From positions 14,559 to 78,558 of the IMG/VR virus record IMGVR_UViG_3300027759_000073: a stretch of DNA of 64,000 nt. One strand, written 5' to 3'. The stretch is from a virus. Below the pieces are notes generated by a model, which saw only the letters and a program-made list of their open reading frames with translations, was not told the origin of the DNA and did not search any database. Numbering within the stretch: position 1 is the first letter of the stretch; every line of letters begins with the position of its first letter. The translations under genes were made by a program, and so were the position numbers. Shown piece by piece: positions 1 to 64,000 of this stretch.

Positions 1-3000
1 TGGCATTGCTTCTTGTGTTGGAAGACCGAGAGTTGCAAGTGGGTCAGTCTGGTTTCCAGTCCATGTTCTTGCAATGTCATTTGGCTTAAAACCAATGTCA
101 GCAAGTTGTTTCATTGCCTCTTCTTTTGTCACTTTTCCATTTTTGGTAAGTGCATCTATTGCTTGTGTGTACTGCTTAGTCATGTACTCCGCTGCTTTTT
201 GCGGAGCATTTTCATCACCACTCGCCATAATTATGTTGGCTACATTCATTGACTCTTCAGTAAACTTAATTAAGTCTTCGTATGCTTTGCCCTGCTTTCC
301 AGAAAAGCCAACCGTTCCTCCAGATTCTTTAAGGCTGTCGCGTAGGTCAACTGTTGCGTTGTTGGCATCAATTTGTGCTTCAACAAAATTCTTTGATAGA
401 CCAGCAACTGCCTCTTGTCCTTTTTCATAGTTTTTAATTGCTGCTGTTGCTGCATCAAATGCATCAACTTGGTCTTGGATTGCTGGGTTAAGACCGTTTT
501 CGAACTCGGTCATTACATCGTATCCAGCATTTTGAACTGCATAAAGAGCAGCCTCGTTGGCGCCAAGCGCGACTTCGTTCTCCAAAAGAACCTTTGAAAA
601 ACCCTGCATCTGTTCTGTTGGACTTGCATCTTTTAGTCGAAGCATTTCCTGCTGAACATCATGAACTAACTGTGCATTTTCTTGAGCGCCTAGATTAAGT
701 GGTCCAAACATTGCTGCAAGGGCATCAGTATTACTTGCTTGCGTAAGTATTTTTGCAAAACCACCTTCAACAATGTCAAACTTAACTCCAGTATCTCCTG
801 CAGCAGAGTTAAGTTGTTCAAATATTGCCTTTGTTGCTATGACGCCAAGTGTTGAGTTTTGTGCTGCTGCACCCAATTGCTTAAACGGTTCTGCAAGCAT
901 TCCTATAGATGAAGCAAATCCCATAACATCTGATGTTCTATTGAACTGAGCAGATATATTCTTTCCGATTTTTTGAGAGAAGTTTGCTACTTCTTTGTCT
1001 TTTCCTGCATCTGTTAATTGTTTTATATATTCGGTAGCAAATTCAAGACCAGAATCAGTACCAGCATCTTTTGCTGCTGTTCCTGCAGTGCCAAAATCTG
1101 GAAGTAAATCTTTTTGGAATTTCTTCTGCTGCCTTTGAGCGCCAGCAATTGCTAACCCAGCAGCAAATAGCCCAGTAGCATCTTTGCCATAATCCTCACC
1201 TTGCTTCTTAAGTATGTTTGCTGATTCACCTATACCAATGTTAAATACACCAGTTAATTTTTCAGCAAATTTAGCCTTTGCATCTTCATCTGCAAAGTCC
1301 ATAGTTCCAAGGATTGCGGCAGCAAGATTTACTTTTTGGTCAGTTGTTCCAGACTGTATATTTTTGATTGCGTCTTTTGCGCCATATAATGCCTTATCAA
1401 CAGCATCAATTGTTTCTTTGCTTAATTCTTCTGCTGTTTTACCAGCATCTTTTGAATCTAGGGTTACAGCAATATTGATTCCAGTTGCAGCATAGGTTGC
1501 AGTTGTCTCAAGAAGGCTATTAATATCCTCAAGAGATTGCCTTGGTGCTTCCATTCCACCACCAAAACCACTGCCAATAAGACCAAATGATGTTGCAAGA
1601 GTGTAAGCAAGCGCTGCAATTCCAACTATCATTGGCAGTGTAGCCATCAAAGACTTACCAAAACTTTCAACAGCGAACTGTTTTTCAATCCAACTTAATG
1701 CTTCTGCCTCGTTTGCAAATGTTTGACCAGTGGTTTTACCAATCATCATTTGTGTTATCGCAGCGCCTCTTGCTTTTGTAACATGGTTTCGTAAAATTGC
1801 CATTGTTTCTTCGTCGGTGATTAAGGTTCCACCAGCAGTAGCAACGGCAAGTTCTGTTTCTAGCGCGGTCTGTTGAGTTGTCGACATTCCTAAAATTTTG
1901 TAGGCGTTAGCATTCATTGTTGCAGCCATTCCAGCCTGCTGCATTGCCGCGTTATGACCTCGAACTCCCATTGTGAGGCCGCGGGTAACAATTTGTGCAT
2001 GTCCAAATAAACGAACAAGTGACGAAACTCTAGTAAATAAGAATAAACTTGCTCTTGTAAAAATAGTGAATGCCGCAATGGCCATCAATGCGCCTTTAGC
2101 AAGTTTATTAAAAAATCCACTTGCGGTGGCAAATCTTAATAGTGTTTCTGCAACACGGGCAATTGCTCCACCCATTGCCATTAGTCCAGTAACTGTTGGC
2201 ATAATTGCATCACCAAGACGAATCAATGCTGCTTGAGACTCTGCCGCTGCTTTCTTAAACTTATAATCAGCAGTCTTTGTATAAGCCTGGAATGCTAAGT
2301 CTGCATCTCCAGTTGCATTATTCAAGTTTTCAAAGATTTGCCTGTTGGATTCAAGGTTTGGTCCTAGCAACGAGAAGACTGCTGTAAGTGCGCGCACATT
2401 ACCGAATACCTTTGTTAAACCTTCGGAAGCAACTTGTGTATCTGTTCCTCCAAGTTTGGTATTCAAATAACTTAAAGCATTCAGCAAACCGTCTTTTTGA
2501 ATCTTGTCACGAAGTTCTTCTGCCGATGTTCCAGCAGCATGCATTGTTTCTGCTGCTGCTTTTGATGGCTTAAGTAGTTGTGAGAGAACCTGACGCAAGT
2601 AAATAGCAGATGTTCCAGCGCTCGCACCACCACGGGTCAAGGCAGCAACACCAGCGGAGACATCTTCAAACGAAGCACCGAATGCAGCAGCAATTGGGAG
2701 TACCTTGCCAAGTGCTGGAGCAAATTGGTCTGCTTCTGCTTTACCTTCTCGTACAGTTGCAACGAGAATGTCATTGGCTTTTGCAGCAGAGTATGTACCG
2801 TTACCATAGGCGTTAAGAATCGATGTAAGGGCGTCAGCAACTACTTTTGTTTCACCAAGTCCAGCAGCAGCAGATTCAGCAGACTCTCTCAAAACCTCAA
2901 GTGCTCTTTGACCTTTAATACCAGCAGATGTAATAAAGTATAATGCATCTGCAAGTTCAACTGGCCCTTTTGAACTTGCTGCACCAAGTGCAAGAATTTC

Positions 3001-3327
3001 ATCTTTATAAACTTTTACCTGCTGTGCGCTAATTCCTACCAGACCTCTAATTTGAGCCATAGAGACTTCAAATTGCCTTGACATTTGAATTGCCTGTTTT
3101 CCAGCATTAACAAGTTCGCCAATTACCGCGTACTTAACTAGTGATGCTGTTTGACGCATTGCGTCACCCATCATTCTGATTGGGACAGTGCTGGCTGCTA
3201 CCGACCTAGCCATTCCCGTTGCACCAGCACCAACTGATGAAACAGCACTTCTTGCCGCGGCAGCACCAGTGGTACTAATGGCAATGCGAACATTAATTGG
3301 GGGGAGGCCGCCACCAGCGTTAGACAT
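1..3327 (-). CDS. Tail tape measure protein (TP901-like core), 3' end beyond window
   Basis: Absent from the ORF track because there is no stop in the window. ATG at 3327 reads MSNAGGGLPPINVRIAISTTGAAAARSAVSSVG...FEVSMAQIRGLVG...PVELADALYFITSAG...AKANDILVATVREGKAEADQFAPALGKVLPIAAAFG. Ala/Gly-rich; follows major tail and chaperone genes. Confidence 0.93.
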   Translation of the reverse strand, partial: MSNAGGGLPPINVRIAISTTGAAAARSAVSSVGAGATGMARSVAASTVPIRMMGDAMRQTASLVKYAVIGELVNAGKQAIQMSRQFEVSMAQIRGLVGISAQQVKVYKDEILALGAASSKGPVELADALYFITSAGIKGQRALEVLRESAESAAAGLGETKVVADALTSILNAYGNGTYSAAKANDILVATVREGKAEADQFAPALGKVLPIAAAFGASFEDVSAGVAALTRGGASAGTSAIYLRQVLSQLLKPSKAAAETMHAAGTSAEELRDKIQKDGLLNALSYLNTKLGGTDTQVASEGLTKVFGNVRALTAVFSLLGPNLESNRQIFENLNNATGDADLAFQAYTKTADYKFKKAAAESQAALIRLGDAIMPTVTGLMAMGGAIARVAETLLRFATASGFFNKLAKGALMAIAAFTIFTRASLFLFTRVSSLVRLFGHAQIVTRGLTMGVRGHNAAMQQAGMAATMNANAYKILGMSTTQQTALETELAVATAGGTLITDEETMAILRNHVTKARGAAITQMMIGKTTGQTFANEAEALSWIEKQFAVESFGKSLMATLPMIVGIAALAYTLATSFGLIGSGFGGGMEAPRQSLEDINSLLETTATYAATGINIAVTLDSKDAGKTAEELSKETIDAVDKALYGAKDAIKNIQSGTTDQKVNLAAAILGTMDFADEDAKAKFAEKLTGVFNIGIGESANILKKQGEDYGKDATGLFAAGLAIAGAQRQQKKFQKDLLPDFGTAGTAAKDAGTDSGLEFATEYIKQLTDAGKDKEVANFSQKIGKNISAQFNRTSDVMGFASSIGMLAEPFKQLGAAAQNSTLGVIATKAIFEQLNSAAGDTGVKFDIVEGGFAKILTQASNTDALAAMFGPLNLGAQENAQLVHDVQQEMLRLKDASPTEQMQGFSKVLLENEVALGANEAALYAVQNAGYDVMTEFENGLNPAIQDQVDAFDAATAAIKNYEKGQEAVAGLSKNFVEAQIDANNATVDLRDSLKESGGTVGFSGKQGKAYEDLIKFTEESMNVANIIMASGDENAPQKAAEYMTKQYTQAIDALTKNGKVTKEEAMKQLADIGFKPNDIARTWTGNQTDPLATLGLPTQEAMP

Positions 3328-3394
3328 AAAACTATTTTTTCACACTATTTAACTCCGCGCAAACGAAATTAGTATAAATGCAAATTACAAACGA

Positions 3395-3685
3395 CTAACC
3401 TGTTGCTAGTCCCATAGATTTAGCAAAGTTCATAATGTCGCTAGTGCCAGCCTTTTGCTTCATGAATCCCATGCCCTCAAAGACTGCGCCTACTTGTGCT
3501 GGGCTTAGTTCCCAGAACTCTTCGTACGGGCGGCCCGTTTGGGACCAGGTGGTGTACCACTGTCTCCAGGGGAGTCGTTCTGGAATTCCACCACTGACAT
3601 TGCCTGCTCTAGCACTCTTTTGTTTTCTTCGGCGAGCAGGGCGCTTTGTCGGAGCATCTTGCCCGCCACGGTCGGGTCCACGCCA
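3395..3685 (-). CDS. Tail chaperone T-segment (-1 frame extension, no own start)
   Basis: 97-codon open frame overlapping the chaperone 3' end: ...GIPERLPWRQWYTTWSQTGRPYEEFWELSPAQVGAVFEGMG...LATG*. Resembles GT C-termini. Confidence 0.7.
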   Translation of the reverse strand, partial: WRGPDRGGQDAPTKRPARRRKQKSARAGNVSGGIPERLPWRQWYTTWSQTGRPYEEFWELSPAQVGAVFEGMGFMKQKAGTSDIMNFAKSMGLATG

Positions 3686-4032
3686 TTAGCAATTGCCCAT
3701 GCAACGCTCACCACATTTGAGTAGATTACCGTTTGTCCTTCAAGCATTGCTTCACCGACTTCGGTGTTATTGCGCTTGAGCGCATATGCAAGACTTTGTC
3801 GAAGTGTTGAAACTGGCATCTTTTCAAGATTCTGTTGCCATGCCTCAAGGCCGCCCCAATGCTCTTCAATATCTGCAATAACATTGTTCGTAAACCTAAC
3901 AAACACTGTTTCTTTTAGTACTTCCCCAACTTCATCGTATTCGCGCTCATATACATCAGAGCCAATGCTTTTGACTTTTGCAAGTTCTACTGGGATACCT
4001 TTATTTTTTAAAACAATTGGTGTGTAATCCAT
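3505..4032 (-). CDS. Tail assembly chaperone (G-like)
   Basis: Lies between major tail and tape measure genes. Likely start MDYTPIV at 4032, 7 nt after a TGTGTATAGT -10 element (leaderless). Confidence 0.8.
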   Translation of the reverse strand: MDYTPIVLKNKGIPVELAKVKSIGSDVYEREYDEVGEVLKETVFVRFTNNVIADIEEHWGGLEAWQQNLEKMPVSTLRQSLAYALKRNNTEVGEAMLEGQTVIYSNVVSVAWAIANGVDPTVAGKMLRQSALLAEENKRVLEQAMSVVEFQNDSPGDSGTPPGPKRAARTKSSGN

Positions 4033-4065
4033 GCGGGTAACTATACACACTATTCGGGTATAAAG

Positions 4066-4093
4066 CAAACGACGGCCCGAAGGCCGTCGTTTG
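4066..4093 (-). terminator. Hairpin terminator after major tail gene
   Basis: CAAACGACGGCC-TTCG-GGCCGTCGTTTG on the minus strand: 12-bp stem with cUUCGg tetraloop. Confidence 0.8.
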
Positions 4094-4120
4094 TCCCAAG
4101 GAGGAGTTAGATTAAATTAA

Positions 4121-4678
4121 TTAAGCGCTAAGGCCAGATGTGCCTTCGCGGAACTGTACGGTTCCGAAGCCAACGCCAGTTGCGATTGGGAGAATCGCTT
4201 CTGCGTCAAATGATGGGGTTCCGAAGTTGTCGGTCGAACCTGACATAATCGTTCCACCAGTTACTTGGCACTTAGCAAGTGCGAATACCAACTCTGAAAG
4301 TTCTGATTCAAGGTCATTGACCAAGAATTCAACCTTGAAGTAAGGAAGGCTTCCACCATCAAAGGTGTAAGTTGCGGTCTCGGTTGAACCCGAACCTGCA
4401 GCGGTAACCGAACCACCGAAGATGGTCTTGAGCACTTCAAGGCTCAACTCTGCATAAGTTGCAGAGAAGTTAAGACGGTCGATTTTGCCCTTCTTGGCAA
4501 GAACCTTTCCGTCACCCTTAAGTTCTACGGTAACAAAGTTTGGCTCAACAGATACTTCCTGAATACCAGGAACATCAATTGCTGCGCCGTATGTAATGCC
4601 ACCAGAGACATCGGTGCTAACTGGATACACCTTGCAATCTTGGACATCGAATGTAATTGTGGACTGACTTGCGGCCAT
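4121..4678 (-). CDS. Major tail protein
   Basis: 185 aa, beta-rich (IDVPGIQEVSVEP, ELKGDG, NFSATYAELSLE); GGAG RBS; followed by terminator and chaperone. Confidence 0.85.
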   Translation of the reverse strand: MAASQSTITFDVQDCKVYPVSTDVSGGITYGAAIDVPGIQEVSVEPNFVTVELKGDGKVLAKKGKIDRLNFSATYAELSLEVLKTIFGGSVTAAGSGSTETATYTFDGGSLPYFKVEFLVNDLESELSELVFALAKCQVTGGTIMSGSTDNFGTPSFDAEAILPIATGVGFGTVQFREGTSGLSA

Positions 4679-4787
4679 TTCTGGACTCCTTTTTCCTTGT
4701 TCTATGGATAATTGTACTGATTTGTCTGTTTAAGTGTGCGAGGGTATGGACGAAATAATACTATATTTTCAGCCCATACCCAGACAC

Positions 4788-5360
4788 TTACGCCTGTGGT
4801 GGATTAGCCGCTTCGTAGTCCAGAACAGCCTGTGGCATTGCCTTACCTTCGGTAAAGCGAATGTGCCAAGGTTCTGCGCCTGGGTTTTCAACTACCTCGT
4901 GGCTGAATCCAAACTTCTGCTCATTAGCAAGCAACCAAGCAAGGATTTTGCCGTTTGCGTTCGCAATATCAATAGCAATTCCAAGCATGTGGCGTGAGCA
5001 GGTTTTGGCATCATCGTTTGGTGCAGCAAGAGGAGCATTGCCCTTCTTCAGATACCACTTCTCACCGTTCCAGGTGCGTGTTGAGGCATCTGGAATTAAC
5101 TCCTTTTGGTATCTGGTGAGGAAGCCTTTTTTCTGGGTCTCGATACTGCGGAATGTGTCGCCGCTGCTAGTCGGAGCCAACTTGATTCCTTCTGCTGCTG
5201 CGGCTGCTTTCATTGCTTCAAAAGCGCGCGCTGCACAGTGGTGCATTTGACCACCAACAGACAACTTGCGAAGCATCGCAGGAGTAATCTGGCTTGGCTT
5301 CTTGCCTTCCAAATGTTCGCAGTATTTAACTGGTACTACTGGCCAACTTTCCTTTGCCAT
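4788..5360 (-). CDS. Endolysin, M15 (VanY-like) Zn peptidase
   Basis: Motifs FRSIETQ, SRHxxGxAID and EPWH of LAS/M15B peptidases. Confidence 0.88.
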   Translation of the reverse strand: MAKESWPVVPVKYCEHLEGKKPSQITPAMLRKLSVGGQMHHCAARAFEAMKAAAAAEGIKLAPTSSGDTFRSIETQKKGFLTRYQKELIPDASTRTWNGEKWYLKKGNAPLAAPNDDAKTCSRHMLGIAIDIANANGKILAWLLANEQKFGFSHEVVENPGAEPWHIRFTEGKAMPQAVLDYEAANPPQA

Positions 5361-5566
5361 TATTTCTTTGCCTCTTGCTTTGCTGCGAAGAATGATGCAA
5401 CGGTTGGGTCACCAATCTTTGTTGATGCCATTGCGAGAACTGCTGCTACTAGTGGCATTGCAAGTGCGGTGAGCATTGGGTCAATGCTGTACTTATCACA
5501 CAAGTAAACAACGACGCCCATTGCGCCACCCTTTGCGATTCCGTCTGCTGCTGTTGTTGCTTTCAT
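5360..5566 (-). CDS. Putative holin
   Basis: 68 aa, hydrophobic segments and basic C-terminus; overlaps the endolysin start. Confidence 0.6.
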   Translation of the reverse strand: MKATTAADGIAKGGAMGVVVYLCDKYSIDPMLTALAMPLVAAVLAMASTKIGDPTVASFFAAKQEAKK

Positions 5567-5624
5567 GATTGCTCCTTTTAACTCGGTTGCCCAAAGTCTT
5601 GTCGAAGCAAGGTGTATATATAGG

Positions 5625-7778
5625 CTATGGCTTTGTTTTAGCGTAAAGCCTTTTCATTAAGTCACCGACAACGCTTGCTTGTTGGACTTCATCACCTTCA
5701 GTAACTGCGTCAACAACTGCTCGTTTTGCATCAATCAAATCGTAGATATCTTCATCAATTGTATTTACTCCAATTAAGTACCATGCTTGGACACTGTTTT
5801 GCTGTCCGATTCGGTGACATCTATCTTCTGCTTGGTCATGCTCGCCAGGAGTCCATCCTTGTTGGACAAAACAAACATCGGAGCCAGCCGTAAGAGTAAG
5901 ACCAACTCCACCAGCCTGAAGGTTGAGAACAATAACTCTTGCTTTTGGGTCTTTCTGAAAAGAGTCAACGGCATGCTGCCTATCTTCCATTGAGTCCTGC
6001 CCGCTAACACGAAGGTTTCCGTACTTACAAGCGAGGTAATCAACGATGGCGACATTGTGTGCAAACACAACAAGTTTTCTATCGCATGATTCCAAGAATG
6101 AATCAATCCATTCAATTACTGATTCCATCTTTGCGTCAGCAGCAAGACGCTTTAAAACTGTAGTTCTGCGCAAGTGCTCTGCTGTATCTGAAGAGCGGTA
6201 TCCATTCTCTGCAAGGAATGCAAGAAGGTCGCCTTCTGCTTTTCTGTACTCCACATATCCTTTTCCAGATGGCTCAACATGGACAACATTTCGTGTCTTT
6301 GCTGGAAGTTCTTTTAGCACTTCGTCTTTTGTTCTGCGGATGTAGCAGTTCTGGCGAAGTTTCATATTCAGTTCGTTGAGGTTTGAAGCGCCTTTAGTAT
6401 CCCAGCCAAATCCATTGTGGTAGGCATTTGTATATCGCTTCAGGAATGCCCACTTGCCACCGAAGCGACTAAGCATTCCCAGGATTTCTAATTGACTTAC
6501 AAGTTCTTCTGGTCTATTCGTAACTGGTGTTCCAGAGAGAAGCAATACTGTTCCAGATTGCGGAACCTTCTTTGCAATGTCGCGAACTGCTTCTGTGCGT
6601 TTTGTCTTGCTCGTCTTCACATAGTGAGACTCGTCAAGGACAAGACCCATTGGTTTTAGATGCATGATTGGCTCAACAAACCTGCCGATGATGTCGTAGT
6701 TCACGATATTCACATCAACATTGGCGATGTTGCCTTTACCGCTCAGAATATTGACCGTGCGGTGAGGAAGCCATTTGTTTATTTCACGCTTCCAGTTTTC
6801 TTTGAGCGAGGCTGGGCAGACAATGATTGCTGGGAACGCATCTCTGTATTCAAGTGCGGCAATCGCTTCTACGGTCTTACCGAGACCCATTTGGTCAGCA
6901 ATCAAACAGCGCCCAACCGAACTAGCATAAGCAACTCCAGCCTTTTGGTACGGCATTAGCGTCCCATTGAGAGTTGGGATATTTATATCTGCATCGGTAG
7001 ATGTTGACTGAACCAGTAGTTCTGTTGACTTCTTTGTGAGTTCAATAATCTTTTCGCGAACCGAATCCTCAACATCAAATTTATACTTATCAGCAAATTC
7101 AAGAACACCGATAGTTATCGGGGCAGTCCAATGCTTTTTCTTCATATCCCAAGTTCGCTGTGGGAGTTTTTTGACTTCTGTAATAATCTCTGAATCAAAC
7201 GGAAATTTAATTACAGCCATGCCGCGCTTGCTGATAGTCAGAGACTTTTCTGTGTCTTGAATTACTTCTGGCAATTGAGTTTGTGCTTCCTGCGAGACAT
7301 TGAATTGGTACTTAGATGCAAATTCTGCTACTTCCAGTTTAGCCGATTCTGGAGCAATCCAAACCGATGCAGCAGAATTCCAAACCACTCCAGTAATTTG
7401 TTTTAATTCCGAGGTCACTTGCTCGTCGTATTGACAGTGAATTATAAAATTATTATTTACTTTTGTAATTCTTCTGTCTACTTTTGAGCCATAGACGGAA
7501 TCCAGGTCTTGATGAATATCTGTATATGCGCGCTTTGGTGGTTTTATTTCATCATAGACATAGCCAAGTTTTCTTAATTGCTTTGAATACTTGGCAAGCA
7601 TTATCCATGCCGAATAAGCCATTGTTGGCGTCCAGTAAGATTCTGGAATTAGTGCTAATTGGGTGCCAATGCGGGAATCTGATTTATTAAATCCGACGCT
7701 GTCTTCAGTTACTGCGCCATCACACGAAAGGGCAATTGACCTTAGTGCTTCCGCCAGTTGCGAATATTCGCTTTCCAC
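5625..7778 (-). CDS. SNF2-family helicase (SMARCAL1/HARP-like)
   Basis: LMPYQ, ADQMGLGKT, DESH, SGTP, GGVGLTL and QAEDRCHRIGQ motifs; two N-terminal HARP-like repeats (W...W). Confidence 0.93.
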   Translation of the reverse strand: MESEYSQLAEALRSIALSCDGAVTEDSVGFNKSDSRIGTQLALIPESYWTPTMAYSAWIMLAKYSKQLRKLGYVYDEIKPPKRAYTDIHQDLDSVYGSKVDRRITKVNNNFIIHCQYDEQVTSELKQITGVVWNSAASVWIAPESAKLEVAEFASKYQFNVSQEAQTQLPEVIQDTEKSLTISKRGMAVIKFPFDSEIITEVKKLPQRTWDMKKKHWTAPITIGVLEFADKYKFDVEDSVREKIIELTKKSTELLVQSTSTDADINIPTLNGTLMPYQKAGVAYASSVGRCLIADQMGLGKTVEAIAALEYRDAFPAIIVCPASLKENWKREINKWLPHRTVNILSGKGNIANVDVNIVNYDIIGRFVEPIMHLKPMGLVLDESHYVKTSKTKRTEAVRDIAKKVPQSGTVLLLSGTPVTNRPEELVSQLEILGMLSRFGGKWAFLKRYTNAYHNGFGWDTKGASNLNELNMKLRQNCYIRRTKDEVLKELPAKTRNVVHVEPSGKGYVEYRKAEGDLLAFLAENGYRSSDTAEHLRRTTVLKRLAADAKMESVIEWIDSFLESCDRKLVVFAHNVAIVDYLACKYGNLRVSGQDSMEDRQHAVDSFQKDPKARVIVLNLQAGGVGLTLTAGSDVCFVQQGWTPGEHDQAEDRCHRIGQQNSVQAWYLIGVNTIDEDIYDLIDAKRAVVDAVTEGDEVQQASVVGDLMKRLYAKTKP

Positions 7779-7780
7779 GC

Positions 7781-8248
7781 CTACTCAAGAACTGAAATAG
7801 ATGACCAAAGAATAAGGTCATAAACTTCTGGAATTGCTTCAGTCTCTTCAGATTCTTTTTTGTGCTGGATAATTGCGTATGTCAATCGCGCAATTTCATC
7901 AAGGTAAGAAATCGTTTTATCTTCAGCAAGAAGAGTTTTTACCTGAGAAAGGCGCTCGCTGATTCCGTTACGGTAGCGCTGGGACTTGCGATACCAAGTA
8001 TCAAACTTTTCTTTTTCATCAAGGTAATCCTTGTGAGAAACCACGCCAAGTTTTACATCTTGAGCCATCATGTTGACTCGCTCACGGTGATACATCGCGG
8101 ATGACTCGTAGTCAGACAATGCAGTTAGTAGTGACTGGCACCATGCCAAGCGATTTTCTGGCGCTTGCAACCACTCAATCTCTTCGGTTGAGGCATCGCC
8201 CTTGCATTCGCGCTTGGCAATGTCCATGATATTTTTTCTGTCGACCAT
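7781..8248 (-). CDS. Hypothetical protein
   Basis: 155 aa ORF with AGGAG RBS, coupled to the helicase. Confidence 0.7.
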   Translation of the reverse strand: MVDRKNIMDIAKRECKGDASTEEIEWLQAPENRLAWCQSLLTALSDYESSAMYHRERVNMMAQDVKLGVVSHKDYLDEKEKFDTWYRKSQRYRNGISERLSQVKTLLAEDKTISYLDEIARLTYAIIQHKKESEETEAIPEVYDLILWSSISVLE

Positions 8249-8293
8249 TATTTTTACTCCTATAGGTTTAAATCTTGACTTGCAGTATACCGC

Positions 8294-8307
8294 CGTGATA
8301 TATCACG
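8294..8307. promoter_or_regulatory. Palindrome CGTGATATATCACG just upstream of a minus-strand TATACT
   Basis: Perfect 14-bp palindrome. The core TGATATATCA recurs at 59367, 59394, 60551 and 63704. Confidence 0.5.
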
Positions 8308-8569
8308 CGGGGGCATTGGCTTTAAATTCTCCAACAGCGTGGTCGCGAATGTGCTCATCAATTTTTGCTTCTGTCCGCAGAGCGGTATTCTCAACTCTAT
8401 CAATTGAAATGCCAAGACTCTTGGCTACCGTTTCAATTTTGTCAACGACAAAGTTGTGGTCTGCTTTATTTTCTTCCCAGTTTTGTTTCGAAGCACGGCG
8501 ACCGTGTTCAAAATATGCAACAGTGACTAGACCGAATGTGCTAATCAGTGCTACATACACTTCGGTCAT
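8303..8569 (-). CDS. Small membrane protein (N-terminal TM plus coiled coil)
   Basis: MTEVYVALISTFGLVTVAYF followed by a helical charged region. Confidence 0.7.
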   Translation of the reverse strand: MTEVYVALISTFGLVTVAYFEHGRRASKQNWEENKADHNFVVDKIETVAKSLGISIDRVENTALRTEAKIDEHIRDHAVGEFKANAPA

Positions 8570-8742
8570 TACTCGTCATCTCCAGCACTAGTAGCAAATC
8601 CAATTACATGAACAACTAGGGCCGCGATTGACATATAGATTCCCCATTTTTGGGTATCTCCGCTGAGGGTAATCAAAACAAGACCAGTTCCAGCCAGGGT
8701 CCAGCCGAGTGACGATAGTTCTCCAATGATTTTTTTCAACAT
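8569..8742 (-). CDS. Small two-TM membrane protein (57 aa, not in ORF track)
   Basis: MLKKIIGELSSLGWTLAGTGLVLITLSGDTQKWGIYMSIAALVVHVIGFATSAGDDE*; AAGGA RBS; stop overlaps the next start. Confidence 0.7.
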   Translation of the reverse strand: MLKKIIGELSSLGWTLAGTGLVLITLSGDTQKWGIYMSIAALVVHVIGFATSAGDDE

Positions 8743-8809
8743 ATCTTGTCCTTGCCAACTAAGTACAGTTATTTTATTTAATCATTACTCGTGGTATAGG
8801 TAGAGTCGA

Positions 8810-10936
8810 CTACTTAACGCGCGCACGCGCACGCGCACGGCGTTGTCTTTTAGCAGCATTTTTTCTATCTGGGTCAGGTACATCACCGCCACCGCCAGAG
8901 TTGCCTCCAGAAGGGGCTCCAGAGCCTCCAGAAGGGCCCGTAGAGCCTCCAGAAGGCGCAGATGCACCAGCAGCCCCAACTGCTGCTACAGCGGCTCCTG
9001 CAGCAACAAGCGTCCTTCTATCCCCAACATTGATTGAGGAGCCCAGGGCAACATATGTGTCAAACACTCCATCAAAGACATTGATTTCCTCTTCAAACGA
9101 TTCCTTTACTTCCGCAGGGGCATCAACAAGAGCCTCCGCAATCGCTGCACCGTCTTCTGGTGAAACATTGTCAACAACAATTGCATCAAAAACTTCTGTC
9201 GCCTGTGACGCATCAATGCTTTCCAGGACCTTTGCGCTAGTTGCCAACTCGGTTGCTTGCTCGCCATCAATGCCGCCATCTTGTCCGATAATCAAATCAA
9301 CAACTGCTGAAACCTGGTCGTTGCTGATACTTGCGTTTTCGAGGACATTAACAACTTCCGCAAATTTTTCCTCGTCTAGTTCTGTGCTTAAAACAGCATC
9401 GAATGTTCCGAGCAAAACCTCATCTGAAACTTTTTCGTCAAAGATTGCATTGATAAGTGTGCTGAATTCTTCGGCGCTAAGAGGAGCCTCAAGGATTGAT
9501 TCTGCCAACGCGACAGTATCTTCAGCAGAAATGTCTCCGTCAAAGACGGCATCAAACACCGCAGCAAGTTCCTCGGTAGATAAATCAGCAGAAAGCAGGT
9601 TGTCAACAACGGCGACCATCTGCTCCTGTGATGCAGACTCGCTAAACACTGCATCCATAACTTCCTGAAGTTGCTCTAATGGAATATCCGCACCAACAAC
9701 ATCAAGAAGAATCGCGGATGCTTCTTCCGCAGATGTATTATTATCTAAAGTTACATTGTCAATAATTGCGTCAAGAACTTCTGTATCCAAAGGCTGAGAA
9801 TCATCCAACTGGTCAAAGTCGGGGATGGTCACGGTAGTCTCTTCTGATGGTTCAGTTACTGTTATTTCCGTTTCTGGCTCTGAAGGTAGTATTTCATTCA
9901 GCATCTCTGGCAATGTCTCTACTGTTGCTATTTCTTCAGGCAGCGTCTCCTCTGTGGCTGGCGTGGTGTCTTCTGGGATTATGGGCTCTGGCTCAGGCTC
10001 TACGGGGACGACTACAACCACTGGCTGTGTGGTCGTTGTCGGCAATTCCGTCGTTGATGTTGTTGAACTACTTGTAGTTGTAGTAGTCGATGTTGACTGT
10101 GGAACAGTCGTAGTAGTCGTAGTAGTCGTAGTTGTTGTGGATGTTGTTGAAGTTGTAGTTGTGACTGGGGTTGCAGAAGCAGTGTAAGTTTCAATCATTG
10201 ACGAATACACATGTAGAGAGTCATTGTCAGCGCGAACCCTAAACTGATAGGCAACACCATTGGTCAAGTTCCCTATAGTTGCGGATGTGTTATTGGATGC
10301 GATTGCAAAAGATGACTGCCAGTTGTTTGAACTGAAGAACACTGCGTAGCGTTCAACTTCGGCGTAACCAGAACCACCTTCTGGGGCATCCCAGGTAAGA
10401 AATACGCTCTCATTTCCTGCGACCGCCTGAAGGTTTGTTGGGGTTCGCATGCTCAACGGTGCAAGTGTCGTAGTTGTTGTTGACGCAATAGTCGTAGTTG
10501 TGCTTGTTGATGTAGTAGTACTTGAGGTCGTAGTAGTTGATGTCGTCGTAGTTGAAGGTGCATTTGATGGTGCAATATTTACATCCACTACATATGAAGT
10601 TCCGTACCAGCGATTTGGGTCTCCACAGCAAACGCCAGTGCGCAGGCGGTAAGTCCCAGCGCCTAGGTCTCTTGTAATGTATGAATCAAGACCATATTGG
10701 GAGTCATCATTTGCAGCAAGTAATTGATTATTTGAGTCATACAACCACAGCATTGAGTCAATTTGGTATTGCCAAGCGTATGTACGAACAGTAAACACTT
10801 GCGCTTCTTCCAGTGTAAAGTAATAATCGTTAGCGCCAGTCGTAGTAAAACTATCTGCTTTTGCTGATGAAATTGGGCCGAACAATGCCAAAAGAAGCGC
10901 AGGGATAACTATCCAGAAGCCTTTACGCAGTCTCAT
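8810..10936 (-). CDS. Exported surface protein: signal peptide, PPC-like domain, FN3, Thr-rich linkers, acidic repeats, hydrophobic segment and basic tail
   Basis: Signal ending AKA|D; DSMLWLYD...LAANDD...LDSYI...GTYRL (PPC-like); PTNL..V.LTW.AP...L.NG..YQFRVRA (FN3); poly-Thr; RQRRARARARVK tail. Confidence 0.8.
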   Translation of the reverse strand: MRLRKGFWIVIPALLLALFGPISSAKADSFTTTGANDYYFTLEEAQVFTVRTYAWQYQIDSMLWLYDSNNQLLAANDDSQYGLDSYITRDLGAGTYRLRTGVCCGDPNRWYGTSYVVDVNIAPSNAPSTTTTSTTTTSSTTTSTSTTTTIASTTTTTLAPLSMRTPTNLQAVAGNESVFLTWDAPEGGSGYAEVERYAVFFSSNNWQSSFAIASNNTSATIGNLTNGVAYQFRVRADNDSLHVYSSMIETYTASATPVTTTTSTTSTTTTTTTTTTTVPQSTSTTTTTSSSTTSTTELPTTTTQPVVVVVPVEPEPEPIIPEDTTPATEETLPEEIATVETLPEMLNEILPSEPETEITVTEPSEETTVTIPDFDQLDDSQPLDTEVLDAIIDNVTLDNNTSAEEASAILLDVVGADIPLEQLQEVMDAVFSESASQEQMVAVVDNLLSADLSTEELAAVFDAVFDGDISAEDTVALAESILEAPLSAEEFSTLINAIFDEKVSDEVLLGTFDAVLSTELDEEKFAEVVNVLENASISNDQVSAVVDLIIGQDGGIDGEQATELATSAKVLESIDASQATEVFDAIVVDNVSPEDGAAIAEALVDAPAEVKESFEEEINVFDGVFDTYVALGSSINVGDRRTLVAAGAAVAAVGAAGASAPSGGSTGPSGGSGAPSGGNSGGGGDVPDPDRKNAAKRQRRARARARVK

Positions 10937-10984
10937 ACCCGCTATACAATAAAACTATTTTATAAGATAGTTCTTATAGCCTGT

Positions 10985-12232
10985 CTAAATCTGCCTATCG
11001 GCGATGTTCCTGTTTTCTACTGGGACCAAAACCCCATGATGGCGTGCCTGGATATCCTTGCGTACCCATGTCATTCCGTATGTTGAATCTAGGTTTTGAG
11101 TACCTTCTCTGCGCTTTAGTCGTTCTGCCATTGACTGGAAGGTTGGGTCATCGCTTAGATTTAGGTATGAGTTATGCGACCACGGAAGGTCATAGAAGGC
11201 TGGTGCATTTACCAGAAGCGCTCCAGCAGTAGTCCAATGCTCTTCAATTCTTGGGTCTTCGCAGACAACTGGACCAGACAGGGCATACGATGGAACATCC
11301 GCCCCAACAAGTGGTCTATCGACTTCAAGCATCTTTTCAATAATATTTGCGTCCATTGATATGTCTGAATCGACATAGAGAATCGCTTGATAGTTAACAA
11401 CTCCGTGATTCAATTCCGTGCAGTCTTCGCCCCAATGATGCCCGCTCGTGACACGGACTCGTTGGGCAAATTCACGGATTAGGTTGCGCCCAGTTTCAAT
11501 GCGAATCCACCTGTTTCCAGAAGTAACTTGGGCGTGCATATCGTTAATTGAGTATGTCCAGTAATCTCCGTTGACTTCCTTGAGTGCATCAATCACTTCC
11601 TTGAATGGCTCAAGGCCACGGTTGTCAAGTTCAAATGCAGAGAACCATTTAACATTTGGAAACTTGCGCATGATTTCTGCTCTATCAGCCATCCAGTTCA
11701 GATGCTCTCTTGCATCGCATTTCCATCCGACAAGCGGAGTAGCGATAACAAAATGCATCTGGTAATCAACTTCTCTTAGAAATGGCATCTTTATCTTCTT
11801 TATGTAGTCGGAGCAAACACCTGCGTAGTGAGCGAGGTTAAGAGTTTTCACATCAGAATGAGACTCTGGCATAACCATGACACATTTATTTGATGCAAGT
11901 GGTTTCCCAGGAAAAGCCCAGACAAAACTGTTGCTAGTTATTGTGTAGTCGTCCGTATTGTGGAAGAAACAATGCAGTCCCGAGTCTTTGCAGATTCCAA
12001 GTGCCACATCGTTTTTGCAATGAATCCAGAGTTTCTGTGAGCGTTCTTGTAGCCAGCCAATCTCGATTTTGTGCTGTGGTCCATCATGCCCAAGAAATAG
12101 ACCGTCTTGGTTTGCCCAAACATCTACCTCAACATCAAATCCCTGACTTATTGCAGCATCAATGTATTCAGGTGTGTTTTCAAGTTCTGGTTTAGGACCT
12201 TGAAGGTTCCCACGGTGGGATATGTAAATCAT
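10985..12232 (-). CDS. Fusion: PLC/GDPD-like phosphodiesterase plus GT-A-like glycosyltransferase
   Basis: N-terminus ISHRGN...EN...GFDVEVDVW...GHD...IHCKN; C-terminus has YVDSD (DxD). Confidence 0.75.
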   Translation of the reverse strand: MIYISHRGNLQGPKPELENTPEYIDAAISQGFDVEVDVWANQDGLFLGHDGPQHKIEIGWLQERSQKLWIHCKNDVALGICKDSGLHCFFHNTDDYTITSNSFVWAFPGKPLASNKCVMVMPESHSDVKTLNLAHYAGVCSDYIKKIKMPFLREVDYQMHFVIATPLVGWKCDAREHLNWMADRAEIMRKFPNVKWFSAFELDNRGLEPFKEVIDALKEVNGDYWTYSINDMHAQVTSGNRWIRIETGRNLIREFAQRVRVTSGHHWGEDCTELNHGVVNYQAILYVDSDISMDANIIEKMLEVDRPLVGADVPSYALSGPVVCEDPRIEEHWTTAGALLVNAPAFYDLPWSHNSYLNLSDDPTFQSMAERLKRREGTQNLDSTYGMTWVRKDIQARHHGVLVPVENRNIADRQI

Positions 12233-12936
12233 TTTTCAACCTGAACCCAAATCCAGTTTTTGTGGTTATCGCCAGGACCAGTTTCCCTAATATCAAATTT
12301 AAAGTTTTTGAAACCTATTTTTCCAACTAGGTCGTCAAATACTGTTTGCTCATCTTGGATACTTACATCTGAGTGACCGTTCGTGCTGCCAGCATCATAA
12401 TTATTGTCGTAGTAGCCAGCAGTAGGTATCTCGCCCTTCCCGCCATAACCCATTTGGAAACATAACTTCCCGCCTGGCTTGAGAACCCTGTAGATATCCT
12501 TCAAGATATCAAACCTAATTTTATGCACGCAAATATGCTGGAAGCAGATTACGGCAAAAACCACATCGTAAACATCGTCGGCAATAGCAGAGAGATTGTC
12601 TCCGCTAGTTACATATAGGTTTGGCTCGGCAATGTTATTTGCCTTGACATTGAGACGCGCCCTTTCAATATTCACATGAGAAATATCTATCCCGTCAACC
12701 CGAGCAAAACGATTTGAGAACTTGACCAGGTTTCTTCCAGGTCCACATCCGTACTCAAGTGCTACAAGGCCATTTGTGTCAAAGTCCTTGAACAAGAAAT
12801 TGTCATAGTCTGACCAGTTGTTGTGAGCATCGTATGAGCCAACTACTGGGTCCCTGAAATCAAGTGACCACTTTGCTGCATATTCGTCGTAATACGAATT
12901 CTGCATTCCCAAGTAATCGTCTTTGTCCTTGCTCAT
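12229..12936 (-). CDS. Class I SAM-dependent methyltransferase
   Basis: LEYGCGPG, VDGIDIS, YDVVFAVICFQH and RVLKPGG motifs. Confidence 0.9.
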   Translation of the reverse strand: MSKDKDDYLGMQNSYYDEYAAKWSLDFRDPVVGSYDAHNNWSDYDNFLFKDFDTNGLVALEYGCGPGRNLVKFSNRFARVDGIDISHVNIERARLNVKANNIAEPNLYVTSGDNLSAIADDVYDVVFAVICFQHICVHKIRFDILKDIYRVLKPGGKLCFQMGYGGKGEIPTAGYYDNNYDAGSTNGHSDVSIQDEQTVFDDLVGKIGFKNFKFDIRETGPGDNHKNWIWVQVEK

Positions 12937-14306
12937 TTGTTGTTCTCCAAGTAGTAGTTCAGGTCTTCAGGTGTTCCGATTCCCCACATCTTGGGAACTT
13001 CCTTAATCCTAATCTTTTTATCATCCTGAATCGCTTCATTGAATACAGGGCAAACATAGAACTCATTATTTGTTCTAATGTCTTTTTCAATCATCTGGTT
13101 TGCATATTTGACATAGTCAGAACCGTGCTTCCAGTAATAGATTCCAACGGTGGCATTATCTGAGATTGGGTTCTTCTCTGCCACTTCTGACACGAAGCCA
13201 TCATCTCCAAGTTTTGCATAGGACCATTTTGGATGGGTTGCCTTGAATGTCAGGATTCCGCCGTCAATCTCGTCAGCACCAAACGCATAGAGGCATTCAT
13301 TGCTATCCCATTCAACGACTTGGTCGGAGTTTGCCATTAGCAATGGCGCGTCAGTATCGATGAGGTGCGAAGCCAGCAGGGTTGTGCAGGCGGCCCCTTC
13401 TGTCATTCCATCAACCAAGACAATGTCGCATCCTGGCTTTATGAGGTTGAGAACCTGCTTTAGGTTGTATTTCTCGTAGTGGTCTTTTTGAACCAAGAAA
13501 ATAAAGTGCGCGTCAACATTGAGGTTGTCAACAACTACCTGAATCATTGGCTTGCCATTTACCTCGATAAGCGGCTTTGGGAATGTGTAACCAGCCTGAG
13601 CAAAGCGTGAGCCAGCGCCTGCCATTGGTATCAAAACATTCATCTTTTCGTTCCTCCAAGCGACTGGCTTTTTGCCACGGGTTTCAATTTCATCAACGAA
13701 CTTCATCAAACTATTTTTATTAAGGTCGTCGGCATTCTTGATTGCAAAAAGATTGGCGCCAGAACTAAGTGCGCCTTCCCTTCCAATATGTGAATCCTCA
13801 ACAATAATGGTGTTTGCTGGACTTGAATCTAAAGAGACTATGCACTGCCAGTACATCTCTGGGTGCGGCTTGTGGTGCTTTACATCCTCGTTGCTCATGA
13901 TGTAACTGACATATTTGAGCACACCAATTGCATCAAGCGCCGTGATTACAGTATCCCTAATCGCGTTACTTGCCACAGCAATCTTCCATCCGCGCTCCTT
14001 AAGGGTCTGCATGATGTCAATAGCGACATAGTTCTTTGGAAACTCGGACAAGATTTTTAGCGTTGCTTCTTGCTTGTCTTCCCAAACTTGCTGGTGATTC
14101 GATTCTGGAAGTCCCTTGTTTTGACTCAACATCTTTAACTTTGTAGTTGTGCCAAGTCCGTCGTACATTGACAGATGCTCATCGCGGGAAATCACATACT
14201 TTGGGTCAATCCTGCTGAGGGCGATATTTAGGGAGTCATAATGCACATCCCTAGATTCAATTAGAACACCATCAAGGTCAAAGATTACAAGGAAGTTACT
14301 TTTCAT
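12933..14306 (-). CDS. Fusion: HAD phosphatase plus NTP transferase (nucleotidyltransferase)
   Basis: FDLDGVL, VASN, KPHPE and IVEDS (HAD); IPMAGAGSRF...PKPLI (NTP transferase). Likely start MKSNF. Confidence 0.88.
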   Translation of the reverse strand: MKSNFLVIFDLDGVLIESRDVHYDSLNIALSRIDPKYVISRDEHLSMYDGLGTTTKLKMLSQNKGLPESNHQQVWEDKQEATLKILSEFPKNYVAIDIMQTLKERGWKIAVASNAIRDTVITALDAIGVLKYVSYIMSNEDVKHHKPHPEMYWQCIVSLDSSPANTIIVEDSHIGREGALSSGANLFAIKNADDLNKNSLMKFVDEIETRGKKPVAWRNEKMNVLIPMAGAGSRFAQAGYTFPKPLIEVNGKPMIQVVVDNLNVDAHFIFLVQKDHYEKYNLKQVLNLIKPGCDIVLVDGMTEGAACTTLLASHLIDTDAPLLMANSDQVVEWDSNECLYAFGADEIDGGILTFKATHPKWSYAKLGDDGFVSEVAEKNPISDNATVGIYYWKHGSDYVKYANQMIEKDIRTNNEFYVCPVFNEAIQDDKKIRIKEVPKMWGIGTPEDLNYYLENNK

Positions 14307-14961
14307 GTGGGTTTGGTCCCGCATGTCTGTGCCACTTATTGTGACGAACAATACTCTTACCATTGCACTTCATCAGATATTTATCCCTCACGCGCATTGA
14401 CCACTCTACATCTTCTTCTTCGTTCCATCCGCGAGACTCGTCCAGCGGCTCTTCCAGCATCACATGCTTTTTTAGCATGAAGAACCCGCCAGAGATATAC
14501 ATATATTGCGTTTGAGTCCAGTCGTTATAGTCAAGCGACCAGGCCCTACCGTGTCCAGGCTTGTCCCATAATGACCAATCCATTGGATTGCGTGCTCCAT
14601 TGATTAGGTACTGGGGGCATGAGCAGATTTCCCAATCTGTCCCGAACTTCTTAAACTCTTCATACCAAGCACTATCAAAAATGTGGTAATCATGCATTAA
14701 CACAATGTTTTCGTACTTCGCGTTCTGAACAAGAATGTTCTTTTTGCGGGTAATCCATCGCGGCTTTATTGACTCGTCAAAGTCAATCTTTACGATGTCA
14801 TCGCCTTCAATCCCAGACGAATCTCCGCCGCCTACAAAAAGCATTTCGTACTCTGGCACTCCAAGACTTCGGATGTTTTCAACAATTTCAGAAAGTCTAT
14901 TTTTATCTTCGTAAACAGTGATTATCCCAAAGGTCCACGGAATGTCATGCATTCTCCGCAC
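14296..14961 (-). CDS. Glycosyltransferase (GT-A/GT2-like)
   Basis: TFGIIT, ITRKKN, VLMHDY, YISGGFF, LDE...EEDVEWS motifs. Confidence 0.75.
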   Translation of the reverse strand: MRRMHDIPWTFGIITVYEDKNRLSEIVENIRSLGVPEYEMLFVGGGDSSGIEGDDIVKIDFDESIKPRWITRKKNILVQNAKYENIVLMHDYHIFDSAWYEEFKKFGTDWEICSCPQYLINGARNPMDWSLWDKPGHGRAWSLDYNDWTQTQYMYISGGFFMLKKHVMLEEPLDESRGWNEEEDVEWSMRVRDKYLMKCNGKSIVRHNKWHRHAGPNPHEK

Positions 14962-16069
14962 CTTCTAGTATTGAGCGATAAACATGATTCCATTCAGGTC
15001 CACGCTTTTCCATAGTGAATAGGTTCTTTACATTTGCAAGATTCTCTTCAACTTCGTCTTTGCGCATTGATGGGTCCATAAGTTCGTTTAAGTGGTAATT
15101 CCACTCACTCTTGTTTCGCGCCACTCTTCCAACTCCATAACTTGCCATAAATTCATACTCGGGGGACCAGGATGAAATAAACGGAATGCCAGCGGCGACA
15201 TACTCAAGTCCCTTGATAAAAGACTTTGCATGATTGAATTGAACATCGTTCAATGGAACAATTCCAATATCAATTGGTGCAAAGAGTTTTGGGTAATCTA
15301 GAATTGGGACCAGTGGGAGCGTCGTAGTGGAATCCGCACTAATCCCAAGTTGGTCGGCGGCGTGTGCTGCATTTGTCTGCAAGTGCCCAGAATGATGAAA
15401 CTTTAGACCGTTGCTATTTATAAATGACCCCACAGAATCTGCCACCGATTCAAGGTCACTTGAGCGCCAAGGGGTAGCCCCAACCCAGCCAATTGTTGGC
15501 TTATCAACAAAGTTGACTTTGTTTCTCTTCCACCTATCAAGGTCAATGCCGTTTCGCACCATGAAGACATTGTCATTAAATTTTGAATAGTAATCGCCGA
15601 GGAATGGGGTTGACACCACAATGGCGTCGGCAAGAGCGATTATTTTGTTATAGATATCTCTGTTATTCTCTGGGCTTTTCTCTGGGTCTGTAACATCGTA
15701 AGCACGGTTTGTCTTTTCTAGACCGTCATGCCAGTCGTCAATATCCACGACAATAATCTGCCCCAGTGCCTTTGCTTTGTGCATCTCTTCCAGAACTCTC
15801 TGATGCATAATGAGTTTAAAAACAATTATATCCCAACCGTGGATTGCCTTTTCGTCCTCAACCATTAATCCGAATCCATGCGCTTCGTTAAATCCAGGGA
15901 AACCCATACCAGTACCCCACTGGTGCTTCTTTAGTTCCCTTGATGGAAGAAGGCAGCGATACCATCCGCAACCATTGGGTTGAAGCGGCTTTGTTCCCCA
16001 AGACCAGTCAAATGTCAAAAAAGAGATATTTGGGTTCTTTTCCATTTTTCTTCCTGTATTGTCTTCCAA
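14945..16069 (-). CDS. Glycosyltransferase (GT-B/GT4-like)
   Basis: YRCLLP, DIDD, VRNGID, IGWVG, DIGIVPL..FN.AKS.IK.LEY.AAGIP motifs. Confidence 0.85.
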   Translation of the reverse strand: MEDNTGRKMEKNPNISFLTFDWSWGTKPLQPNGCGWYRCLLPSRELKKHQWGTGMGFPGFNEAHGFGLMVEDEKAIHGWDIIVFKLIMHQRVLEEMHKAKALGQIIVVDIDDWHDGLEKTNRAYDVTDPEKSPENNRDIYNKIIALADAIVVSTPFLGDYYSKFNDNVFMVRNGIDLDRWKRNKVNFVDKPTIGWVGATPWRSSDLESVADSVGSFINSNGLKFHHSGHLQTNAAHAADQLGISADSTTTLPLVPILDYPKLFAPIDIGIVPLNDVQFNHAKSFIKGLEYVAAGIPFISSWSPEYEFMASYGVGRVARNKSEWNYHLNELMDPSMRKDEVEENLANVKNLFTMEKRGPEWNHVYRSILEGAENA

Positions 16070-16131
16070 GGTATGCGGCGCGATTCAACGCTACATGATA
16101 ATAACACACCCGATTGGTTAACGAAAAACCA

Positions 16132-16599
16132 CTAAGAGATATCAGTGTATTTTATAGAGTCTTTTTTTCTTTTGCTTTTATTGTAGGCAGAAATGAACTC
16201 TGGTGTACCTATTACATTTTGTCCGCCATCAACTTCATATAGCAGATTATATGAATTTTCTAGGGCAAAAAGTATAATCCAACTTAGTGTTGAAGCATTC
16301 ATTGGTTTGCCCGACTCAAGTACCGACATATACGAAATATCATCTAATCCTGGGTATGCAATTATCACATTAGATAATTCTGGTTTTAGCCACTCTGGAA
16401 TGCGTGGGTCTATTAGCCATCCACACTTAAATGCTCTGCACATCTCTGGTCTTTCTTCATGGATGGTGCAACCGACACCCTTGTCGACATAGTGGCAAGG
16501 TCTCCCATTATAGAAAACATGACCGTTTATCTCTCCAGAAAAGTACCCTTCACAGCACCTTGTGCATGTTCCGCATGACCTATTCAACTGGCTCTCCAA
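16132..16599 (-). CDS. YkgJ-like cysteine-cluster (Zn/Fe-S) protein
   Basis: CGTCTRCC...C......CTIHEERPEMCRAFKC motif. Confidence 0.75.
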   Translation of the reverse strand: MESQLNRSCGTCTRCCEGYFSGEINGHVFYNGRPCHYVDKGVGCTIHEERPEMCRAFKCGWLIDPRIPEWLKPELSNVIIAYPGLDDISYMSVLESGKPMNASTLSWIILFALENSYNLLYEVDGGQNVIGTPEFISAYNKSKRKKDSIKYTDIS

Positions 16600-16623
16600 T
16601 TTTAAATATTTTTGGGTTATGCA

Positions 16624-17385
16624 TTATTCGGATTGCGTCTCAACAATGTTATCTTTTATTTCGCGTAATATTTGATTCCGCAAACCCGAACGCCTAAATA
16701 TCTCATACTTTTCCGTCAATTTTGAAAATCTTGGCAGTGGGTTCAACTGAACCAAGGAAAGCGCTATCGTGCTGAGTCTTTTTGTTACCTGATAACGATG
16801 TAGTCTTATCCTTTTATCAGTATGAAACTCAATATACATAAGTGGCTCATCCTGGTTTATTTGCAACTCATTAATCCCATCCCAAAGATTGAACTCGGCA
16901 TTAAATGGTCTATACCATTTACCAATGTCAAAACGGCCAGGAACTAGCGAGCCATATTTGCTGCTTTCAACATTGTGAAAGTACGGAGATGTCATGGATG
17001 CCATGACACTTTCATCTGAAAAAAGTAATAGCGAATACTCAAAATTTACAAGCATATTATTCTTTAAAGTTGGCTGATGCAAGACTGAACTTGGTGTCTG
17101 CAGTATTTCTGGAATATCGTAAAAAACTTTGTTATCAACATATGTTGTATGATTTTTTACCATATTGTTAAAAACAAAAATATTCTTCATCTTGCTTGAC
17201 ACAGCAGGGCATTTAATGAATGTATCTCGCTGCTGATTACCAGCGTAGTTTTCCACACATTGGCTGTATAAAGAATTTGGTGATGGGTACAGGTGATTTA
17301 GGTCAAAGGCTAATGTTTGGTTCCAGTAAGGAGCCCAATATATGTCAATATATTTACTGTCATCGTTTGTTTTGTATTCATACAT
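16624..17385 (-). CDS. Hypothetical enzyme-like protein, distantly like 18532 and 24821
   Basis: KCPA motif early; PG.FD and EPLMYIEF late. Confidence 0.55.
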   Translation of the reverse strand: MYEYKTNDDSKYIDIYWAPYWNQTLAFDLNHLYPSPNSLYSQCVENYAGNQQRDTFIKCPAVSSKMKNIFVFNNMVKNHTTYVDNKVFYDIPEILQTPSSVLHQPTLKNNMLVNFEYSLLLFSDESVMASMTSPYFHNVESSKYGSLVPGRFDIGKWYRPFNAEFNLWDGINELQINQDEPLMYIEFHTDKRIRLHRYQVTKRLSTIALSLVQLNPLPRFSKLTEKYEIFRRSGLRNQILREIKDNIVETQSE

Positions 17386-18115
17386 TTAAAATGTTATCCA
17401 GTTCCTCATTTGATACTTCTCGTGGGATTATCTCTGTCTGCATTGTATTGGGTGATTCATGGTCTTGGGTGAATTCATCACAGTGAATAAATGAACTAAT
17501 TATCCATTTATCCCCAGAAATCGGAACAAGCCCAGCGTGCTGATGCGTCCACGATGCTGGGAATACCGCGATTCTTCCAGACACCGCATTTATTGATACA
17601 TCATGGTCGATAAACCCAGTTCCGCCACCCTTTTCTACTGTATTTAAATATATAATTACTCCAAGAACGCGCTTATTTACTGGGTGCTCCGTCCAAGGAG
17701 AGCCATCATGGTGGATTCTGTAAAACCCATTATTTTTCACATAATGCTGAAGTCTAAATCCAGTGTTATATAAAACAGGTGACTGTTGCAAGACTGGGAA
17801 TTCTTCAATATATAAAGCCATTGCTGATGACAATGCTTCTTGGATTTCAAAATAGTTTTTATTGAGCGACAAAGAATAAATGCCCATTGACTCATATGTT
17901 CCTGGATGAAAGTGGAAATCCATCGACGATTTTATATTTGGGTTATACCCACCAATTGTCGGCCCGTTAGAAAAAAACTGACCGTAATTTTTTATGCATT
18001 CTTGGATTATCTCATCACAGCATTGTTTTGTTATCAGGTCATCAATAAAGGCAATATGCCCAGATTTTTCTCCTGCGTATTTAAGCATATGAGCCAATCT
18101 CTGATTCTTCCCCAT
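17378..18115 (-). CDS. 2OG-Fe(II) oxygenase (prolyl-hydroxylase-like)
   Basis: HHD...RVL..IIYLN..GG.T.F...FP..W.H.H...KWI: HxD...H facial triad. Confidence 0.88.
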   Translation of the reverse strand: MGKNQRLAHMLKYAGEKSGHIAFIDDLITKQCCDEIIQECIKNYGQFFSNGPTIGGYNPNIKSSMDFHFHPGTYESMGIYSLSLNKNYFEIQEALSSAMALYIEEFPVLQQSPVLYNTGFRLQHYVKNNGFYRIHHDGSPWTEHPVNKRVLGVIIYLNTVEKGGGTGFIDHDVSINAVSGRIAVFPASWTHQHAGLVPISGDKWIISSFIHCDEFTQDHESPNTMQTEIIPREVSNEELDNILNV

Positions 18116-18539
18116 TTGAAACTGAAAAATTTACCTCTGTAATCTTTATGGACTCCAGAAATACAGAAATTGAATAGTATCCCTCTGACTCAAAAAATGC
18201 AGGTAGCGCGCAGTGATGCAGGTCGTGTTTAATTACATCCATCTTGAATGTTTTTCTAATAAGAGCATTATCCATAGAAAGAAAAAAATCAAGTTTTGAG
18301 CAGTCTACGAAATCGTCATAGTAATTGAATGACATCGACCTGTTTGGTTTTATAACTGGTGGGAATGGCAAAAATCCAGAGTATATGGGTATTAAAATAA
18401 CGCTAACTTTATCTCTATCAAATTCCATTCCAGTCGTTCGCTCGGAGTCGCCAATCTGAATTGGCAAAGACCACTCCTTTGCAATTAATTCAGCCTCTTC
18501 AATATTTTCAACTGACGGACAAAATACAACCCTATCCAT
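18081..18539 (-). CDS. Hypothetical protein
   Basis: 152 aa ORF overlapping both neighbours. Confidence 0.6.
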   Translation of the reverse strand: MDRVVFCPSVENIEEAELIAKEWSLPIQIGDSERTTGMEFDRDKVSVILIPIYSGFLPFPPVIKPNRSMSFNYYDDFVDCSKLDFFLSMDNALIRKTFKMDVIKHDLHHCALPAFFESEGYYSISVFLESIKITEVNFSVSNGEESEIGSYA

Positions 18540-19389
18540 TGTCGCCTCCTATTTTTTTATCTACCCTGTTTTGCTCATGCTTATATGCGCCTTCCCACGA
18601 GACTCGGCGATGAATATTGTCAAAACCAAGGTTATTCAGCAATTTGTAAATCCCAGAATCGCCTTTAATCAATTCAGAATTTTTTATTACATCTGCTCTC
18701 TTGAAGGGTATGGCGTGGAACATTGGTGTTCCTTCCGCGATTGAGAATTCAGAAGTGCTTGTAATATTTAGAACGATATTGCAGTGGTGGTAGTAATCAG
18801 TGTTTACAACACCAGCCATTACATGGTAGTTATCATTTGGCTCCCACTGTGGATGTATAAAAAGTGTGGAGTACCCAGGGGCAGTCTTAAAAAGCCACGG
18901 GTTAGTCAGTTTCAAGTATGATGACTCCTCGCGACCTTTAATCGAGGCTACTGGGCACTTTCCAGCCTGTTCCGCTGGAAATTGGTTTCCCATAAGTTCG
19001 TTATGAGACATTATTTGAGCAAACTCTTCATTGCTTAAGAATTCAGCACCGTATAAATCTGGGTCAAGAATGTCATACTTTGCGTCCCAGTTTTTATGAA
19101 GTTTATTTAGTGGTGTCCTTACATCCAACTTTGCCCACAGCGGAACAGTGTATCCGCCACGAATATAGTCGCTGAGTCCGAAGCACCTCTTTAGACCGCT
19201 AGTTCCGCCAGCGATTTCCTTATACCAATCTGGGGTTTTTTTCCTATTCTCAAATACCTCAACCTTTGGATGCCAAAGTGTATTTGATACAGGAACTGCT
19301 AGTAGTTCGTATGGTTTTGGTACTGGTATTTCTGAAAAAATATCAGCCTTTACTACACTACCTTTTTTTGAAAATAGACGCATGGTCAA
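18532..19389 (-). CDS. Conserved phage hypothetical (possibly DUF6065-like)
   Basis: PDWYK, KRC.G..D...GY..PLW, TAPGYS.LF..P, GVVNTD and GTP....IPFKR; paralog of 24821..25549. Confidence 0.65.
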   Translation of the reverse strand: MTMRLFSKKGSVVKADIFSEIPVPKPYELLAVPVSNTLWHPKVEVFENRKKTPDWYKEIAGGTSGLKRCFGLSDYIRGGYTVPLWAKLDVRTPLNKLHKNWDAKYDILDPDLYGAEFLSNEEFAQIMSHNELMGNQFPAEQAGKCPVASIKGREESSYLKLTNPWLFKTAPGYSTLFIHPQWEPNDNYHVMAGVVNTDYYHHCNIVLNITSTSEFSIAEGTPMFHAIPFKRADVIKNSELIKGDSGIYKLLNNLGFDNIHRRVSWEGAYKHEQNRVDKKIGGDNG

Positions 19390-20827
19390 CCAATGTTTCC
19401 TTTAGTGCATTTGTTTTTAATTCTGCAAATATACGGGCTGCCTTTTCTCTTGAGCCATAGGCATTTAATTCCCTTGTTGCTATCTCCCTAGATACTAGCC
19501 CTTGTCCTTGAGCAACATGCCAAAAATGAGCACTATGAAATACTTCATAGCCGAATATTGGTGTGTCATACGACTGTGGGCAGCGCTCTTTCCATAAATC
19601 TATCAATGTGCTTAATAATTCTGGCTTTTCTGCATTTTGTTGTTCCCTCCACATTTCTGTGTCAGACCTGTCAGAAATATAGTGCATTGCGACCATCGTT
19701 ACTAGGTTCTCCATAAGCAGCGCTGTTTGCTTATTGTGCTGTTCAATAACCGCCTTTGAACCAGGGACATATGCCCCTATAACCGATACCAGCATCCTGG
19801 CCTGCTGAATAGATGTGGCAATTGAGGTTGCTTCTAATGGCTCAAGGAATGATGAGGATAGACCAACGGCAGCACAATTGTATGCCATTGCTGTCTTGTA
19901 GTATCCAGATTTAAATTTAATTATTCTTGCTGGCTGAATATCCCTGCCATGTGCGTCAGATATTTCCTTTACGGCCTGCTCGTCCGAGCAGAAATCTGAA
20001 GCAAAAACATACCCATTTCCCCTTCGCTCTTGAGTTGGTATCTCCCACATCCAGCCATTTGGCATTGCCCTTGCCCTTGTGTATGGCCTGATTTGACCAG
20101 ACTCATCAGACTCTGTCTGAAATACTGCAGCAGAATCGCATGGCAAAAATTTTCTATATGAGTAAAAGTCGGAGTCGTTGTCAACAAGTTTGCCCATTAG
20201 GGCACGGTGAAATCCAGATGAGTCAATGAAGAAATCTGCTGCTACTTCAGTTTTATTCTGCAATATGACTGACTCGATATTCCCATTCTCTGAGTTGCGA
20301 GTTATATCCTCAACTTCTCCATCTATAAATTTGATTCCTCTTGATTGTGATACATCTTTCAAGTATGTATTGAGTTTAAAAGTATCAAAGTGGAACTGAT
20401 TCACAGCATTATGTGGACTTTGCTTATTCAACGGAATTTTATTATTGTACAAATGACTTATCATTGCATTTGTTAGCAACATATTGTTTTCTATAGCAAA
20501 TGCGTAGTTCCCAGCAAAGTAGTGCGGACCTACCTCTCCACCACTAACGCTGTGGAAATAATCTGGGGTATGTGTTGTCCATCCCTCAAACCTTATGCCG
20601 TATTTATGCGTTGCTGCACAACGGTCAACCATCTCATCAACTGATATTCCGTGTTTATCTTGGAAAAAAATACGCCAGTGCTCAGTTGAGCCTTCGCCAA
20701 CTCCGATAATCCCAATTTTCTCCGAGGACACAACAGTAATTTCGTGGTATGGAAGGTGCCCTTTTAAAATTATTGCAGAGACAAGTCCAGATGTTCCTGA
20801 ACCAACAATGCAAATGTGCTTTTTCAT
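19358..20827 (-). CDS. Flavin-dependent (tryptophan-type) halogenase
   Basis: GSGTSG FAD motif, IGVGEGS, catalytic-Lys region ATHKYGI, WMWEIP (WxWxIP), FLEPLEATSI. Likely start MKKHI. Confidence 0.9.
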   Translation of the reverse strand: MKKHICIVGSGTSGLVSAIILKGHLPYHEITVVSSEKIGIIGVGEGSTEHWRIFFQDKHGISVDEMVDRCAATHKYGIRFEGWTTHTPDYFHSVSGGEVGPHYFAGNYAFAIENNMLLTNAMISHLYNNKIPLNKQSPHNAVNQFHFDTFKLNTYLKDVSQSRGIKFIDGEVEDITRNSENGNIESVILQNKTEVAADFFIDSSGFHRALMGKLVDNDSDFYSYRKFLPCDSAAVFQTESDESGQIRPYTRARAMPNGWMWEIPTQERRGNGYVFASDFCSDEQAVKEISDAHGRDIQPARIIKFKSGYYKTAMAYNCAAVGLSSSFLEPLEATSIATSIQQARMLVSVIGAYVPGSKAVIEQHNKQTALLMENLVTMVAMHYISDRSDTEMWREQQNAEKPELLSTLIDLWKERCPQSYDTPIFGYEVFHSAHFWHVAQGQGLVSREIATRELNAYGSREKAARIFAELKTNALKETLVDHASIFKKR

Positions 20828-20828
20828 T

Positions 20829-21434
20829 TCATTCAAACCATGAAACAAATGAATAACGAACCGTATCATCGCTAATACCAGTTGGATTTACATGGTGATA
20901 ATAAGGAAAATTAGATGGGAATAGGATAATGCTTCCAGCCTTTGGCTTTACTGTAACCCCAATCAATGGAAAGACAATCTCCCCACCAGTAAAATCATCA
21001 TTTAAAAATCCAATAATACTCAACACCCTTTTGTTGTCTGGATGGTGGTCAATGTGGCCTTTATACTCCGCTCCGCGACCATACTTGAGAACCCTAAATC
21101 CCTCATCTTGCTGCAAATTTAACGAATACATTGTACGATAATGCCAAATTGCCTGTTCTAGATTCTCTCGTATGTTCAACCAGGAATCAGAAAGTGGTTT
21201 CATTCTTTCGACAGTCATGAGTTCTTTGTCGAGTTGGAGCGGGCTTAATTCGCAACCCAAAGAAGAGCGATAGTCAGTTACAAACTGGTTATTATTAGAA
21301 CCAGTTCTAGTTTGATACCAATTTAAATATCCCCAATCACGCTTGCATTCTTCTTCTAGTAAGTCAATAAAATTTTCTGTTTTGAAGACTCTGTCATACT
21401 GAACAATACATGTTCCAAGTTGCTCGTGTTTCAT
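20829..21434 (-). CDS. 2OG-Fe(II) oxygenase (prolyl 4-hydroxylase-like)
   Basis: HID...LNDDFTGGE..FP...FPSNFPYYHHV...RYS. Start is 6 nt after TACTAT (leaderless). Confidence 0.9.
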   Translation of the reverse strand: MKHEQLGTCIVQYDRVFKTENFIDLLEEECKRDWGYLNWYQTRTGSNNNQFVTDYRSSLGCELSPLQLDKELMTVERMKPLSDSWLNIRENLEQAIWHYRTMYSLNLQQDEGFRVLKYGRGAEYKGHIDHHPDNKRVLSIIGFLNDDFTGGEIVFPLIGVTVKPKAGSIILFPSNFPYYHHVNPTGISDDTVRYSFVSWFE

Positions 21435-21490
21435 AAGAATATAGTATCACTAATCTCTGCAATGTCAATGATTAAATTATTAGAAATTTA

Positions 21491-22723
21491 TCATCCATCA
21501 ATGTCTTGCACGAAAGTCGTATTTCCAGTTGCAATATGCGTGCTGATATTTCTGGTTAGGACTACAAGCCCACCCTGTTTTCCAGTCGCACCAGTTCCAC
21601 CCTGCGCACCAGCGTTTCCAGAAGTTCCTGGGTTTCCAGGGTTTGCCGTTCCAGCCGCGCCTCCAGGATATGTTGGGTTGTGATATTGCGTACCAGGATG
21701 TGAATAATGGAATGAACTTCCTGGGTGTGAGTGATAATAAACTGTTGCTGGGGTGTGGTGCGCGTACGCATTAACATGGTGCCAACCAGGGTTGTGCGCG
21801 CCGTATTTACCGTTATGGCTACTGCAGCAGTGGTATGAGGCTTCTGGGTTATGAGCGGCTGCGTTGTGAGCGCCTGCATGTCCAACTGGGTTGTGCCCAA
21901 CAGCGTGACCAGTTGGGTTATGTGCAGATGTTCCAGCAACAGTGGTTCCAGCATTTCCTGCGACACCAGCATTTCCAGGATTTCCCGCACCTCCTGGATT
22001 GCCTAATGAGCCAACATTTCCTGAAGTTGGTTCGCTAACAAATGTTCCCGTTCCAGTGATGGTTTTAGCAACTACTACAACGACTCCGCCACCTTGTCCA
22101 CCAGTTCCGCCAGCACCGCCAGTTCCTGCCGCACCAAACGAGCCTCTTGTCCCAGCCGTTCCTGGGTTTCCAGCGGTTGCTCCACCGCTAGGCGAAGGTG
22201 CTGCACCTCCAGGGTTTGCTGTTCCGTCTGTTCCAGTGGAACCCAAGTTTCCAGCGGCTCCAGTTGACCCATCAGCACCAACCGCCCCAACATACCACCG
22301 TGACAAACTTGCACCAGATTGGACTACTCCATTTAACAGTGAATCGTAGTCCTTGACATTTCCTACTGGGAGAGTTCCAGATGAGTTTGCTGAATCAATT
22401 GAACTGCCAGCAGAGAATCCGCCAGTTCCATCTATTCTTGTTAGTACTGTTCCAGCCAGCACTGCCGTAGTTTGGGCTACTCCAGCAGGCATTCCGACTG
22501 TGCCGTTGTTGGTCAGTGTATTCTTTACGAATAATCTAAATCCGTTAGTAAATAAAGTTACAGATGCACTTACGGTCAAAGTATCATAATACATGTCTCG
22601 CGACAAAAAAGTATTTGTTGAAATTACAACAGTTCCATCAACGCCATTTCCGAATAACTTATCTGAGCCAGTCTTTTGAACTGGAGTTGTCCGTGTTGAT
22701 GAAAATCTGTTGATTAAAGGCAT
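21491..22723 (-). CDS. Gly-X-Y-rich virion fibre protein with His-rich insert
   Basis: GXY runs flank an ~85-aa segment with 18 His. N-terminal domain is paralogous to 22723..23457. Likely start MPLINRF overlaps the upstream stop. Confidence 0.7.
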   Translation of the reverse strand: MPLINRFSSTRTTPVQKTGSDKLFGNGVDGTVVISTNTFLSRDMYYDTLTVSASVTLFTNGFRLFVKNTLTNNGTVGMPAGVAQTTAVLAGTVLTRIDGTGGFSAGSSIDSANSSGTLPVGNVKDYDSLLNGVVQSGASLSRWYVGAVGADGSTGAAGNLGSTGTDGTANPGGAAPSPSGGATAGNPGTAGTRGSFGAAGTGGAGGTGGQGGGVVVVVAKTITGTGTFVSEPTSGNVGSLGNPGGAGNPGNAGVAGNAGTTVAGTSAHNPTGHAVGHNPVGHAGAHNAAAHNPEASYHCCSSHNGKYGAHNPGWHHVNAYAHHTPATVYYHSHPGSSFHYSHPGTQYHNPTYPGGAAGTANPGNPGTSGNAGAQGGTGATGKQGGLVVLTRNISTHIATGNTTFVQDIDG

Positions 22724-23457
22724 TACGCCACCTGCATGTAATTCACTGTTCCAGCGGAACAACCAGTGCCGCCAGTAACATCTGTTGAAACGGAACTATT
22801 TAGCACCGTTGCAGAAGATACTACCAAAATAACACCGCCACCGCCACCACCAGCACCTGCGGTTCCTGGGGCTTTGAAATATGCGGTTCCAGATGAAACG
22901 GTTATATAACGAGCAGAAATAAGTACCACTCCACCGCCTGCTCCAGATGCTCCACCAGCACCACCGCGAAGGAATGTTGGAGTTGTGCTAGATGCAGTTA
23001 CTGCCCATCCACGAATAGCCTGCAGCGGTTGCTGGTAGTACTGTGAGCCGCCAAGAGCCGCCGTTGGTGCAGTTGCAGTCTGTGTCGCGCTCGCGCCACC
23101 AAGGCTATGTGTTACAGCAACTGTTGCTGCTCCACCCTGCGCTACTGTTCCAGCAGTTGAATATCCTGTTGAGTGACCAATTACTGAGTTTGGACCAAGA
23201 GTCAGCGTATTTCTAACAAATATACGGTATCCGTTAGGAGTTAATTGAATACCATCAGCAATCGTAAGATTGTTATAGAACTTGTCCGAAGTAAGGGATG
23301 TATTCGATGAGATTGTTGCGTCTCCATCACTTCCACTGCCATACACTGGGTCTGGCAAGTTTAGGTATGTGGCAGTAGCAACAAGTGCGCTGGAAATAGA
23401 CGAAGTTGCTTCAGCCGTTGATATTCCAGTTCCGTTCACGCGAACGAACGCAGCCAT
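22723..23457 (-). CDS. Glycine-rich virion structural protein
   Basis: YGSGSDG...YNNLTI...NGYRIFV.NTL; GGGGGGVILV. Confidence 0.65.
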   Translation of the reverse strand: MAAFVRVNGTGISTAEATSSISSALVATATYLNLPDPVYGSGSDGDATISSNTSLTSDKFYNNLTIADGIQLTPNGYRIFVRNTLTLGPNSVIGHSTGYSTAGTVAQGGAATVAVTHSLGGASATQTATAPTAALGGSQYYQQPLQAIRGWAVTASSTTPTFLRGGAGGASGAGGGVVLISARYITVSSGTAYFKAPGTAGAGGGGGGVILVVSSATVLNSSVSTDVTGGTGCSAGTVNYMQVA

Positions 23458-23819
23458 TACGACTCCTCAATACCAGTAACAATAATATTTACTGCGGTGT
23501 TTGCACTTGCATAACCAATAAGTTGGTCGCTGTTTGTTGCGTTTGCAGTACTTCCGTTATTTGTAAAAACAAGGTTTGTTGAAAGTAAAACTGTTTCGTT
23601 CGCAGCAAGCGAAAGTGCATTTGTGAAGTTCTGAGTTGAAGCCTGAGCCACATTTAATGGCTTTAGAACAAGCGTTACCGTTACCGCGCTGCCAGTCGTA
23701 TTGCACAGAATAATCTGCTTTGCAATAGCCGTGGTACTAATCGGTGTGGTATAAAGAACCGTTGATGTAGTTGTCGTTAGTTGGGAAGGCCCAACAAGAC
23801 GCTTCTGTGTTAATGCCAT
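23457..23819 (-). CDS. Small beta-rich fibre-associated protein
   Basis: LYTTP...KQIILCN...SLAANET...TGIE; coupled to fibre genes. Confidence 0.6.
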   Translation of the reverse strand: MALTQKRLVGPSQLTTTTSTVLYTTPISTTAIAKQIILCNTTGSAVTVTLVLKPLNVAQASTQNFTNALSLAANETVLLSTNLVFTNNGSTANATNSDQLIGYASANTAVNIIVTGIEES

Positions 23820-24595
23820 TACATAACCTCCATATAGAATCTTATCAGACTATCTCTTACTGCTGTTGTAGTAAATGCTGTTGTAGCAATCTGGGTAGTA
23901 TTTGTTCCAGCGGATGCCGTGGCAGCCGTTGGTGCGCCAGAGAGTGCAACACTTGACTTAATTGCCGTAACTCCAGTATCAGAAACTGAAATATCTCCAG
24001 TTTCCGCCACAGCGGTTGGTACTCCAGAAGCGTTATAAACAATGATGTTTCCAGCAGTGCTTGTTGCTAACTTGCTGAGTGCAATGCCCGCTGATGCACT
24101 AATGTCTCCGTTGACGATTGTCCCGTCAGAAATCATTGCGCTAGTAACTGTTCCAGTATCGCTAGTGGTTATAACACCACTCTGATTGACCCATGCACTC
24201 CCATTCCACTTCAGGAAATCTCCAGTTGAAGGAGATGGTGCGGTAACATTGCCGATATCGTCCAGGGTATTAATTGTTGGAACTGCGGCTGCGACCCATG
24301 CGGCAGACGCCGATACATACTTCAGGAATTGCCCATCTGTCGGGCTAGGAGCGTCAACATTGCCAATGTCATCAAGGGCATTGATGGTCGGCACTGATGC
24401 TGGAACCCATACGGATGACGCTGAGAGATACTTTAGAAAGTTTCCATCAGATGGTGACGGTGCCGTGACATCGGACAGGTTATCCAAAGCAATGGCACCT
24501 AAACTTATCCATTTTTCGCCATCGTATTGCCAAGTAGAAAAACCTACGGCATAAGTTTGACCGTTTGTTGGGGAATCTGGGAAGTTAATAGCCAT
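23819..24595 (-). CDS. Tail fibre protein
   Basis: MAINFPDSPTNGQ start, three LDDxxxVxAPSPxxGxFLK repeats, PTA.TA..GTNTTQIATTAF motif. Confidence 0.75.
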   Translation of the reverse strand: MAINFPDSPTNGQTYAVGFSTWQYDGEKWISLGAIALDNLSDVTAPSPSDGNFLKYLSASSVWVPASVPTINALDDIGNVDAPSPTDGQFLKYVSASAAWVAAAVPTINTLDDIGNVTAPSPSTGDFLKWNGSAWVNQSGVITTSDTGTVTSAMISDGTIVNGDISASAGIALSKLATSTAGNIIVYNASGVPTAVAETGDISVSDTGVTAIKSSVALSGAPTAATASAGTNTTQIATTAFTTTAVRDSLIRFYMEVM

Positions 24596-24618
24596 AAGTG
24601 CTTAGTCTCCTTGTTTCT

Positions 24619-24828
24619 TCATTGCTGGTCGGCAGATAGTCCACTTGTATTTCTTCCAACAAAAGTATCACCCGCAATATTATACCGTGACGAGGCAATT
24701 TGGTTAGAGCCTGATATTGGGCGGGATTGGCTGTATATCCATTCACCGAGCGTGTCGGCTCTAGCGACGGTAGACCATAATGCCAGTAAGGCTACTGGAA
24801 CAAAAATTAACCAACGACTTTTAATCAT
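24619..24828 (-). pseudogene. Probable truncated secreted-protein remnant
   Basis: Clear signal peptide MIKSRWLIFVPVALLALWSTVARA|D, but only 69 aa in total. Confidence 0.4.
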
Positions 24829-25549
24829 ACTTTTTTGGAACCCAATATTTTTGAGAATACCCACCAATTAACTTGCTAAAAATTTTGTGCATCCTAAACA
24901 GGTTAGTTTTTTCGTTTAATTTTATTCTTTCACTTTTCCAAATTTCTCTCTTAAAAGGAATTATTTGAAGTATTGGAGTTCCTGCTGGTATTAATCCAGT
25001 AAAACCTTTTTTAATAAAGAAAGGAATACTTCCAGTTCCAGCAAACAAACCAGTATCTGTATCAATCACTCCAGCAGTAGTAACAAAAGGAGATTCAGTA
25101 TCATTCAAAGGTTGCTGAATCAAACACGAATAACCCTTTGGGGTAATTGGGGCATAATACATTTGCCAAGCAAACTCGTTTTCATGGCAACCAATTGGGG
25201 TTGGAATACTTTTTCTGGTTGCAACTATAAACGGATTAGGTTGACAGGCATACACCCATTCAATTTCATCTCCAACTTCTGTAATATAAATATCAGTCCA
25301 AGTTTTATATATGTAACCAGCCGTCATTGCATCCCTAAAAGGAACACACGCTTTAACGGTTAAATCAAGTCTGCCATTAAACATTTTTCTAGGAAGGTTT
25401 ACGGCACGCAATCTTTTGTACCAAGATGGAATAGATTTTGTTGCTGATTTTGGTACTTCTACAACATCCCAAGCATCATTGTTTGTTGATTCAAATGTAA
25501 TTAATTTTTCTTTTAGAAAGAAATCCAAGAAATAGTTGCTTCGTCCCAT
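24821..25549 (-). CDS. Conserved phage hypothetical, paralog of 18532..19389
   Basis: IPSWYK, KACVPFRDAMTAGY, TPKGYSCL, GVIDTD, GTPILQIIPFKR. Confidence 0.7.
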   Translation of the reverse strand: MGRSNYFLDFFLKEKLITFESTNNDAWDVVEVPKSATKSIPSWYKRLRAVNLPRKMFNGRLDLTVKACVPFRDAMTAGYIYKTWTDIYITEVGDEIEWVYACQPNPFIVATRKSIPTPIGCHENEFAWQMYYAPITPKGYSCLIQQPLNDTESPFVTTAGVIDTDTGLFAGTGSIPFFIKKGFTGLIPAGTPILQIIPFKREIWKSERIKLNEKTNLFRMHKIFSKLIGGYSQKYWVPKKYD

Positions 25550-25866
25550 GCGTACAGTTTTCCTTCTTCAATAGTTGGATGTGGAACTGGAGGTTGCCAA
25601 TCAAAATTTTGGTCTAACGACCATGAAGCATACGGTTTTTCAAATATAAAAACATCATTTTCTCTAAGATATTGCAGCCCCACGGAACCATACTGTTTGC
25701 GTATTTCAGGTGAAGTTTGTAGCCATTCGCCATCAAGACCTAAAGATGCAATAAATGTTTGACCTGCTTGTTCCGACTCAGGGAACACGCCTCCAGCGCA
25801 ATCACTATCATCAATAACAATCACATTCGTAACAATGTTGTTTTCAATTTTTGCAAAGTTAGCCAT
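25513..25866 (-). CDS. Fibre-associated small protein
   Basis: MANFAKIENNIVTNVIV...WLQTS...PYASW.L....W.PP...Y.WDE....W; a type commonly found after Gly-rich fibres. Confidence 0.65.
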   Translation of the reverse strand: MANFAKIENNIVTNVIVIDDSDCAGGVFPESEQAGQTFIASLGLDGEWLQTSPEIRKQYGSVGLQYLRENDVFIFEKPYASWSLDQNFDWQPPVPHPTIEEGKLYAWDEATISWISF

Positions 25867-25868
25867 AG

Positions 25869-27146
25869 TTATACCAGTGTAATTACGAAGTTAGATGAGC
25901 CAGTAAAAGTGTGAATGGTATATCCACCACTGGTAGATGTTGAACCACCAGTAACAGACATACCAGCAGCAGCAGATGTCAAGTAGGAAACATAAACCAC
26001 ACCTTGAACTCCAGCACCTCCACTGCCAGAAGCGTATGCACCGCCACCTCCACCAGCACCATATTGTGACCCATTTGCGCCGTTGCCGTTCACTGCTGCG
26101 CCACCATTACCGCCACCGCCTGAACCACCTGCACCGCCAGTTCCAGAACCACCACCACCTGCACCACCAAATACGGTTGAACCTACGCCGTTAATAGAAC
26201 AGGCAGTTCCAGCACCACCTGCTGCACCTTGTGCGCCACCGTCACCAGATTTACCGCCAGTACCACCAGTATTTGTAGTACCAGAACCGCCAGCGCCACC
26301 GTTACCGCCGACATTTCCAAATGCGTTAGCACCAGTACCGCCACCATTCCCAACAACAGTTGAACCAGTAAAGTACGAAACAGATTGACCAGAAACGCCA
26401 CCAACAGTAATCGTGTACGAACCAGCAGCCTGAGCAGCAGGTTGAACTACACCACTTCCAGCACCACCACCGCCTCCACCGCCGCCGCCTGAACCAGTAC
26501 CACTACCGCCAGAACCACCACCGCCAACAACAAGTGTTTGAACGGTAAGAGTTGAAGCAAGTGTTGTGAAAGCAACACCAGCCGATTGTGAACCAACACC
26601 ATAAGCGTTCTTAGGTCGCATATAAACTGTATATCCAGTAGATGCCGTCAAACCAGTCAAGTTCTTAGGACTTGACGAAACACCAGCATCAACCCAACTA
26701 GACAAATAATAATCGTAACCAGTTATCGCACCACCACCAGCAGTAGTTGTAAAGTTCACTGTTGCTGTAGTTCTTGAAATACTGCTTACAGAAGTAATTG
26801 TTGTTGTGCCAGTCGGGATTCCATCGGTTGTAAACGAAACACCAGTTGAAGCAGGACCAGAACCAACAGCATTAACTGCACGCAAATAAACCGTGTATGC
26901 AGTGTTCTGTGTTAAACCACTTACTGTTACTGGACTGGTTGCATCAGCAGGGGATAGTGCTGTCCATGAAGAGTTGTTGAACGAGTATTCGTAGTTCGTA
27001 ATTTCCGAACCACCGTCGTCAGATGGAACAGTAAAAGAAATAGAAACACTTGTATTGATTGGAATAGCACTTAAAGAGGTTGGGGCTGTTTTGGGTGCGG
27101 TTGCACCCTTCATACTCCCAATCATTCCCGATATTGCACCAGTCAT
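25869..27146 (-). CDS. FN3-repeat plus glycine-rich tail fibre/receptor-binding protein
   Basis: Two FN3 domains (DGGSEITNYEYS, GL...T.YTVY.R..N..G); C-terminal Gly-rich domain ending GGYTIHTFT. Confidence 0.8.
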   Translation of the reverse strand: MTGAISGMIGSMKGATAPKTAPTSLSAIPINTSVSISFTVPSDDGGSEITNYEYSFNNSSWTALSPADATSPVTVSGLTQNTAYTVYLRAVNAVGSGPASTGVSFTTDGIPTGTTTITSVSSISRTTATVNFTTTAGGGAITGYDYYLSSWVDAGVSSSPKNLTGLTASTGYTVYMRPKNAYGVGSQSAGVAFTTLASTLTVQTLVVGGGGSGGSGTGSGGGGGGGGGAGSGVVQPAAQAAGSYTITVGGVSGQSVSYFTGSTVVGNGGGTGANAFGNVGGNGGAGGSGTTNTGGTGGKSGDGGAQGAAGGAGTACSINGVGSTVFGGAGGGGSGTGGAGGSGGGGNGGAAVNGNGANGSQYGAGGGGGAYASGSGGAGVQGVVYVSYLTSAAAGMSVTGGSTSTSGGYTIHTFTGSSNFVITLV

Positions 27147-30100
27147 CAGGTAAGTCCGTTACCGCTAATTATCCACGAAGTAGAAGTTATCTTTACAGCA
27201 GTTGCCATACCAAACGCTGCAAGAGTTCTGGAACCAGTTGTTCCAGCACCAGCAAGATACATTGTGTCTGATGTAATTGCTATTGTTACCGTCGCGCCAG
27301 AACCAGCAATAAACACAACAGTTGAACCAATAGGCATAGCAATTGTTGCATTAGCAGGGATGGTTACCGTGCGAGTTGCACTTGAATAAATGTGTTTTCC
27401 AGCATCTGCCGCAACAACCCCGTAAGCACCAGTAGTTGCAGAGTTCTGCGGCAAACCCATATAGCCAAAACCAGTAGTGCCAGTTGTTGTTGTCCCAGCA
27501 CTAGGGCTTCCAGTTACACTTCCAGTAAATGTTGGGCTGGCAAGGTTTGCCTTGAGAGCATCTGCTGTATCAACATAGGCTGTCGTAGCGAGAGCCGTAG
27601 AATTATTGTTTGCCGTTTGTGTTGTTGCAATAGTTCCTGTGGGGAGCGTAGGTGTTCCAGTAAATGTTGGACTAGCAAGGTCGGCTTTCGCAGCAAGAAG
27701 AGCGTTATCGTTTACCCAAGCAGTTCCACTCCATTTAAGAATGTCACCAGATGATGGTGTTGGCGCTGTAACATCAGTCAAGCCATCCAACCCAACAATG
27801 GGTCCTGCTGGACCTGTTGAACCAATTATTTCAACCCAAAATGAGTCGTAATAAACATAGGTTTTTCCAGTATCAGACTCATACCATATTTGACCAGCCA
27901 ACGGTGATACTGGTGGTGTGTCAGAGACAGTTGCGCCACCAATAATGGTTTCGGCAACCCATGCGGCAGACGCCGATACATACTTTAGGACCTGTCCATT
28001 AGATGGTGAAGGAGCAAAAACATTGCTCAAGTCGTCTAGTGTTGCGTTCAAAGAAACAGAAGCCGAAGAGCCTTCTCCTGGGGTATGTGAAACCGTGATT
28101 CCAGTACCAGCAGAGAGTCCAGACATATAGTTGCCCGTTGTATCCGTGCCGAGAGCGACGCTATTAGCAGCAATTGTCGCAACACCAGCGCCGTCAATTG
28201 TTATGTCTCCAGAAATTGTTGTCGCTGTTACTACACCAGTTGTAGTTGTTCCAAGGAGAATCTGACCAGCGGTTGCGTTAGCAAGTTTGCTATGAGCAAT
28301 TGCGGCAGATGAACTGATATCTGCGTTAACAATTGTTCCATCGGCAATCATCGTGCTGGTAATCGTTCCAGATGGTGCTGAGAATGTACCAGTAAACGAA
28401 GCGTTATTGATTGGTGCGGCATCTGTAATGCCATAACCAGAAAGTGTTGTTGGGTTAGTTCCTGCGGTCACACGCCCATAGGTGTCTACTGTTACCGATT
28501 TGTATGTCCCAGTTGCGGAGATTACCCCAGAAGCGAGGTCAATATTGTCAGCATTAACAACAATTCGTGAAGAACTAGCAGTTCCAATGTCTAGGGTGTT
28601 ACCCGTAATAGACATACCAGTTCCAGCAGTAAGTGCCGCTGTACCAGTAAATTGTGTAAACACAACATTGTCTGTGCCAAGGACTATTGCACCATTGGTG
28701 CCTGTTCCTGTAGTTGTTTGAATAAAACCTTGGTTTGCATTTGTAGTTCCGTAAAGAACAAAAATGGCATCTCCTGGCACAATAGTGCCTTCTGCTCCAG
28801 AGTTGTCCATATCTGTTGCTCTTGTGATAACCCAAGGAACAGACACTGAACCAACCGTGGTAAGAGTGTAAACACCATTCTGCTTTGCATCGGTTTGGTT
28901 CTTAATAAGAACTCTTTGACCAACAGTTACTGATTCTCCGTCAAGTACAGAAAAAGCACGGTTTGTATCAGCAGTAAGAGTTGCTCCTACTCCAGCAGTT
29001 CCGTTACTGTAAGTTGCTGATAAGTTTGAAACTGATGAAGCATGCACCGCCTGATGCCAGTTAATACCTGATACAAATGAATCAACATACTGTTTTGTTG
29101 CCGCTTGAAGGGCTGAAGATGGGTTTGCGGCGAGTGTCACGGTTCCCGTTGCAGTAATGTTTGCAAAAGTTACCGATGCACTTGTTCCAATTGCTTGCCC
29201 AATGGCTACAGTCGGAGTTGCTGTTTCCCCAGAGTTATTGGTAAGGGTTACACCCGTTCCAGCAACAAGAGATGCAACATAGTCACCAGTCGTGTCAGTA
29301 CCAAGAGCAACTGCGTTTGGCTGTACCGTGGCAGTAATGGTTACATCGGACGAGCCATTGAAAGAAGCAGAGCCGCTGACATCTCCACCCAAAGAGATTG
29401 TTCGTGCATTTTGCAGAGTCGTTGCTGTAGAGGCATTTCCAACCAATGACGCAGTAACAGCAGCAAATGTAACCGATGCGCTTGTTCCAACGGCTTGTCC
29501 AATGGCTACCGTTGGGGATGTACCTTCACCTGGTGTGTGCGTAATGGTCACACCAGTTCCAGCGGTCAAATCGTTTACATAGTTTCCAGTTGTATCGGTG
29601 CCGAGCGATACTGAGTTCGGCTGAATGGTTGCGGCTATTGATGCATTTGTAGAACCGTTAAAAGAAACCGAACCAGTTACATCACCAGTTAGTTCAATCG
29701 TTCGTGATGTTGCAAGCGAACTTGCCGTATCTGCGTTTCCAGTCACATTCCCGATGAGTGGTGCCGTGACAGCGGCAAACTGCACAGATGATGAAGTCCC
29801 TACTGCCTGACCGATTGCAATCGTTGGACTTGTTCCTTCGCCAGGAGTATGCGTTACGGTGACGCCCGTACCAGCGGTCAAATCATTAACATAGTTGCCA
29901 GTTGTATCTGTTCCAAGGGCAATACTGTTTGGTTGTACAGTTGCTGTAATGTCAACATTTGTTGAACCATCAAACGAAACAGAACCAGAAACATCGCCAG
30001 AAAGAGAGATAGTGCGTGCGTTCTGTAGGGTTGTGGCTGTAGCAGCATTTCCAGTTGTTGAGCCAGAACTTCCAGTGACATTTCCAGTGACATTTCCAGT

Positions 30101-32497
30101 TAGAGACGCCGAAACATGCGCAAATGTTACGGATGCAGATGTTCCGACAGCCTGACCAATTGCGATGGTTGCATTGGAGCCTTCACCAGGAGTATGGGTA
30201 ATGGTTACGCCAGTGCCCTGTGTCAGGTCTGACATGTAATTGCCCGTGGTGTCAGTTCCAAGAGCAACCGAGTTTGGCTGGATGTTTGCAGTGATTGAAA
30301 CATCGGACGCACCGTTGAACGATGCGGAACCGCTAATATCACCAGACAAAGAAATTGCGCGGGAAGTCTGGAGTGTGGTTGCAGTGGTTGCGTTTCCTTC
30401 AAGCGGAGCAGTTACTTTTGCAAACTGCACCGAAGCAGATGTAGCAACATCTTGTCCGATAGCGATTGCTGGAGTTGCACCTTCGCCAGAGTTGTTGTTA
30501 AGAGATACGCCAGTTCCTGCAACTAATGAAGATACATAGTCGCCGCTAGTGTCTGTTCCAAGTGAGACCGAGTTTGGTTGAATCGTTGCAGATATATCAA
30601 CATTGCTAGTTCCATTGAATGAAACAGAACCAGAAACATCACCACTAATCGAGATTGTCCTTGCATTTTGCAGTGCTGTTGCTGTGCCAGAATTTCCAGT
30701 CACATTTCCAGTCACATTTCCAGTCACTGGTGCTGTTACAGAAGCAAAAGTCACCGAAGAACTATTTGATACAGCCTGTCCAATTGAGATTGTTGGCGTT
30801 GCAGTTTCCCCGCTATTATCAACAACAGAAATACCAGTTCCAGCGATAAGAGATGCGACATAATTTCCTGTTGTATTCACACCAAGAGTTACTTGTGCAT
30901 CACCAGTTGTTACACCAAGAACTCTGCCGTATGCATCTCTTTGAATACCTGAAACAAAAGCCAAAGATGGTGAGCCAGAAACATCATTTTGTGTTATTCC
31001 TGAGAGTCCAATTGTATTATCTACTACAGAAAGACCACTGCCAGCGGTAAATGAATGAACTCCAGTAATTTGCAAAAACTGGATACTGTCAGTACCAATA
31101 ATGTGAGCGCCGTTTATACCACTTCCGTATGAAGAAGTTACAAATTGCTGGTTACTATTCTTGTCTCCGCTTTGTGTGTCAACATGTTCGCCATTGTGGA
31201 TTTGGTTTGGGTGTGAACCGTTAACATCATCTGCTCGTGTAAGAATCCAGTGTGAACCAGCACTACCCTGAGCGGTTACTTCGTAAATACCATTCTGTTT
31301 TGCATCAACCTGATTCTTTACAAGAATACGATTCGTGTTGCTTGCTTCTACTCCATCTACTACAAGTCTTGCATTTGCGGATGATTCAAGTTTTGCGCCA
31401 ATACCATATCCGCCGTCTTGGTCTAAAGTTCCAGCAGTATAGGTTGGAGAATTAGGAAGGACTGCGTATGTGGAAAGGCGAACCTGCTGAGCCCAAGTAA
31501 ATTCATTTAATCTTGTCTCTATCGAATAAGAGTCAATAATGTCGTTGTAGTCAGTTCCGTTTTCAGTTGTTTGCCACTTATCTGTTGTCTCATTCCAGCG
31601 AAGAGCAACATTGGCTGAAGAACCACGCTCAACTTCAATTCCAGCATTTAGGCTTGGTGAGCCAGTGGTGCCAGAGTTAAGAACAACAATGTTATCCTCA
31701 ACAGAAAGTGTTTCTGTATTAAGAGTAGTAGTGGTTCCATTAACCGTAAGGTTTCCACCTACTGTTACATCACCTGTAGTTTCAATTTTTGCAAAAGTAA
31801 CAGATGCGCTTGTTCCGACTGCTTGTCCAATGGCAACAGTTGGACTTGAGCCTTCTCCAGGTGTGTGTGTTACTGACACACCAGTTCCTGCGGTTAAATC
31901 GTTTACATAATTACCAGTCGTGTCTGTTCCGAGTGCAACACTATTTGGTTGGATTGTGGTAGTAATGTTTATACCTGTTGAGCCATCAAATGAAACGGAG
32001 CCAGAAACATCACCCGACAAAGAAATCGCGCGGGAAGTTTGAAGCGCAGAAGCGGTAGTCGCATTACCAGTAAGTGGTGCGGTCACACTTGCGAACTGGA
32101 CGGAAGAACTTGTGGCAACTGCTTGCCCAATCGCCACGGTAGGAGTGGCACCTTCTCCTGAGTTATTTGAGAGCGTGACGCCAGTACCAGCGGTTAGGCT
32201 CTGCACATAGTCACCAACAGTGTCTGTTGAAAGGTTTACTGGGTCATTAATCCAGGCTGAAGCAGAACTGCTATAACGGAGGAAGTCGCCATTTTGAAGG
32301 CTGCTGATAGTTACATCGCCGACTGAATTGAGTGTTAGGGTTTCAGAATAATAGTCAGTCGCGTTCCATAGCGCGCCAGTACCAAGTTTTAATTTTTTAG
32401 TATCTAGTTCCATTCCCCATTCGCCAGCGGCAAGGGTAGGGTTGGCAGCGGTCCACGCAGAGGCATTAGCCCTCTTAATTTGAATTTTAACGCTCAC
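27146..32497 (-). CDS. Long tail fibre (1783 aa) with Mtd_N-like N-terminus and internal repeats
   Basis: IQIKRA.A..WTAANPTLAAGEWG.ELDT.KLK.G N-terminus; nine LGTDTTGNYV-type repeats; two RILVKNQ..AKQNG.Y domains. Confidence 0.85.
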   Translation of the reverse strand: MSVKIQIKRANASAWTAANPTLAAGEWGMELDTKKLKLGTGALWNATDYYSETLTLNSVGDVTISSLQNGDFLRYSSSASAWINDPVNLSTDTVGDYVQSLTAGTGVTLSNNSGEGATPTVAIGQAVATSSSVQFASVTAPLTGNATTASALQTSRAISLSGDVSGSVSFDGSTGINITTTIQPNSVALGTDTTGNYVNDLTAGTGVSVTHTPGEGSSPTVAIGQAVGTSASVTFAKIETTGDVTVGGNLTVNGTTTTLNTETLSVEDNIVVLNSGTTGSPSLNAGIEVERGSSANVALRWNETTDKWQTTENGTDYNDIIDSYSIETRLNEFTWAQQVRLSTYAVLPNSPTYTAGTLDQDGGYGIGAKLESSANARLVVDGVEASNTNRILVKNQVDAKQNGIYEVTAQGSAGSHWILTRADDVNGSHPNQIHNGEHVDTQSGDKNSNQQFVTSSYGSGINGAHIIGTDSIQFLQITGVHSFTAGSGLSVVDNTIGLSGITQNDVSGSPSLAFVSGIQRDAYGRVLGVTTGDAQVTLGVNTTGNYVASLIAGTGISVVDNSGETATPTISIGQAVSNSSSVTFASVTAPVTGNVTGNVTGNSGTATALQNARTISISGDVSGSVSFNGTSNVDISATIQPNSVSLGTDTSGDYVSSLVAGTGVSLNNNSGEGATPAIAIGQDVATSASVQFAKVTAPLEGNATTATTLQTSRAISLSGDISGSASFNGASDVSITANIQPNSVALGTDTTGNYMSDLTQGTGVTITHTPGEGSNATIAIGQAVGTSASVTFAHVSASLTGNVTGNVTGSSGSTTGNAATATTLQNARTISLSGDVSGSVSFDGSTNVDITATVQPNSIALGTDTTGNYVNDLTAGTGVTVTHTPGEGTSPTIAIGQAVGTSSSVQFAAVTAPLIGNVTGNADTASSLATSRTIELTGDVTGSVSFNGSTNASIAATIQPNSVSLGTDTTGNYVNDLTAGTGVTITHTPGEGTSPTVAIGQAVGTSASVTFAAVTASLVGNASTATTLQNARTISLGGDVSGSASFNGSSDVTITATVQPNAVALGTDTTGDYVASLVAGTGVTLTNNSGETATPTVAIGQAIGTSASVTFANITATGTVTLAANPSSALQAATKQYVDSFVSGINWHQAVHASSVSNLSATYSNGTAGVGATLTADTNRAFSVLDGESVTVGQRVLIKNQTDAKQNGVYTLTTVGSVSVPWVITRATDMDNSGAEGTIVPGDAIFVLYGTTNANQGFIQTTTGTGTNGAIVLGTDNVVFTQFTGTAALTAGTGMSITGNTLDIGTASSSRIVVNADNIDLASGVISATGTYKSVTVDTYGRVTAGTNPTTLSGYGITDAAPINNASFTGTFSAPSGTITSTMIADGTIVNADISSSAAIAHSKLANATAGQILLGTTTTGVVTATTISGDITIDGAGVATIAANSVALGTDTTGNYMSGLSAGTGITVSHTPGEGSSASVSLNATLDDLSNVFAPSPSNGQVLKYVSASAAWVAETIIGGATVSDTPPVSPLAGQIWYESDTGKTYVYYDSFWVEIIGSTGPAGPIVGLDGLTDVTAPTPSSGDILKWSGTAWVNDNALLAAKADLASPTFTGTPTLPTGTIATTQTANNNSTALATTAYVDTADALKANLASPTFTGSVTGSPSAGTTTTGTTGFGYMGLPQNSATTGAYGVVAADAGKHIYSSATRTVTIPANATIAMPIGSTVVFIAGSGATVTIAITSDTMYLAGAGTTGSRTLAAFGMATAVKITSTSWIISGNGLT

Positions 32498-33168
32498 TAG
32501 AACACTCCTCCATCATAAATTGCTTCGACCATATTTGTAAGTTCTGCTTCAAAAATCTCTTCGAAATTTGTTCCGCCATCAATGTCTAATAAACTAGCAC
32601 TGTTGTCCTGATTGACCCATGCGGAGCCATTATAGACCAGTATCTGACCAACAGTTGGAGAAGGTACTGAGACATTCCCAATGTCATCAAGCAAGGCGAC
32701 ACTAGTGATACCTATTTGCACCCAGTCAGAGGCGTAGTAAACAAATGTCTTAAGGGTGTCAGACTCAAACCACAGGTCACCCTCTTCTGCTCCCGCTGGA
32801 GGTGTGGCTGATACGACAAGAGATGCATTACCAGTTCCGCTAGAAACGGAAGCCGAAACAAACTTTGTTCCGTTGAATACGAGTGCATCTCCAACAGTTG
32901 CGCCAGTTGGGTCAATCTGTGTTCCAGCAACGAACAGACCAGCAGACTTAAAAGTATCGTCAGTCTTGAGAACATTTGCGGTGTCGCGGTATAGGTTTGT
33001 GTCTCCAGCACCAGCACCAGCACCCCATGTAATGCGCCCGCCTGCTTCTACTTTGAGTCTTGCAAAAGATTCCTGGTCAAGAAATACAGTGATGCCGTCC
33101 GAGCCTGCCGATGACAGATTCTTAATCGTTACGGGTACTGTAAATTTTTGAGCCATGACCTCAGTCAA
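32497..33168 (-). CDS. Tail fibre-related structural protein
   Basis: DTNLYR, GDLWFESDT and LDDIGNV...GQILVYNGSAWVN motifs shared with neighbouring fibres. Confidence 0.7.
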   Translation of the reverse strand: MTEVMAQKFTVPVTIKNLSSAGSDGITVFLDQESFARLKVEAGGRITWGAGAGAGDTNLYRDTANVLKTDDTFKSAGLFVAGTQIDPTGATVGDALVFNGTKFVSASVSSGTGNASLVVSATPPAGAEEGDLWFESDTLKTFVYYASDWVQIGITSVALLDDIGNVSVPSPTVGQILVYNGSAWVNQDNSASLLDIDGGTNFEEIFEAELTNMVEAIYDGGVF

Positions 33169-33200
33169 TCTCTTGTATGAACCCCACGGGGTTATTTATA

Positions 33201-34901
33201 TTAGCCAGTTACAACAATAGTAAATTCGTTGGTATCAACAGAGCCGTTAATCACAACCGAGACCGTATTACCGTTAGTGCGAATCGTGTCAGCGATTACT
33301 GTTTCTCCAGTAGAAACTTGGTACACCTGCACCATTACATCGGTTGTCCCGAAGTTGTGAGTAACAGTTGTGGTTGAAACTCCACCAGAGTGTGCAGTGT
33401 TACCTTGCTTGGCAATACGAGCAAGAACTGGGGTGCTTGTGGTTCCAGAAGTAGTTGCAGCAAGGTTTGTTCGTGCACCTGCGGCTGATGTAGCAGCGGT
33501 ACCACCATTTGCAATGGCGATTGTCGTGCCGTTCCAAGTACCAGTGGTGATTGTTCCAAGAGTCGTGATGCTGTCATCACCAATATAGGTGCTTGCTGAA
33601 ACTGCTGCTAGTGCTGCGCTGTATGCCTGAACATTAGTTCCGATGGCCAAACCGAGGGTTGTGCGCATCGTTGCAGCATCGGCATCGTCGAGCAAGTCGC
33701 GGGCAGCAGATGTAAAGTCGGCAAGTGCTGCTGTTCCAGAGCCAGTGAAGTATGGAAGTTTATTAGCGGCAGAAGTAAGTCCAGCAAGTGCTGCAAGTTC
33801 TGCATCGTAGCCCTGGATATCGCTTCCAATTGCAAGACCAAGGTTGCTCCTTGCGGTCGATGCGTCTGAAGCATTTGTACCACCGTTTGCAATGGCGAGA
33901 GTACCAGTAACGGAGTTCGCGCTATCTAGGTCTAGAGCACCCCAAGCAGCGGTTCCTGAACCAACTGAGCGGAGAACTTGACCAGCAGTTGCTGACGACT
34001 TGACAGCAAGGTCGTCGTTTCCATCAACATAGATGGTTACATCGTCATCATTGACATTGAGGGTACTTCCGTCTTTTGAGAGACCATCGCCAGCAGTGAT
34101 TTGACCAGTACCAGAGAACTGTGTGAAGAGGATTGCGGTTGAACCAACAGTGATTGAACCATTGGTTGCAACTACATATCCAGAGTCACCATTTGCAGTA
34201 CCTTCTTCAACGAATGTAAATGCTCCAGGTGTTACCTCTGCGTCACTATCAAAGTCAGTTGCTCGTGTTGGCACTCCAGAAGCATTGACGGTATAAATAC
34301 CGTTGTCTGCATGAGCCACACCGCCAGCGCCTTGGTCCTTGATGAGGATTCGGTCGCCAGTAGCAAGAGTTACACCGTCAATAACGCTTGCGTTGTCAAC
34401 ATCTGTTGAAAGGTTTACTGTTGCAGTAGTGGCTACACGAACCGACTGCTTAACATCTAGTCCAGAGCGGGCCGAGTCAACATAGCCCTTGGTCGCAACA
34501 TGTGATGCGTCTGTAGGCGTTCCGAACTTTGCCTGGCTACTGGCATCTCGGATTACCAGTTTGCTCGCAGTTGCCTCTGAGGCTGCGTCTGCCAACTTGG
34601 AGAAGTCTGATGCAGACATCAAACCAGCACTTGCAGAACTTGCAAGGTTTGGAGTAATTGAAACTACACCATTTGCCTCATTGATTGTTAGTGCTGAGGA
34701 CTGGGAGCCAGCAGAAGTTACACCCGTAACCATCTTTCGCCATGCGGAGGCGGTAATGTCGTAAACCTTGATAACACCTTCGGTGCTATTGAAAATCATT
34801 CGACCGTCGAACAGGTTAGTGTTCGGGTCACTTGCAAGTACTTCAAAAGTACCCTTAATCAGTTGATTTTGATTAAGGTCTAAGTTTGTTACGAATTTCA
34901 T
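33201..34901 (-). CDS. Tail fibre/structural protein
   Basis: ATKGYVD...[13 protein letters not shown]...DRILIKDQ...NGIY...RATDFD; AIANGGT repeats; THNFGT.DV.VQ. Confidence 0.8.
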
Positions 34902-34973
34902 CTAAAAACCTCCATAGCGGGTGCGCGCACCCCTAAGAATAGGCTTTTTTATAACAAAAGTGTGCGAAGGTAT

Positions 34974-35642
34974 TTAAGAAAGAAAGGCTTTTCCAGAGAA
35001 AGCGCTTGTAAACGATACTGTCAGGCTGTTCTCGTTGATATAGGTGACTTCGCCTATCACATGGGAAAGGGCAGAGTCAACAATTGAAACATTTGGGTAA
35101 AATTTAAGATTGTGCGTAATTGACCAGGTCGTTGCAGAAGATGCCTGGGTATGGACATATTTGGATTTTGCCCGTACCTCTTCTATCGCGGCCTGAACTG
35201 TAGTCGATATTATTTCGCTAGTTGGCGTAAATGCAATACTTGTTGCCGTAACGCCAATATTGCTATCTACATACTCTTTAGTCGCGTAGTTATAAGTGAC
35301 TATCGGCTCTGTATTTGGAACAACATCAGCAAGGCTGAATCTGCGATTTGGAGAATTGCTATTTAGTGTAAAATAGTACTTATTGTATCCAGTTTCGTTT
35401 AGCCGTTCGTTTACTTCATATGTAACACCGTCTGGCTGTGTTGTAGCGTCATCGTTTGCATATAGATTAATCGAGATTGAGCCGCTGTTACTTAGGGCTA
35501 CAACTTGCTCTTGCGGCGTAATGGTTACATCTGTGCTGGCGTCCCGCATTGGTGCTGTAAGCGTGAACGACACGGAGCCACTCGCTGGGTGACCAGTCGG
35601 CAATAGATATGTGCCAGTAACTGTAATAAGTGTAAAAGCCAT
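34974..35642 (-). CDS. Virion structural protein
   Basis: YVHTQ....W.ITHNL..YP.VSIVDS C-terminal domain typical of fibre modules. Confidence 0.65.
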   Translation of the reverse strand: MAFTLITVTGTYLLPTGHPASGSVSFTLTAPMRDASTDVTITPQEQVVALSNSGSISINLYANDDATTQPDGVTYEVNERLNETGYNKYYFTLNSNSPNRRFSLADVVPNTEPIVTYNYATKEYVDSNIGVTATSIAFTPTSEIISTTVQAAIEEVRAKSKYVHTQASSATTWSITHNLKFYPNVSIVDSALSHVIGEVTYINENSLTVSFTSAFSGKAFLS

Positions 35643-35644
35643 GA

Positions 35645-36031
35645 TTACGCCTTCTGGAATACATCAAGCGTTAGTGCATGATGAACAACATTATCCTCTA
35701 ATGATACTATCCTTTGGATATCAGAAACTCTTAGCCTGTAGATGTACACATCTGAGTCAAACTGCCCAAGTCCATCAAGTGCTGAAACCATAGAGTCGAC
35801 CAGAGATGTATTCTCGGAAGCCCTATCTTGCCATAAATCAAACTGGACCATTCTTCGACGAGTTTTTACCAAACCATCACCGATTATCTCTGGCACATTT
35901 CTTAATTCATCGCTGTATGTGATATATGGTTTTGCTGTATTTGGTGGAGCAAAATCACGGAAGATACCAGTAATGCCAGCAAGGTTTGCTGCAAGCAAAC
36001 GGGTACGAATTGAACCTCCAACTGAAGCCAT
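35645..36031 (-). CDS. Tail terminator/completion protein (DUF3168-like)
   Basis: AP....PYIT, VQFDLW; position after the gp10-like gene. Confidence 0.7.
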   Translation of the reverse strand: MASVGGSIRTRLLAANLAGITGIFRDFAPPNTAKPYITYSDELRNVPEIIGDGLVKTRRRMVQFDLWQDRASENTSLVDSMVSALDGLGQFDSDVYIYRLRVSDIQRIVSLEDNVVHHALTLDVFQKA

Positions 36032-36033
36032 AA

Positions 36034-36537
36034 CTATTCACCGACCTTAATTGTTACATTCAATGGCTTCATGCCCTTAAACCTCTTGTACATATAGTAA
36101 GTAAAAGCATTAGCAACTGTTTTCCTGGCTCCTAAAGCAATATTTTCTCGTGCTGGTCTGGCAAATGGCCTTGGCGCCATGCGCTCAGTTCCATACTCAA
36201 GAAATCTTGCATACTTTAACTTTGAGCCGAAAACTGCTCGTGCTGGGTTATCTCCAACCTTGCTCAATGTTTGTGAATATATAGATTTGTACAATGGACC
36301 ACTTGGGTCAGCAGATGGAGGCTCCCCAGGACGGCTAGACATCCTCTGGCTCTTGCTGTTTCCGTATGTTTTATATGAGCCAGGATGGTCAATGATTTTT
36401 TTGATTTCCTGCTCGCCTTGGCGTGCGAGTTCTTGGGCAGTATAAAAGTTTCCAGCGATGCCAGCGTTTATTGCGCTTGCAATTCTTTTATCAACTTGAG
36501 ACATCAAGTTATCAATCGATTTCATTCTCTTACTCAT
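36034..36537 (-). CDS. HK97 gp10-like tail component
   Basis: S.PGEPP...G.L..SI, YARFLEYGT.RMAPRPF.RPA. Confidence 0.85.
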   Translation of the reverse strand: MSKRMKSIDNLMSQVDKRIASAINAGIAGNFYTAQELARQGEQEIKKIIDHPGSYKTYGNSKSQRMSSRPGEPPSADPSGPLYKSIYSQTLSKVGDNPARAVFGSKLKYARFLEYGTERMAPRPFARPARENIALGARKTVANAFTYYMYKRFKGMKPLNVTIKVGE

Positions 36538-36865
36538 TTAAAAGCGTCCTTCGTATTTCTAGTCTTAAATGAGTATGGGTATAGATTAAACCTTCAATTT
36601 CATAAACACCATCCATGCTGTCATGGTATCCAGTAATCACGATTTGGTCGTTACTGACTACGGATGTTTGCTTTGGGAGTCTCACCACTAGACTCCGTCT
36701 TTCACCATATTTACCTAAATCTGAAGGTTGACCTTCTTCTGTAAATTTTTGATGGATTGAACCCTTATAGGTTACATCACTTAATACTGGTGTCCAAACG
36801 CCCTCTGCATCTACAGTCACAGATGATTTGCGCCGAACAGTGATTTGTTCAAATGCGCCGCGCAT
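36530..36865 (-). CDS. Head closure/head-tail adaptor
   Basis: 111 aa, beta-rich; position in the neck module. Confidence 0.65.
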   Translation of the reverse strand: MRGAFEQITVRRKSSVTVDAEGVWTPVLSDVTYKGSIHQKFTEEGQPSDLGKYGERRSLVVRLPKQTSVVSNDQIVITGYHDSMDGVYEIEGLIYTHTHLRLEIRRTLLNE

Positions 36866-36868
36866 GGA

Positions 36869-37441
36869 CTACCTAATAACCCTGCGCTTGTAGCGAAGAA
36901 TATTTTTTACTTCTTGGTCGGTGAATCCACCGCCAGGAGTTGGCTCGAAGAAGTACTCAGTTCCTTCAACCTTTAGACGCTCCATACCTTGCGCATCAAT
37001 GAGTACCTTACTCATTTCTCGTGTTGCAGCGGAAAGAATTACGCGCTCTAGTGCTGATGCATCTGCGTCAAGCATGCCAGCGTTGTAGGTTACAAGCGCC
37101 TGATAACCAAGCCCAGCAATCAGAACATTGTCAATTCCCCAAGGGTAAACATCAAAGTCATAAATATTTTGCGTTGTGTATGTTGCCGATGCATTATCAA
37201 TCAACCCAATGCTGAATGAGATAACACTTCGCACTGGGGCTTTGCGTAAAAATAACTGGCGTTGTCCAGGTTCAAGCATGTGCTTCTCGTCAGTGATGCG
37301 AACTGGGTTTAAGGGGCGATTCAGCAAATATGAAATTTCTGATTCCAGACCAGAAAGAATAGTTGAAGCCGCAGCCTGCTCACCAGCACTGAAAGTCTTG
37401 TTCATTGCACGAGCAAGGTCAGCGTAATTCAAAATTGCCAT
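36869..37441 (-). CDS. Head-tail connector
   Basis: L...PVRSV, VTYNAG, L.RYKR. Start is 6 nt after TAATGT (leaderless). Confidence 0.75.
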   Translation of the reverse strand: MAILNYADLARAMNKTFSAGEQAAASTILSGLESEISYLLNRPLNPVRITDEKHMLEPGQRQLFLRKAPVRSVISFSIGLIDNASATYTTQNIYDFDVYPWGIDNVLIAGLGYQALVTYNAGMLDADASALERVILSAATREMSKVLIDAQGMERLKVEGTEYFFEPTPGGGFTDQEVKNILRYKRRVIR

Positions 37442-37473
37442 AAAAACACATTACACCATTGTTTTTAGAGGGT

Positions 37474-37890
37474 CTATCGGATTGGGGCAACCCAGAAAAT
37501 CTTGCGGTATTCAAAAAAGCAAATTATTGGCTCCGCATCATCCTCTTCCATCTCAAGCAAAAAGCCAGCATTGTTGCCTTCAAAATAAATCCTTGGGTGA
37601 ACCACATAGCCCCTACAGGAGTGCATGATTACGCTACTTGAATCCAGCGGCTCCCATCCATACCTGACCTCGATTAGGGAATCACTTGTATGGGCTTGTT
37701 TTATCAAACCACTTGCACATACCTGATTGAAAATTGCATCGTACGGATAGTCGTATTGAAAATCTTTATCATCTTGGATTAGTTCATACATTGCGTTTTT
37801 TAAACTTAGGAAAGGCTCATCCTTCACCCAGTACGCGGCAAAATCTATATCGTCGTTCAACCCAAATTTCTTTGGGTCCAGGCTGTCCAC
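37474..37890 (-). CDS. Hypothetical protein
   Basis: 138 aa acidic ORF. Confidence 0.55.
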   Translation of the reverse strand: MDSLDPKKFGLNDDIDFAAYWVKDEPFLSLKNAMYELIQDDKDFQYDYPYDAIFNQVCASGLIKQAHTSDSLIEVRYGWEPLDSSSVIMHSCRGYVVHPRIYFEGNNAGFLLEMEEDDAEPIICFFEYRKIFWVAPIR

Positions 37891-37893
37891 GGA

Positions 37894-38058
37894 TTACTTT
37901 GTTTCTGTAGCGAATGGGTCATTTACCGAGATAGGCATGACCTTATATCGCATTGCATCTTCGACACTAATGCGCTCGCCCTTACGGACAACCCTCACAC
38001 TCTTGCCTTCGATGTTCTCGTAAATATCGCGTGGAGCGATTACTACAATTTGTGACAT
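37894..38058 (-). CDS. Small hypothetical protein (54 aa, not in ORF track)
   Basis: MSQIVVIAPRDIYENIEGKSVRVVRKGERISVEDAMRYKVMPISVNDPFATETK*; TGTGCTAATAT 6 nt upstream. Confidence 0.65.
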   Translation of the reverse strand: MSQIVVIAPRDIYENIEGKSVRVVRKGERISVEDAMRYKVMPISVNDPFATETK

Positions 38059-38080
38059 GTAAAGATATTAGCACAAAGCA

Positions 38081-38108
38081 AAAAGCCTGGGCCGAAGCCC
38101 AGGCTTTT
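38081..38108 (-). terminator. Terminator after major capsid gene
   Basis: AAAAGCCTGGGC-TTCG-GCCCAGGCTTTT with cUUCGg loop and U-tract. Confidence 0.88.
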
Positions 38109-38128
38109 CACTTTTCTGACTGTGATTA

Positions 38129-39427
38129 TCAGGCAGGTGCGCTGTTGAGTGAAACTTCAACGAACGACTCTGGACGCTTAACAGCAAGTGCAATACGCTC
38201 TTCAGCAAGTACTGCAACTGCATTGCGAACAAAGAAGTCGCTGTGTTGCTCGGAAACGCGGATGTTGCCCTCCATGCGGTCGTACAGCGTTGCGCCAACA
38301 CCGAATGAACCAAGGAGAACCTTGCCTTCGGTAATTGCTGGCGTGCTGACGATTGGCAAACGCCACAAGCGAGCATCTGCACCCATCGATACGGACATAA
38401 GCATCAAATACTGTGCTTGTGAGTCCTTCGTGAGTTCGATGTCTTCGAGGTCGTTCGGGTGAACAATCATACCTGTTGGCTCGTAGTAAGCAAGCAACGA
38501 CTTGGTGATACCACGACGAATTGCATCGAGGCGGGTATCTCCAGCGGCACCACTTGACCAAGTTGAGGTCTGAATTCCAGAGGTCGAACGGATACCAGTG
38601 AGGTTTTGTCCAACACCGTTTCCGTTAAGAATCTGGTCATCTTCTACCAAGCGGAGTCCGTACAACAGTTCGTTGTCGATAATTCCACGAAGGGTTGGCT
38701 CATCGTCCAACACATTGCGGTGAGCAACTTCGTAGTGAGCAATCGTGCGAACTGGAGCCTGAACACCAACGACGGTCATTGACGACTGTGGCTTTACACC
38801 AAAGGCGTTGTTTGCGTCGTTGCGCTCTGCAACAGTTGATGCGTTGTTGGTGAAACCAGAAACACGGAAGTATTCAACCATGTTGCTGCTCGTCTGCTGT
38901 ACATCGAAGAGTTCGCGTACGCGCATGGTGCGCTTCTGACGCTCTACGATACCCTCACGCTGTGGCGTACCGAAGTCTGTAGGAGTGCCTGATGGCAATC
39001 CTGTGTAGACATCTTTGCGACCCCAGTGTGACGAGAATGCACCATTCACTTGGAACGGAGCATGCATCGTGTAACCAGACTTACCACCAGCAATTGCCTT
39101 GAACTCGTCTGATTCAATGAACTGCTCGCCAAGCGATTTTGCGCTTTGTGGAACAATCAAACCAGACTTGGTCTGTGCTACTGGTGCGGTCATGCCTTCA
39201 GCCCATGAGCGAATTTCGCCCATGCCTTCCAAGGCCTCAATTTCAGCACGGATTTCGCGTGCCTTTGCGAGGTTGCCTCGGAATGCTTCAACATGCTTTG
39301 CTTGTACTTGAATCTCAGGTCCGCCTTCTTCGCGGGTAGCACCTGCATGATTAACGATGTCATCGTTATCTGCAAGAACTGCACGGAGGGCTGACTTGAG
39401 TTCCTTTAAACGGCTATCTGTAGCCAT
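38129..39427 (-). CDS. Major capsid protein, HK97 fold
   Basis: KSLGEQFIESDEFK, EDDQILNGNG....LTGI, HPND...I...KD, RLWRLPIV, F.RN....LAEER.ALAV.RP.SFV; strong AAGGAG RBS. Confidence 0.95.
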   Translation of the reverse strand: MATDSRLKELKSALRAVLADNDDIVNHAGATREEGGPEIQVQAKHVEAFRGNLAKAREIRAEIEALEGMGEIRSWAEGMTAPVAQTKSGLIVPQSAKSLGEQFIESDEFKAIAGGKSGYTMHAPFQVNGAFSSHWGRKDVYTGLPSGTPTDFGTPQREGIVERQKRTMRVRELFDVQQTSSNMVEYFRVSGFTNNASTVAERNDANNAFGVKPQSSMTVVGVQAPVRTIAHYEVAHRNVLDDEPTLRGIIDNELLYGLRLVEDDQILNGNGVGQNLTGIRSTSGIQTSTWSSGAAGDTRLDAIRRGITKSLLAYYEPTGMIVHPNDLEDIELTKDSQAQYLMLMSVSMGADARLWRLPIVSTPAITEGKVLLGSFGVGATLYDRMEGNIRVSEQHSDFFVRNAVAVLAEERIALAVKRPESFVEVSLNSAPA

Positions 39428-39538
39428 AGTGATATACTCCTTTTGAGTAATAGTGGAACTTCGGACACAAGGTAAGCACCTCGTATTAAATATTATGCTT
39501 GCTCTTTGCTAGTTTGTCAAGCAGGGGTTAGATTATTT

Positions 39539-39841
39539 TTAATTGTCTTCGTCTTCTTCGTCTTCGTTTTGACCAAACATGTCCAATAGGTCTTGGAATG
39601 TAACATCAGAAGCCATAAAGGGCTTGGCTATTACATCACCCTTAAATGTAATTTTGGGGCCCACTGCAATATTACTCATTGCATCTAGTATGCGTTCGAA
39701 TACAGAAACAGCAACAAATGGCGGTATTGAGCCCAAATCAACATGGATTGGCTCATCTCGGTCTTCGTAGGAAACAGAAATAGTAATCATCGGAAAGCGC
39801 AGGTTCATCTGGCTTTCAAGAGGGTCTCGACCCTCTGTCAT
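39539..39841 (-). CDS. Hypothetical protein
   Basis: 100 aa with acidic tail; overlaps the upstream stop. Confidence 0.6.
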   Translation of the reverse strand: MTEGRDPLESQMNLRFPMITISVSYEDRDEPIHVDLGSIPPFVAVSVFERILDAMSNIAVGPKITFKGDVIAKPFMASDVTFQDLLDMFGQNEDEEDEDN

Positions 39842-40824
39842 TTTTTCTTGTCTGCCTTATAAATCTTTCCGCGATAGAACATAGAACCATTGTGAATTGG
39901 AACGAGTTCTAGATGGAATGGACCATCTCCAGCGACATAGTGGACAACAGCAATTCCCTGCTGCCAGTCTTCCGTGCATGGGATTGGGCGTCCGTCGAGG
40001 TCGGTCCCGCCTTTTGTGCTTGGCACGACACCGTCTACGCGAGCAAGGCATCCTGCTGATGCGGCGAGAATAGTTTTATCCTCATCCCAATCTTGGCGGG
40101 TTCGCTCTGCCCATTCGCGGCGATGGATATGTCCATAAAGAACTGAAGTCTTTTCTGTTGCGAGGTACTTATGAGCAGTGCTTCCTCCAGATGCGACTTT
40201 GTGTCCGTGAATAATTCTCAACTTACGATTAACCCAATATGTTGACGCTGGGTATCCTGGTAAATACTTAACACCAAATTCTTCAAATCTGCAAAGATAA
40301 GGAAGCGACATGACTGGCCATGAGTCTGGGATATTCCCACGCTTCAAACCAAAAGCAGCATTTGCATTATCAAGAATATAATTTCCTAATCTTGCTTCAT
40401 GATTTCCCTCAAGCCAAACAATTTCAGCGAGTGGAGATGCTGCACGAAGGCGCGCCATAAGCGTTGTTAAATAATCAATTGTTTTTTGTGTTGTCAATTG
40501 ATAAGCAGGAGTTAGTCTGTACTTTCCAAATTCTGCAAAGTCAGCATTGTCTCCATTCATCGCAATTACATCTGGCTTTGATTCTTTAATAAATTCAACA
40601 GCCAGATTGATTGCAATTTCATCATGGATAGCAACAAAATTGCCATTTACATCCCTGAAATAACCACATTGCATATCTGGTAAAACTACGCATGTTTTAA
40701 ACTGCGACTTTTCTTTTTTAACAGTTGGAACAGTTGGGAGTTTTATTGACGGGCCTCTTTTTACTACTGGCCATTCTGGGGAGTTACGATTCATTGCTGA
40801 TTTTAAATCTTTTGACAATGACAT
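39838..40824 (-). CDS. Calcineurin-like metallophosphoesterase
   Basis: PDMQ, NGD..D, EGNHE, IHG and GHIH motifs. Confidence 0.88.
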   Translation of the reverse strand: MSLSKDLKSAMNRNSPEWPVVKRGPSIKLPTVPTVKKEKSQFKTCVVLPDMQCGYFRDVNGNFVAIHDEIAINLAVEFIKESKPDVIAMNGDNADFAEFGKYRLTPAYQLTTQKTIDYLTTLMARLRAASPLAEIVWLEGNHEARLGNYILDNANAAFGLKRGNIPDSWPVMSLPYLCRFEEFGVKYLPGYPASTYWVNRKLRIIHGHKVASGGSTAHKYLATEKTSVLYGHIHRREWAERTRQDWDEDKTILAASAGCLARVDGVVPSTKGGTDLDGRPIPCTEDWQQGIAVVHYVAGDGPFHLELVPIHNGSMFYRGKIYKADKKK

Positions 40825-41084
40825 TATTTGCCCCCAATATAATTGTTGCTTCTGGTTTCAAAATTTTCAACATTAGCATGTCGCCAATTGTCTACAGCAC
40901 TCCTACCAATTACATAGCCGCGACCTTTTAGAACTTTTGAAATTGTGCGACTTGAAACTGACAAGTTCTTCATTGCATCAACGAGCGAAGCAGAATCTTT
41001 TGCACTCAAAGATGCCAAAAGTTTATCTACCTTGCCGATTGTCGTGCTCTTTTGAACTCTGGCTATTTCCTTGCCAATATCCAC
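40824..41084 (-). CDS. Small HTH-like protein
   Basis: SSRTISKVLKGRGYVIGRSAVDNWR. Confidence 0.55.
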   Translation of the reverse strand: MDIGKEIARVQKSTTIGKVDKLLASLSAKDSASLVDAMKNLSVSSRTISKVLKGRGYVIGRSAVDNWRHANVENFETRSNNYIGGK

Positions 41085-41092
41085 AACCCCTC

Positions 41093-41115
41093 CACGGGCG
41101 CTACTAACGCCCGTG
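41093..41115 (-). terminator. Hairpin after scaffold-like gene
   Basis: CACGGGCG-N7-CGCCCGTG; no U-tract. Confidence 0.45.
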
Positions 41116-41119
41116 AATA

Positions 41120-42010
41120 CTATAGCACTTTGATGAGGTCGTGGAACTCTTTAAGGTCATCGAACGAAAGTTCTGCTGTTTCCATCTGAACCAATTCAGA
41201 CTTTTCTTCAGCAACAACTTCTTCAGCGGCGACTTCTTCTACTGCTGCTTCAACTGCTACTTCTTCTGCTGGTGCATCTGCAGCAACTTCTTCGACAGCA
41301 ACTTCAGCAACTACTTCTTCAGCAACTGCTTCGGCGGCTTCATCCGACTTAGTCTCAACAGCAATTTCTTCTGCCTTAACTTCTGCGGTGTTCATTGCAG
41401 CAAGAGCCTTAGCAACTTCGCGTGCAACAATCTCGGCAATCTGTGCTTCAATGTTCATGTCTATGCTCTTTTCTCCATCTTCGGCCATTGGCATTGTATC
41501 CGCTGGCATATTTTCATCTACTGGGTCTTCGTCATCCATTGGCTCTGGAAGTTCTTCAACCATAGTCAATGCATCACCGTATGCTACTACAGTAACATTA
41601 GTAGGCATCCATTCGTCTTCATCCCACATCATAACGCGCACAACATAGGCTGGGCGCTCTGCGGAGCCTTCAATTTCAAGGCCTTGAGGCTCACCGCGAA
41701 CAGTTCCTTCTGCTGAGGAAGACAAAATATCGCCGTAATATGTGCCGTTTGAGGTCTCCCATGAAACAAGAGCGCCTTCAGTCATTCCTTCATCGACTTT
41801 TTCCATGACCACAAAAGTACGAAGTTTTACATCTTCAACTGCAATTAAAACAGTTTCATCTGTCTCTTCAAGTCCTTCCATGTCAAGACATTTCTGCACA
41901 AGCGCCTGGCCATCTTCGGAGATTCCAACGATGATGCCAATACTGTCATCGCTCAATAGAGCCTGCTGCCCAACAAAGGACTTATACGACTCAATATCAA
42001 TCTTGCTCAT
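41120..42010 (-). CDS. Acidic scaffold-like/internal head protein
   Basis: Very Glu/Ala/Val-rich C-terminal half; shares a V.W..S.G..YG.I domain with the protease. Confidence 0.6.
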   Translation of the reverse strand: MSKIDIESYKSFVGQQALLSDDSIGIIVGISEDGQALVQKCLDMEGLEETDETVLIAVEDVKLRTFVVMEKVDEGMTEGALVSWETSNGTYYGDILSSSAEGTVRGEPQGLEIEGSAERPAYVVRVMMWDEDEWMPTNVTVVAYGDALTMVEELPEPMDDEDPVDENMPADTMPMAEDGEKSIDMNIEAQIAEIVAREVAKALAAMNTAEVKAEEIAVETKSDEAAEAVAEEVVAEVAVEEVAADAPAEEVAVEAAVEEVAAEEVVAEEKSELVQMETAELSFDDLKEFHDLIKVL

Positions 42011-44744
42011 CTGTTTTCTCCGTGATAGATAGTGGCTCACTAATGAGGCCTTTTTGCATCATAACATTATCAATGTACCCATCTGACTTTAGTTCAGGTG
42101 GTTTCTTGCCGAAGTCACGGTAGTGACGAGCGAGATGATTATACACAGCCTTGCGGTCTTCTCCGCGAAGTATCGTTCCGCCGCGTCCACCGTTGAGGAT
42201 TGCCATTTCGGATTTCAACTCTGAGTATGCAGCAGCACCTGGCTGTCCGTCTTCTGAAACATGGTGATGGATAAATGTGTAGTGCGTTTTACGAGTTCCG
42301 TCGGTACCAGGAATATGATAAGCAAAAATCTTGCTGTAATAGTCCTTCCCTTCTGGTGAACGAGTATTAAGAATTGCCGAGCGGTCGAGTCTTTCATCGT
42401 CGCGAACTGCAGTCTTATGCGATGGGATTGGTCCTCCAGCAGCCTTCACTTCGATTCCAGAATCTGGGCTAAGCGGCTTTGAGATGATTCCTTTTTGAAT
42501 CATGATGTAGTCAACAAATTCATCTGACTTCAGTTCTGGAGGTTCTTTTCCAGCATCGCGATAATGTGAAGCGATATGGTTGTAAACGCCACGGCGTGCC
42601 TCACCACGAAGAACTGTTCCAGAGCGACCACCGTTCAAAACAGCCATTGAATTAATCAGCGCCGAGTACGAAGCCTCTCCTGGGGTTCCATCATTTCCGA
42701 CATAGTGGTGGATGAAATTGTAGTGAGTTTTACGGGTTCCATCGGTATTTGGATTTTGGAATGCAAACAGTCTGTTGTAATAAGATGGAGTTGCTGGTGA
42801 TTTCATATTGCGAAAAGGAACTGTCTTATCCCAAGCCCGTGAAGTATTTACATCAGTTTTATGGGTTGCAATAACACGACCATTTGGGCCTGCATCTTTA
42901 ACTTCTTCATCAATAGAAATCATCGACTTTGGATATTCAACTTGCTGGCTTCCCATATCCGCATCTGTTACTGGTCCACCAGTTACCCAAGCATCACAGG
43001 TTCGTTGTCCAGCACACTTAAAATCAAAAATTTCGCAGTAACCAAGGTTCGCTTTTTCAACAATTGCAACTGCCTCTGGGCCTGAATCAAGACCTTTTTC
43101 TATGCATGAAATCATTTTTTCAGTCTGAATAAATGCAGCACAATTTGAGCACAAAGATTGCTTTGCAATTTCTGGAGTTGTATTAAATAAATCTCCCTTT
43201 GCAACCCAAAACTCTTCGTTCGGTAATTCTGGATTCATTGGTCCATAATTTGCAACTTTGACTGCATTTAGTCTGTTTGCAAGATTGATGGAAACATCTT
43301 GAGTTGCTGCTGGGCACCCATCAATTGTTTCCTCTTCCATGTCAATGGCTTTTTCACCTTCCATCTCTGAATTTAGTTCTTCAAGATGTGCCTGTGCTTC
43401 GGCAAGATTGAGATGGCATCCATCGGTGACAATTCCCTCTCCAACTTTTACGACTGCATAACCGCTACAACCCTGAACATCTTGCTCAATGCTGTATGGC
43501 TTTTCTTCTGGAGCATTTGGCGTGGTACCAATTCGCTGCGGTGTACCGAAAGAGCCTGGTGTTCCTGATGGCATATCAGTGAAGGCATCCTTCTTCGAAA
43601 TATCCATCTTTGTAAGGGTTGAGAACTTATGCCCAACTCGCACTTCTGTAGGAGAATAATCAAGCCCCTCTTTGCGGTAAACACGAATTAATGCTGCTGG
43701 GTCTTCTGGTGTACCAGTAATAGCGAAACTGCTATTCGGGACATCTATTTCACCGTCGCGCTCAATACGCTCAATTCGTCCGTATGCTCTACCACCAGAT
43801 GCGCGCCAAGTAACAAAGTCGCTAGTCTTCAGCCCGTTTGGTTCTGCTTTCATTTCATCGCGTGAGTTCATTGCGTCAACAAGTTTTTGAGCCCAGCGCC
43901 ATCCAGCATTTCCACCCCAGAGTTTCCATGCAATCAGTCCTGCACCTGGATAACCATCTGCGCCTGGCTTGCTATTGGCTGGAGTCTTGAGGTCTACTGC
44001 GTGGCGAGGGAAGTAGCGCGCGATGTGACGAGCCTTTTCAGGGCTAACAGCAGAATTGTTGAGTAGGTAATTAGCCGTAGCCTTACCGACCTCAGTTCCG
44101 CCTCGGTTAAATTCTTTCGACCACCCGAGACCAGTCTCTGCTTGACTTTTAACACCAGAAGGAATGCCGAAATCAATATCGTCGTACTTTCCAGGAGCCT
44201 TTGCTTCAATTTCGACTCCGTCCTCTTTTAGGCTTAATGTACGGGTGCTTGGGGCAGCACCAAAAATTACTGGTGAGTACTCAAACAGTTCCAATTGCTT
44301 GATATAGCGAATTCCAGTTTTTGAATCAACTGTGTATTTTCCTTCTGGAACCGCGTAGCCAATTGACCATTCTTGCTCTGGGCCGAAGAACTGGACATCA
44401 AAAAAGGCATCGCGCCCACGGCTTGTATTTAGATTGAACTGCATTTTTACAAGCAGAGCACCAGCATTTTGCTGAATAAGGTCATTTGGAAGGCGTGGGT
44501 CATTTGGAAGAAGTTCCTCAACACGGAGAGTCTTACCAACTGGGATATTCGTATCGTGAGACCATACGACTTTAGGGTTACGCTTCTTTAGAGTTAATTT
44601 ATAAGCGCCTGGCTCAATTACATCGTTTACGGAGTCGACGATATTGGTAACGGAGACAATTGCCTCAACGATTCCATCCACATCATCAATGCCACGAACT
44701 GATGAAACTGATACTTGTTTGTGTTCCAAAACGGCCTCCTGCAA
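41997..44744 (-). CDS. HK97-family prohead protease with multiple appended domains
   Basis: DSVNDVIEPGA, WSHD...PVG, EWSIGY, LFEYSPV..GA in the first ~170 aa; ~740 aa of extra domains. Confidence 0.88.
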   Translation of the reverse strand: MQEAVLEHKQVSVSSVRGIDDVDGIVEAIVSVTNIVDSVNDVIEPGAYKLTLKKRNPKVVWSHDTNIPVGKTLRVEELLPNDPRLPNDLIQQNAGALLVKMQFNLNTSRGRDAFFDVQFFGPEQEWSIGYAVPEGKYTVDSKTGIRYIKQLELFEYSPVIFGAAPSTRTLSLKEDGVEIEAKAPGKYDDIDFGIPSGVKSQAETGLGWSKEFNRGGTEVGKATANYLLNNSAVSPEKARHIARYFPRHAVDLKTPANSKPGADGYPGAGLIAWKLWGGNAGWRWAQKLVDAMNSRDEMKAEPNGLKTSDFVTWRASGGRAYGRIERIERDGEIDVPNSSFAITGTPEDPAALIRVYRKEGLDYSPTEVRVGHKFSTLTKMDISKKDAFTDMPSGTPGSFGTPQRIGTTPNAPEEKPYSIEQDVQGCSGYAVVKVGEGIVTDGCHLNLAEAQAHLEELNSEMEGEKAIDMEEETIDGCPAATQDVSINLANRLNAVKVANYGPMNPELPNEEFWVAKGDLFNTTPEIAKQSLCSNCAAFIQTEKMISCIEKGLDSGPEAVAIVEKANLGYCEIFDFKCAGQRTCDAWVTGGPVTDADMGSQQVEYPKSMISIDEEVKDAGPNGRVIATHKTDVNTSRAWDKTVPFRNMKSPATPSYYNRLFAFQNPNTDGTRKTHYNFIHHYVGNDGTPGEASYSALINSMAVLNGGRSGTVLRGEARRGVYNHIASHYRDAGKEPPELKSDEFVDYIMIQKGIISKPLSPDSGIEVKAAGGPIPSHKTAVRDDERLDRSAILNTRSPEGKDYYSKIFAYHIPGTDGTRKTHYTFIHHHVSEDGQPGAAAYSELKSEMAILNGGRGGTILRGEDRKAVYNHLARHYRDFGKKPPELKSDGYIDNVMMQKGLISEPLSITEKTDEQD

Positions 44745-44809
44745 GAAGAGTAGCAGAAAATTGCAGTAAATGTTGTAATGTAGAGACTAACTATTTAATT
44801 TCGTATAGT

Positions 44810-46981
44810 CTATGAAAACAAAAGTGTGCAACTGCAGTTCATCACAAACTCAGTTGGTGCTTCTGGGTCTCCAGGGTACATTGCAGACTTGCCATTAATC
44901 TCAAACTTCTCGTCGATGCCGACTGTCTGACTGGCAAGTTCAGCGTGCTCATTGCGTGCTGAGTCTTGACTTGGGCGGTGAACCCATGTCTTTTTTGTAT
45001 ATCCAAGTTCTTTTGCTGCCCATAGAAGACCAGCATTGAACGCCCCGCCAACTTCTGTTTTGGAGATTGTTTTAACTCGCGAACTAAATGCCGAAGCGAA
45101 CCATGCTTTTAGAGCAGTGATGAACTCTTGGTGCGACTTTGAGCGATGCTCGCTAATAATTTTTTCAATATTGCGCTTGCTCGTCTCGTTAATAGATGAA
45201 ATAGCCTTAATTCGTGGGCTAACGATTTCGTCCATCGTTACATTTCCTGGGTTTAAAGAATCAACTTTTGTTGAGGCTACTTCGATTGCCCCATCAAGGA
45301 ACACTGATGCAACCCATGTTTTTGCATCGGAGATGAGTTGGTCATTCCACACGGCAACATCAAAAATGTCTTCTGCTTTGATTCCTTCTCCAGAATCCCA
45401 TTTTTCCTTAACCTTTTTAGAGGCTGCTTTTTCAATTGTTACTCGCTCTTGGCGCTTCAACATTGAACCAATCTGAAGCGCGACACTTTGCTCAAGACGG
45501 GTAATCTGGCGCGTGCGGCGAACCCCAATGTCTTCGGAAGACTTTGATTCCTCAATGTCATGGGCTAAAGGGGTTAGTGGTGGTGTAAAAATTGACCTTG
45601 GTGTTGGAGGGTTGGTCGGCTCTATCGAATCGTTTGGTCGCGAGTTCGGACTTGAGTTTGGCAACGCTGGGTCTGGTGCATCCGCAGGACGGCGACCTGG
45701 CCTTTGGTTCGGGTTCAACGGAGCGCCATCTTCTGGTTGTTGCTGACCGCCATTGTTTGTCTGCATGACAACTGGTGAAAGGTTTGTTGGGATTAGCAAC
45801 TCATCAATTCCAACACCTTCGCGCCCAGTGAGTTCGCGGTATTCATCAATTGAAATTGCACCCTGCTTCAATTCTTCAAGATGGAATCGAGCACGCTCTC
45901 TATCGTCACGGCTCAAAATTGCAACCGAAGAAAGGTCATAAGCAAAGTATGTAGTTGGGTCTTCGTCTAATTTGTCAAAAGACCGCTCAAGAAGCGTCAG
46001 GTGAGGAACCATTGTCTCTCGCCAGAATACTTCTAGTTCAACATCAGCATTAGCAAATGTCCTATTTGATGCATTTCCAATTACTGATTCGGGTACACCA
46101 AAGGCGAGAAGAATCTCTTCCTTGTTCATTTGACGAGCCTCGATATATTGAGCATCTCGCTGATTGGTTGATGTATCAATAAACTTTGCATCTTCAGCAG
46201 ACATTACGGTTAGGCGACCTGCGCCACCGATATTTGAGCCAGTACTTCCCTTGAAGCGGCGTTGAATTTCTTCTGCCTGTTCTTCTTCCATGTCTCCGTT
46301 AATTACAAGAATTCCGCCTGGTCGACCATCATTAACCATAAAGTTACGGTTGAAAACTTTTGCGTAATAGTCGTACTCAATTGCTAGTCCAGCAGACTCA
46401 AGTGGAGTCTGTCCTTTGAATGGGTCAATTGGGTGTGGAACTCTTGTCCAAATTACATCTTTGGCATCAATGATTCTTTTTGGGGTATTTGGATACTCAA
46501 CAGAGAATCCAGATACGAATCTGTCTGGGTCTGGAATTGGGAAGGTGTATTGCGGAGGAAGCAAAACTAGTGCGGCAACTTCTCCCATGCGATTACGAAT
46601 GATTTCCACAAACGCACCACGCTGAGAAAGCAACAACTGCGATGACAGCATAAAGCGGAATGAAAAAGCATCTTGACCAGGGTTTGCATTGCGATTCATA
46701 ATCTGCAAAATTGGGTCGTCGTATGTTAGTTCGCCGATTCTCCAGTCGCCCTTTCTCATGGCAATCGGGAGAGATGCAGCGTTTGCTGAAATTGCGTAAA
46801 CTGCTTTGTAAACCCAAGTAACTCTGTCAAGTGCTTGTGTTACTGAGCGCTCCAAGTCCCAGCCATCTTTGTATGGCTTTAGGGGGCGGCCAGGACCGCT
46901 TGATGGTGCGTAAAACTGTTTCTTATCTGGGGCTACAAAACCTTGTTGGTCGTGTGTGTTAAATGAGCGAAGGAATGCCAT
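44810..46981 (-). CDS. Portal protein fused to MuF-like head morphogenesis domain
   Basis: HK97-type portal (GQTPL, F.N.G.PGGIL, I..AFGVP...IG...TFAN); C-terminus TE....N...K.W......R..H......V...F......YPGDP......NC.C. Confidence 0.9.
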   Translation of the reverse strand: MAFLRSFNTHDQQGFVAPDKKQFYAPSSGPGRPLKPYKDGWDLERSVTQALDRVTWVYKAVYAISANAASLPIAMRKGDWRIGELTYDDPILQIMNRNANPGQDAFSFRFMLSSQLLLSQRGAFVEIIRNRMGEVAALVLLPPQYTFPIPDPDRFVSGFSVEYPNTPKRIIDAKDVIWTRVPHPIDPFKGQTPLESAGLAIEYDYYAKVFNRNFMVNDGRPGGILVINGDMEEEQAEEIQRRFKGSTGSNIGGAGRLTVMSAEDAKFIDTSTNQRDAQYIEARQMNKEEILLAFGVPESVIGNASNRTFANADVELEVFWRETMVPHLTLLERSFDKLDEDPTTYFAYDLSSVAILSRDDRERARFHLEELKQGAISIDEYRELTGREGVGIDELLIPTNLSPVVMQTNNGGQQQPEDGAPLNPNQRPGRRPADAPDPALPNSSPNSRPNDSIEPTNPPTPRSIFTPPLTPLAHDIEESKSSEDIGVRRTRQITRLEQSVALQIGSMLKRQERVTIEKAASKKVKEKWDSGEGIKAEDIFDVAVWNDQLISDAKTWVASVFLDGAIEVASTKVDSLNPGNVTMDEIVSPRIKAISSINETSKRNIEKIISEHRSKSHQEFITALKAWFASAFSSRVKTISKTEVGGAFNAGLLWAAKELGYTKKTWVHRPSQDSARNEHAELASQTVGIDEKFEINGKSAMYPGDPEAPTEFVMNCSCTLLFS

Positions 46982-46984
46982 TTA

Positions 46985-47209
46985 CTACCCTCTCTCGTAT
47001 CCAAATAAAATACCAATACCAATTAGACATGCCGCGATAACACATACGCCAGCAATGTCGCTGTACATAAAACCAGCAGTAGAAGCAGAAGACACACCGC
47101 CAGCAATCGCTGTAGTGGAGATTCTTCCTCTTAAATCAATGTTCAACTTTGGCGATATAAACCAAACTAGGCCAGCCATAAATACTGCTACTGCTAGACC
47201 TATATACAT
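46985..47209 (-). CDS. Small membrane protein
   Basis: Hydrophobic 74 aa starting MYIGLAV with GAGG RBS; just upstream of the portal. Confidence 0.65.
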   Translation of the reverse strand: MYIGLAVAVFMAGLVWFISPKLNIDLRGRISTTAIAGGVSSASTAGFMYSDIAGVCVIAACLIGIGILFGYERG

Positions 47210-47290
47210 ACCGAAATCCTCTTTTGAATTAGCCGTGCCAATTTCATATACCAACACTAAGTTACACTAAATTTTCATAGAATTGTTTGC

Positions 47291-47332
47291 GTGTCACGGG
47301 ATAAGTCGTTCCCACTAACCCTCCCGTGACAC
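47291..47332 (-). terminator. Hairpin after ssb
   Basis: GTGTCACGGGA...TCCCGTGACAC 11-bp stem. Confidence 0.55.
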
Positions 47333-47342
47333 ACAAATTCAA

Positions 47343-47789
47343 TCAGAATGGCGGTTCGTCATCAAGGAATGATGCCGCTGCTGGCTTCTTGCCAGTATTC
47401 TGGTACTGCTGACCACTTTGCGCGGCAGGGTTTCCAGACTTTGCAACGCCTTCTACTGTTGCTTTTCGCAGTGAAACTGCAATGTCATCAGCAATAACTA
47501 CAACCTTTTTCTTGGTTGAGCCGTCGTTTTTGTCTGTCCATTCCTGCTGTTCTAGCCGTCCAACCACAACAACCTTATTGCCCTTGCTCAGGCTGGCTGC
47601 TGCGTTATCTGCTAGTTCTCCCCACGCTGTGAGGTCAAAGAATGATGTTTGCTCTTCCCAGTTATCTTGCTTGTCCCGCCAACGGCGAGTGACAGCAATA
47701 CCTACTGTTAATAGCGAAGAACCAGTCTTCGTTGCTTTAAGAACTGGGTCTGCTGTGAGATTGCCAGTCATTGTTACCTGTGTGCTCAT
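47343..47789 (-). CDS. ssb: Single-stranded DNA-binding protein
   Basis: GNLTADP, W.ELADN...SLSKG..V.V.GRL.Q; C-terminal DDEPPF (actinobacterial type). Confidence 0.95.
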   Translation of the reverse strand: MSTQVTMTGNLTADPVLKATKTGSSLLTVGIAVTRRWRDKQDNWEEQTSFFDLTAWGELADNAAASLSKGNKVVVVGRLEQQEWTDKNDGSTKKKVVVIADDIAVSLRKATVEGVAKSGNPAAQSGQQYQNTGKKPAAASFLDDEPPF

Positions 47790-48334
47790 TTTTCTCCTGA
47801 TTTTTCTTTATCCTGATTTTTCATGTCTAACAAGAACCAGCCTCTAATCCACATGATTGCAATTATGGAATAACCACAAATGTCAAGCCATGTGTCTTTT
47901 ACAGGCTCAAAAAGTACGGGGCCGTCAAAGCCACGCAGGTTCTTGAGTCTTTCCAACTTATCATTCATACGAATGACAATGCCTGGAACCTCGAAACGGG
48001 CGATGTTTCCATGCCCGTACATCTTTTGTTTTCCCACAACAGTTGTATACACAAATGCTGCTGAAGCCTTATGGTCTTCTTTCCCGACCAAAGAATATCC
48101 ATGCAGACCAGCAACCGCAAGATTAAAAAACATTTCCTCAAGGAAGTCTGGGTCTACATCTTTAGTGTGAAATGCCAAGTCAACAATTTCGTCAAAGTTC
48201 TTCTGAACAAAATCATTGACTTTAGATTCGCTCTTGCTTTTTGCAATCTCGTATTGTTTGCACTTATCAGCAATTTCATTTACTACTAGAGCAGCGGCGC
48301 TTTCCCAATTTCCTGGTTTAATATCTTTTCTCAC
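47786..48334 (-). CDS. DUF1599-like (nucleotide-modification-associated) protein
   Basis: K...YG..NI, IRMNDKLERLKNL, E...DTWLDICGYSII. Confidence 0.7.
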   Translation of the reverse strand: MRKDIKPGNWESAAALVVNEIADKCKQYEIAKSKSESKVNDFVQKNFDEIVDLAFHTKDVDPDFLEEMFFNLAVAGLHGYSLVGKEDHKASAAFVYTTVVGKQKMYGHGNIARFEVPGIVIRMNDKLERLKNLRGFDGPVLFEPVKDTWLDICGYSIIAIMWIRGWFLLDMKNQDKEKSGEK

Positions 48335-49107
48335 ATAAGCCCCTTGTGCTGTATTGGTGCAAGCATAGCAGTTTTAGACTGCCGTGATTCCCATTCGAAT
48401 GTTCTGCGTAGGGCTAAGAATGTAGCAAAGATATCGTCGTCGATGCGCAATGGTTGATACGACCACTTATCTGGGCGTAGCAGAAGTGCGGCACCGCCGT
48501 CAACCTTCGGCATCGGTATCTCGTTGTCTCCATCAAAAATAACATCAGCATTTGCGTATGCGGCTAATTGAAGAGCAACCTTTGCAGAAATTCCAGACCT
48601 TGTTGTTTTGAAGTCAAGAAGAATCTTTTTATCGTTAATCTTGCAGATTGCATCAAATGAACCTGCGTAATTGTGCGTAATGGAAAAGATTGATTTTTCT
48701 ACATGAATCCATTCTGGTTCAAACCGCTTCTCAAATTCCCAAAAACCATGCAGAAACGGAAGCAGGTCATCATCGTACTTATAGTTTGGGTCAAGAATCA
48801 ACTGCTCAATAGCCTCGTGGACTCGCGTACCAGTGTCTGCGGCTTTGTTCAACTCGCGCTCCGCAGCAGCCTTCAGCCAATCAATTGCCTTTACTTTTCC
48901 ACCAGCGCTACCCAGTAGGGAGTCAATATGCTCACGCTCATTAATTGCCGCTTCTGCCGTCACCTTGCTATTCCACTTCGGCAGGTACGGCATTGGGAGC
49001 ATTCCAACAATTGATGTGACACTGGGGGCAACCATATTTTTAATATTTGGGTGCTTGTAGTGGCGATTGCCATTAATTGAAACTGTCTGAACTTTTGGAT
49101 TTGTCAT
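48331..49107 (-). CDS. PD-(D/E)XK exonuclease (Cas4/RecB-like)
   Basis: PSVTSI, GT.VH, YAGSFD, LDFKT and QLAAY motifs. Confidence 0.85.
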   Translation of the reverse strand: MTNPKVQTVSINGNRHYKHPNIKNMVAPSVTSIVGMLPMPYLPKWNSKVTAEAAINEREHIDSLLGSAGGKVKAIDWLKAAAERELNKAADTGTRVHEAIEQLILDPNYKYDDDLLPFLHGFWEFEKRFEPEWIHVEKSIFSITHNYAGSFDAICKINDKKILLDFKTTRSGISAKVALQLAAYANADVIFDGDNEIPMPKVDGGAALLLRPDKWSYQPLRIDDDIFATFLALRRTFEWESRQSKTAMLAPIQHKGLM

Positions 49108-49331
49108 TGAATAATTCTGTCCTTATCAATTGTTTTTTGATACTCAGACCAATCAGCCTGGTACTTGTATTGTGTTGAACTTACACGCTTGTATAAATCC
49201 TGACCGCGATTCATAACAAGATACTCTGGGGTTGGATAAATGAACTCCAACTCCCTACCGTCAAACGAACCACCGATAAAGGTTATGTCAATTCTGTTTG
49301 GCGTTTTAGATGATGATTTTTTAGTTGCCAC
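49104..49331 (-). CDS. Hypothetical protein
   Basis: GGSFDG motif; coupled to neighbours. Confidence 0.55.
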   Translation of the reverse strand: MATKKSSSKTPNRIDITFIGGSFDGRELEFIYPTPEYLVMNRGQDLYKRVSSTQYKYQADWSEYQKTIDKDRIIQ

Positions 49332-49663
49332 TACTTAAGTTGCTGTGCAATCTGAACAATTTTGACAAAATCTGACTGCATCTGGTCAACTAGTTTCACC
49401 AACTTAGTAACAAACGATTTGTCCATTACGACCGTATCTGTTGTCTTGTCTACTTCAAGTGCAGCGAGATGGTCGTTAATCTTTTTAATCTTGTTGTTGA
49501 ATGAGTCCGAATTAGCACTAATCTCGCGGGACAGAACTACAAGATTTACATCGTTAAGATTAAAATTTGCTGGGATTTGGACTGCTCCGTCCTGCCCACT
49601 CATTCTGCTTGACGGGATAGAGAACTCATCTCTGCCCATATCGAATCCTGAAACTTTTGACAT
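49331..49663 (-). CDS. Hypothetical protein
   Basis: 110 aa with AGGAG RBS. Confidence 0.6.
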   Translation of the reverse strand: MSKVSGFDMGRDEFSIPSSRMSGQDGAVQIPANFNLNDVNLVVLSREISANSDSFNNKIKKINDHLAALEVDKTTDTVVMDKSFVTKLVKLVDQMQSDFVKIVQIAQQLK

Positions 49664-49690
49664 ATATTCTCCTGTTGTTCTAAGTGTATA

Positions 49691-50002
49691 TTAATTTTGC
49701 GGTTTAAACAAGTCGGTCCATTGTGCGTTCTTGAGTTGCTCTTCTTCAAGCATATCCTGCAATTTATCAAATGCTTCAGAATACTCAAAAACCATAGTTT
49801 TCATGTCTATTAGCAAGTCCATCATTACCTCAATTTGGGATGGGTAGAAATGGACAGCGGCAGAATTCTTGAATGCTAAATATGTATTGAGGTCCTCAAT
49901 CACATCCTCACATTTTACAATGCTGGCTAGGTACTTATTTGAGTCTTTCATTTGGCCTACTAAATCATTATTACTATTCACTGCTTCCTCCAATTGCGTC
50001 AT
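49691..50002 (-). CDS. Hypothetical protein
   Basis: 103 aa helical ORF overlapping the upstream gene. Confidence 0.55.
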   Translation of the reverse strand: MTQLEEAVNSNNDLVGQMKDSNKYLASIVKCEDVIEDLNTYLAFKNSAAVHFYPSQIEVMMDLLIDMKTMVFEYSEAFDKLQDMLEEEQLKNAQWTDLFKPQN

Positions 50003-50468
50003 ATTTTTTATTGATTAACATATCCATAACATGCCTAGGCTTTAAAATAAATCCTCTTGCTGGGTTGTCACTGCCCTCGGCAAAATTGCGCTTCGTTTCT
50101 TCGTTGAATAAATGCTTATTGAGTCTCAGATACCTTTTGAGTCTTTCAACATGGACGATTGTCATTCCGCCATCGAGAGCATAAACATACACCCACCACT
50201 CTGCCTTGGTTACATTGATTCCGCTTTTCTTCCATCCCTTCAGACCTGGATTCTGGTCTGTTTCAATGACCATATTTCCATTCCTATATCTGTCGGTCTT
50301 TATTTCAAATGAGCCATTAACGAGTGCATCCAACATTGTGGCAACAAGTGTTTCTCCAACCTGTCCGTACTGAAGGTCATCTTTGAAATTAAACTGTTTT
50401 ACTTCAGAAGATGGCTCTAGGTCGAAGTCTTGGTTGTAGCCAGATGTTTTTTTAAAACTGCTCACCAC
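49974..50468 (-). CDS. PD-(D/E)XK nuclease-like protein
   Basis: F..DL..G..GE, EIKTD, GN..IE, SGI..TKAEWW. Confidence 0.65.
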   Translation of the reverse strand: MVSSFKKTSGYNQDFDLEPSSEVKQFNFKDDLQYGQVGETLVATMLDALVNGSFEIKTDRYRNGNMVIETDQNPGLKGWKKSGINVTKAEWWVYVYALDGGMTIVHVERLKRYLRLNKHLFNEETKRNFAEGSDNPARGFILKPRHVMDMLINKKYDAIGGSSE

Positions 50469-50872
50469 TGCCCAGTTTTTTCAAGATAAGTTTTTCGTCC
50501 CTTGTAAGAAGATTTGCTTGCAAGTTTTGCCCTTCGCTTCTGTTCGCTCTCGGACAAGGTGATTAATTTTAACTCTCCATCTGGGGTTATCTGAAAGTAG
50601 TCAATTCCTTTTATTACACGATGATAGAGATAGCCGCAGATTAATAAAAATTCAAAACACTCCCCAGATGACCGACGCATGTCGTAATTATCTGCGTGGA
50701 AGTTAACCCAGTCGTCCCACCTAAATGCCTTTTTCTTAAATTTCGCGTATAACAGCACCCTATGCGTACCGCTGTGGTACTTGATACTTCCAGCGCCTAC
50801 TTTGCCAAGTGCTGCTTTGCGTAATTTTTCCAACTTTTTACCAGTTGGCATTGTTGTTCTTGCGCTTCCCAT
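50462..50872 (-). CDS. Hypothetical basic protein (possible winged helix)
   Basis: L...GYL.......YFQIT..G pattern. Confidence 0.5.
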   Translation of the reverse strand: MGSARTTMPTGKKLEKLRKAALGKVGAGSIKYHSGTHRVLLYAKFKKKAFRWDDWVNFHADNYDMRRSSGECFEFLLICGYLYHRVIKGIDYFQITPDGELKLITLSESEQKRRAKLASKSSYKGRKTYLEKTGQW

Positions 50873-50935
50873 TATTTTCCTGACTGTTTGTTTGGTTGAG
50901 TATAGGTGGTGTCAGAAAAATGACAACCTAGTTTT

Positions 50936-51103
50936 CTATTTTTGGTGCGTTAGGCAGGAGAGGCATGTCACATGCCTTTGATGCACAGAAACAGATATGT
51001 CTTTCCCAACATACATACCGCATGCTGTTGTTGCTATGACTTCTTTGCTTGCTTCGGTACGCTCGACAACTTCATATTTTGCCATGTGTATTAGAAGAGC
51101 CAT
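50936..51103 (-). CDS. Small Cys-containing protein (55 aa, not in ORF track)
   Basis: MALLIHMAKYEVVERTEASKEVIATTACGMYVGKDISVSVHQRHVTCLSCLTHQK*; H..TACG..VTCxxC pattern. Confidence 0.5.
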   Translation of the reverse strand: MALLIHMAKYEVVERTEASKEVIATTACGMYVGKDISVSVHQRHVTCLSCLTHQK

Positions 51104-51115
51104 GTGAAAAAAGTA

Positions 51116-51829
51116 TCACACTTTATAGACGCGCCAGTTACCTAATTGACTCTTGCTATTGTCCATAAGCCACTTTGCAAACTTCACATTGCACACTGGG
51201 TCTTTTAGGCCCTGCATGTGATTGTCCACTGCGTCTTCACCGCACACGCCTTTGACTGCTGTGTACCAAGTGGAATTGACCTGCAAAAGACCAGTGTCAT
51301 AACTTCCGTCTTTATTCAGAGCGTAGGTCATTTTTCCGTTCTTCCAAGTTGCGTTCTGTGCTTTTGGATTGCATCCGCTCTCGCGCCACGCAATATACGA
51401 GAACACATCTACTGGAAGACCGTACTCAGCAAACAGTGGCTCCCACATCGGGCAACGCTCTGCTGGGTCATATGAGATGTTGTAGCGAGGTGTGTTCTGC
51501 TTAGGGACATTTGCAGTTGGAAGGCCGCGTGCCTCAAGTGCCTCAATATGTTCCCTGCGGGTAATCATTCCGTAGTGACCGTCTACAGCGACAGTTCCTA
51601 TGACCTTTTGCAGGTCTGCTACTCGCTTGGATACTTCATTCAACTTAAACTTCTGCCTGAGAATTGCTTCTGCCGCTACTTGGTCCAGGACTTGGGGTTG
51701 AGTTACTTCCGCGACCACTGCCACGGGTGCGCCTTGTGCGCTCACTGAGTTGTTTACTTGATTCCCAACCCACCCAAATGTTGCGGTAAGCCAGATTGCT
51801 AATGTGGTAATTAAAGGTTTCGATATCAA
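51116..51829 (-). CDS. Secreted lysozyme-like transglycosylase (SLT) with peptidoglycan-binding segment
   Basis: Signal peptide; LQ..IG...VDG.YG..T; IAWRESGCNP; DTGLLQVNS; DP.CN...A. Confidence 0.82.
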   Translation of the reverse strand: MISKPLITTLAIWLTATFGWVGNQVNNSVSAQGAPVAVVAEVTQPQVLDQVAAEAILRQKFKLNEVSKRVADLQKVIGTVAVDGHYGMITRREHIEALEARGLPTANVPKQNTPRYNISYDPAERCPMWEPLFAEYGLPVDVFSYIAWRESGCNPKAQNATWKNGKMTYALNKDGSYDTGLLQVNSTWYTAVKGVCGEDAVDNHMQGLKDPVCNVKFAKWLMDNSKSQLGNWRVYKV

Positions 51830-51838
51830 TAGTCTCTC

Positions 51839-52303
51839 CTACTGTCGGCCCTCCTTCGGTGGTAAAGACTTAGTAAGACCAAGTCTCTCCGCTTCGGCGG
51901 GGTTGTCATGTTTCCAGCGGTGGTGCATACGGCACAACACTTGGCAGTTACTCGGGTCTAAATGGTCGCCTCCGCGACCTCTCGGGATAACTTCGTCCAC
52001 ATCTAGCGGACCTGAACATGACAGATATGTTACCAAAAATTTACCTTGACACAACCCCATATCGCGTTCAAGGACTATACGACGGACTTCTGCGCGTTGT
52101 GGGGCTTGGCTTTTAGTCTTTTCAGAAATTTGAGAAATCTTTTTTTTATTTTGTTTTACTGGTGTTCTGCGCAATAATGGTGCGGAATTGTCTCCGCATC
52201 CTTTGATTCTATTCAAACCATCAGTCGATTCTTTTAATGTTCCAAACTTTGGACAATCACTAAGGGAGCATTTATCTTTTCTTCCTTCGCAATCGCCCTT
52301 CAT
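51839..52303 (-). CDS. HNH endonuclease
   Basis: VLERD...CQ...C...LDVDE..PR.RGG.....N...LCR.HH. Confidence 0.8.
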   Translation of the reverse strand: MKGDCEGRKDKCSLSDCPKFGTLKESTDGLNRIKGCGDNSAPLLRRTPVKQNKKKISQISEKTKSQAPQRAEVRRIVLERDMGLCQGKFLVTYLSCSGPLDVDEVIPRGRGGDHLDPSNCQVLCRMHHRWKHDNPAEAERLGLTKSLPPKEGRQ

Positions 52304-53628
52304 TAAAGGATAATCCTCACAGATGTTTTCTTCTTTCCAACTAGTGATTGCATTGCACCAGCAACAGCGTCCACTTGGTCATCGTGTGCACCGTATGGAA
52401 AAACTTCGCATTCGTCAATGAATGGTGAGTTCCAGGATGCTCTTGCAAGCATGACATTTCCTGCTTCTGCCGCTGAGGAAAAAACAAGTGCGCGGTCTTT
52501 CTTGGAGACATTTGACTTCTCTCCGCGGAATATAAATCCTTGGAGAACAGTGCGCGCGTAGTGGTCAATGACATTCACACCAGAAGAACCTGGTTCTTGT
52601 TCAATAATGATTGGAGTAGACACGCCGTCAATCTGTGCTGTTTGCGCAATCATCTTTTCAACTTCATAAGGACTTCCGCGCATTCGACGAATATCCATCA
52701 CAAAGTAACGACCATCTTTCATTCCGACTAATGCACCGACCGTGTAGTCGGGGTCGTTTGAGCGACTCTTTGGTGTTGCAGCCAAGTCCCAGTAGCGAAC
52801 CGTTTTCATTCCTTCAGGGAAGTTTCCAGTAACCGAGAATGACTCACGCTTGAACATTCCACCCTCTTCGCGGATTTCCCAGTTTCCATCGAGAAGTCGC
52901 GCGCGCTCAATTGCATCAAGTTCATTAAGACCTTTGATGTATGCCTCGGAGTCAAGAGAAGGGTTATCCAAAATCTTTGCAGGCATAAACTTTCGCTCTG
53001 GCTTTTTATCCAGAATGAATCTCTCGTACACCCAGTTGTTTCCTGGACCTCCAGGGTTAGTTGCGGCGCGGGTTCTTAGAGGAATGTCTGCAGATGTCAA
53101 ACCACAGTGAGGGCAAGCAGGTAGAGATTCGTCCTGCATTGGTTTACGAACACGAGAGAAGCCCACATAGCGATAAACACGGTCGGTCTTCCACTGCGTT
53201 AACTCGTCTACACCAACGAAGTGGTAAGCAAACGACTGGAACTTGTAGCGGTCTTCATCGCGTTCGCAATGGTCGAACGAAAGAGTTGCACCAGAGGGGA
53301 AAGTCCATCGCTTATTTGTGGAAACATAATTAGCACCAGTACCCGCAAGCCACGCATTGCAACGGTCAATAAAGCCGTCAGGACCAGACAATTGCGGGTA
53401 TGTCTGACGCAAAAGTAGCGCGGAGTAACCAGGAACACAGATGTACTGGAGTGCAGACATGAGAAGCGTGTCGGACTTTCCTCCGCCAGCAGCACCGCCA
53501 TAAAGGGCTTCGCGTGTTGTTGTCCAAGTCAAATAAGCCTGTTGCTTTGGGTGCATTGTGTGGGGAAACTTAAACCCGCACGGTTGTTTCCAGTCAGTCA
53601 GCGATGCAAGTTGCTCGCGAGTTGTCAT
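52303..53628 (-). CDS. terL: Terminase large subunit
   Basis: GGAAGGGKS Walker A, VGVDE Walker B, ATNPGG, YWDLA and HDDQVDA nuclease motifs. Confidence 0.95.
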   Translation of the reverse strand: MTTREQLASLTDWKQPCGFKFPHTMHPKQQAYLTWTTTREALYGGAAGGGKSDTLLMSALQYICVPGYSALLLRQTYPQLSGPDGFIDRCNAWLAGTGANYVSTNKRWTFPSGATLSFDHCERDEDRYKFQSFAYHFVGVDELTQWKTDRVYRYVGFSRVRKPMQDESLPACPHCGLTSADIPLRTRAATNPGGPGNNWVYERFILDKKPERKFMPAKILDNPSLDSEAYIKGLNELDAIERARLLDGNWEIREEGGMFKRESFSVTGNFPEGMKTVRYWDLAATPKSRSNDPDYTVGALVGMKDGRYFVMDIRRMRGSPYEVEKMIAQTAQIDGVSTPIIIEQEPGSSGVNVIDHYARTVLQGFIFRGEKSNVSKKDRALVFSSAAEAGNVMLARASWNSPFIDECEVFPYGAHDDQVDAVAGAMQSLVGKKKTSVRIIL

Positions 53629-54239
53629 TCTTTAGACTCCACAATCTCTGCCTCAATGATGTCATCTTCATCATCCCATGCATTAAGAACATTCGACGGA
53701 AGGTCTCCAGACTCAACAAGTGCAGAAAGAATTGCTCTCTTTCTCTCTTCATCTTCTGTCTCGGTGAGTTCTTTATCACGACCGTTGTTGTTGCCAAATC
53801 CAGCACCAGCAGAAACTTCAAGTTTGACGGTGTTGTTATCGCCCCACTCTTGTGGGAATCGGCGAGCAAGAAATCTTTCTGCTGCTTTCCAGTCTCCACC
53901 TCTTGCTTCTTTGAACCATGAAAGAACAAGAGCGCCCATAGATTCAGACTCTGCTTTAGCAAGTCCTTCAGAGAAGTTCATGTACACCTCTTCTGACTTG
54001 TTGGGAACTCCGCCTTTTTCACGGTGAACCGTTTCGGCAATACCGCGAGAAATCCAAACAGACACTGTTGATTTAGAAATCCTGTTTGCCTCTGCTGCAC
54101 GAGATGGCGTCATGCCAGCACGAACCAAATCAATAATGACTGGTCCCATAATTTCACAGGTGGTAACAATCTCGCCGTTTACTTTGCGCGCAGCGTTATT
54201 TGCTGCTGGTATTTTTCTAGTTGCCATCTTTTTTACCAA
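53625..54239 (-). CDS. terS: Terminase small subunit
   Basis: HTH-like N-terminus, DWKAA.RFL.RRFP.EWG; overlaps terL. Confidence 0.75.
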   Translation of the reverse strand: MVKKMATRKIPAANNAARKVNGEIVTTCEIMGPVIIDLVRAGMTPSRAAEANRISKSTVSVWISRGIAETVHREKGGVPNKSEEVYMNFSEGLAKAESESMGALVLSWFKEARGGDWKAAERFLARRFPQEWGDNNTVKLEVSAGAGFGNNNGRDKELTETEDEERKRAILSALVESGDLPSNVLNAWDDEDDIIEAEIVESKE

Positions 54240-54495
54240 TCTTCTGAATAAAAATACAGTCCTTCTTGCGAGGGATATGAGTCTTTACTTTGTAACCGTA
54301 CCTATCGGCAGCCATATAAATAGCAGCACGAAATGACCTCATATCAACATCAAAGTCTTCGCCTTGCTTAAGTCGCCATACATGACCATCAAACCATTCT
54401 TTCCACGGATACTTTTCCTCTGTCACCTTTTTTGGCCAGGTCAAAGACTCGCGGATAATGCTTCGGTGTTTCACTTCTTTTTTCTCGTCACTCAT
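54217..54495 (-). CDS. Hypothetical protein
   Basis: KYPW.EWFDG..W.L..GEDF. Confidence 0.65.
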   Translation of the reverse strand: MSDEKKEVKHRSIIRESLTWPKKVTEEKYPWKEWFDGHVWRLKQGEDFDVDMRSFRAAIYMAADRYGYKVKTHIPRKKDCIFIQKIGKKDGN

Positions 54496-54815
54496 TTGAG
54501 TTCCTCACCAGGATTTTCCTTCATCCAATCTTCAATTGCTTGTTCAAGCAAAGTGTCATCGTTCTTAATTCGTTGAATCAAGAGAGAAATCCAGTTAGTT
54601 GTGTAACCGCATGCTTCGCCAATAGCGCGCATTGTTCCTTCACCAGTTCTCCATGTATTGAAAATGTCATTGCGCAATCTCTGCTCTGCAATAGAAGTTT
54701 GTTTGCGTAGAGTTTCAAGAACTAGTTTGCGTCGCTGAAGACGATTTAGGGCATCGTCTGAAAGTTGTCGCTTCCAATCCGACTTGGGCATGCCGCCTCT
54801 TACTTTTTCAGCCAT
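54492..54815 (-). CDS. HTH DNA-binding protein
   Basis: TMRAIGEACGYTTNWISLLI helix-turn-helix. Confidence 0.65.
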   Translation of the reverse strand: MAEKVRGGMPKSDWKRQLSDDALNRLQRRKLVLETLRKQTSIAEQRLRNDIFNTWRTGEGTMRAIGEACGYTTNWISLLIQRIKNDDTLLEQAIEDWMKENPGEELK

Positions 54816-54964
54816 GATTAAGAGACCCGTAAAAGTTTTTTTGTAATTTTTCCATCTTGTATAATTCCCCTATTCGTTGCCATTTACTTTTCCCTCCCGC
54901 TACCAAACCCTTACTTAGGGACGAAAGTATCCACAACTTGCCGCATACTAATTTTATTTTAAAA

Positions 54965-55171
54965 TCAGTTAGTTGCTGATTTGCAAGTATCACACTGGCA
55001 ATGAGCCCAACGGCCACCAGATGCAATGCTTTGCTCTTCACAGAACGGAGAGCCTACATGACTTCTCGCGTCTGCGATTCCTGTGAAGCACAGTGCACAA
55101 CCGACATTAACTTTCTGTCGCACATTCTTATGCTCTACAAATATTCCTTTTTCGAATATCATCACATTCAC
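54965..55171 (-). CDS. Small Cys-rich protein
   Basis: CxxC...H....C...SGG..AHC.CD.C; GGAGG RBS before GTG. Confidence 0.55.
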   Translation of the reverse strand: MNVMIFEKGIFVEHKNVRQKVNVGCALCFTGIADARSHVGSPFCEEQSIASGGRWAHCQCDTCKSATN

Positions 55172-55256
55172 CTCCTAACAAGGTTGATAAAAGAGTATCA
55201 CAACGAAAGTATAAATGTGGTGCTATACTGATGTCAACCTAATAAAGGAGAAAATA

Positions 55257-55736
55257 ATGGCTAAGAAAAAGAAGTCAGGACGGACTCAACCACGGACATG
55301 GGGCGAGTGGCATATCGGCAATTACCCAGCAATAGCAAAACCAGACCACATCTCTCAAGACCAATGGGAAGAGATGATGAGGTGGCGCCAAGAAACCGAA
55401 TGCTTTGTCAACGATGTTTATCAAGTCAATATGAAAGACATTAAAGACGAAGACGGGCATGCCTGGAAGTACCTATCTATTAAGCGTAGGGACAAAAAAC
55501 CAATCCATGACTGGCGTGCCCTACAGAGAATCAAGAATGAATTAGTAGGGGAAGAATACGAAGCAATCGAGATTTATCCTCGTGAATCAGAACTCATTGA
55601 TGAAGCAAATCAATATCACCTTTGGGTAATGGAAAAAGGAAGAATCTGCCCTGTAGGATTTCGCGGTACAAGAATGACTTGTACTCCAGAAGAAGCAGCA
55701 ATTGTTGGTGCTAAACAAAGACCCTTTACAGACTAA
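55257..55736 (+). CDS. Conserved phage hypothetical protein
   Basis: LSIKRRD..PIHDWR.LQ.IKNE..G...EA.E.YP....L.D.ANQYHLW; TGCTATACT -10 and AAGGAG RBS support a start at 55257. Confidence 0.8.
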   Translation: MAKKKKSGRTQPRTWGEWHIGNYPAIAKPDHISQDQWEEMMRWRQETECFVNDVYQVNMKDIKDEDGHAWKYLSIKRRDKKPIHDWRALQRIKNELVGEEYEAIEIYPRESELIDEANQYHLWVMEKGRICPVGFRGTRMTCTPEEAAIVGAKQRPFTD

Positions 55737-55744
55737 GGAAATCA

Positions 55745-55927
55745 ATGCCATTAAAAGACCCTGAAGCACGCAAAGCATATGAACGAGAACGCAAGAATAA
55801 AAAGCGCGTAGAAAAGATTATGCAACTTCCTGAACCCGAACGCACCCGACGCCTTGAGTCCAACGCCGCACGCCGCGCCTATCAGATGCGCTGGACATCG
55901 GACAAAGTTCGGATGCGCGACCTGTGA
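55745..55927 (+). CDS. Small basic protein
   Basis: MPLKDPEARKAY; AAGGA RBS. Confidence 0.6.
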   Translation: MPLKDPEARKAYERERKNKKRVEKIMQLPEPERTRRLESNAARRAYQMRWTSDKVRMRDL

Positions 55928-56679
55928 GGAAAGCAAAAAAGATTTTTGGAATTTTACTCTCTCTTATAATCGTCCTATACGGTCCCATTCCTGTTCGTTC
56001 ACAAAATTTGTCTTGGGATGAGAACGGCTTTTGTTGGGAAAATTGCCCCACTTTAGATGGTTCTGCATACATCCATTCATTCACTCAAATCAGAGGTCTT
56101 ACTGGTTATCTACGACTACCTGAAGTAGTTACTGCTCCAGTTCAAATCAGAGGACTTCGTATTGGAGTCAATAATCCAATGGGTAACTTCTGGACTGCTA
56201 ATGGAACCCTTGTCCACACTCTTACTGGTCAGAGGTATCCGATTGGATACGCAGAATCATCTGATGGTAATCCGATGGGCTGGTATAACTTGAAGTGTTC
56301 TTACGATAACCCTTGTAGCCCATACTTTGCATTCGGGCCTGTGCAGATTCCGTCTTATATGTACGCTGGTTCATACCATCTCGAAATTGTGGTGAGATAC
56401 GACTATGGCTTGAATCCTTCTTGGGGTAAGACGATAGTCCTACCTGGGGCGTTAGTGATTGCTTCATCGCCTGCTGGGCTCGGCGTGCTTCCCACTCCCA
56501 CATCTTCCACAACTGCCTCATCAACTACCACAGTAGCACCCATTGTAACTATTACTGTGCTCCCCGCTAGACCTGCCTTTGGCAGGGCTTGTCCTTATCG
56601 CTATGGACAGACTCGGATTAACGGTAAGAGAGCAGTCTGTTCCCTAGTCAACGGAAACTTGATATGGAGAAGGAAGTGA
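55924..56679 (+). CDS. Exported protein with Thr/Ser linker and Cys-containing C-terminal module
   Basis: N-terminal hydrophobic signal; TPTSSTTASSTTT; G.AC...G.......C......W. Confidence 0.65.
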   Translation: MRKAKKIFGILLSLIIVLYGPIPVRSQNLSWDENGFCWENCPTLDGSAYIHSFTQIRGLTGYLRLPEVVTAPVQIRGLRIGVNNPMGNFWTANGTLVHTLTGQRYPIGYAESSDGNPMGWYNLKCSYDNPCSPYFAFGPVQIPSYMYAGSYHLEIVVRYDYGLNPSWGKTIVLPGALVIASSPAGLGVLPTPTSSTTASSTTTVAPIVTITVLPARPAFGRACPYRYGQTRINGKRAVCSLVNGNLIWRRK

Positions 56680-57362
56680 ACTGGAACGAACTCCTCATCC
56701 ATAAAAAGAACGGTATAAAGAACCTTTGTGTTCAAGCACAAGTAACACCTAGCCAACTTGTTGATGCATATAAGGGGAGACTCATTGCTCAAACCTCTAT
56801 TGACAAGAGGGACTTGTTTGTTCATCTCCTGAATCAGACTCTTACTGAAAGAGAGCAGGAGTACATTGACAAAGTGTGTGTGCTTCCACACCGAGACAAC
56901 CGTACCGCTACGCAGTACGCAACTGACTTGACTGTCAATTGGTTGCTAGAGGACTTGACTACCGAGTTGTTCAACAAGGCGGAGATTCCTAATAAGAAGA
57001 GCGGGGCAGACTCTAATAGGGACTATCTAGAGGAAGGACAGATTACCTCTGCATGTGACTTTAAGGTCAAACTTGGAACCACTGTACGGAATCTAGAAGT
57101 CATCTATGACCACACGAACTACTGGTATCGACAAGACAAGTTAGACCTACGACTGAACAAACATAACAACCTGGCTAACGATAAGGCTTTGCTACTTGGT
57201 ATTGATACGCAACGGGGCAGTGCTTTTGTGATTGATTACCGTGTGGTGCCTGAAACTGTTCAGTCATATCACGAGGCGTACGGCAAAACAGTACATTCTC
57301 TTGTCGGGATTAAGCAGATGCTTCAACCCATTACCGTGGTGATGGATAGGATAAAGGAGTAG
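56664..57362 (+). CDS. Hypothetical protein, possible restriction-endonuclease-like fold
   Basis: E....L...G.D..R...CDF.......LEV pattern. Confidence 0.5.
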   Translation: MEKEVNWNELLIHKKNGIKNLCVQAQVTPSQLVDAYKGRLIAQTSIDKRDLFVHLLNQTLTEREQEYIDKVCVLPHRDNRTATQYATDLTVNWLLEDLTTELFNKAEIPNKKSGADSNRDYLEEGQITSACDFKVKLGTTVRNLEVIYDHTNYWYRQDKLDLRLNKHNNLANDKALLLGIDTQRGSAFVIDYRVVPETVQSYHEAYGKTVHSLVGIKQMLQPITVVMDRIKE

Positions 57363-57364
57363 TC

Positions 57365-57433
57365 ATGGACCTACTAGTTCTACTATCAGCGCTGACTTTG
57401 ATGGCAGCAGTGTGGTATCGGGACCATACATAG
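57365..57433 (+). CDS. 22-aa hydrophobic peptide
   Basis: MDLLVLLSALTLMAAVWYRDHT* with AAGGAG RBS. Confidence 0.45.
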   Translation: MDLLVLLSALTLMAAVWYRDHT

Positions 57434-57558
57434 GACAGGTCACCTATACAGGTGATTACAGGTGCAAAATGTGGGGCGGGCTCCCCGCGAGGCAACCCTA
57501 AACCTTTAGTTGAGGGTTAGGGGGTGGGGGGTATCCCGTCACTGTGAGTGGTCGAGGC

Positions 57559-57578
57559 TGTGGATAACCTGTGGATAA
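57559..57578. promoter_or_regulatory. Tandem DnaA boxes
   Basis: TGTGGATAA (reverse complement TTATCCACA) at 57559 and 57570. Confidence 0.7.
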
Positions 57579-57589
57579 CAGCCCCAGAC

Positions 57590-57603
57590 CGAACACTTGT
57601 TCG
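57590..57603. promoter_or_regulatory. LexA/SOS box (Gram-positive type)
   Basis: CGAAC-ACTT-GTTCG is a perfect CGAAC-N4-GTTCG. Confidence 0.65.
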
Positions 57604-57746
57604 CATTGGCACTAGGCGTGCTGTAATGCGTTCTAGCGCGCGTGGCGCGGTGTTGTGTGTGTCTAAGCCTTATCGAGACTAGCGCGCGTCTAGGCGCGTT
57701 GTGGCGCGTCTCACGGCTTGCGGGCTATGGCGCGCAATAACGGCGG

Positions 57747-57840
57747 GCAAGGGTTCGCAAGGGTTCGCAAGGGTTCGCGGTGCTGGCGCGTCTCACGGGC
57801 AACGGGCAACGGCGCGAGACTGGCAACGGGCAACGGCGCG
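57747..57840 (+). repeat. Short direct repeats
   Basis: (GCAAGGGTTC)x3 followed by two copies of GGCAACGGGCAACGGCGCG. Confidence 0.8.
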
Positions 57841-57863
57841 CAAGTGTTATCCCATAAACGCGA

Positions 57864-57902
57864 ACGGCGCGCCAGTCTCATCTTGCGAGACTGGCGCGCC
57901 GT
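57864..57902 (-). terminator. Hairpin after 57924..58664
   Basis: ACGGCGCGCCAGTCTC-N7-GAGACTGGCGCGCCGT, 16-bp stem. Confidence 0.65.
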
Positions 57903-57923
57903 GTTGCGCGTGACGATTACCGA

Positions 57924-58664
57924 TTAGGCGAGATATCCGCCGTATGTCTCGCGATAGCGCGCGAGGTGGTTCATATCGTCATCAGAATAGCCTTCACCGT
58001 TCCAACGGGCTACGGCGTAGCGCGTAATCTCGTCACTATCCATTACTGGAATGAACGCGCGTAAGTCGGCTATTGCCTCAAAGTAGTCGGCGTGCATTGG
58101 GTCTAGCGCGATAGTGAGAAGGTTCACTAGTGAATAAGTCTCTAGCGCGTGTTCATCACCTAAGTCGCGTACTTTGCGGGCGTGTGTCTCGCGTAGCGCC
58201 GATACAAGTAGTTCGTTCGTGTTGCATATCGCTAGGTAGCCATCACGCTGTGCCGTCAATTCCGTAACTCTGTCCTGTTCCATTTTTAGCGCGTGTGCCA
58301 ATGCGGAATAGTCGGCTTGACTGTCAAGCGTGTCGGCGTGTGCCGTGTATGCGCTTGCCAATTCGGCTTGCACTTTGCCTAGTTCGTTCTTGTAGTACTT
58401 GTGCAAGTGTTTCGCCGTGTTCGCTGTGTTCTGTTCGCCTTGCTTCTCAACGAATACCCAAGCGCCCATAGCACCTAGACACACGCCGAAAAACACTAGA
58501 AAAATTACTACGCCGAACGCATTACCCGTTCCTAAATTGTAATCGTGTGCCAGTGACAAGGCGAACAAGCCACCAACGAAAACGCCAATAAGGCTAAGAA
58601 TTGTAATCATACCGCTAGTTTTTTCTAGCCAGTTGTCTAGTTTGTGTGTGAGTGTAGTTTTCAT
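57924..58664 (-). CDS. Two-TM membrane protein with coiled-coil C-terminus
   Basis: Two hydrophobic helices then a heptad-rich region; AAAGGA RBS. Confidence 0.7.
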   Translation of the reverse strand: MKTTLTHKLDNWLEKTSGMITILSLIGVFVGGLFALSLAHDYNLGTGNAFGVVIFLVFFGVCLGAMGAWVFVEKQGEQNTANTAKHLHKYYKNELGKVQAELASAYTAHADTLDSQADYSALAHALKMEQDRVTELTAQRDGYLAICNTNELLVSALRETHARKVRDLGDEHALETYSLVNLLTIALDPMHADYFEAIADLRAFIPVMDSDEITRYAVARWNGEGYSDDDMNHLARYRETYGGYLA

Positions 58665-58789
58665 TTTTTTTCCTTTTCAGTTTGGTTTGGTTTGGTTTGG
58701 TGAGTGTTGCCACTCTTACAATGCCCGCACTAGTCGGGCACTCTAAGAGTGTCACGGCGCAAGGGGTACGCCGTGACACACTCACTAGA

Positions 58790-59047
58790 TTAGTTCCAGT
58801 AGTTAGCACTCTCTAGTGAACGCTCTACTTGTGTAGCGCGTGCCTCACGGCTTGCGATAACGACACTGTCCACTGGTGCTAGGTAGTAATCACTTGGGCG
58901 TAGCGGTTGGTTGTTGTCTTGGTAAACGACACTCTCAACGCTTACGGCGTCCTCACGGATACCCCACACGCCGTGACGGTTGCGGTATGCGTAAGCGTTG
59001 CGAGGTAGCAACGCTAACTCTTTGGTACTGAATGGGCTTCTGTTCAT
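58790..59047 (-). CDS. Hypothetical early protein
   Basis: 85 aa with AAAGGA RBS and an upstream TATGAT. Confidence 0.6.
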   Translation of the reverse strand: MNRSPFSTKELALLPRNAYAYRNRHGVWGIREDAVSVESVVYQDNNQPLRPSDYYLAPVDSVVIASREARATQVERSLESANYWN

Positions 59048-59321
59048 TGGGTTTTTTCCTTTGCTATGTTCGGCGGTTTTGCCGATACCCCATCATAGGC
59101 ACAATGTTGGGGAATGTGTCAAGTCAATGCGCATATTTTCTAATTTTTTTCTATATTTTCCCGATATCCCGTCTAAGCCTTACGCCGTAAGGGTTTGCGC
59201 CATATCTGCCCTAATTGACGGCGGGCTATATATAGACACGCCAACACGGCGGGCGACACGGGCAGACACGACACGGGCACACGGCAGACACGGCAACGCC
59301 GACACGGTCACGCCGTAGCCT

Positions 59322-59349
59322 TGTGGATAACTCTAAGCCTTGTGGATAA
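59322..59349. promoter_or_regulatory. Second pair of DnaA boxes
   Basis: TGTGGATAA at 59322 and 59341, within duplicated AGCCTTGTGGATAACTC. Confidence 0.7.
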
Positions 59350-59749
59350 CTCAACCACTCTGAGTGTGATATATCAGCGGGGTAATATATCGGTGATATA
59401 TCAGCGGGGTTTGGGGGGTCGGGCGACCCGCACCCGAAGGGTGCCCCCGCCGCGAGAAAATGGTGTTCCAGACTGAATGATTTTATTTTGTTACGCTCCG
59501 TTTCCTCGGGCTGGGTCGTCCCTGCCCGCGACCCTTGAGCGTCCTCGCTCCCCTTGCGCCCTTGTCTCGACCCTCTGCGCCCTCGTCCCAACGCCAATAC
59601 CCCGCGCCGCTTTTTTAGCGGAGCCTCTGCCCGCCGCCCCTACCCTCCCCCTTCGGGAGTGTGGCTCGACCCTGGTGCCCGTGTTCGCCCTGGCGCGCGC
59701 CCTGAGCCTCTCTACGAAGCCCTAGGCGCGCCCTGGTGCGTCCTCGCGC

Positions 59750-59854
59750 CTACTTGCGCCCGCGAGCCCACAACACAAGCGCCACGATTAGGACGCTTGC
59801 TGTAGACACTGCAACGGCGGTACTTGCATTGTAGATGTCAAGTGTTACCTGCAT
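59750..59854 (-). CDS. Cassette A: 34-aa single-TM microprotein
   Basis: MQVTLDIYNASTAVAVSTASVLIVALVLWARGRK*; GAAGGGAG RBS; promoter TTGCAA-N17-TATAAT (59909..59881). Confidence 0.65.
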   Translation of the reverse strand: MQVTLDIYNASTAVAVSTASVLIVALVLWARGRK

Positions 59855-59928
59855 TGTGCTCCCTTCATTGGTATAAGTATATTATAGCACGGGTTGGCGG
59901 TAATTGCAACCACCAACCCGAACTATTT

Positions 59929-60222
59929 TCAGACGGTTACTAACTTCCGTAGTCCGACTGGGTAGCGCGCTACCGTGCCGTCTGCGTCAATGCGCCACGA
60001 GCCCGCCTTCTGGCAAGTGCTCACGCCAGTCTCGGCGTTGGTGGTTAGCAAGCGCCAGACTGAGCCCGTCATTGCGCCGTCATTGTGTTGCTTGCGCGAC
60101 AAGTCAAGCGTGTATCGGTTGCCGTCTACCTCATAGACATTGCCAATGCCCGTTGAGGCTATGCAGATATCCTTCCACGCGCTGAATATGTCGTGTGCCT
60201 CGCCTGCGTACACTTTGCCCAT
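59929..60222 (-). CDS. Cassette B: 97-aa hypothetical protein
   Basis: GAAGGGA RBS; promoter TTGTCG-N17-TATAAT (60289..60261). Confidence 0.75.
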   Translation of the reverse strand: MGKVYAGEAHDIFSAWKDICIASTGIGNVYEVDGNRYTLDLSRKQHNDGAMTGSVWRLLTTNAETGVSTCQKAGSWRIDADGTVARYPVGLRKLVTV

Positions 60223-60347
60223 TATGCGTTCCCTTCATTAGGTTGGTTGTTACTAATACTATTATATCACAATATCGCGAGCACGACAACCCCAAATAAT
60301 TATATCTTTGGGTTGCTAAGTATGCGAGAGTGTGCTATACTGTATAT

Positions 60348-60497
60348 ATGAACAACACACACAACTCACTCGCCAAGTGCGAAGGTGCGGACTGCACCAA
60401 CCTAACCGACATCGTCCTTTGCGATGACTGCACTGAGGAATACCTGTACGACTACGAACTCGCGCGGGACGACAGGGCTGAGGCGCGGTTGCGCTGA
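60348..60497 (+). CDS. Cassette C: leaderless 49-aa Cys4 microprotein
   Basis: MNNTHNSLAKCEGADCTNLTDIVLCDDCTEEYLYDYELARDDRAEARLR*; TTGCTA-N17-TATACT (60313..60341), 6 nt before ATG. Confidence 0.7.
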   Translation: MNNTHNSLAKCEGADCTNLTDIVLCDDCTEEYLYDYELARDDRAEARLR

Positions 60498-60992
60498 CGC
60501 CAACGGCGGGCGGGGCGTGAGCCTCGCCAACCCTCGCGACCCTCCTCCCGTGATATATCAACGGCATATCACCCTCGCGCCACCCTCGCGACCCTTCCCC
60601 CTCGGATAAGCCCTCAGTTAGACAATTATTTGCGCGCACAACCTGAAGCCCTGGGAGCGCCCTGGTGCCAACCCTTGGCGTGGTTCCAGTTCCCGCCGCC
60701 CGCCTCCCTCGCTCCCCTCGCGATGGCAAGCCCTGGGATAAGCCCTCAGTCTCGCAAACCCGCGCGCACGCGCCCTGGAGCCCTGGGTGAGCCCTTGCGC
60801 CAACCCTCGATATGAACGCCCGCGACCCTCTGTTTTTTTCTGAACGCCAACCCCGCGCGCCCTCCTGCGGATACGCCAACGCCACGCCCTGGCCCTCCTC
60901 TTTGCGGAGCCCTGGCGTGCCCTTGCGCCACCCTCGGGTGAGCCCTGGAGTGCGAAGCCCGCGCGCCTCTCCTCGGCTCTCTCCCTTGGTTG

Positions 60993-61052
60993 CTAGAACC
61001 TGCCTGCCCGTATTCCCGCGAGCAAGTGTGCGATGGTCATCATCAGTCTCAT
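60993..61052 (-). CDS. Cassette D: 19-aa peptide
   Basis: MRLMMTIAHLLAGIRAGRF*; GGAAGGA RBS; TTGCAT-N17-TATAAT (61110..61082). Confidence 0.5.
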   Translation of the reverse strand: MRLMMTIAHLLAGIRAGRF

Positions 61053-61134
61053 TTGGTTTCCTTCCATTAGGTTATGTATCTATTATAGCACGCCCCGCGA
61101 ACCAATGCAACCCGCGGGGCGACTATTTTCTAAA

Positions 61135-61377
61135 TTATTTTGCGAGCGACGCCCTCAACAATGCGTTGCGGAGTTTGCCCATTCCAACCTTGTCGGAGTG
61201 TGAGCCCCAACCTTCGGAGACTTGGGTCAGTTCGCCCTTGGTTAGTTCCGCCATCAAGGTGGAGTAGTGATAGATATGACGGGTGTCGCCGTCAATGTCT
61301 ACGGCTCGCCACGATGAAGCCTTGAATGAGCGCCCCGCCTTCACGGGCTTGGTTGCTAGGTCTGCTAATTTTGCCAT
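61135..61377 (-). CDS. Cassette E: 80-aa hypothetical protein
   Basis: MAKLADLATKPVKAGRSF...; GGAAGG RBS; TTGCAG-N17-TATACT (61456..61428). Confidence 0.72.
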   Translation of the reverse strand: MAKLADLATKPVKAGRSFKASSWRAVDIDGDTRHIYHYSTLMAELTKGELTQVSEGWGSHSDKVGMGKLRNALLRASLAK

Positions 61378-61729
61378 TGAGTTGCCTTCCGTTCGGGGCT
61401 TGCTGGTTGCTTGCCCTTGTATATACAAGTATAGCATTTTATAGCATACTCTGCAAGTCAAACGGGCAGATTTTTCTAAATTGTTTTGCCCTCAACGAGA
61501 CGCGCCCTGGCGCCCCTCCTGCGGCGCAAGCCCTCGAACAAGCCCTCAGTTGGACAATCCCTCGCGCTCACGCCCTGGAGCCCGTGGTGAGCCCTGGGTA
61601 TCCCGCGGGGGTTGGTCGCAAAACTGCAGGGCAAGCCCTCCCCCTATATTGTCCCCTGTGCGACCCTCCTGTGGGTATGCAGAAGCCCGCCCCGCGGGGG
61701 GTGCGGGTCGGGCTCTGCCTGTGGTCTTG

Positions 61730-61948
61730 CTACGCTTCCAGCGAGCGTGCAACCGTTCCTGTGAAGGTTGGGCTAACCCAGCGCAACACAATCGCCATTT
61801 CGGCACTGCGGTCACGAACAACCGCAACCTTTGCGCACTTCTCTACCCAAGCAACCGCTTCGGTGAGTGTGTCGCACGACATTACTTTGACGAGACCGCC
61901 ATCGCCCTCGTTGTCGTACTGCCAGTGAACTAGATACTGATTTTCCAT
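61730..61948 (-). CDS. Cassette F: 72-aa hypothetical protein
   Basis: AAGGGAG RBS; TTGCAT-N17-TATACT (62007..61979); GC hairpin downstream at about 61679-61718. Confidence 0.72.
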   Translation of the reverse strand: MENQYLVHWQYDNEGDGGLVKVMSCDTLTEAVAWVEKCAKVAVVRDRSAEMAIVLRWVSPTFTGTVARSLEA

Positions 61949-62036
61949 TTTGTTCTCCCTTGTTTCGTTGGTAATACAAGTATACCAATTCGTGCGACAA
62001 TATGCAAGTCAAACGGGTATATTTTCTAAATTATTT

Positions 62037-62240
62037 TTAGGACATAAAGTCCAGCGCCCTCTGCGCCCTCTGCTTCGCCCAAACCGTGCTGGCTTCCAGC
62101 GAGCCCGCGGCGTATGCGTGCCCGTAGTCCGCCACAAGTCCCTCGGGGTTCAGCCCGTCTAGGTACTCCACGATTTCCGTGAGTGCGTGTTCTAGGTCGG
62201 TGACCCTCGCCCTCAGTTGGTGTTCGGTGTATGTCTGCAT
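62037..62240 (-). CDS. Cassette G: 67-aa hypothetical protein
   Basis: GGAGGG RBS; TATAAT at 62275..62270 with no clear -35. Confidence 0.68.
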   Translation of the reverse strand: MQTYTEHQLRARVTDLEHALTEIVEYLDGLNPEGLVADYGHAYAAGSLEASTVWAKQRAQRALDFMS

Positions 62241-62320
62241 TTTATTTCCCTCCGTTGTGTTGTGAATAAATTATACCCAATGGGTGTCACACGGTTTCCC
62301 GCGCGCCCTCCCCCTTCGGG

Positions 62321-62452
62321 CTAGTAAAGTCCTCGGGCGATTTCTCGCTGTTGGTCTGCGATTTCGTCACAGAAACAATCGCAAGACCAAACCCCGCAGT
62401 CCTCGCAGGTTTGGATATCGTCCTCGGTGGTTGTGTTCGTTGTGTTTGTCAT
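62321..62452 (-). CDS. Cassette H: leaderless 43-aa Cys-rich microprotein
   Basis: MTNTTNTTTEDDIQTCEDCGVWSCDCFCDEIADQQREIARGLY*; TTGCAT-N17-TATACT (62487..62459), 6 nt before ATG. Confidence 0.7.
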   Translation of the reverse strand: MTNTTNTTTEDDIQTCEDCGVWSCDCFCDEIADQQREIARGLY

Positions 62453-62552
62453 AATAATAGTATAGCACACTATGCTACACAATGCAACCCCATTTCCAAA
62501 ATAAATAAAACTTTTTCCGACCCGTCGCCCTTGCGCCCTCACGCCCGCGGGG

Positions 62553-62711
62553 CTAGTTCAGCCACTCTCCGCAGTGTGCGCAGATTTTCACGCTACCGCC
62601 GAAGGGCAGTTTTTCGTAGTCGGTGGTTGAGCCACAAACAACGAGTGCGCCCTCGTCACTCACACAATAGGCTGGCAGGTGGATTTCGTGGTTGTTCAGT
62701 GTAATCGTCAT
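62553..62711 (-). CDS. Cassette I: leaderless 52-aa Cys4 microprotein
   Basis: MTITLNNHEIHLPAYCVSDEGALVVCGSTTDYEKLPFGGSVKICAHCGEWLN*; TTGTCA-N17-TATACT (62746..62718), 6 nt before ATG. Confidence 0.7.
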   Translation of the reverse strand: MTITLNNHEIHLPAYCVSDEGALVVCGSTTDYEKLPFGGSVKICAHCGEWLN

Positions 62712-62925
62712 ATATACAGTATAGCACACTCTGCCACGCTTGACAACTTATTTCCAAATATTTTTGCTGTCTGCCAGTCGCGCCCTCAGCGTCCCGCGTG
62801 CCCTCGCACCCTCGGATAAACCCTCAGTCTCGCTTTTTTTCCCACTCACGCCCTGGAGCCTTGGGGCACGGCTAATAGCCCGCGGGGTCGCCACTCCCGC
62901 GGGCTTGCGCCTTGCTTACTACCAC

Positions 62926-63057
62926 TTAGTGAGGCACGCCGTTCCAGTATGGGCGTGGCTCTGAAGGCTCGTCATACTCGTCATAACCCTCTGCTTCCAA
63001 CAATTCGTCTTCCCACCCTGGCTTCCACCCGTGGTCCAAGTCACCGTAGTTTGACAT
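62926..63057 (-). CDS. Cassette J: 43-aa acidic/aromatic microprotein
   Basis: MSNYGDLDHGWKPGWEDELLEAEGYDEYDEPSEPRPYWNGVPH*; GAAAGGA RBS; TTGCAT-N17-TATACT (63116..63088); hairpin at 62877-62905. Confidence 0.7.
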   Translation of the reverse strand: MSNYGDLDHGWKPGWEDELLEAEGYDEYDEPSEPRPYWNGVPH

Positions 63058-63345
63058 TTTGTTTCCTTTCGTTTGGCTGATATATACAGTATAGCACAAT
63101 ATCGCACGATATGCAAATTATTTCCAGATATTTTTCTAAGCGCCCTGGGCGTAGCCCAAGCCCTCGGACAAGCCCTCAGTCTCGCAAACTTTCCCTCGTT
63201 CACCCTGGAGCCCTGGAGCGTGCCCTGGGGCAATTCTTGGCTTGGTCGCCCGCGTGCCCAAACCCACCAGCCTCCGCCCGTGGGCAGATACGCCAATGCC
63301 CGCCCAGCGGGGGGGCTGGGCGGGCTGGCTCTGACTGACTGCCGT

Positions 63346-63603
63346 CTAGCGGTAGTACAGCCAGTTCTTGCGGAACGAGACTGCCGTTCCTTCGTAGTCG
63401 GCGTTAGCGTCACGGCTAATGGCATCAACCATTACTGGGGCGATAACAAGCGTGTCGGGCGTTGCCTTCGCCGTGCGTAGCGCACGGTTGCTGGCGAGGG
63501 CATAGGTCAAGCCGTTGTCTTGGCTGACCGCCATCGTGGTTTTGGCTTGGCTTGAGTTTGTCAAGCCTGACCACTGAATATTGCTATTGCGTGCTGGTCG
63601 CAT
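63346..63603 (-). CDS. Cassette K: 85-aa hypothetical protein
   Basis: GAAAGGGA RBS; TTGCGA-N17-TATAGT (63673..63645); hairpin GCCCGCCCAGC...GCTGGGCGGGC from 63298. Confidence 0.7.
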   Translation of the reverse strand: MRPARNSNIQWSGLTNSSQAKTTMAVSQDNGLTYALASNRALRTAKATPDTLVIAPVMVDAISRDANADYEGTAVSFRKNWLYYR

Positions 63604-64000
63604 ATTTCCCTTTCGCATAGGTACTTCGTTTTCCCTATGAATATACTATAGCACACTCTGTCACGGTTCGCAACCTAAAATAGAATTATTTTGGATATTC
63701 TTTTGATATATCACCGCCCGCACCCTCCTCCCTCCCTCGGCAGACCCACTAGCCTCCGCCCTGGCGCGCCTCTTGTAATGCGTCCTGGGGCGAGTTACGG
63801 GCTTGGGTGGGTGCTTGCCCCATATCGCCCTCGCGGAGCCCTGGGAGCCCTTGGGTGCGTCTGACGGGGCGAACAAGTGTTTGGGGGTCGTTTGCCACGA
63901 TATGCGCCCTCGTGCGATATTGTGCGAGTAAAAGTAAAATAAGCCCTCAGTCACGCAAAGTCCCGCGCGCCTCCCTCGGCACGCCCTGGAGCGTCTAGTG

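Follow-up and report, generated by a model that had tools for sequence, protein, structure and literature searches.

Results

Organization of the locus

The window, i.e., the whole 64-kb stretch of DNA analysed here, belongs to a siphophage of roughly 110-135 kb with siphovirus-type tape measure and tail genes, which looks virulent (no integrase was found). Its hosts are probably freshwater actinobacteria, the actinophage context being given by a WhiB gene, hairpins without U tracts and leaderless starts. Isolated phages provided no DNA match and no close relative (the nearest share about 45% TerL identity), and TerL had no relative in bacterial genome contigs, so that no host could be assigned by that route. 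The contigs are classed as linear and have no end repeats, and those of the relatives continue through the zone described below.

This zone, which is about 5.5 kb long and lies in the early region, is bounded by clusters of DnaA boxes. The window contains four perfect DnaA boxes, arranged in two pairs, and no others; in the relative G003 a third cluster (three boxes) occurs about 1.06 kb beyond the point where the window ends. Each cassette gene of the zone is followed by a GC hairpin devoid of a U tract, a putative terminator. The order of the elements is constant, since every long spacer comprises a U-less GC hairpin, a G-run tract and the next sigma-70-type promoter. The tracts, found exclusively in this zone, range from about 40 to 495 nt and have a G+C content of about 67%, as compared to 44% genome-wide. 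The longest one is preceded by an ORF-less promoter of the minus strand, and a plus-strand gene (60348-60497) converges on it. Such ORF-less promoters run directly into tracts in the window as well as in the relatives G002, G003 and L050. The main features are listed in Table 1.

Table 1. Tracts, repeat copies and neighbouring elements of the zone (positions in nt of the window).
Feature	Position	Strand	Remarks
G-run tract	59500..59760	-	14 CCCT on +; C 45%, G 26%
Longest tract, holding copies 1 and 2	60498..60992	-	27 CCCT; 495 nt
Tract with copy 3	61486..61680	-	
Tract with copy 4	62770..62875	-	
Tract with copy 5	63140..63300	-	
Tract with copy 6	63715..64000	-	
Copy 1, variant right arm	60599..60657	- (G-rich sense; + in the initial annotation)	nhmmer E 5e-18
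Copy 2	60731..60789	-	132-bp tandem duplication with copy 1
Copy 3	61531..61589	-	CCCT unit within the "variable" middle
Copy 4	62809..62867	-	
Copy 5	63161..63219	-	
Copy 6, 30-nt variant	63932..63992	-	One extra CCCT unit
DnaA-box pair	59322..59349 (boxes 59322/59341)	+	Bounds the zone on the terminase side
Second DnaA-box pair	57559-57578 (boxes 57559/57570)		
GC hairpin without U tract, after cassette A	63298..63325	-	
Similar GC hairpins	62877-62905, 61684-61714		
Sigma-70-type promoter of cassette B	63088..63117	-	A/T-rich stretch upstream
Paralogous promoters	62718-62746, 62459-62487, 61428-61461, 61082-61110, 63645-63673, 60261-60289, 59881-59909		Promoter scan and repeat family
Cassette B	62868..63079	-	Hairpin and 43-codon gene (62926-63057)

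The repeat block

The initial annotation had drawn attention to a bipartite repeat, and much of its description was borne out. All six copies occur at the positions that it gave, on the plus strand as it was written, and all of them share one orientation, lie between ORFs and are non-palindromic. The gap separating ...CCCTCAGT from C[G/A]CCCTGGAGCC measures exactly 20 nt in copies 1 to 5 and 30 nt in copy 6 (core at 63942), and the right arm of copy 1 is the variant CAACCTGAAGCC. The strict pattern was matched exactly four times, for 0.00 matches expected (100 shuffles), and the spacing is kept in every close relative, as about 25 copies from 11 related contigs each have a 20- or 30-nt gap. 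The middle, which had been described as drifting, does vary; it does not drift freely, however, for two types of middle were found, CTCGCAAA.. and T[A/G]GACAAT...

The view of a bipartite site with a selected geometry was not supported, because the arms are ordinary members of an array of units and the gap corresponds to about three unit lengths. Two copies harbor a CCCT unit inside their middle, and the 30-nt variant results from one additional CCCT unit (CCCT at 63944, 63973 and 63984). What had been seen as two arms around a gap is a block of higher order, 70-100 bp long and the best-kept part of the G-rich one-way spacer tracts. Its 14-nt core, A[T/C]AA[G/A]CCCTCAGT[T/C], occurs six times, always intergenic and co-oriented with the minus-strand cassettes. 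Each genome has just four to six copies of this more specific core/block, which are confined to the zone of about 5.5 kb and overlap no promoter. The block is restricted to one narrow lineage, and the core of copy 6, GACT[G/A]AGGGCTTAT, also occurs in the distant relatives G004 and L030. No fixed distance of the block to promoters or hairpins was found, the left arm lying about 44, 63, 70 or 260 nt from the -35 box, and the right arm about 10 to 95 nt from the hairpin.

A one-way word and its conservation

The arms are instances of a much commoner polar word, which reads CCCT on the plus strand and AGGGC on the gene-carrying strand, and whose neighbouring units are mostly 8-12 nt apart. Between 60 and 64 kb the plus strand has 83 CCCT for 4 AGGG (45 and 38 CCCT, and 2 and 2 AGGG, per 2 kb), and AGGGC in the zone is similarly one-sided (53 vs. 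4 in the window, 71 vs. 3 in G003); the word is unskewed elsewhere in the genome. The Chi sequence of B. subtilis (AGCGG) is not enriched (2 vs. 3). The tracts are not coding DNA, as the 8-12-nt units are not multiples of three and indels between relatives break the frame. A promoter for a phage single-subunit RNA polymerase was also rejected, as PF00940 had no match in five contigs (searched with no positive control) and, on the plus strand, there is nothing for such a promoter to express; the left arm bears a faint likeness to the T3 promoter core.

Among gap-free columns, 13% of those in CCCT are variable as compared to 28% of the other tract columns (p 1e-4), and five control words submitted to the same test showed no such effect, whereas a consensus-based test that included gapped columns gave no significant difference in conservation. 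The least variable part of the word is the CCC triplet, with about half the variation of the rest of the tract. Judging from these alignments, purifying selection acts on the GGG core, whereas units and blocks appear and disappear as wholes. The units also display a weak phasing of 10-10.5 bp (R 0.25, attained in 17 of 1000 gap shuffles), which is partly due to the paralogous blocks, yet was present without them on re-testing.

Turnover of cassettes and words among relatives

Between close relatives, the cassette breakpoints (few events) fall in repeated intergenic modules, as the initial annotation had anticipated for its element. Cassette B is missing in G002, where the junction is inside the repeated promoter-and-block module, within long shared homology and not at a fixed point. 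The 132-bp tandem duplication of copies 1 and 2 exists in the window, G001 and L113, and is single in G003 and G002. The spacers differ between relatives by indels of 70, 148 and 250 nt, and in the tract with copy 6 the segment 63719-63867 is an indel, missing in G003 and G002. Copy 4 has orthologues in G003 and L083 whose middle is of the other type (TAGACA.. instead of CTCGC..), a swap that resembles a gene-conversion patch.

The initial annotation had named as a refutation the absence of the element from relatives with the same cassettes, and L050 goes halfway towards this, as it retains cassettes A, C, F and G (80-86% amino-acid identity) and lacks the element. At the corresponding sites it has a different G-rich word, likewise one-way. 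The lineage words are strictly one-way, namely GCGGCGG (12:0) in L050, GGCGGGC (12:0) in L048 and CGCGGGA (9:0) in L030. Both L050 and G004 have just one or two words per spacer. Arrays are absent from the cassettes that lie past the zone in G003 (beyond 44.6 kb), from the D-E junction of G003 and from L050. One word of L050 (at about position 1770) adjoins an opposite-strand gene with no obvious sense promoter.

Discussion

Orientation-specific punctuation as a tentative reading

From the following lines of evidence, we tentatively propose, as the best reading, that the tracts are an orientation-specific, stoperator-like punctuation that doubles as recombination homology. First, the word is strongly polar and the tracts occupy a fixed position. 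Second, the CCC triplet is constrained and the units are phased. Third, the context is that of an actinophage. Fourth, no site-specific recombinase was found. The unit of the tracts is a one-way sequence of 8-12 nt with AGGGC as its end when read in the sense of the genes. The two arms are units that follow one another and whose flanks are slightly more specific, the 30-nt gap holding one unit more. The words would be recognized on the DNA in one orientation, most likely by a protein that the phage encodes, and the bound sites would punctuate or stop the transcription running through autonomous early cassettes, as mycobacteriophage stoperators do. Because the block and the promoter next to it are direct repeats, they also supply, as the comparison of relatives shows, homology for ordinary homologous recombination, by which cassettes are duplicated, deleted and patched. 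The occurrence of lineage-specific words in the same places is what a co-evolving reader would be expected to produce.

The stoperators of cluster A mycobacteriophages (L5 gp71; TipsytheTRex repressor) are 13-nt asymmetric intergenic sites oriented with transcription (PMC9283540). The likeness extends to asymmetric, non-palindromic sites in short intergenic regions, oriented with transcription, with words that differ by lineage. Stoperators, however, number more than 20 genome-wide, including operators at promoters, whereas the present words are confined to one zone and consist of six specific cores plus about 100 degenerate arrayed words. Furthermore, no gp71-type repressor (HTH and Stoperator domains) was found in this phage, which looks virulent; an L5 gp71-like protein had no match at E <= 1 in five contigs (genomes 52-79% complete), and no HTH or RHH protein was detected by Pfam and PHROGs among 74 early ORFs of G003 and the cassette proteins of the window. 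The proposal is further weakened by the about 100 degenerate words constrained mainly in GGG, which resemble a 13-nt operator less than a property of G-run composition, and by the fact that some cassettes, and L050, manage without arrays. Knowing that nearly all genes point in one direction, co-orientation with transcription and location on a fixed DNA strand are indistinguishable here, and the confinement between DnaA-box clusters suggests a role of the whole DNA segment, not of single transcription units.

The cassettes themselves are reminiscent of the promoter-early stem-loops (PeSLs) of T4-like phages (Arbiol et al. 2010, PMC2839356; Comeau et al. 2014, PMC4122927). In both cases a strong sigma-70-type promoter and a stem-loop are repeated between small non-essential early ORFs, and recombination between modules leads to indels and replacements among close relatives. 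Unlike PeSLs, the present modules have a long one-way G-run tract, with its 70-100-bp block, between stem-loop and promoter, and they are confined to one zone of a siphovirus, probably of actinobacteria, not of a T4-like myovirus. PeSLs are moreover a feature of the hyperplastic regions of such myoviruses and are associated with encapsidated mini-circles.

A possible effect of the G-runs themselves

It is conceivable, if on the whole rather unlikely, that no dedicated protein is involved and that the effect is intrinsic and co-transcriptional, G-runs in the non-template strand and the nascent RNA, opposite a C-rich template, making R-loop- or G-quadruplex-prone spacers that slow read-through from one strong promoter to the next. 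This would fit well with a constraint centred on the GGG triplet, with distant relatives retaining G-runs and not the word, with ORF-less promoters firing into tracts, and with the avoidance of self-structure by the tracts. It would also fit with the distribution of the runs of four GGG on the minus strand of the whole 64-kb window (loops of up to 9-12 nt), as all 15-16 of them are in the zone. Loops of 5-9 nt make weak quadruplexes, however, a helical phasing is unexpected, and both the more specific 14-nt core and the tract-less early cassettes outside the zone are left unexplained. G-run spacers of this type could also prime replication beside the DnaA boxes or stimulate recombination, as does the pilE G4 of Neisseria.

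A possible signal acting on DNA

The initial annotation had also offered a polar signal for DNA entry or translocation. Such a signal would address a machine that travels along incoming or replicating phage DNA, either to brake or hold injection within a first-entering segment, as in T5, or to restrain a host nuclease or translocase in the manner of Chi or KOPS, an option that is unlikely in our opinion. In a related and equally doubtful version, the G-run arrays and the block would mark, in a family of large lake actinophages unrelated to T5, a DnaA-bracketed, first-entering segment, like the "pre-early" DNA of T5, handled as a unit, with words acting on DNA and not as transcription punctuation; they might brake or hold entry, or attenuate a host end-processing nuclease (RecBCD or AdnAB).

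Such a signal would account for the extreme strand polarity and its limitation to the DnaA-bracketed zone, and for the L050 word that lies beside an opposite-strand gene; an enzyme that comes in at the terminase side would meet the G-rich strand as the one with the 3' end. The first-step-transfer DNA of T5 has untranslated repeat regions and an injection-stop region (Davison, bioRxiv 10.1101/866236). Like the present zone, it has a block of small early genes driven by strong promoters of the host type, extensive non-coding regions of direct repeats, same-orientation DnaA boxes in pairs (2-3-bp gap) on both sides of a few kb of small ORFs, and one-way repeats (nine DRD repeats in T5). This likeness comes with no sequence similarity, the TerL proteins are unrelated, and the DnaA clusters are inverted repeats in T5 and direct repeats here. 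A T5-type region is further marked by a long terminal repeat, DNA entry in two steps and the A1 and A2 genes. Moreover, the contigs of the relatives run through the zone. As to Chi, KOPS and SRS, they share with the present word a short G-rich sequence and an extreme strand polarity, but the present word keeps to 5-8 kb of spacer DNA that is non-coding, with no skew in the rest of the genome. A Chi/KOPS-type signal should be constrained over 5-8 nt, whereas the constraint is mostly on GGG. Between relatives that infect the same hosts and whose cassette proteins are 80-86% identical, it should also stay the same, and the present word changes between close relatives.

Unlikely readings: spacer expansion, recombinase sites and small RNA

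A functionless or selfish expansion of the spacers by microsatellite-like slippage and unequal crossing-over of a G-rich unit, with recombination homology as its sole consequence, also seems improbable. It agrees with the very variable tract lengths, the coming and going of units and blocks among close relatives, the one or two words per spacer of L050 and G004, and the limitation of the block to one narrow lineage. It hardly explains why the CCC core varies half as much as the sequence around it when control words show no such contrast, why separate tracts have a 20:1 polarity in common, why one-way words of this kind recur at corresponding sites in diverged relatives, and why tracts of about 67% G+C occur in a 44% genome.

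A dedicated site-specific exchange in an integron-like cassette system, one form that the recombination site suggested by the initial annotation could take, is very improbable, despite the shared orientation of the elements and the mapping of cassette differences to repeated modules. No tyrosine or serine recombinase (PF00589, PF00239) was found in the six contigs searched (G000, G002, G003, G004, G005 and G007, covering up to 79% of the related genomes). The element lacks dyad symmetry, and thus differs from integron attC sites, which have an imperfect dyad and a cognate integrase. In addition, the G002 junction has no fixed point, and the duplication unit is a plain repeat of 132 bp.

A repeated structured small RNA is the least credible of the proposals, for even though the tracts are transcribed or adjoin strong promoters, Rfam had no match in 60-64 kb, the element mostly folds worse than shuffles on both strands (z +0.8 to +2.3; RNAfold, 14 copies), and the 495-nt tract folds no better than them (z 0.2-0.35).

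Significance

Large uncultured freshwater actinophages appear to arrange their ORFan-rich early regions as self-contained cassettes parted by one-way words, and the present word stands out by its shortness, its strong amplification and its restriction to a DnaA-flanked segment. If a protein reads this word, stoperator-type orientation-dependent control would extend from temperate mycobacteriophages to virulent lake phages, and if the word acts on incoming DNA, it would provide a second, independent case of T5-style staged infection. Under either reading, the comparison of relatives directly shows repeats driving cassette turnover. Outside the zone, the relatives carry compact promoter-in-hairpin units.

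Structure and distribution of the block

The block (left arm, gap, right arm) had initially been annotated as a two-part site in six copies with gaps of 20, 20, 20, 20, 20 and 30 nt, and we recovered every one of them; its strict pattern gave 4 exact matches in the window versus 0 in 100 shuffles. At 60-64 kb the plus strand holds 45 and 38 CCCT per 2 kb, versus 2 and 2 AGGG; elsewhere in the window, either word occurs 0-10 times per 2 kb. The core reads AGGGC on the gene-sense (minus) strand, with counts by strand of 53 versus 4 in the window's zone (the ~5.5-kb region of G-run tracts bounded by DnaA-box clusters) and 71 versus 3 in the close relative G003, and adjacent cores are mostly 8-12 nt apart. 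The left arm consists of a pair of these units at a distance of 12 nt, the right arm of one or two further units; copies 3 and 5 have a unit inside the supposedly "variable" middle, and the 30-nt form, with units at 63944, 63973 and 63984, holds one extra unit. Because the arms consist of array units, which also occur in some middles and, as one more, in the 30-nt form, the block is a higher-order repeat inside the unit array, and not the separate bipartite site first described.

Using scans of a viral and of a metagenome collection and a profile search, we found the block confined to one narrow lineage, in which each genome has 4-6 copies: the close relatives G001-G003 and seven metagenome contigs. 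The conserved spacing was borne out in homologs, every one of the ~25 true copies having a 20- or 30-nt gap; the ~50 chance hits from the metagenome collection had gaps evenly spread across the allowed 16-36 nt. Since the block-bearing relatives are 80-97% identical to the window in DNA, gap constancy is weak evidence among orthologs and better evidence among diverged paralogs. The left core, A[T/C]AA[G/A]CCCTCAGT, is more specific than the generic unit. The distant relatives G004 and L030 contain one or two variant copies of it (GACT[G/A]AGGGCTTAT when read in sense), with a gap off by 1 or by 10 nt.

The more distant relatives (TerL 77-84% identical) likewise carry one-way G-rich words upstream of the terminase, in the corresponding place, the words being different: GCGGCGG in L050 (12:0), GGCGGGC in L048 (12:0) and CGCGGGA in L030 (9:0), with AGGGC retained in L046 (20:1). 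L050 has neither block nor arrays; its spacers each contain only one or two copies of an ~18-nt word (TGGCGCGGCGGTTGCTGG), placed immediately upstream of the next promoter. Because L050 retains cassettes (small early genes with their own promoter and hairpin) A, C, F and G at 80-86% amino-acid identity yet has no block, this specific block is dispensable for them, but the class of signal is conserved.

Cassette turnover

The initial annotation also considered a recombination site for cassette exchange. First, cassette B (62868..63079, minus strand) is missing from G002, the lone spacer of which is a hybrid of the cassette C promoter and the copy 5 block, which places the junction within the repeated module, as that proposal would have it. 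Second, copies 1 and 2 form a 132-bp tandem duplication in the window, G001 and the block-bearing contig L113, and are single in G003 and G002. Third, indels of 70, 148 and 250 nt take out promoter, tract, or micro-ORF plus tract. Fourth, the copy 4 ortholog of G003 and of another block-bearing contig, L083, has the other middle type between flanks that otherwise hardly differ, resembling a conversion patch. For the site-specific part of the proposal no enzyme was found: contigs covering up to 79% of related genomes yielded no tyrosine or serine recombinase. Because the events map to repeated modules and no site-specific recombinase was found there, cassette turnover is most economically explained by ordinary homologous recombination between the direct repeats, the process described in the PeSLs (promoter-early stem-loops) of T4-like phages.

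Possible modes of action

The data fit spacer DNA carrying an orientation-specific signal, the word of which co-evolves within lineages; as nearly all genes run one way, "with transcription" and "fixed on one strand" are inseparable in these data. In gene direction, long spacers comprise, in this order, the stop codon, a strong GC hairpin without U tract, the G-run tract, an A/T-rich stretch and the promoter, with variable distances from block to promoter and from block to hairpin. The nearest documented actinophage mechanism is that of stoperators, intergenic and asymmetric 13-nt sites that follow the direction of transcription and where a bound monomeric repressor stops elongation (PMC9283540). 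By analogy, the spacer words would act as orientation-specific, stoperator-like sites on DNA, and we tentatively regard such a stop of elongation as their most likely way of working. Since no gp71-like protein was found and the sites are few and not spread genome-wide, the window element is not a member of the stoperator family.

The GGGx4 runs of the window are all confined to 57.7-63.9 kb, with 15-16 on the minus strand; this clustering follows from the array and is not independent evidence for an intrinsic effect of G-runs (R-loop or quadruplex), a main rival reading that we consider unlikely.

In G003, whose sequence is collinear with that of the window and extends 25 kb past its end, the tracts are restricted to 36-44.5 kb and densest between two DnaA-box clusters, three further DnaA boxes lying ~1 kb beyond the window end. 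A DNA-level signal tied to this DnaA-bracketed segment, by analogy with the T5 first-step-transfer region, is a further main rival but appears rather improbable. Past the zone, the early cassettes of G003 have no tracts and show instead compact promoter-in-hairpin units, a PeSL-like promoter-terminator composite; beyond 44.6 kb (13900-15300 of its piece L008), the -35 (TTGCAA) lies in the loop of a GC hairpin.

Essentially neutral repeat expansion, the third main rival, likewise appears rather improbable. Entire units and blocks are gained or lost between relatives. Multiple alignment of orthologous tracts showed variation in 13% of the gap-free columns under consensus CCCT versus 28% of other tract columns (p 1e-4), a difference that five control words did not show in gap-free columns and that vanishes once gapped columns are counted; within the unit, variability is lowest in the CCC triplet (5-15%). 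A weak phasing of 10-10.5 bp (R 0.25) persists without paralogous blocks and was equalled by 17/1000 gap shuffles.

A structured, repeated small RNA can be set aside, an Rfam search giving no match and the block and longest tract folding no better than shuffles, mostly worse, on either strand.

Genome, host and neighboring elements

The window makes up the right-hand 64 kb of an IMG/VR virus contig of 78.5 kb (completeness 59%, CheckV) and has siphovirus-type structural genes on the minus strand. No DNA-level match to it was found among isolated phages, and the best TerL matches (psiM2 and Gordonia phages) are only ~45% identical. From ~58 kb to the window end, G+C rises from ~44% to 55-57% and the genes are small, nearly all on the minus strand, each with a near-consensus sigma-70-type promoter and an A/T-rich stretch upstream; some have leaderless starts. 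The A/T-rich stretches directly upstream of -35 boxes could be WhiB7-type sites instead of classical UP elements. Beyond the window, the early genes of G003 include a WhiB-like transcription factor (L009:3611-3985; PHROG; Pfam PF02467, 4e-20), accompanied by subtilase, thioredoxin, ferredoxin, DUF932 and proteasome-like peptidase genes. The WhiB gene, U-less GC hairpins, leaderless starts and CGAAC-N4-GTTCG boxes point to an actinobacterial host. Judging by their sample identifiers, the source metagenomes are presumably freshwater.

Coordinates of features in the window and, where named, in pieces of relatives (L008 and L009, G003; L054, G004; L048, G007)
Feature	Position	Strand	Remark
Tape measure	1-3327	-	
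Major head protein	38129-39427	-	
Portal	44810-46981	-	
Large terminase (TerL)	52303-53628	-	
Complex non-coding repeat regions (two)	57430-57920, 59160-59470		paired perfect DnaA boxes, tandem AAGGGTTCGC x3, ACGGGCA and GACACGG runs
Perfect DnaA boxes (four, in two pairs)	57559/57570, 59322/59341		none elsewhere in window
CGAAC-N4-GTTCG boxes	57590-57603, 63870-63883; also L048 and L050 spacers		Gram-positive/actinobacterial SOS-box form
Palindrome GTGATATATCA(C)	59366, 59393, 60550, 63705; also L008, L009, L050		in spacers
TGGAACACCAT(A)TTTT	59455-59475; L008 ~11990; L054 ~18160; L048 ~3825	- (window)	
Leaderless Cys-rich microprotein gene	60348-60497	+	only plus-strand gene
Block copies 1-6	60599, 60731, 61531, 62809, 63161, 63932..63992 (core 63942)		
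Promoter with only a 19-codon frame behind	61082-61110 (frame region 60993-61052)	-	fires into 495-nt tract 60498-60992

A ~200-bp module (hairpin ACCCTCAA..TTGAGGGT, DnaA boxes and a CGAAC-N4-GTTCG box) is directly repeated across the tract zone in G003 (far side, L008 11850-11970) and also in L050 (1-140 versus 5750-5960). Several long family contigs end in or beside the tract zone (L046 start and L054 end, both G004; L047 end, G005; window end; G001 start), for which failed assembly of the repeats or altered coverage at a terminal repeat may be responsible. Next to the DnaA clusters of the window, G003, G004 and G007 stands the conserved word TGGAACACCAT(A)TTTT, with an A/T-rich stretch before it.

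In relatives, the palindrome turns up about once per kb of the early region and could serve for operator-like binding or for loading. The CGAAC-N4-GTTCG boxes are frequent in L048 and L050 and, because they form there the stems of post-gene hairpins (GGGCGAAC....GTTCGCCC), may act as stems of terminators and not as LexA sites. The minus-strand promoter followed by the 19-codon frame and its tract converge toward the microprotein gene, a layout retained in L050 (4425-4680), and the transcript may be an antisense RNA to this gene.
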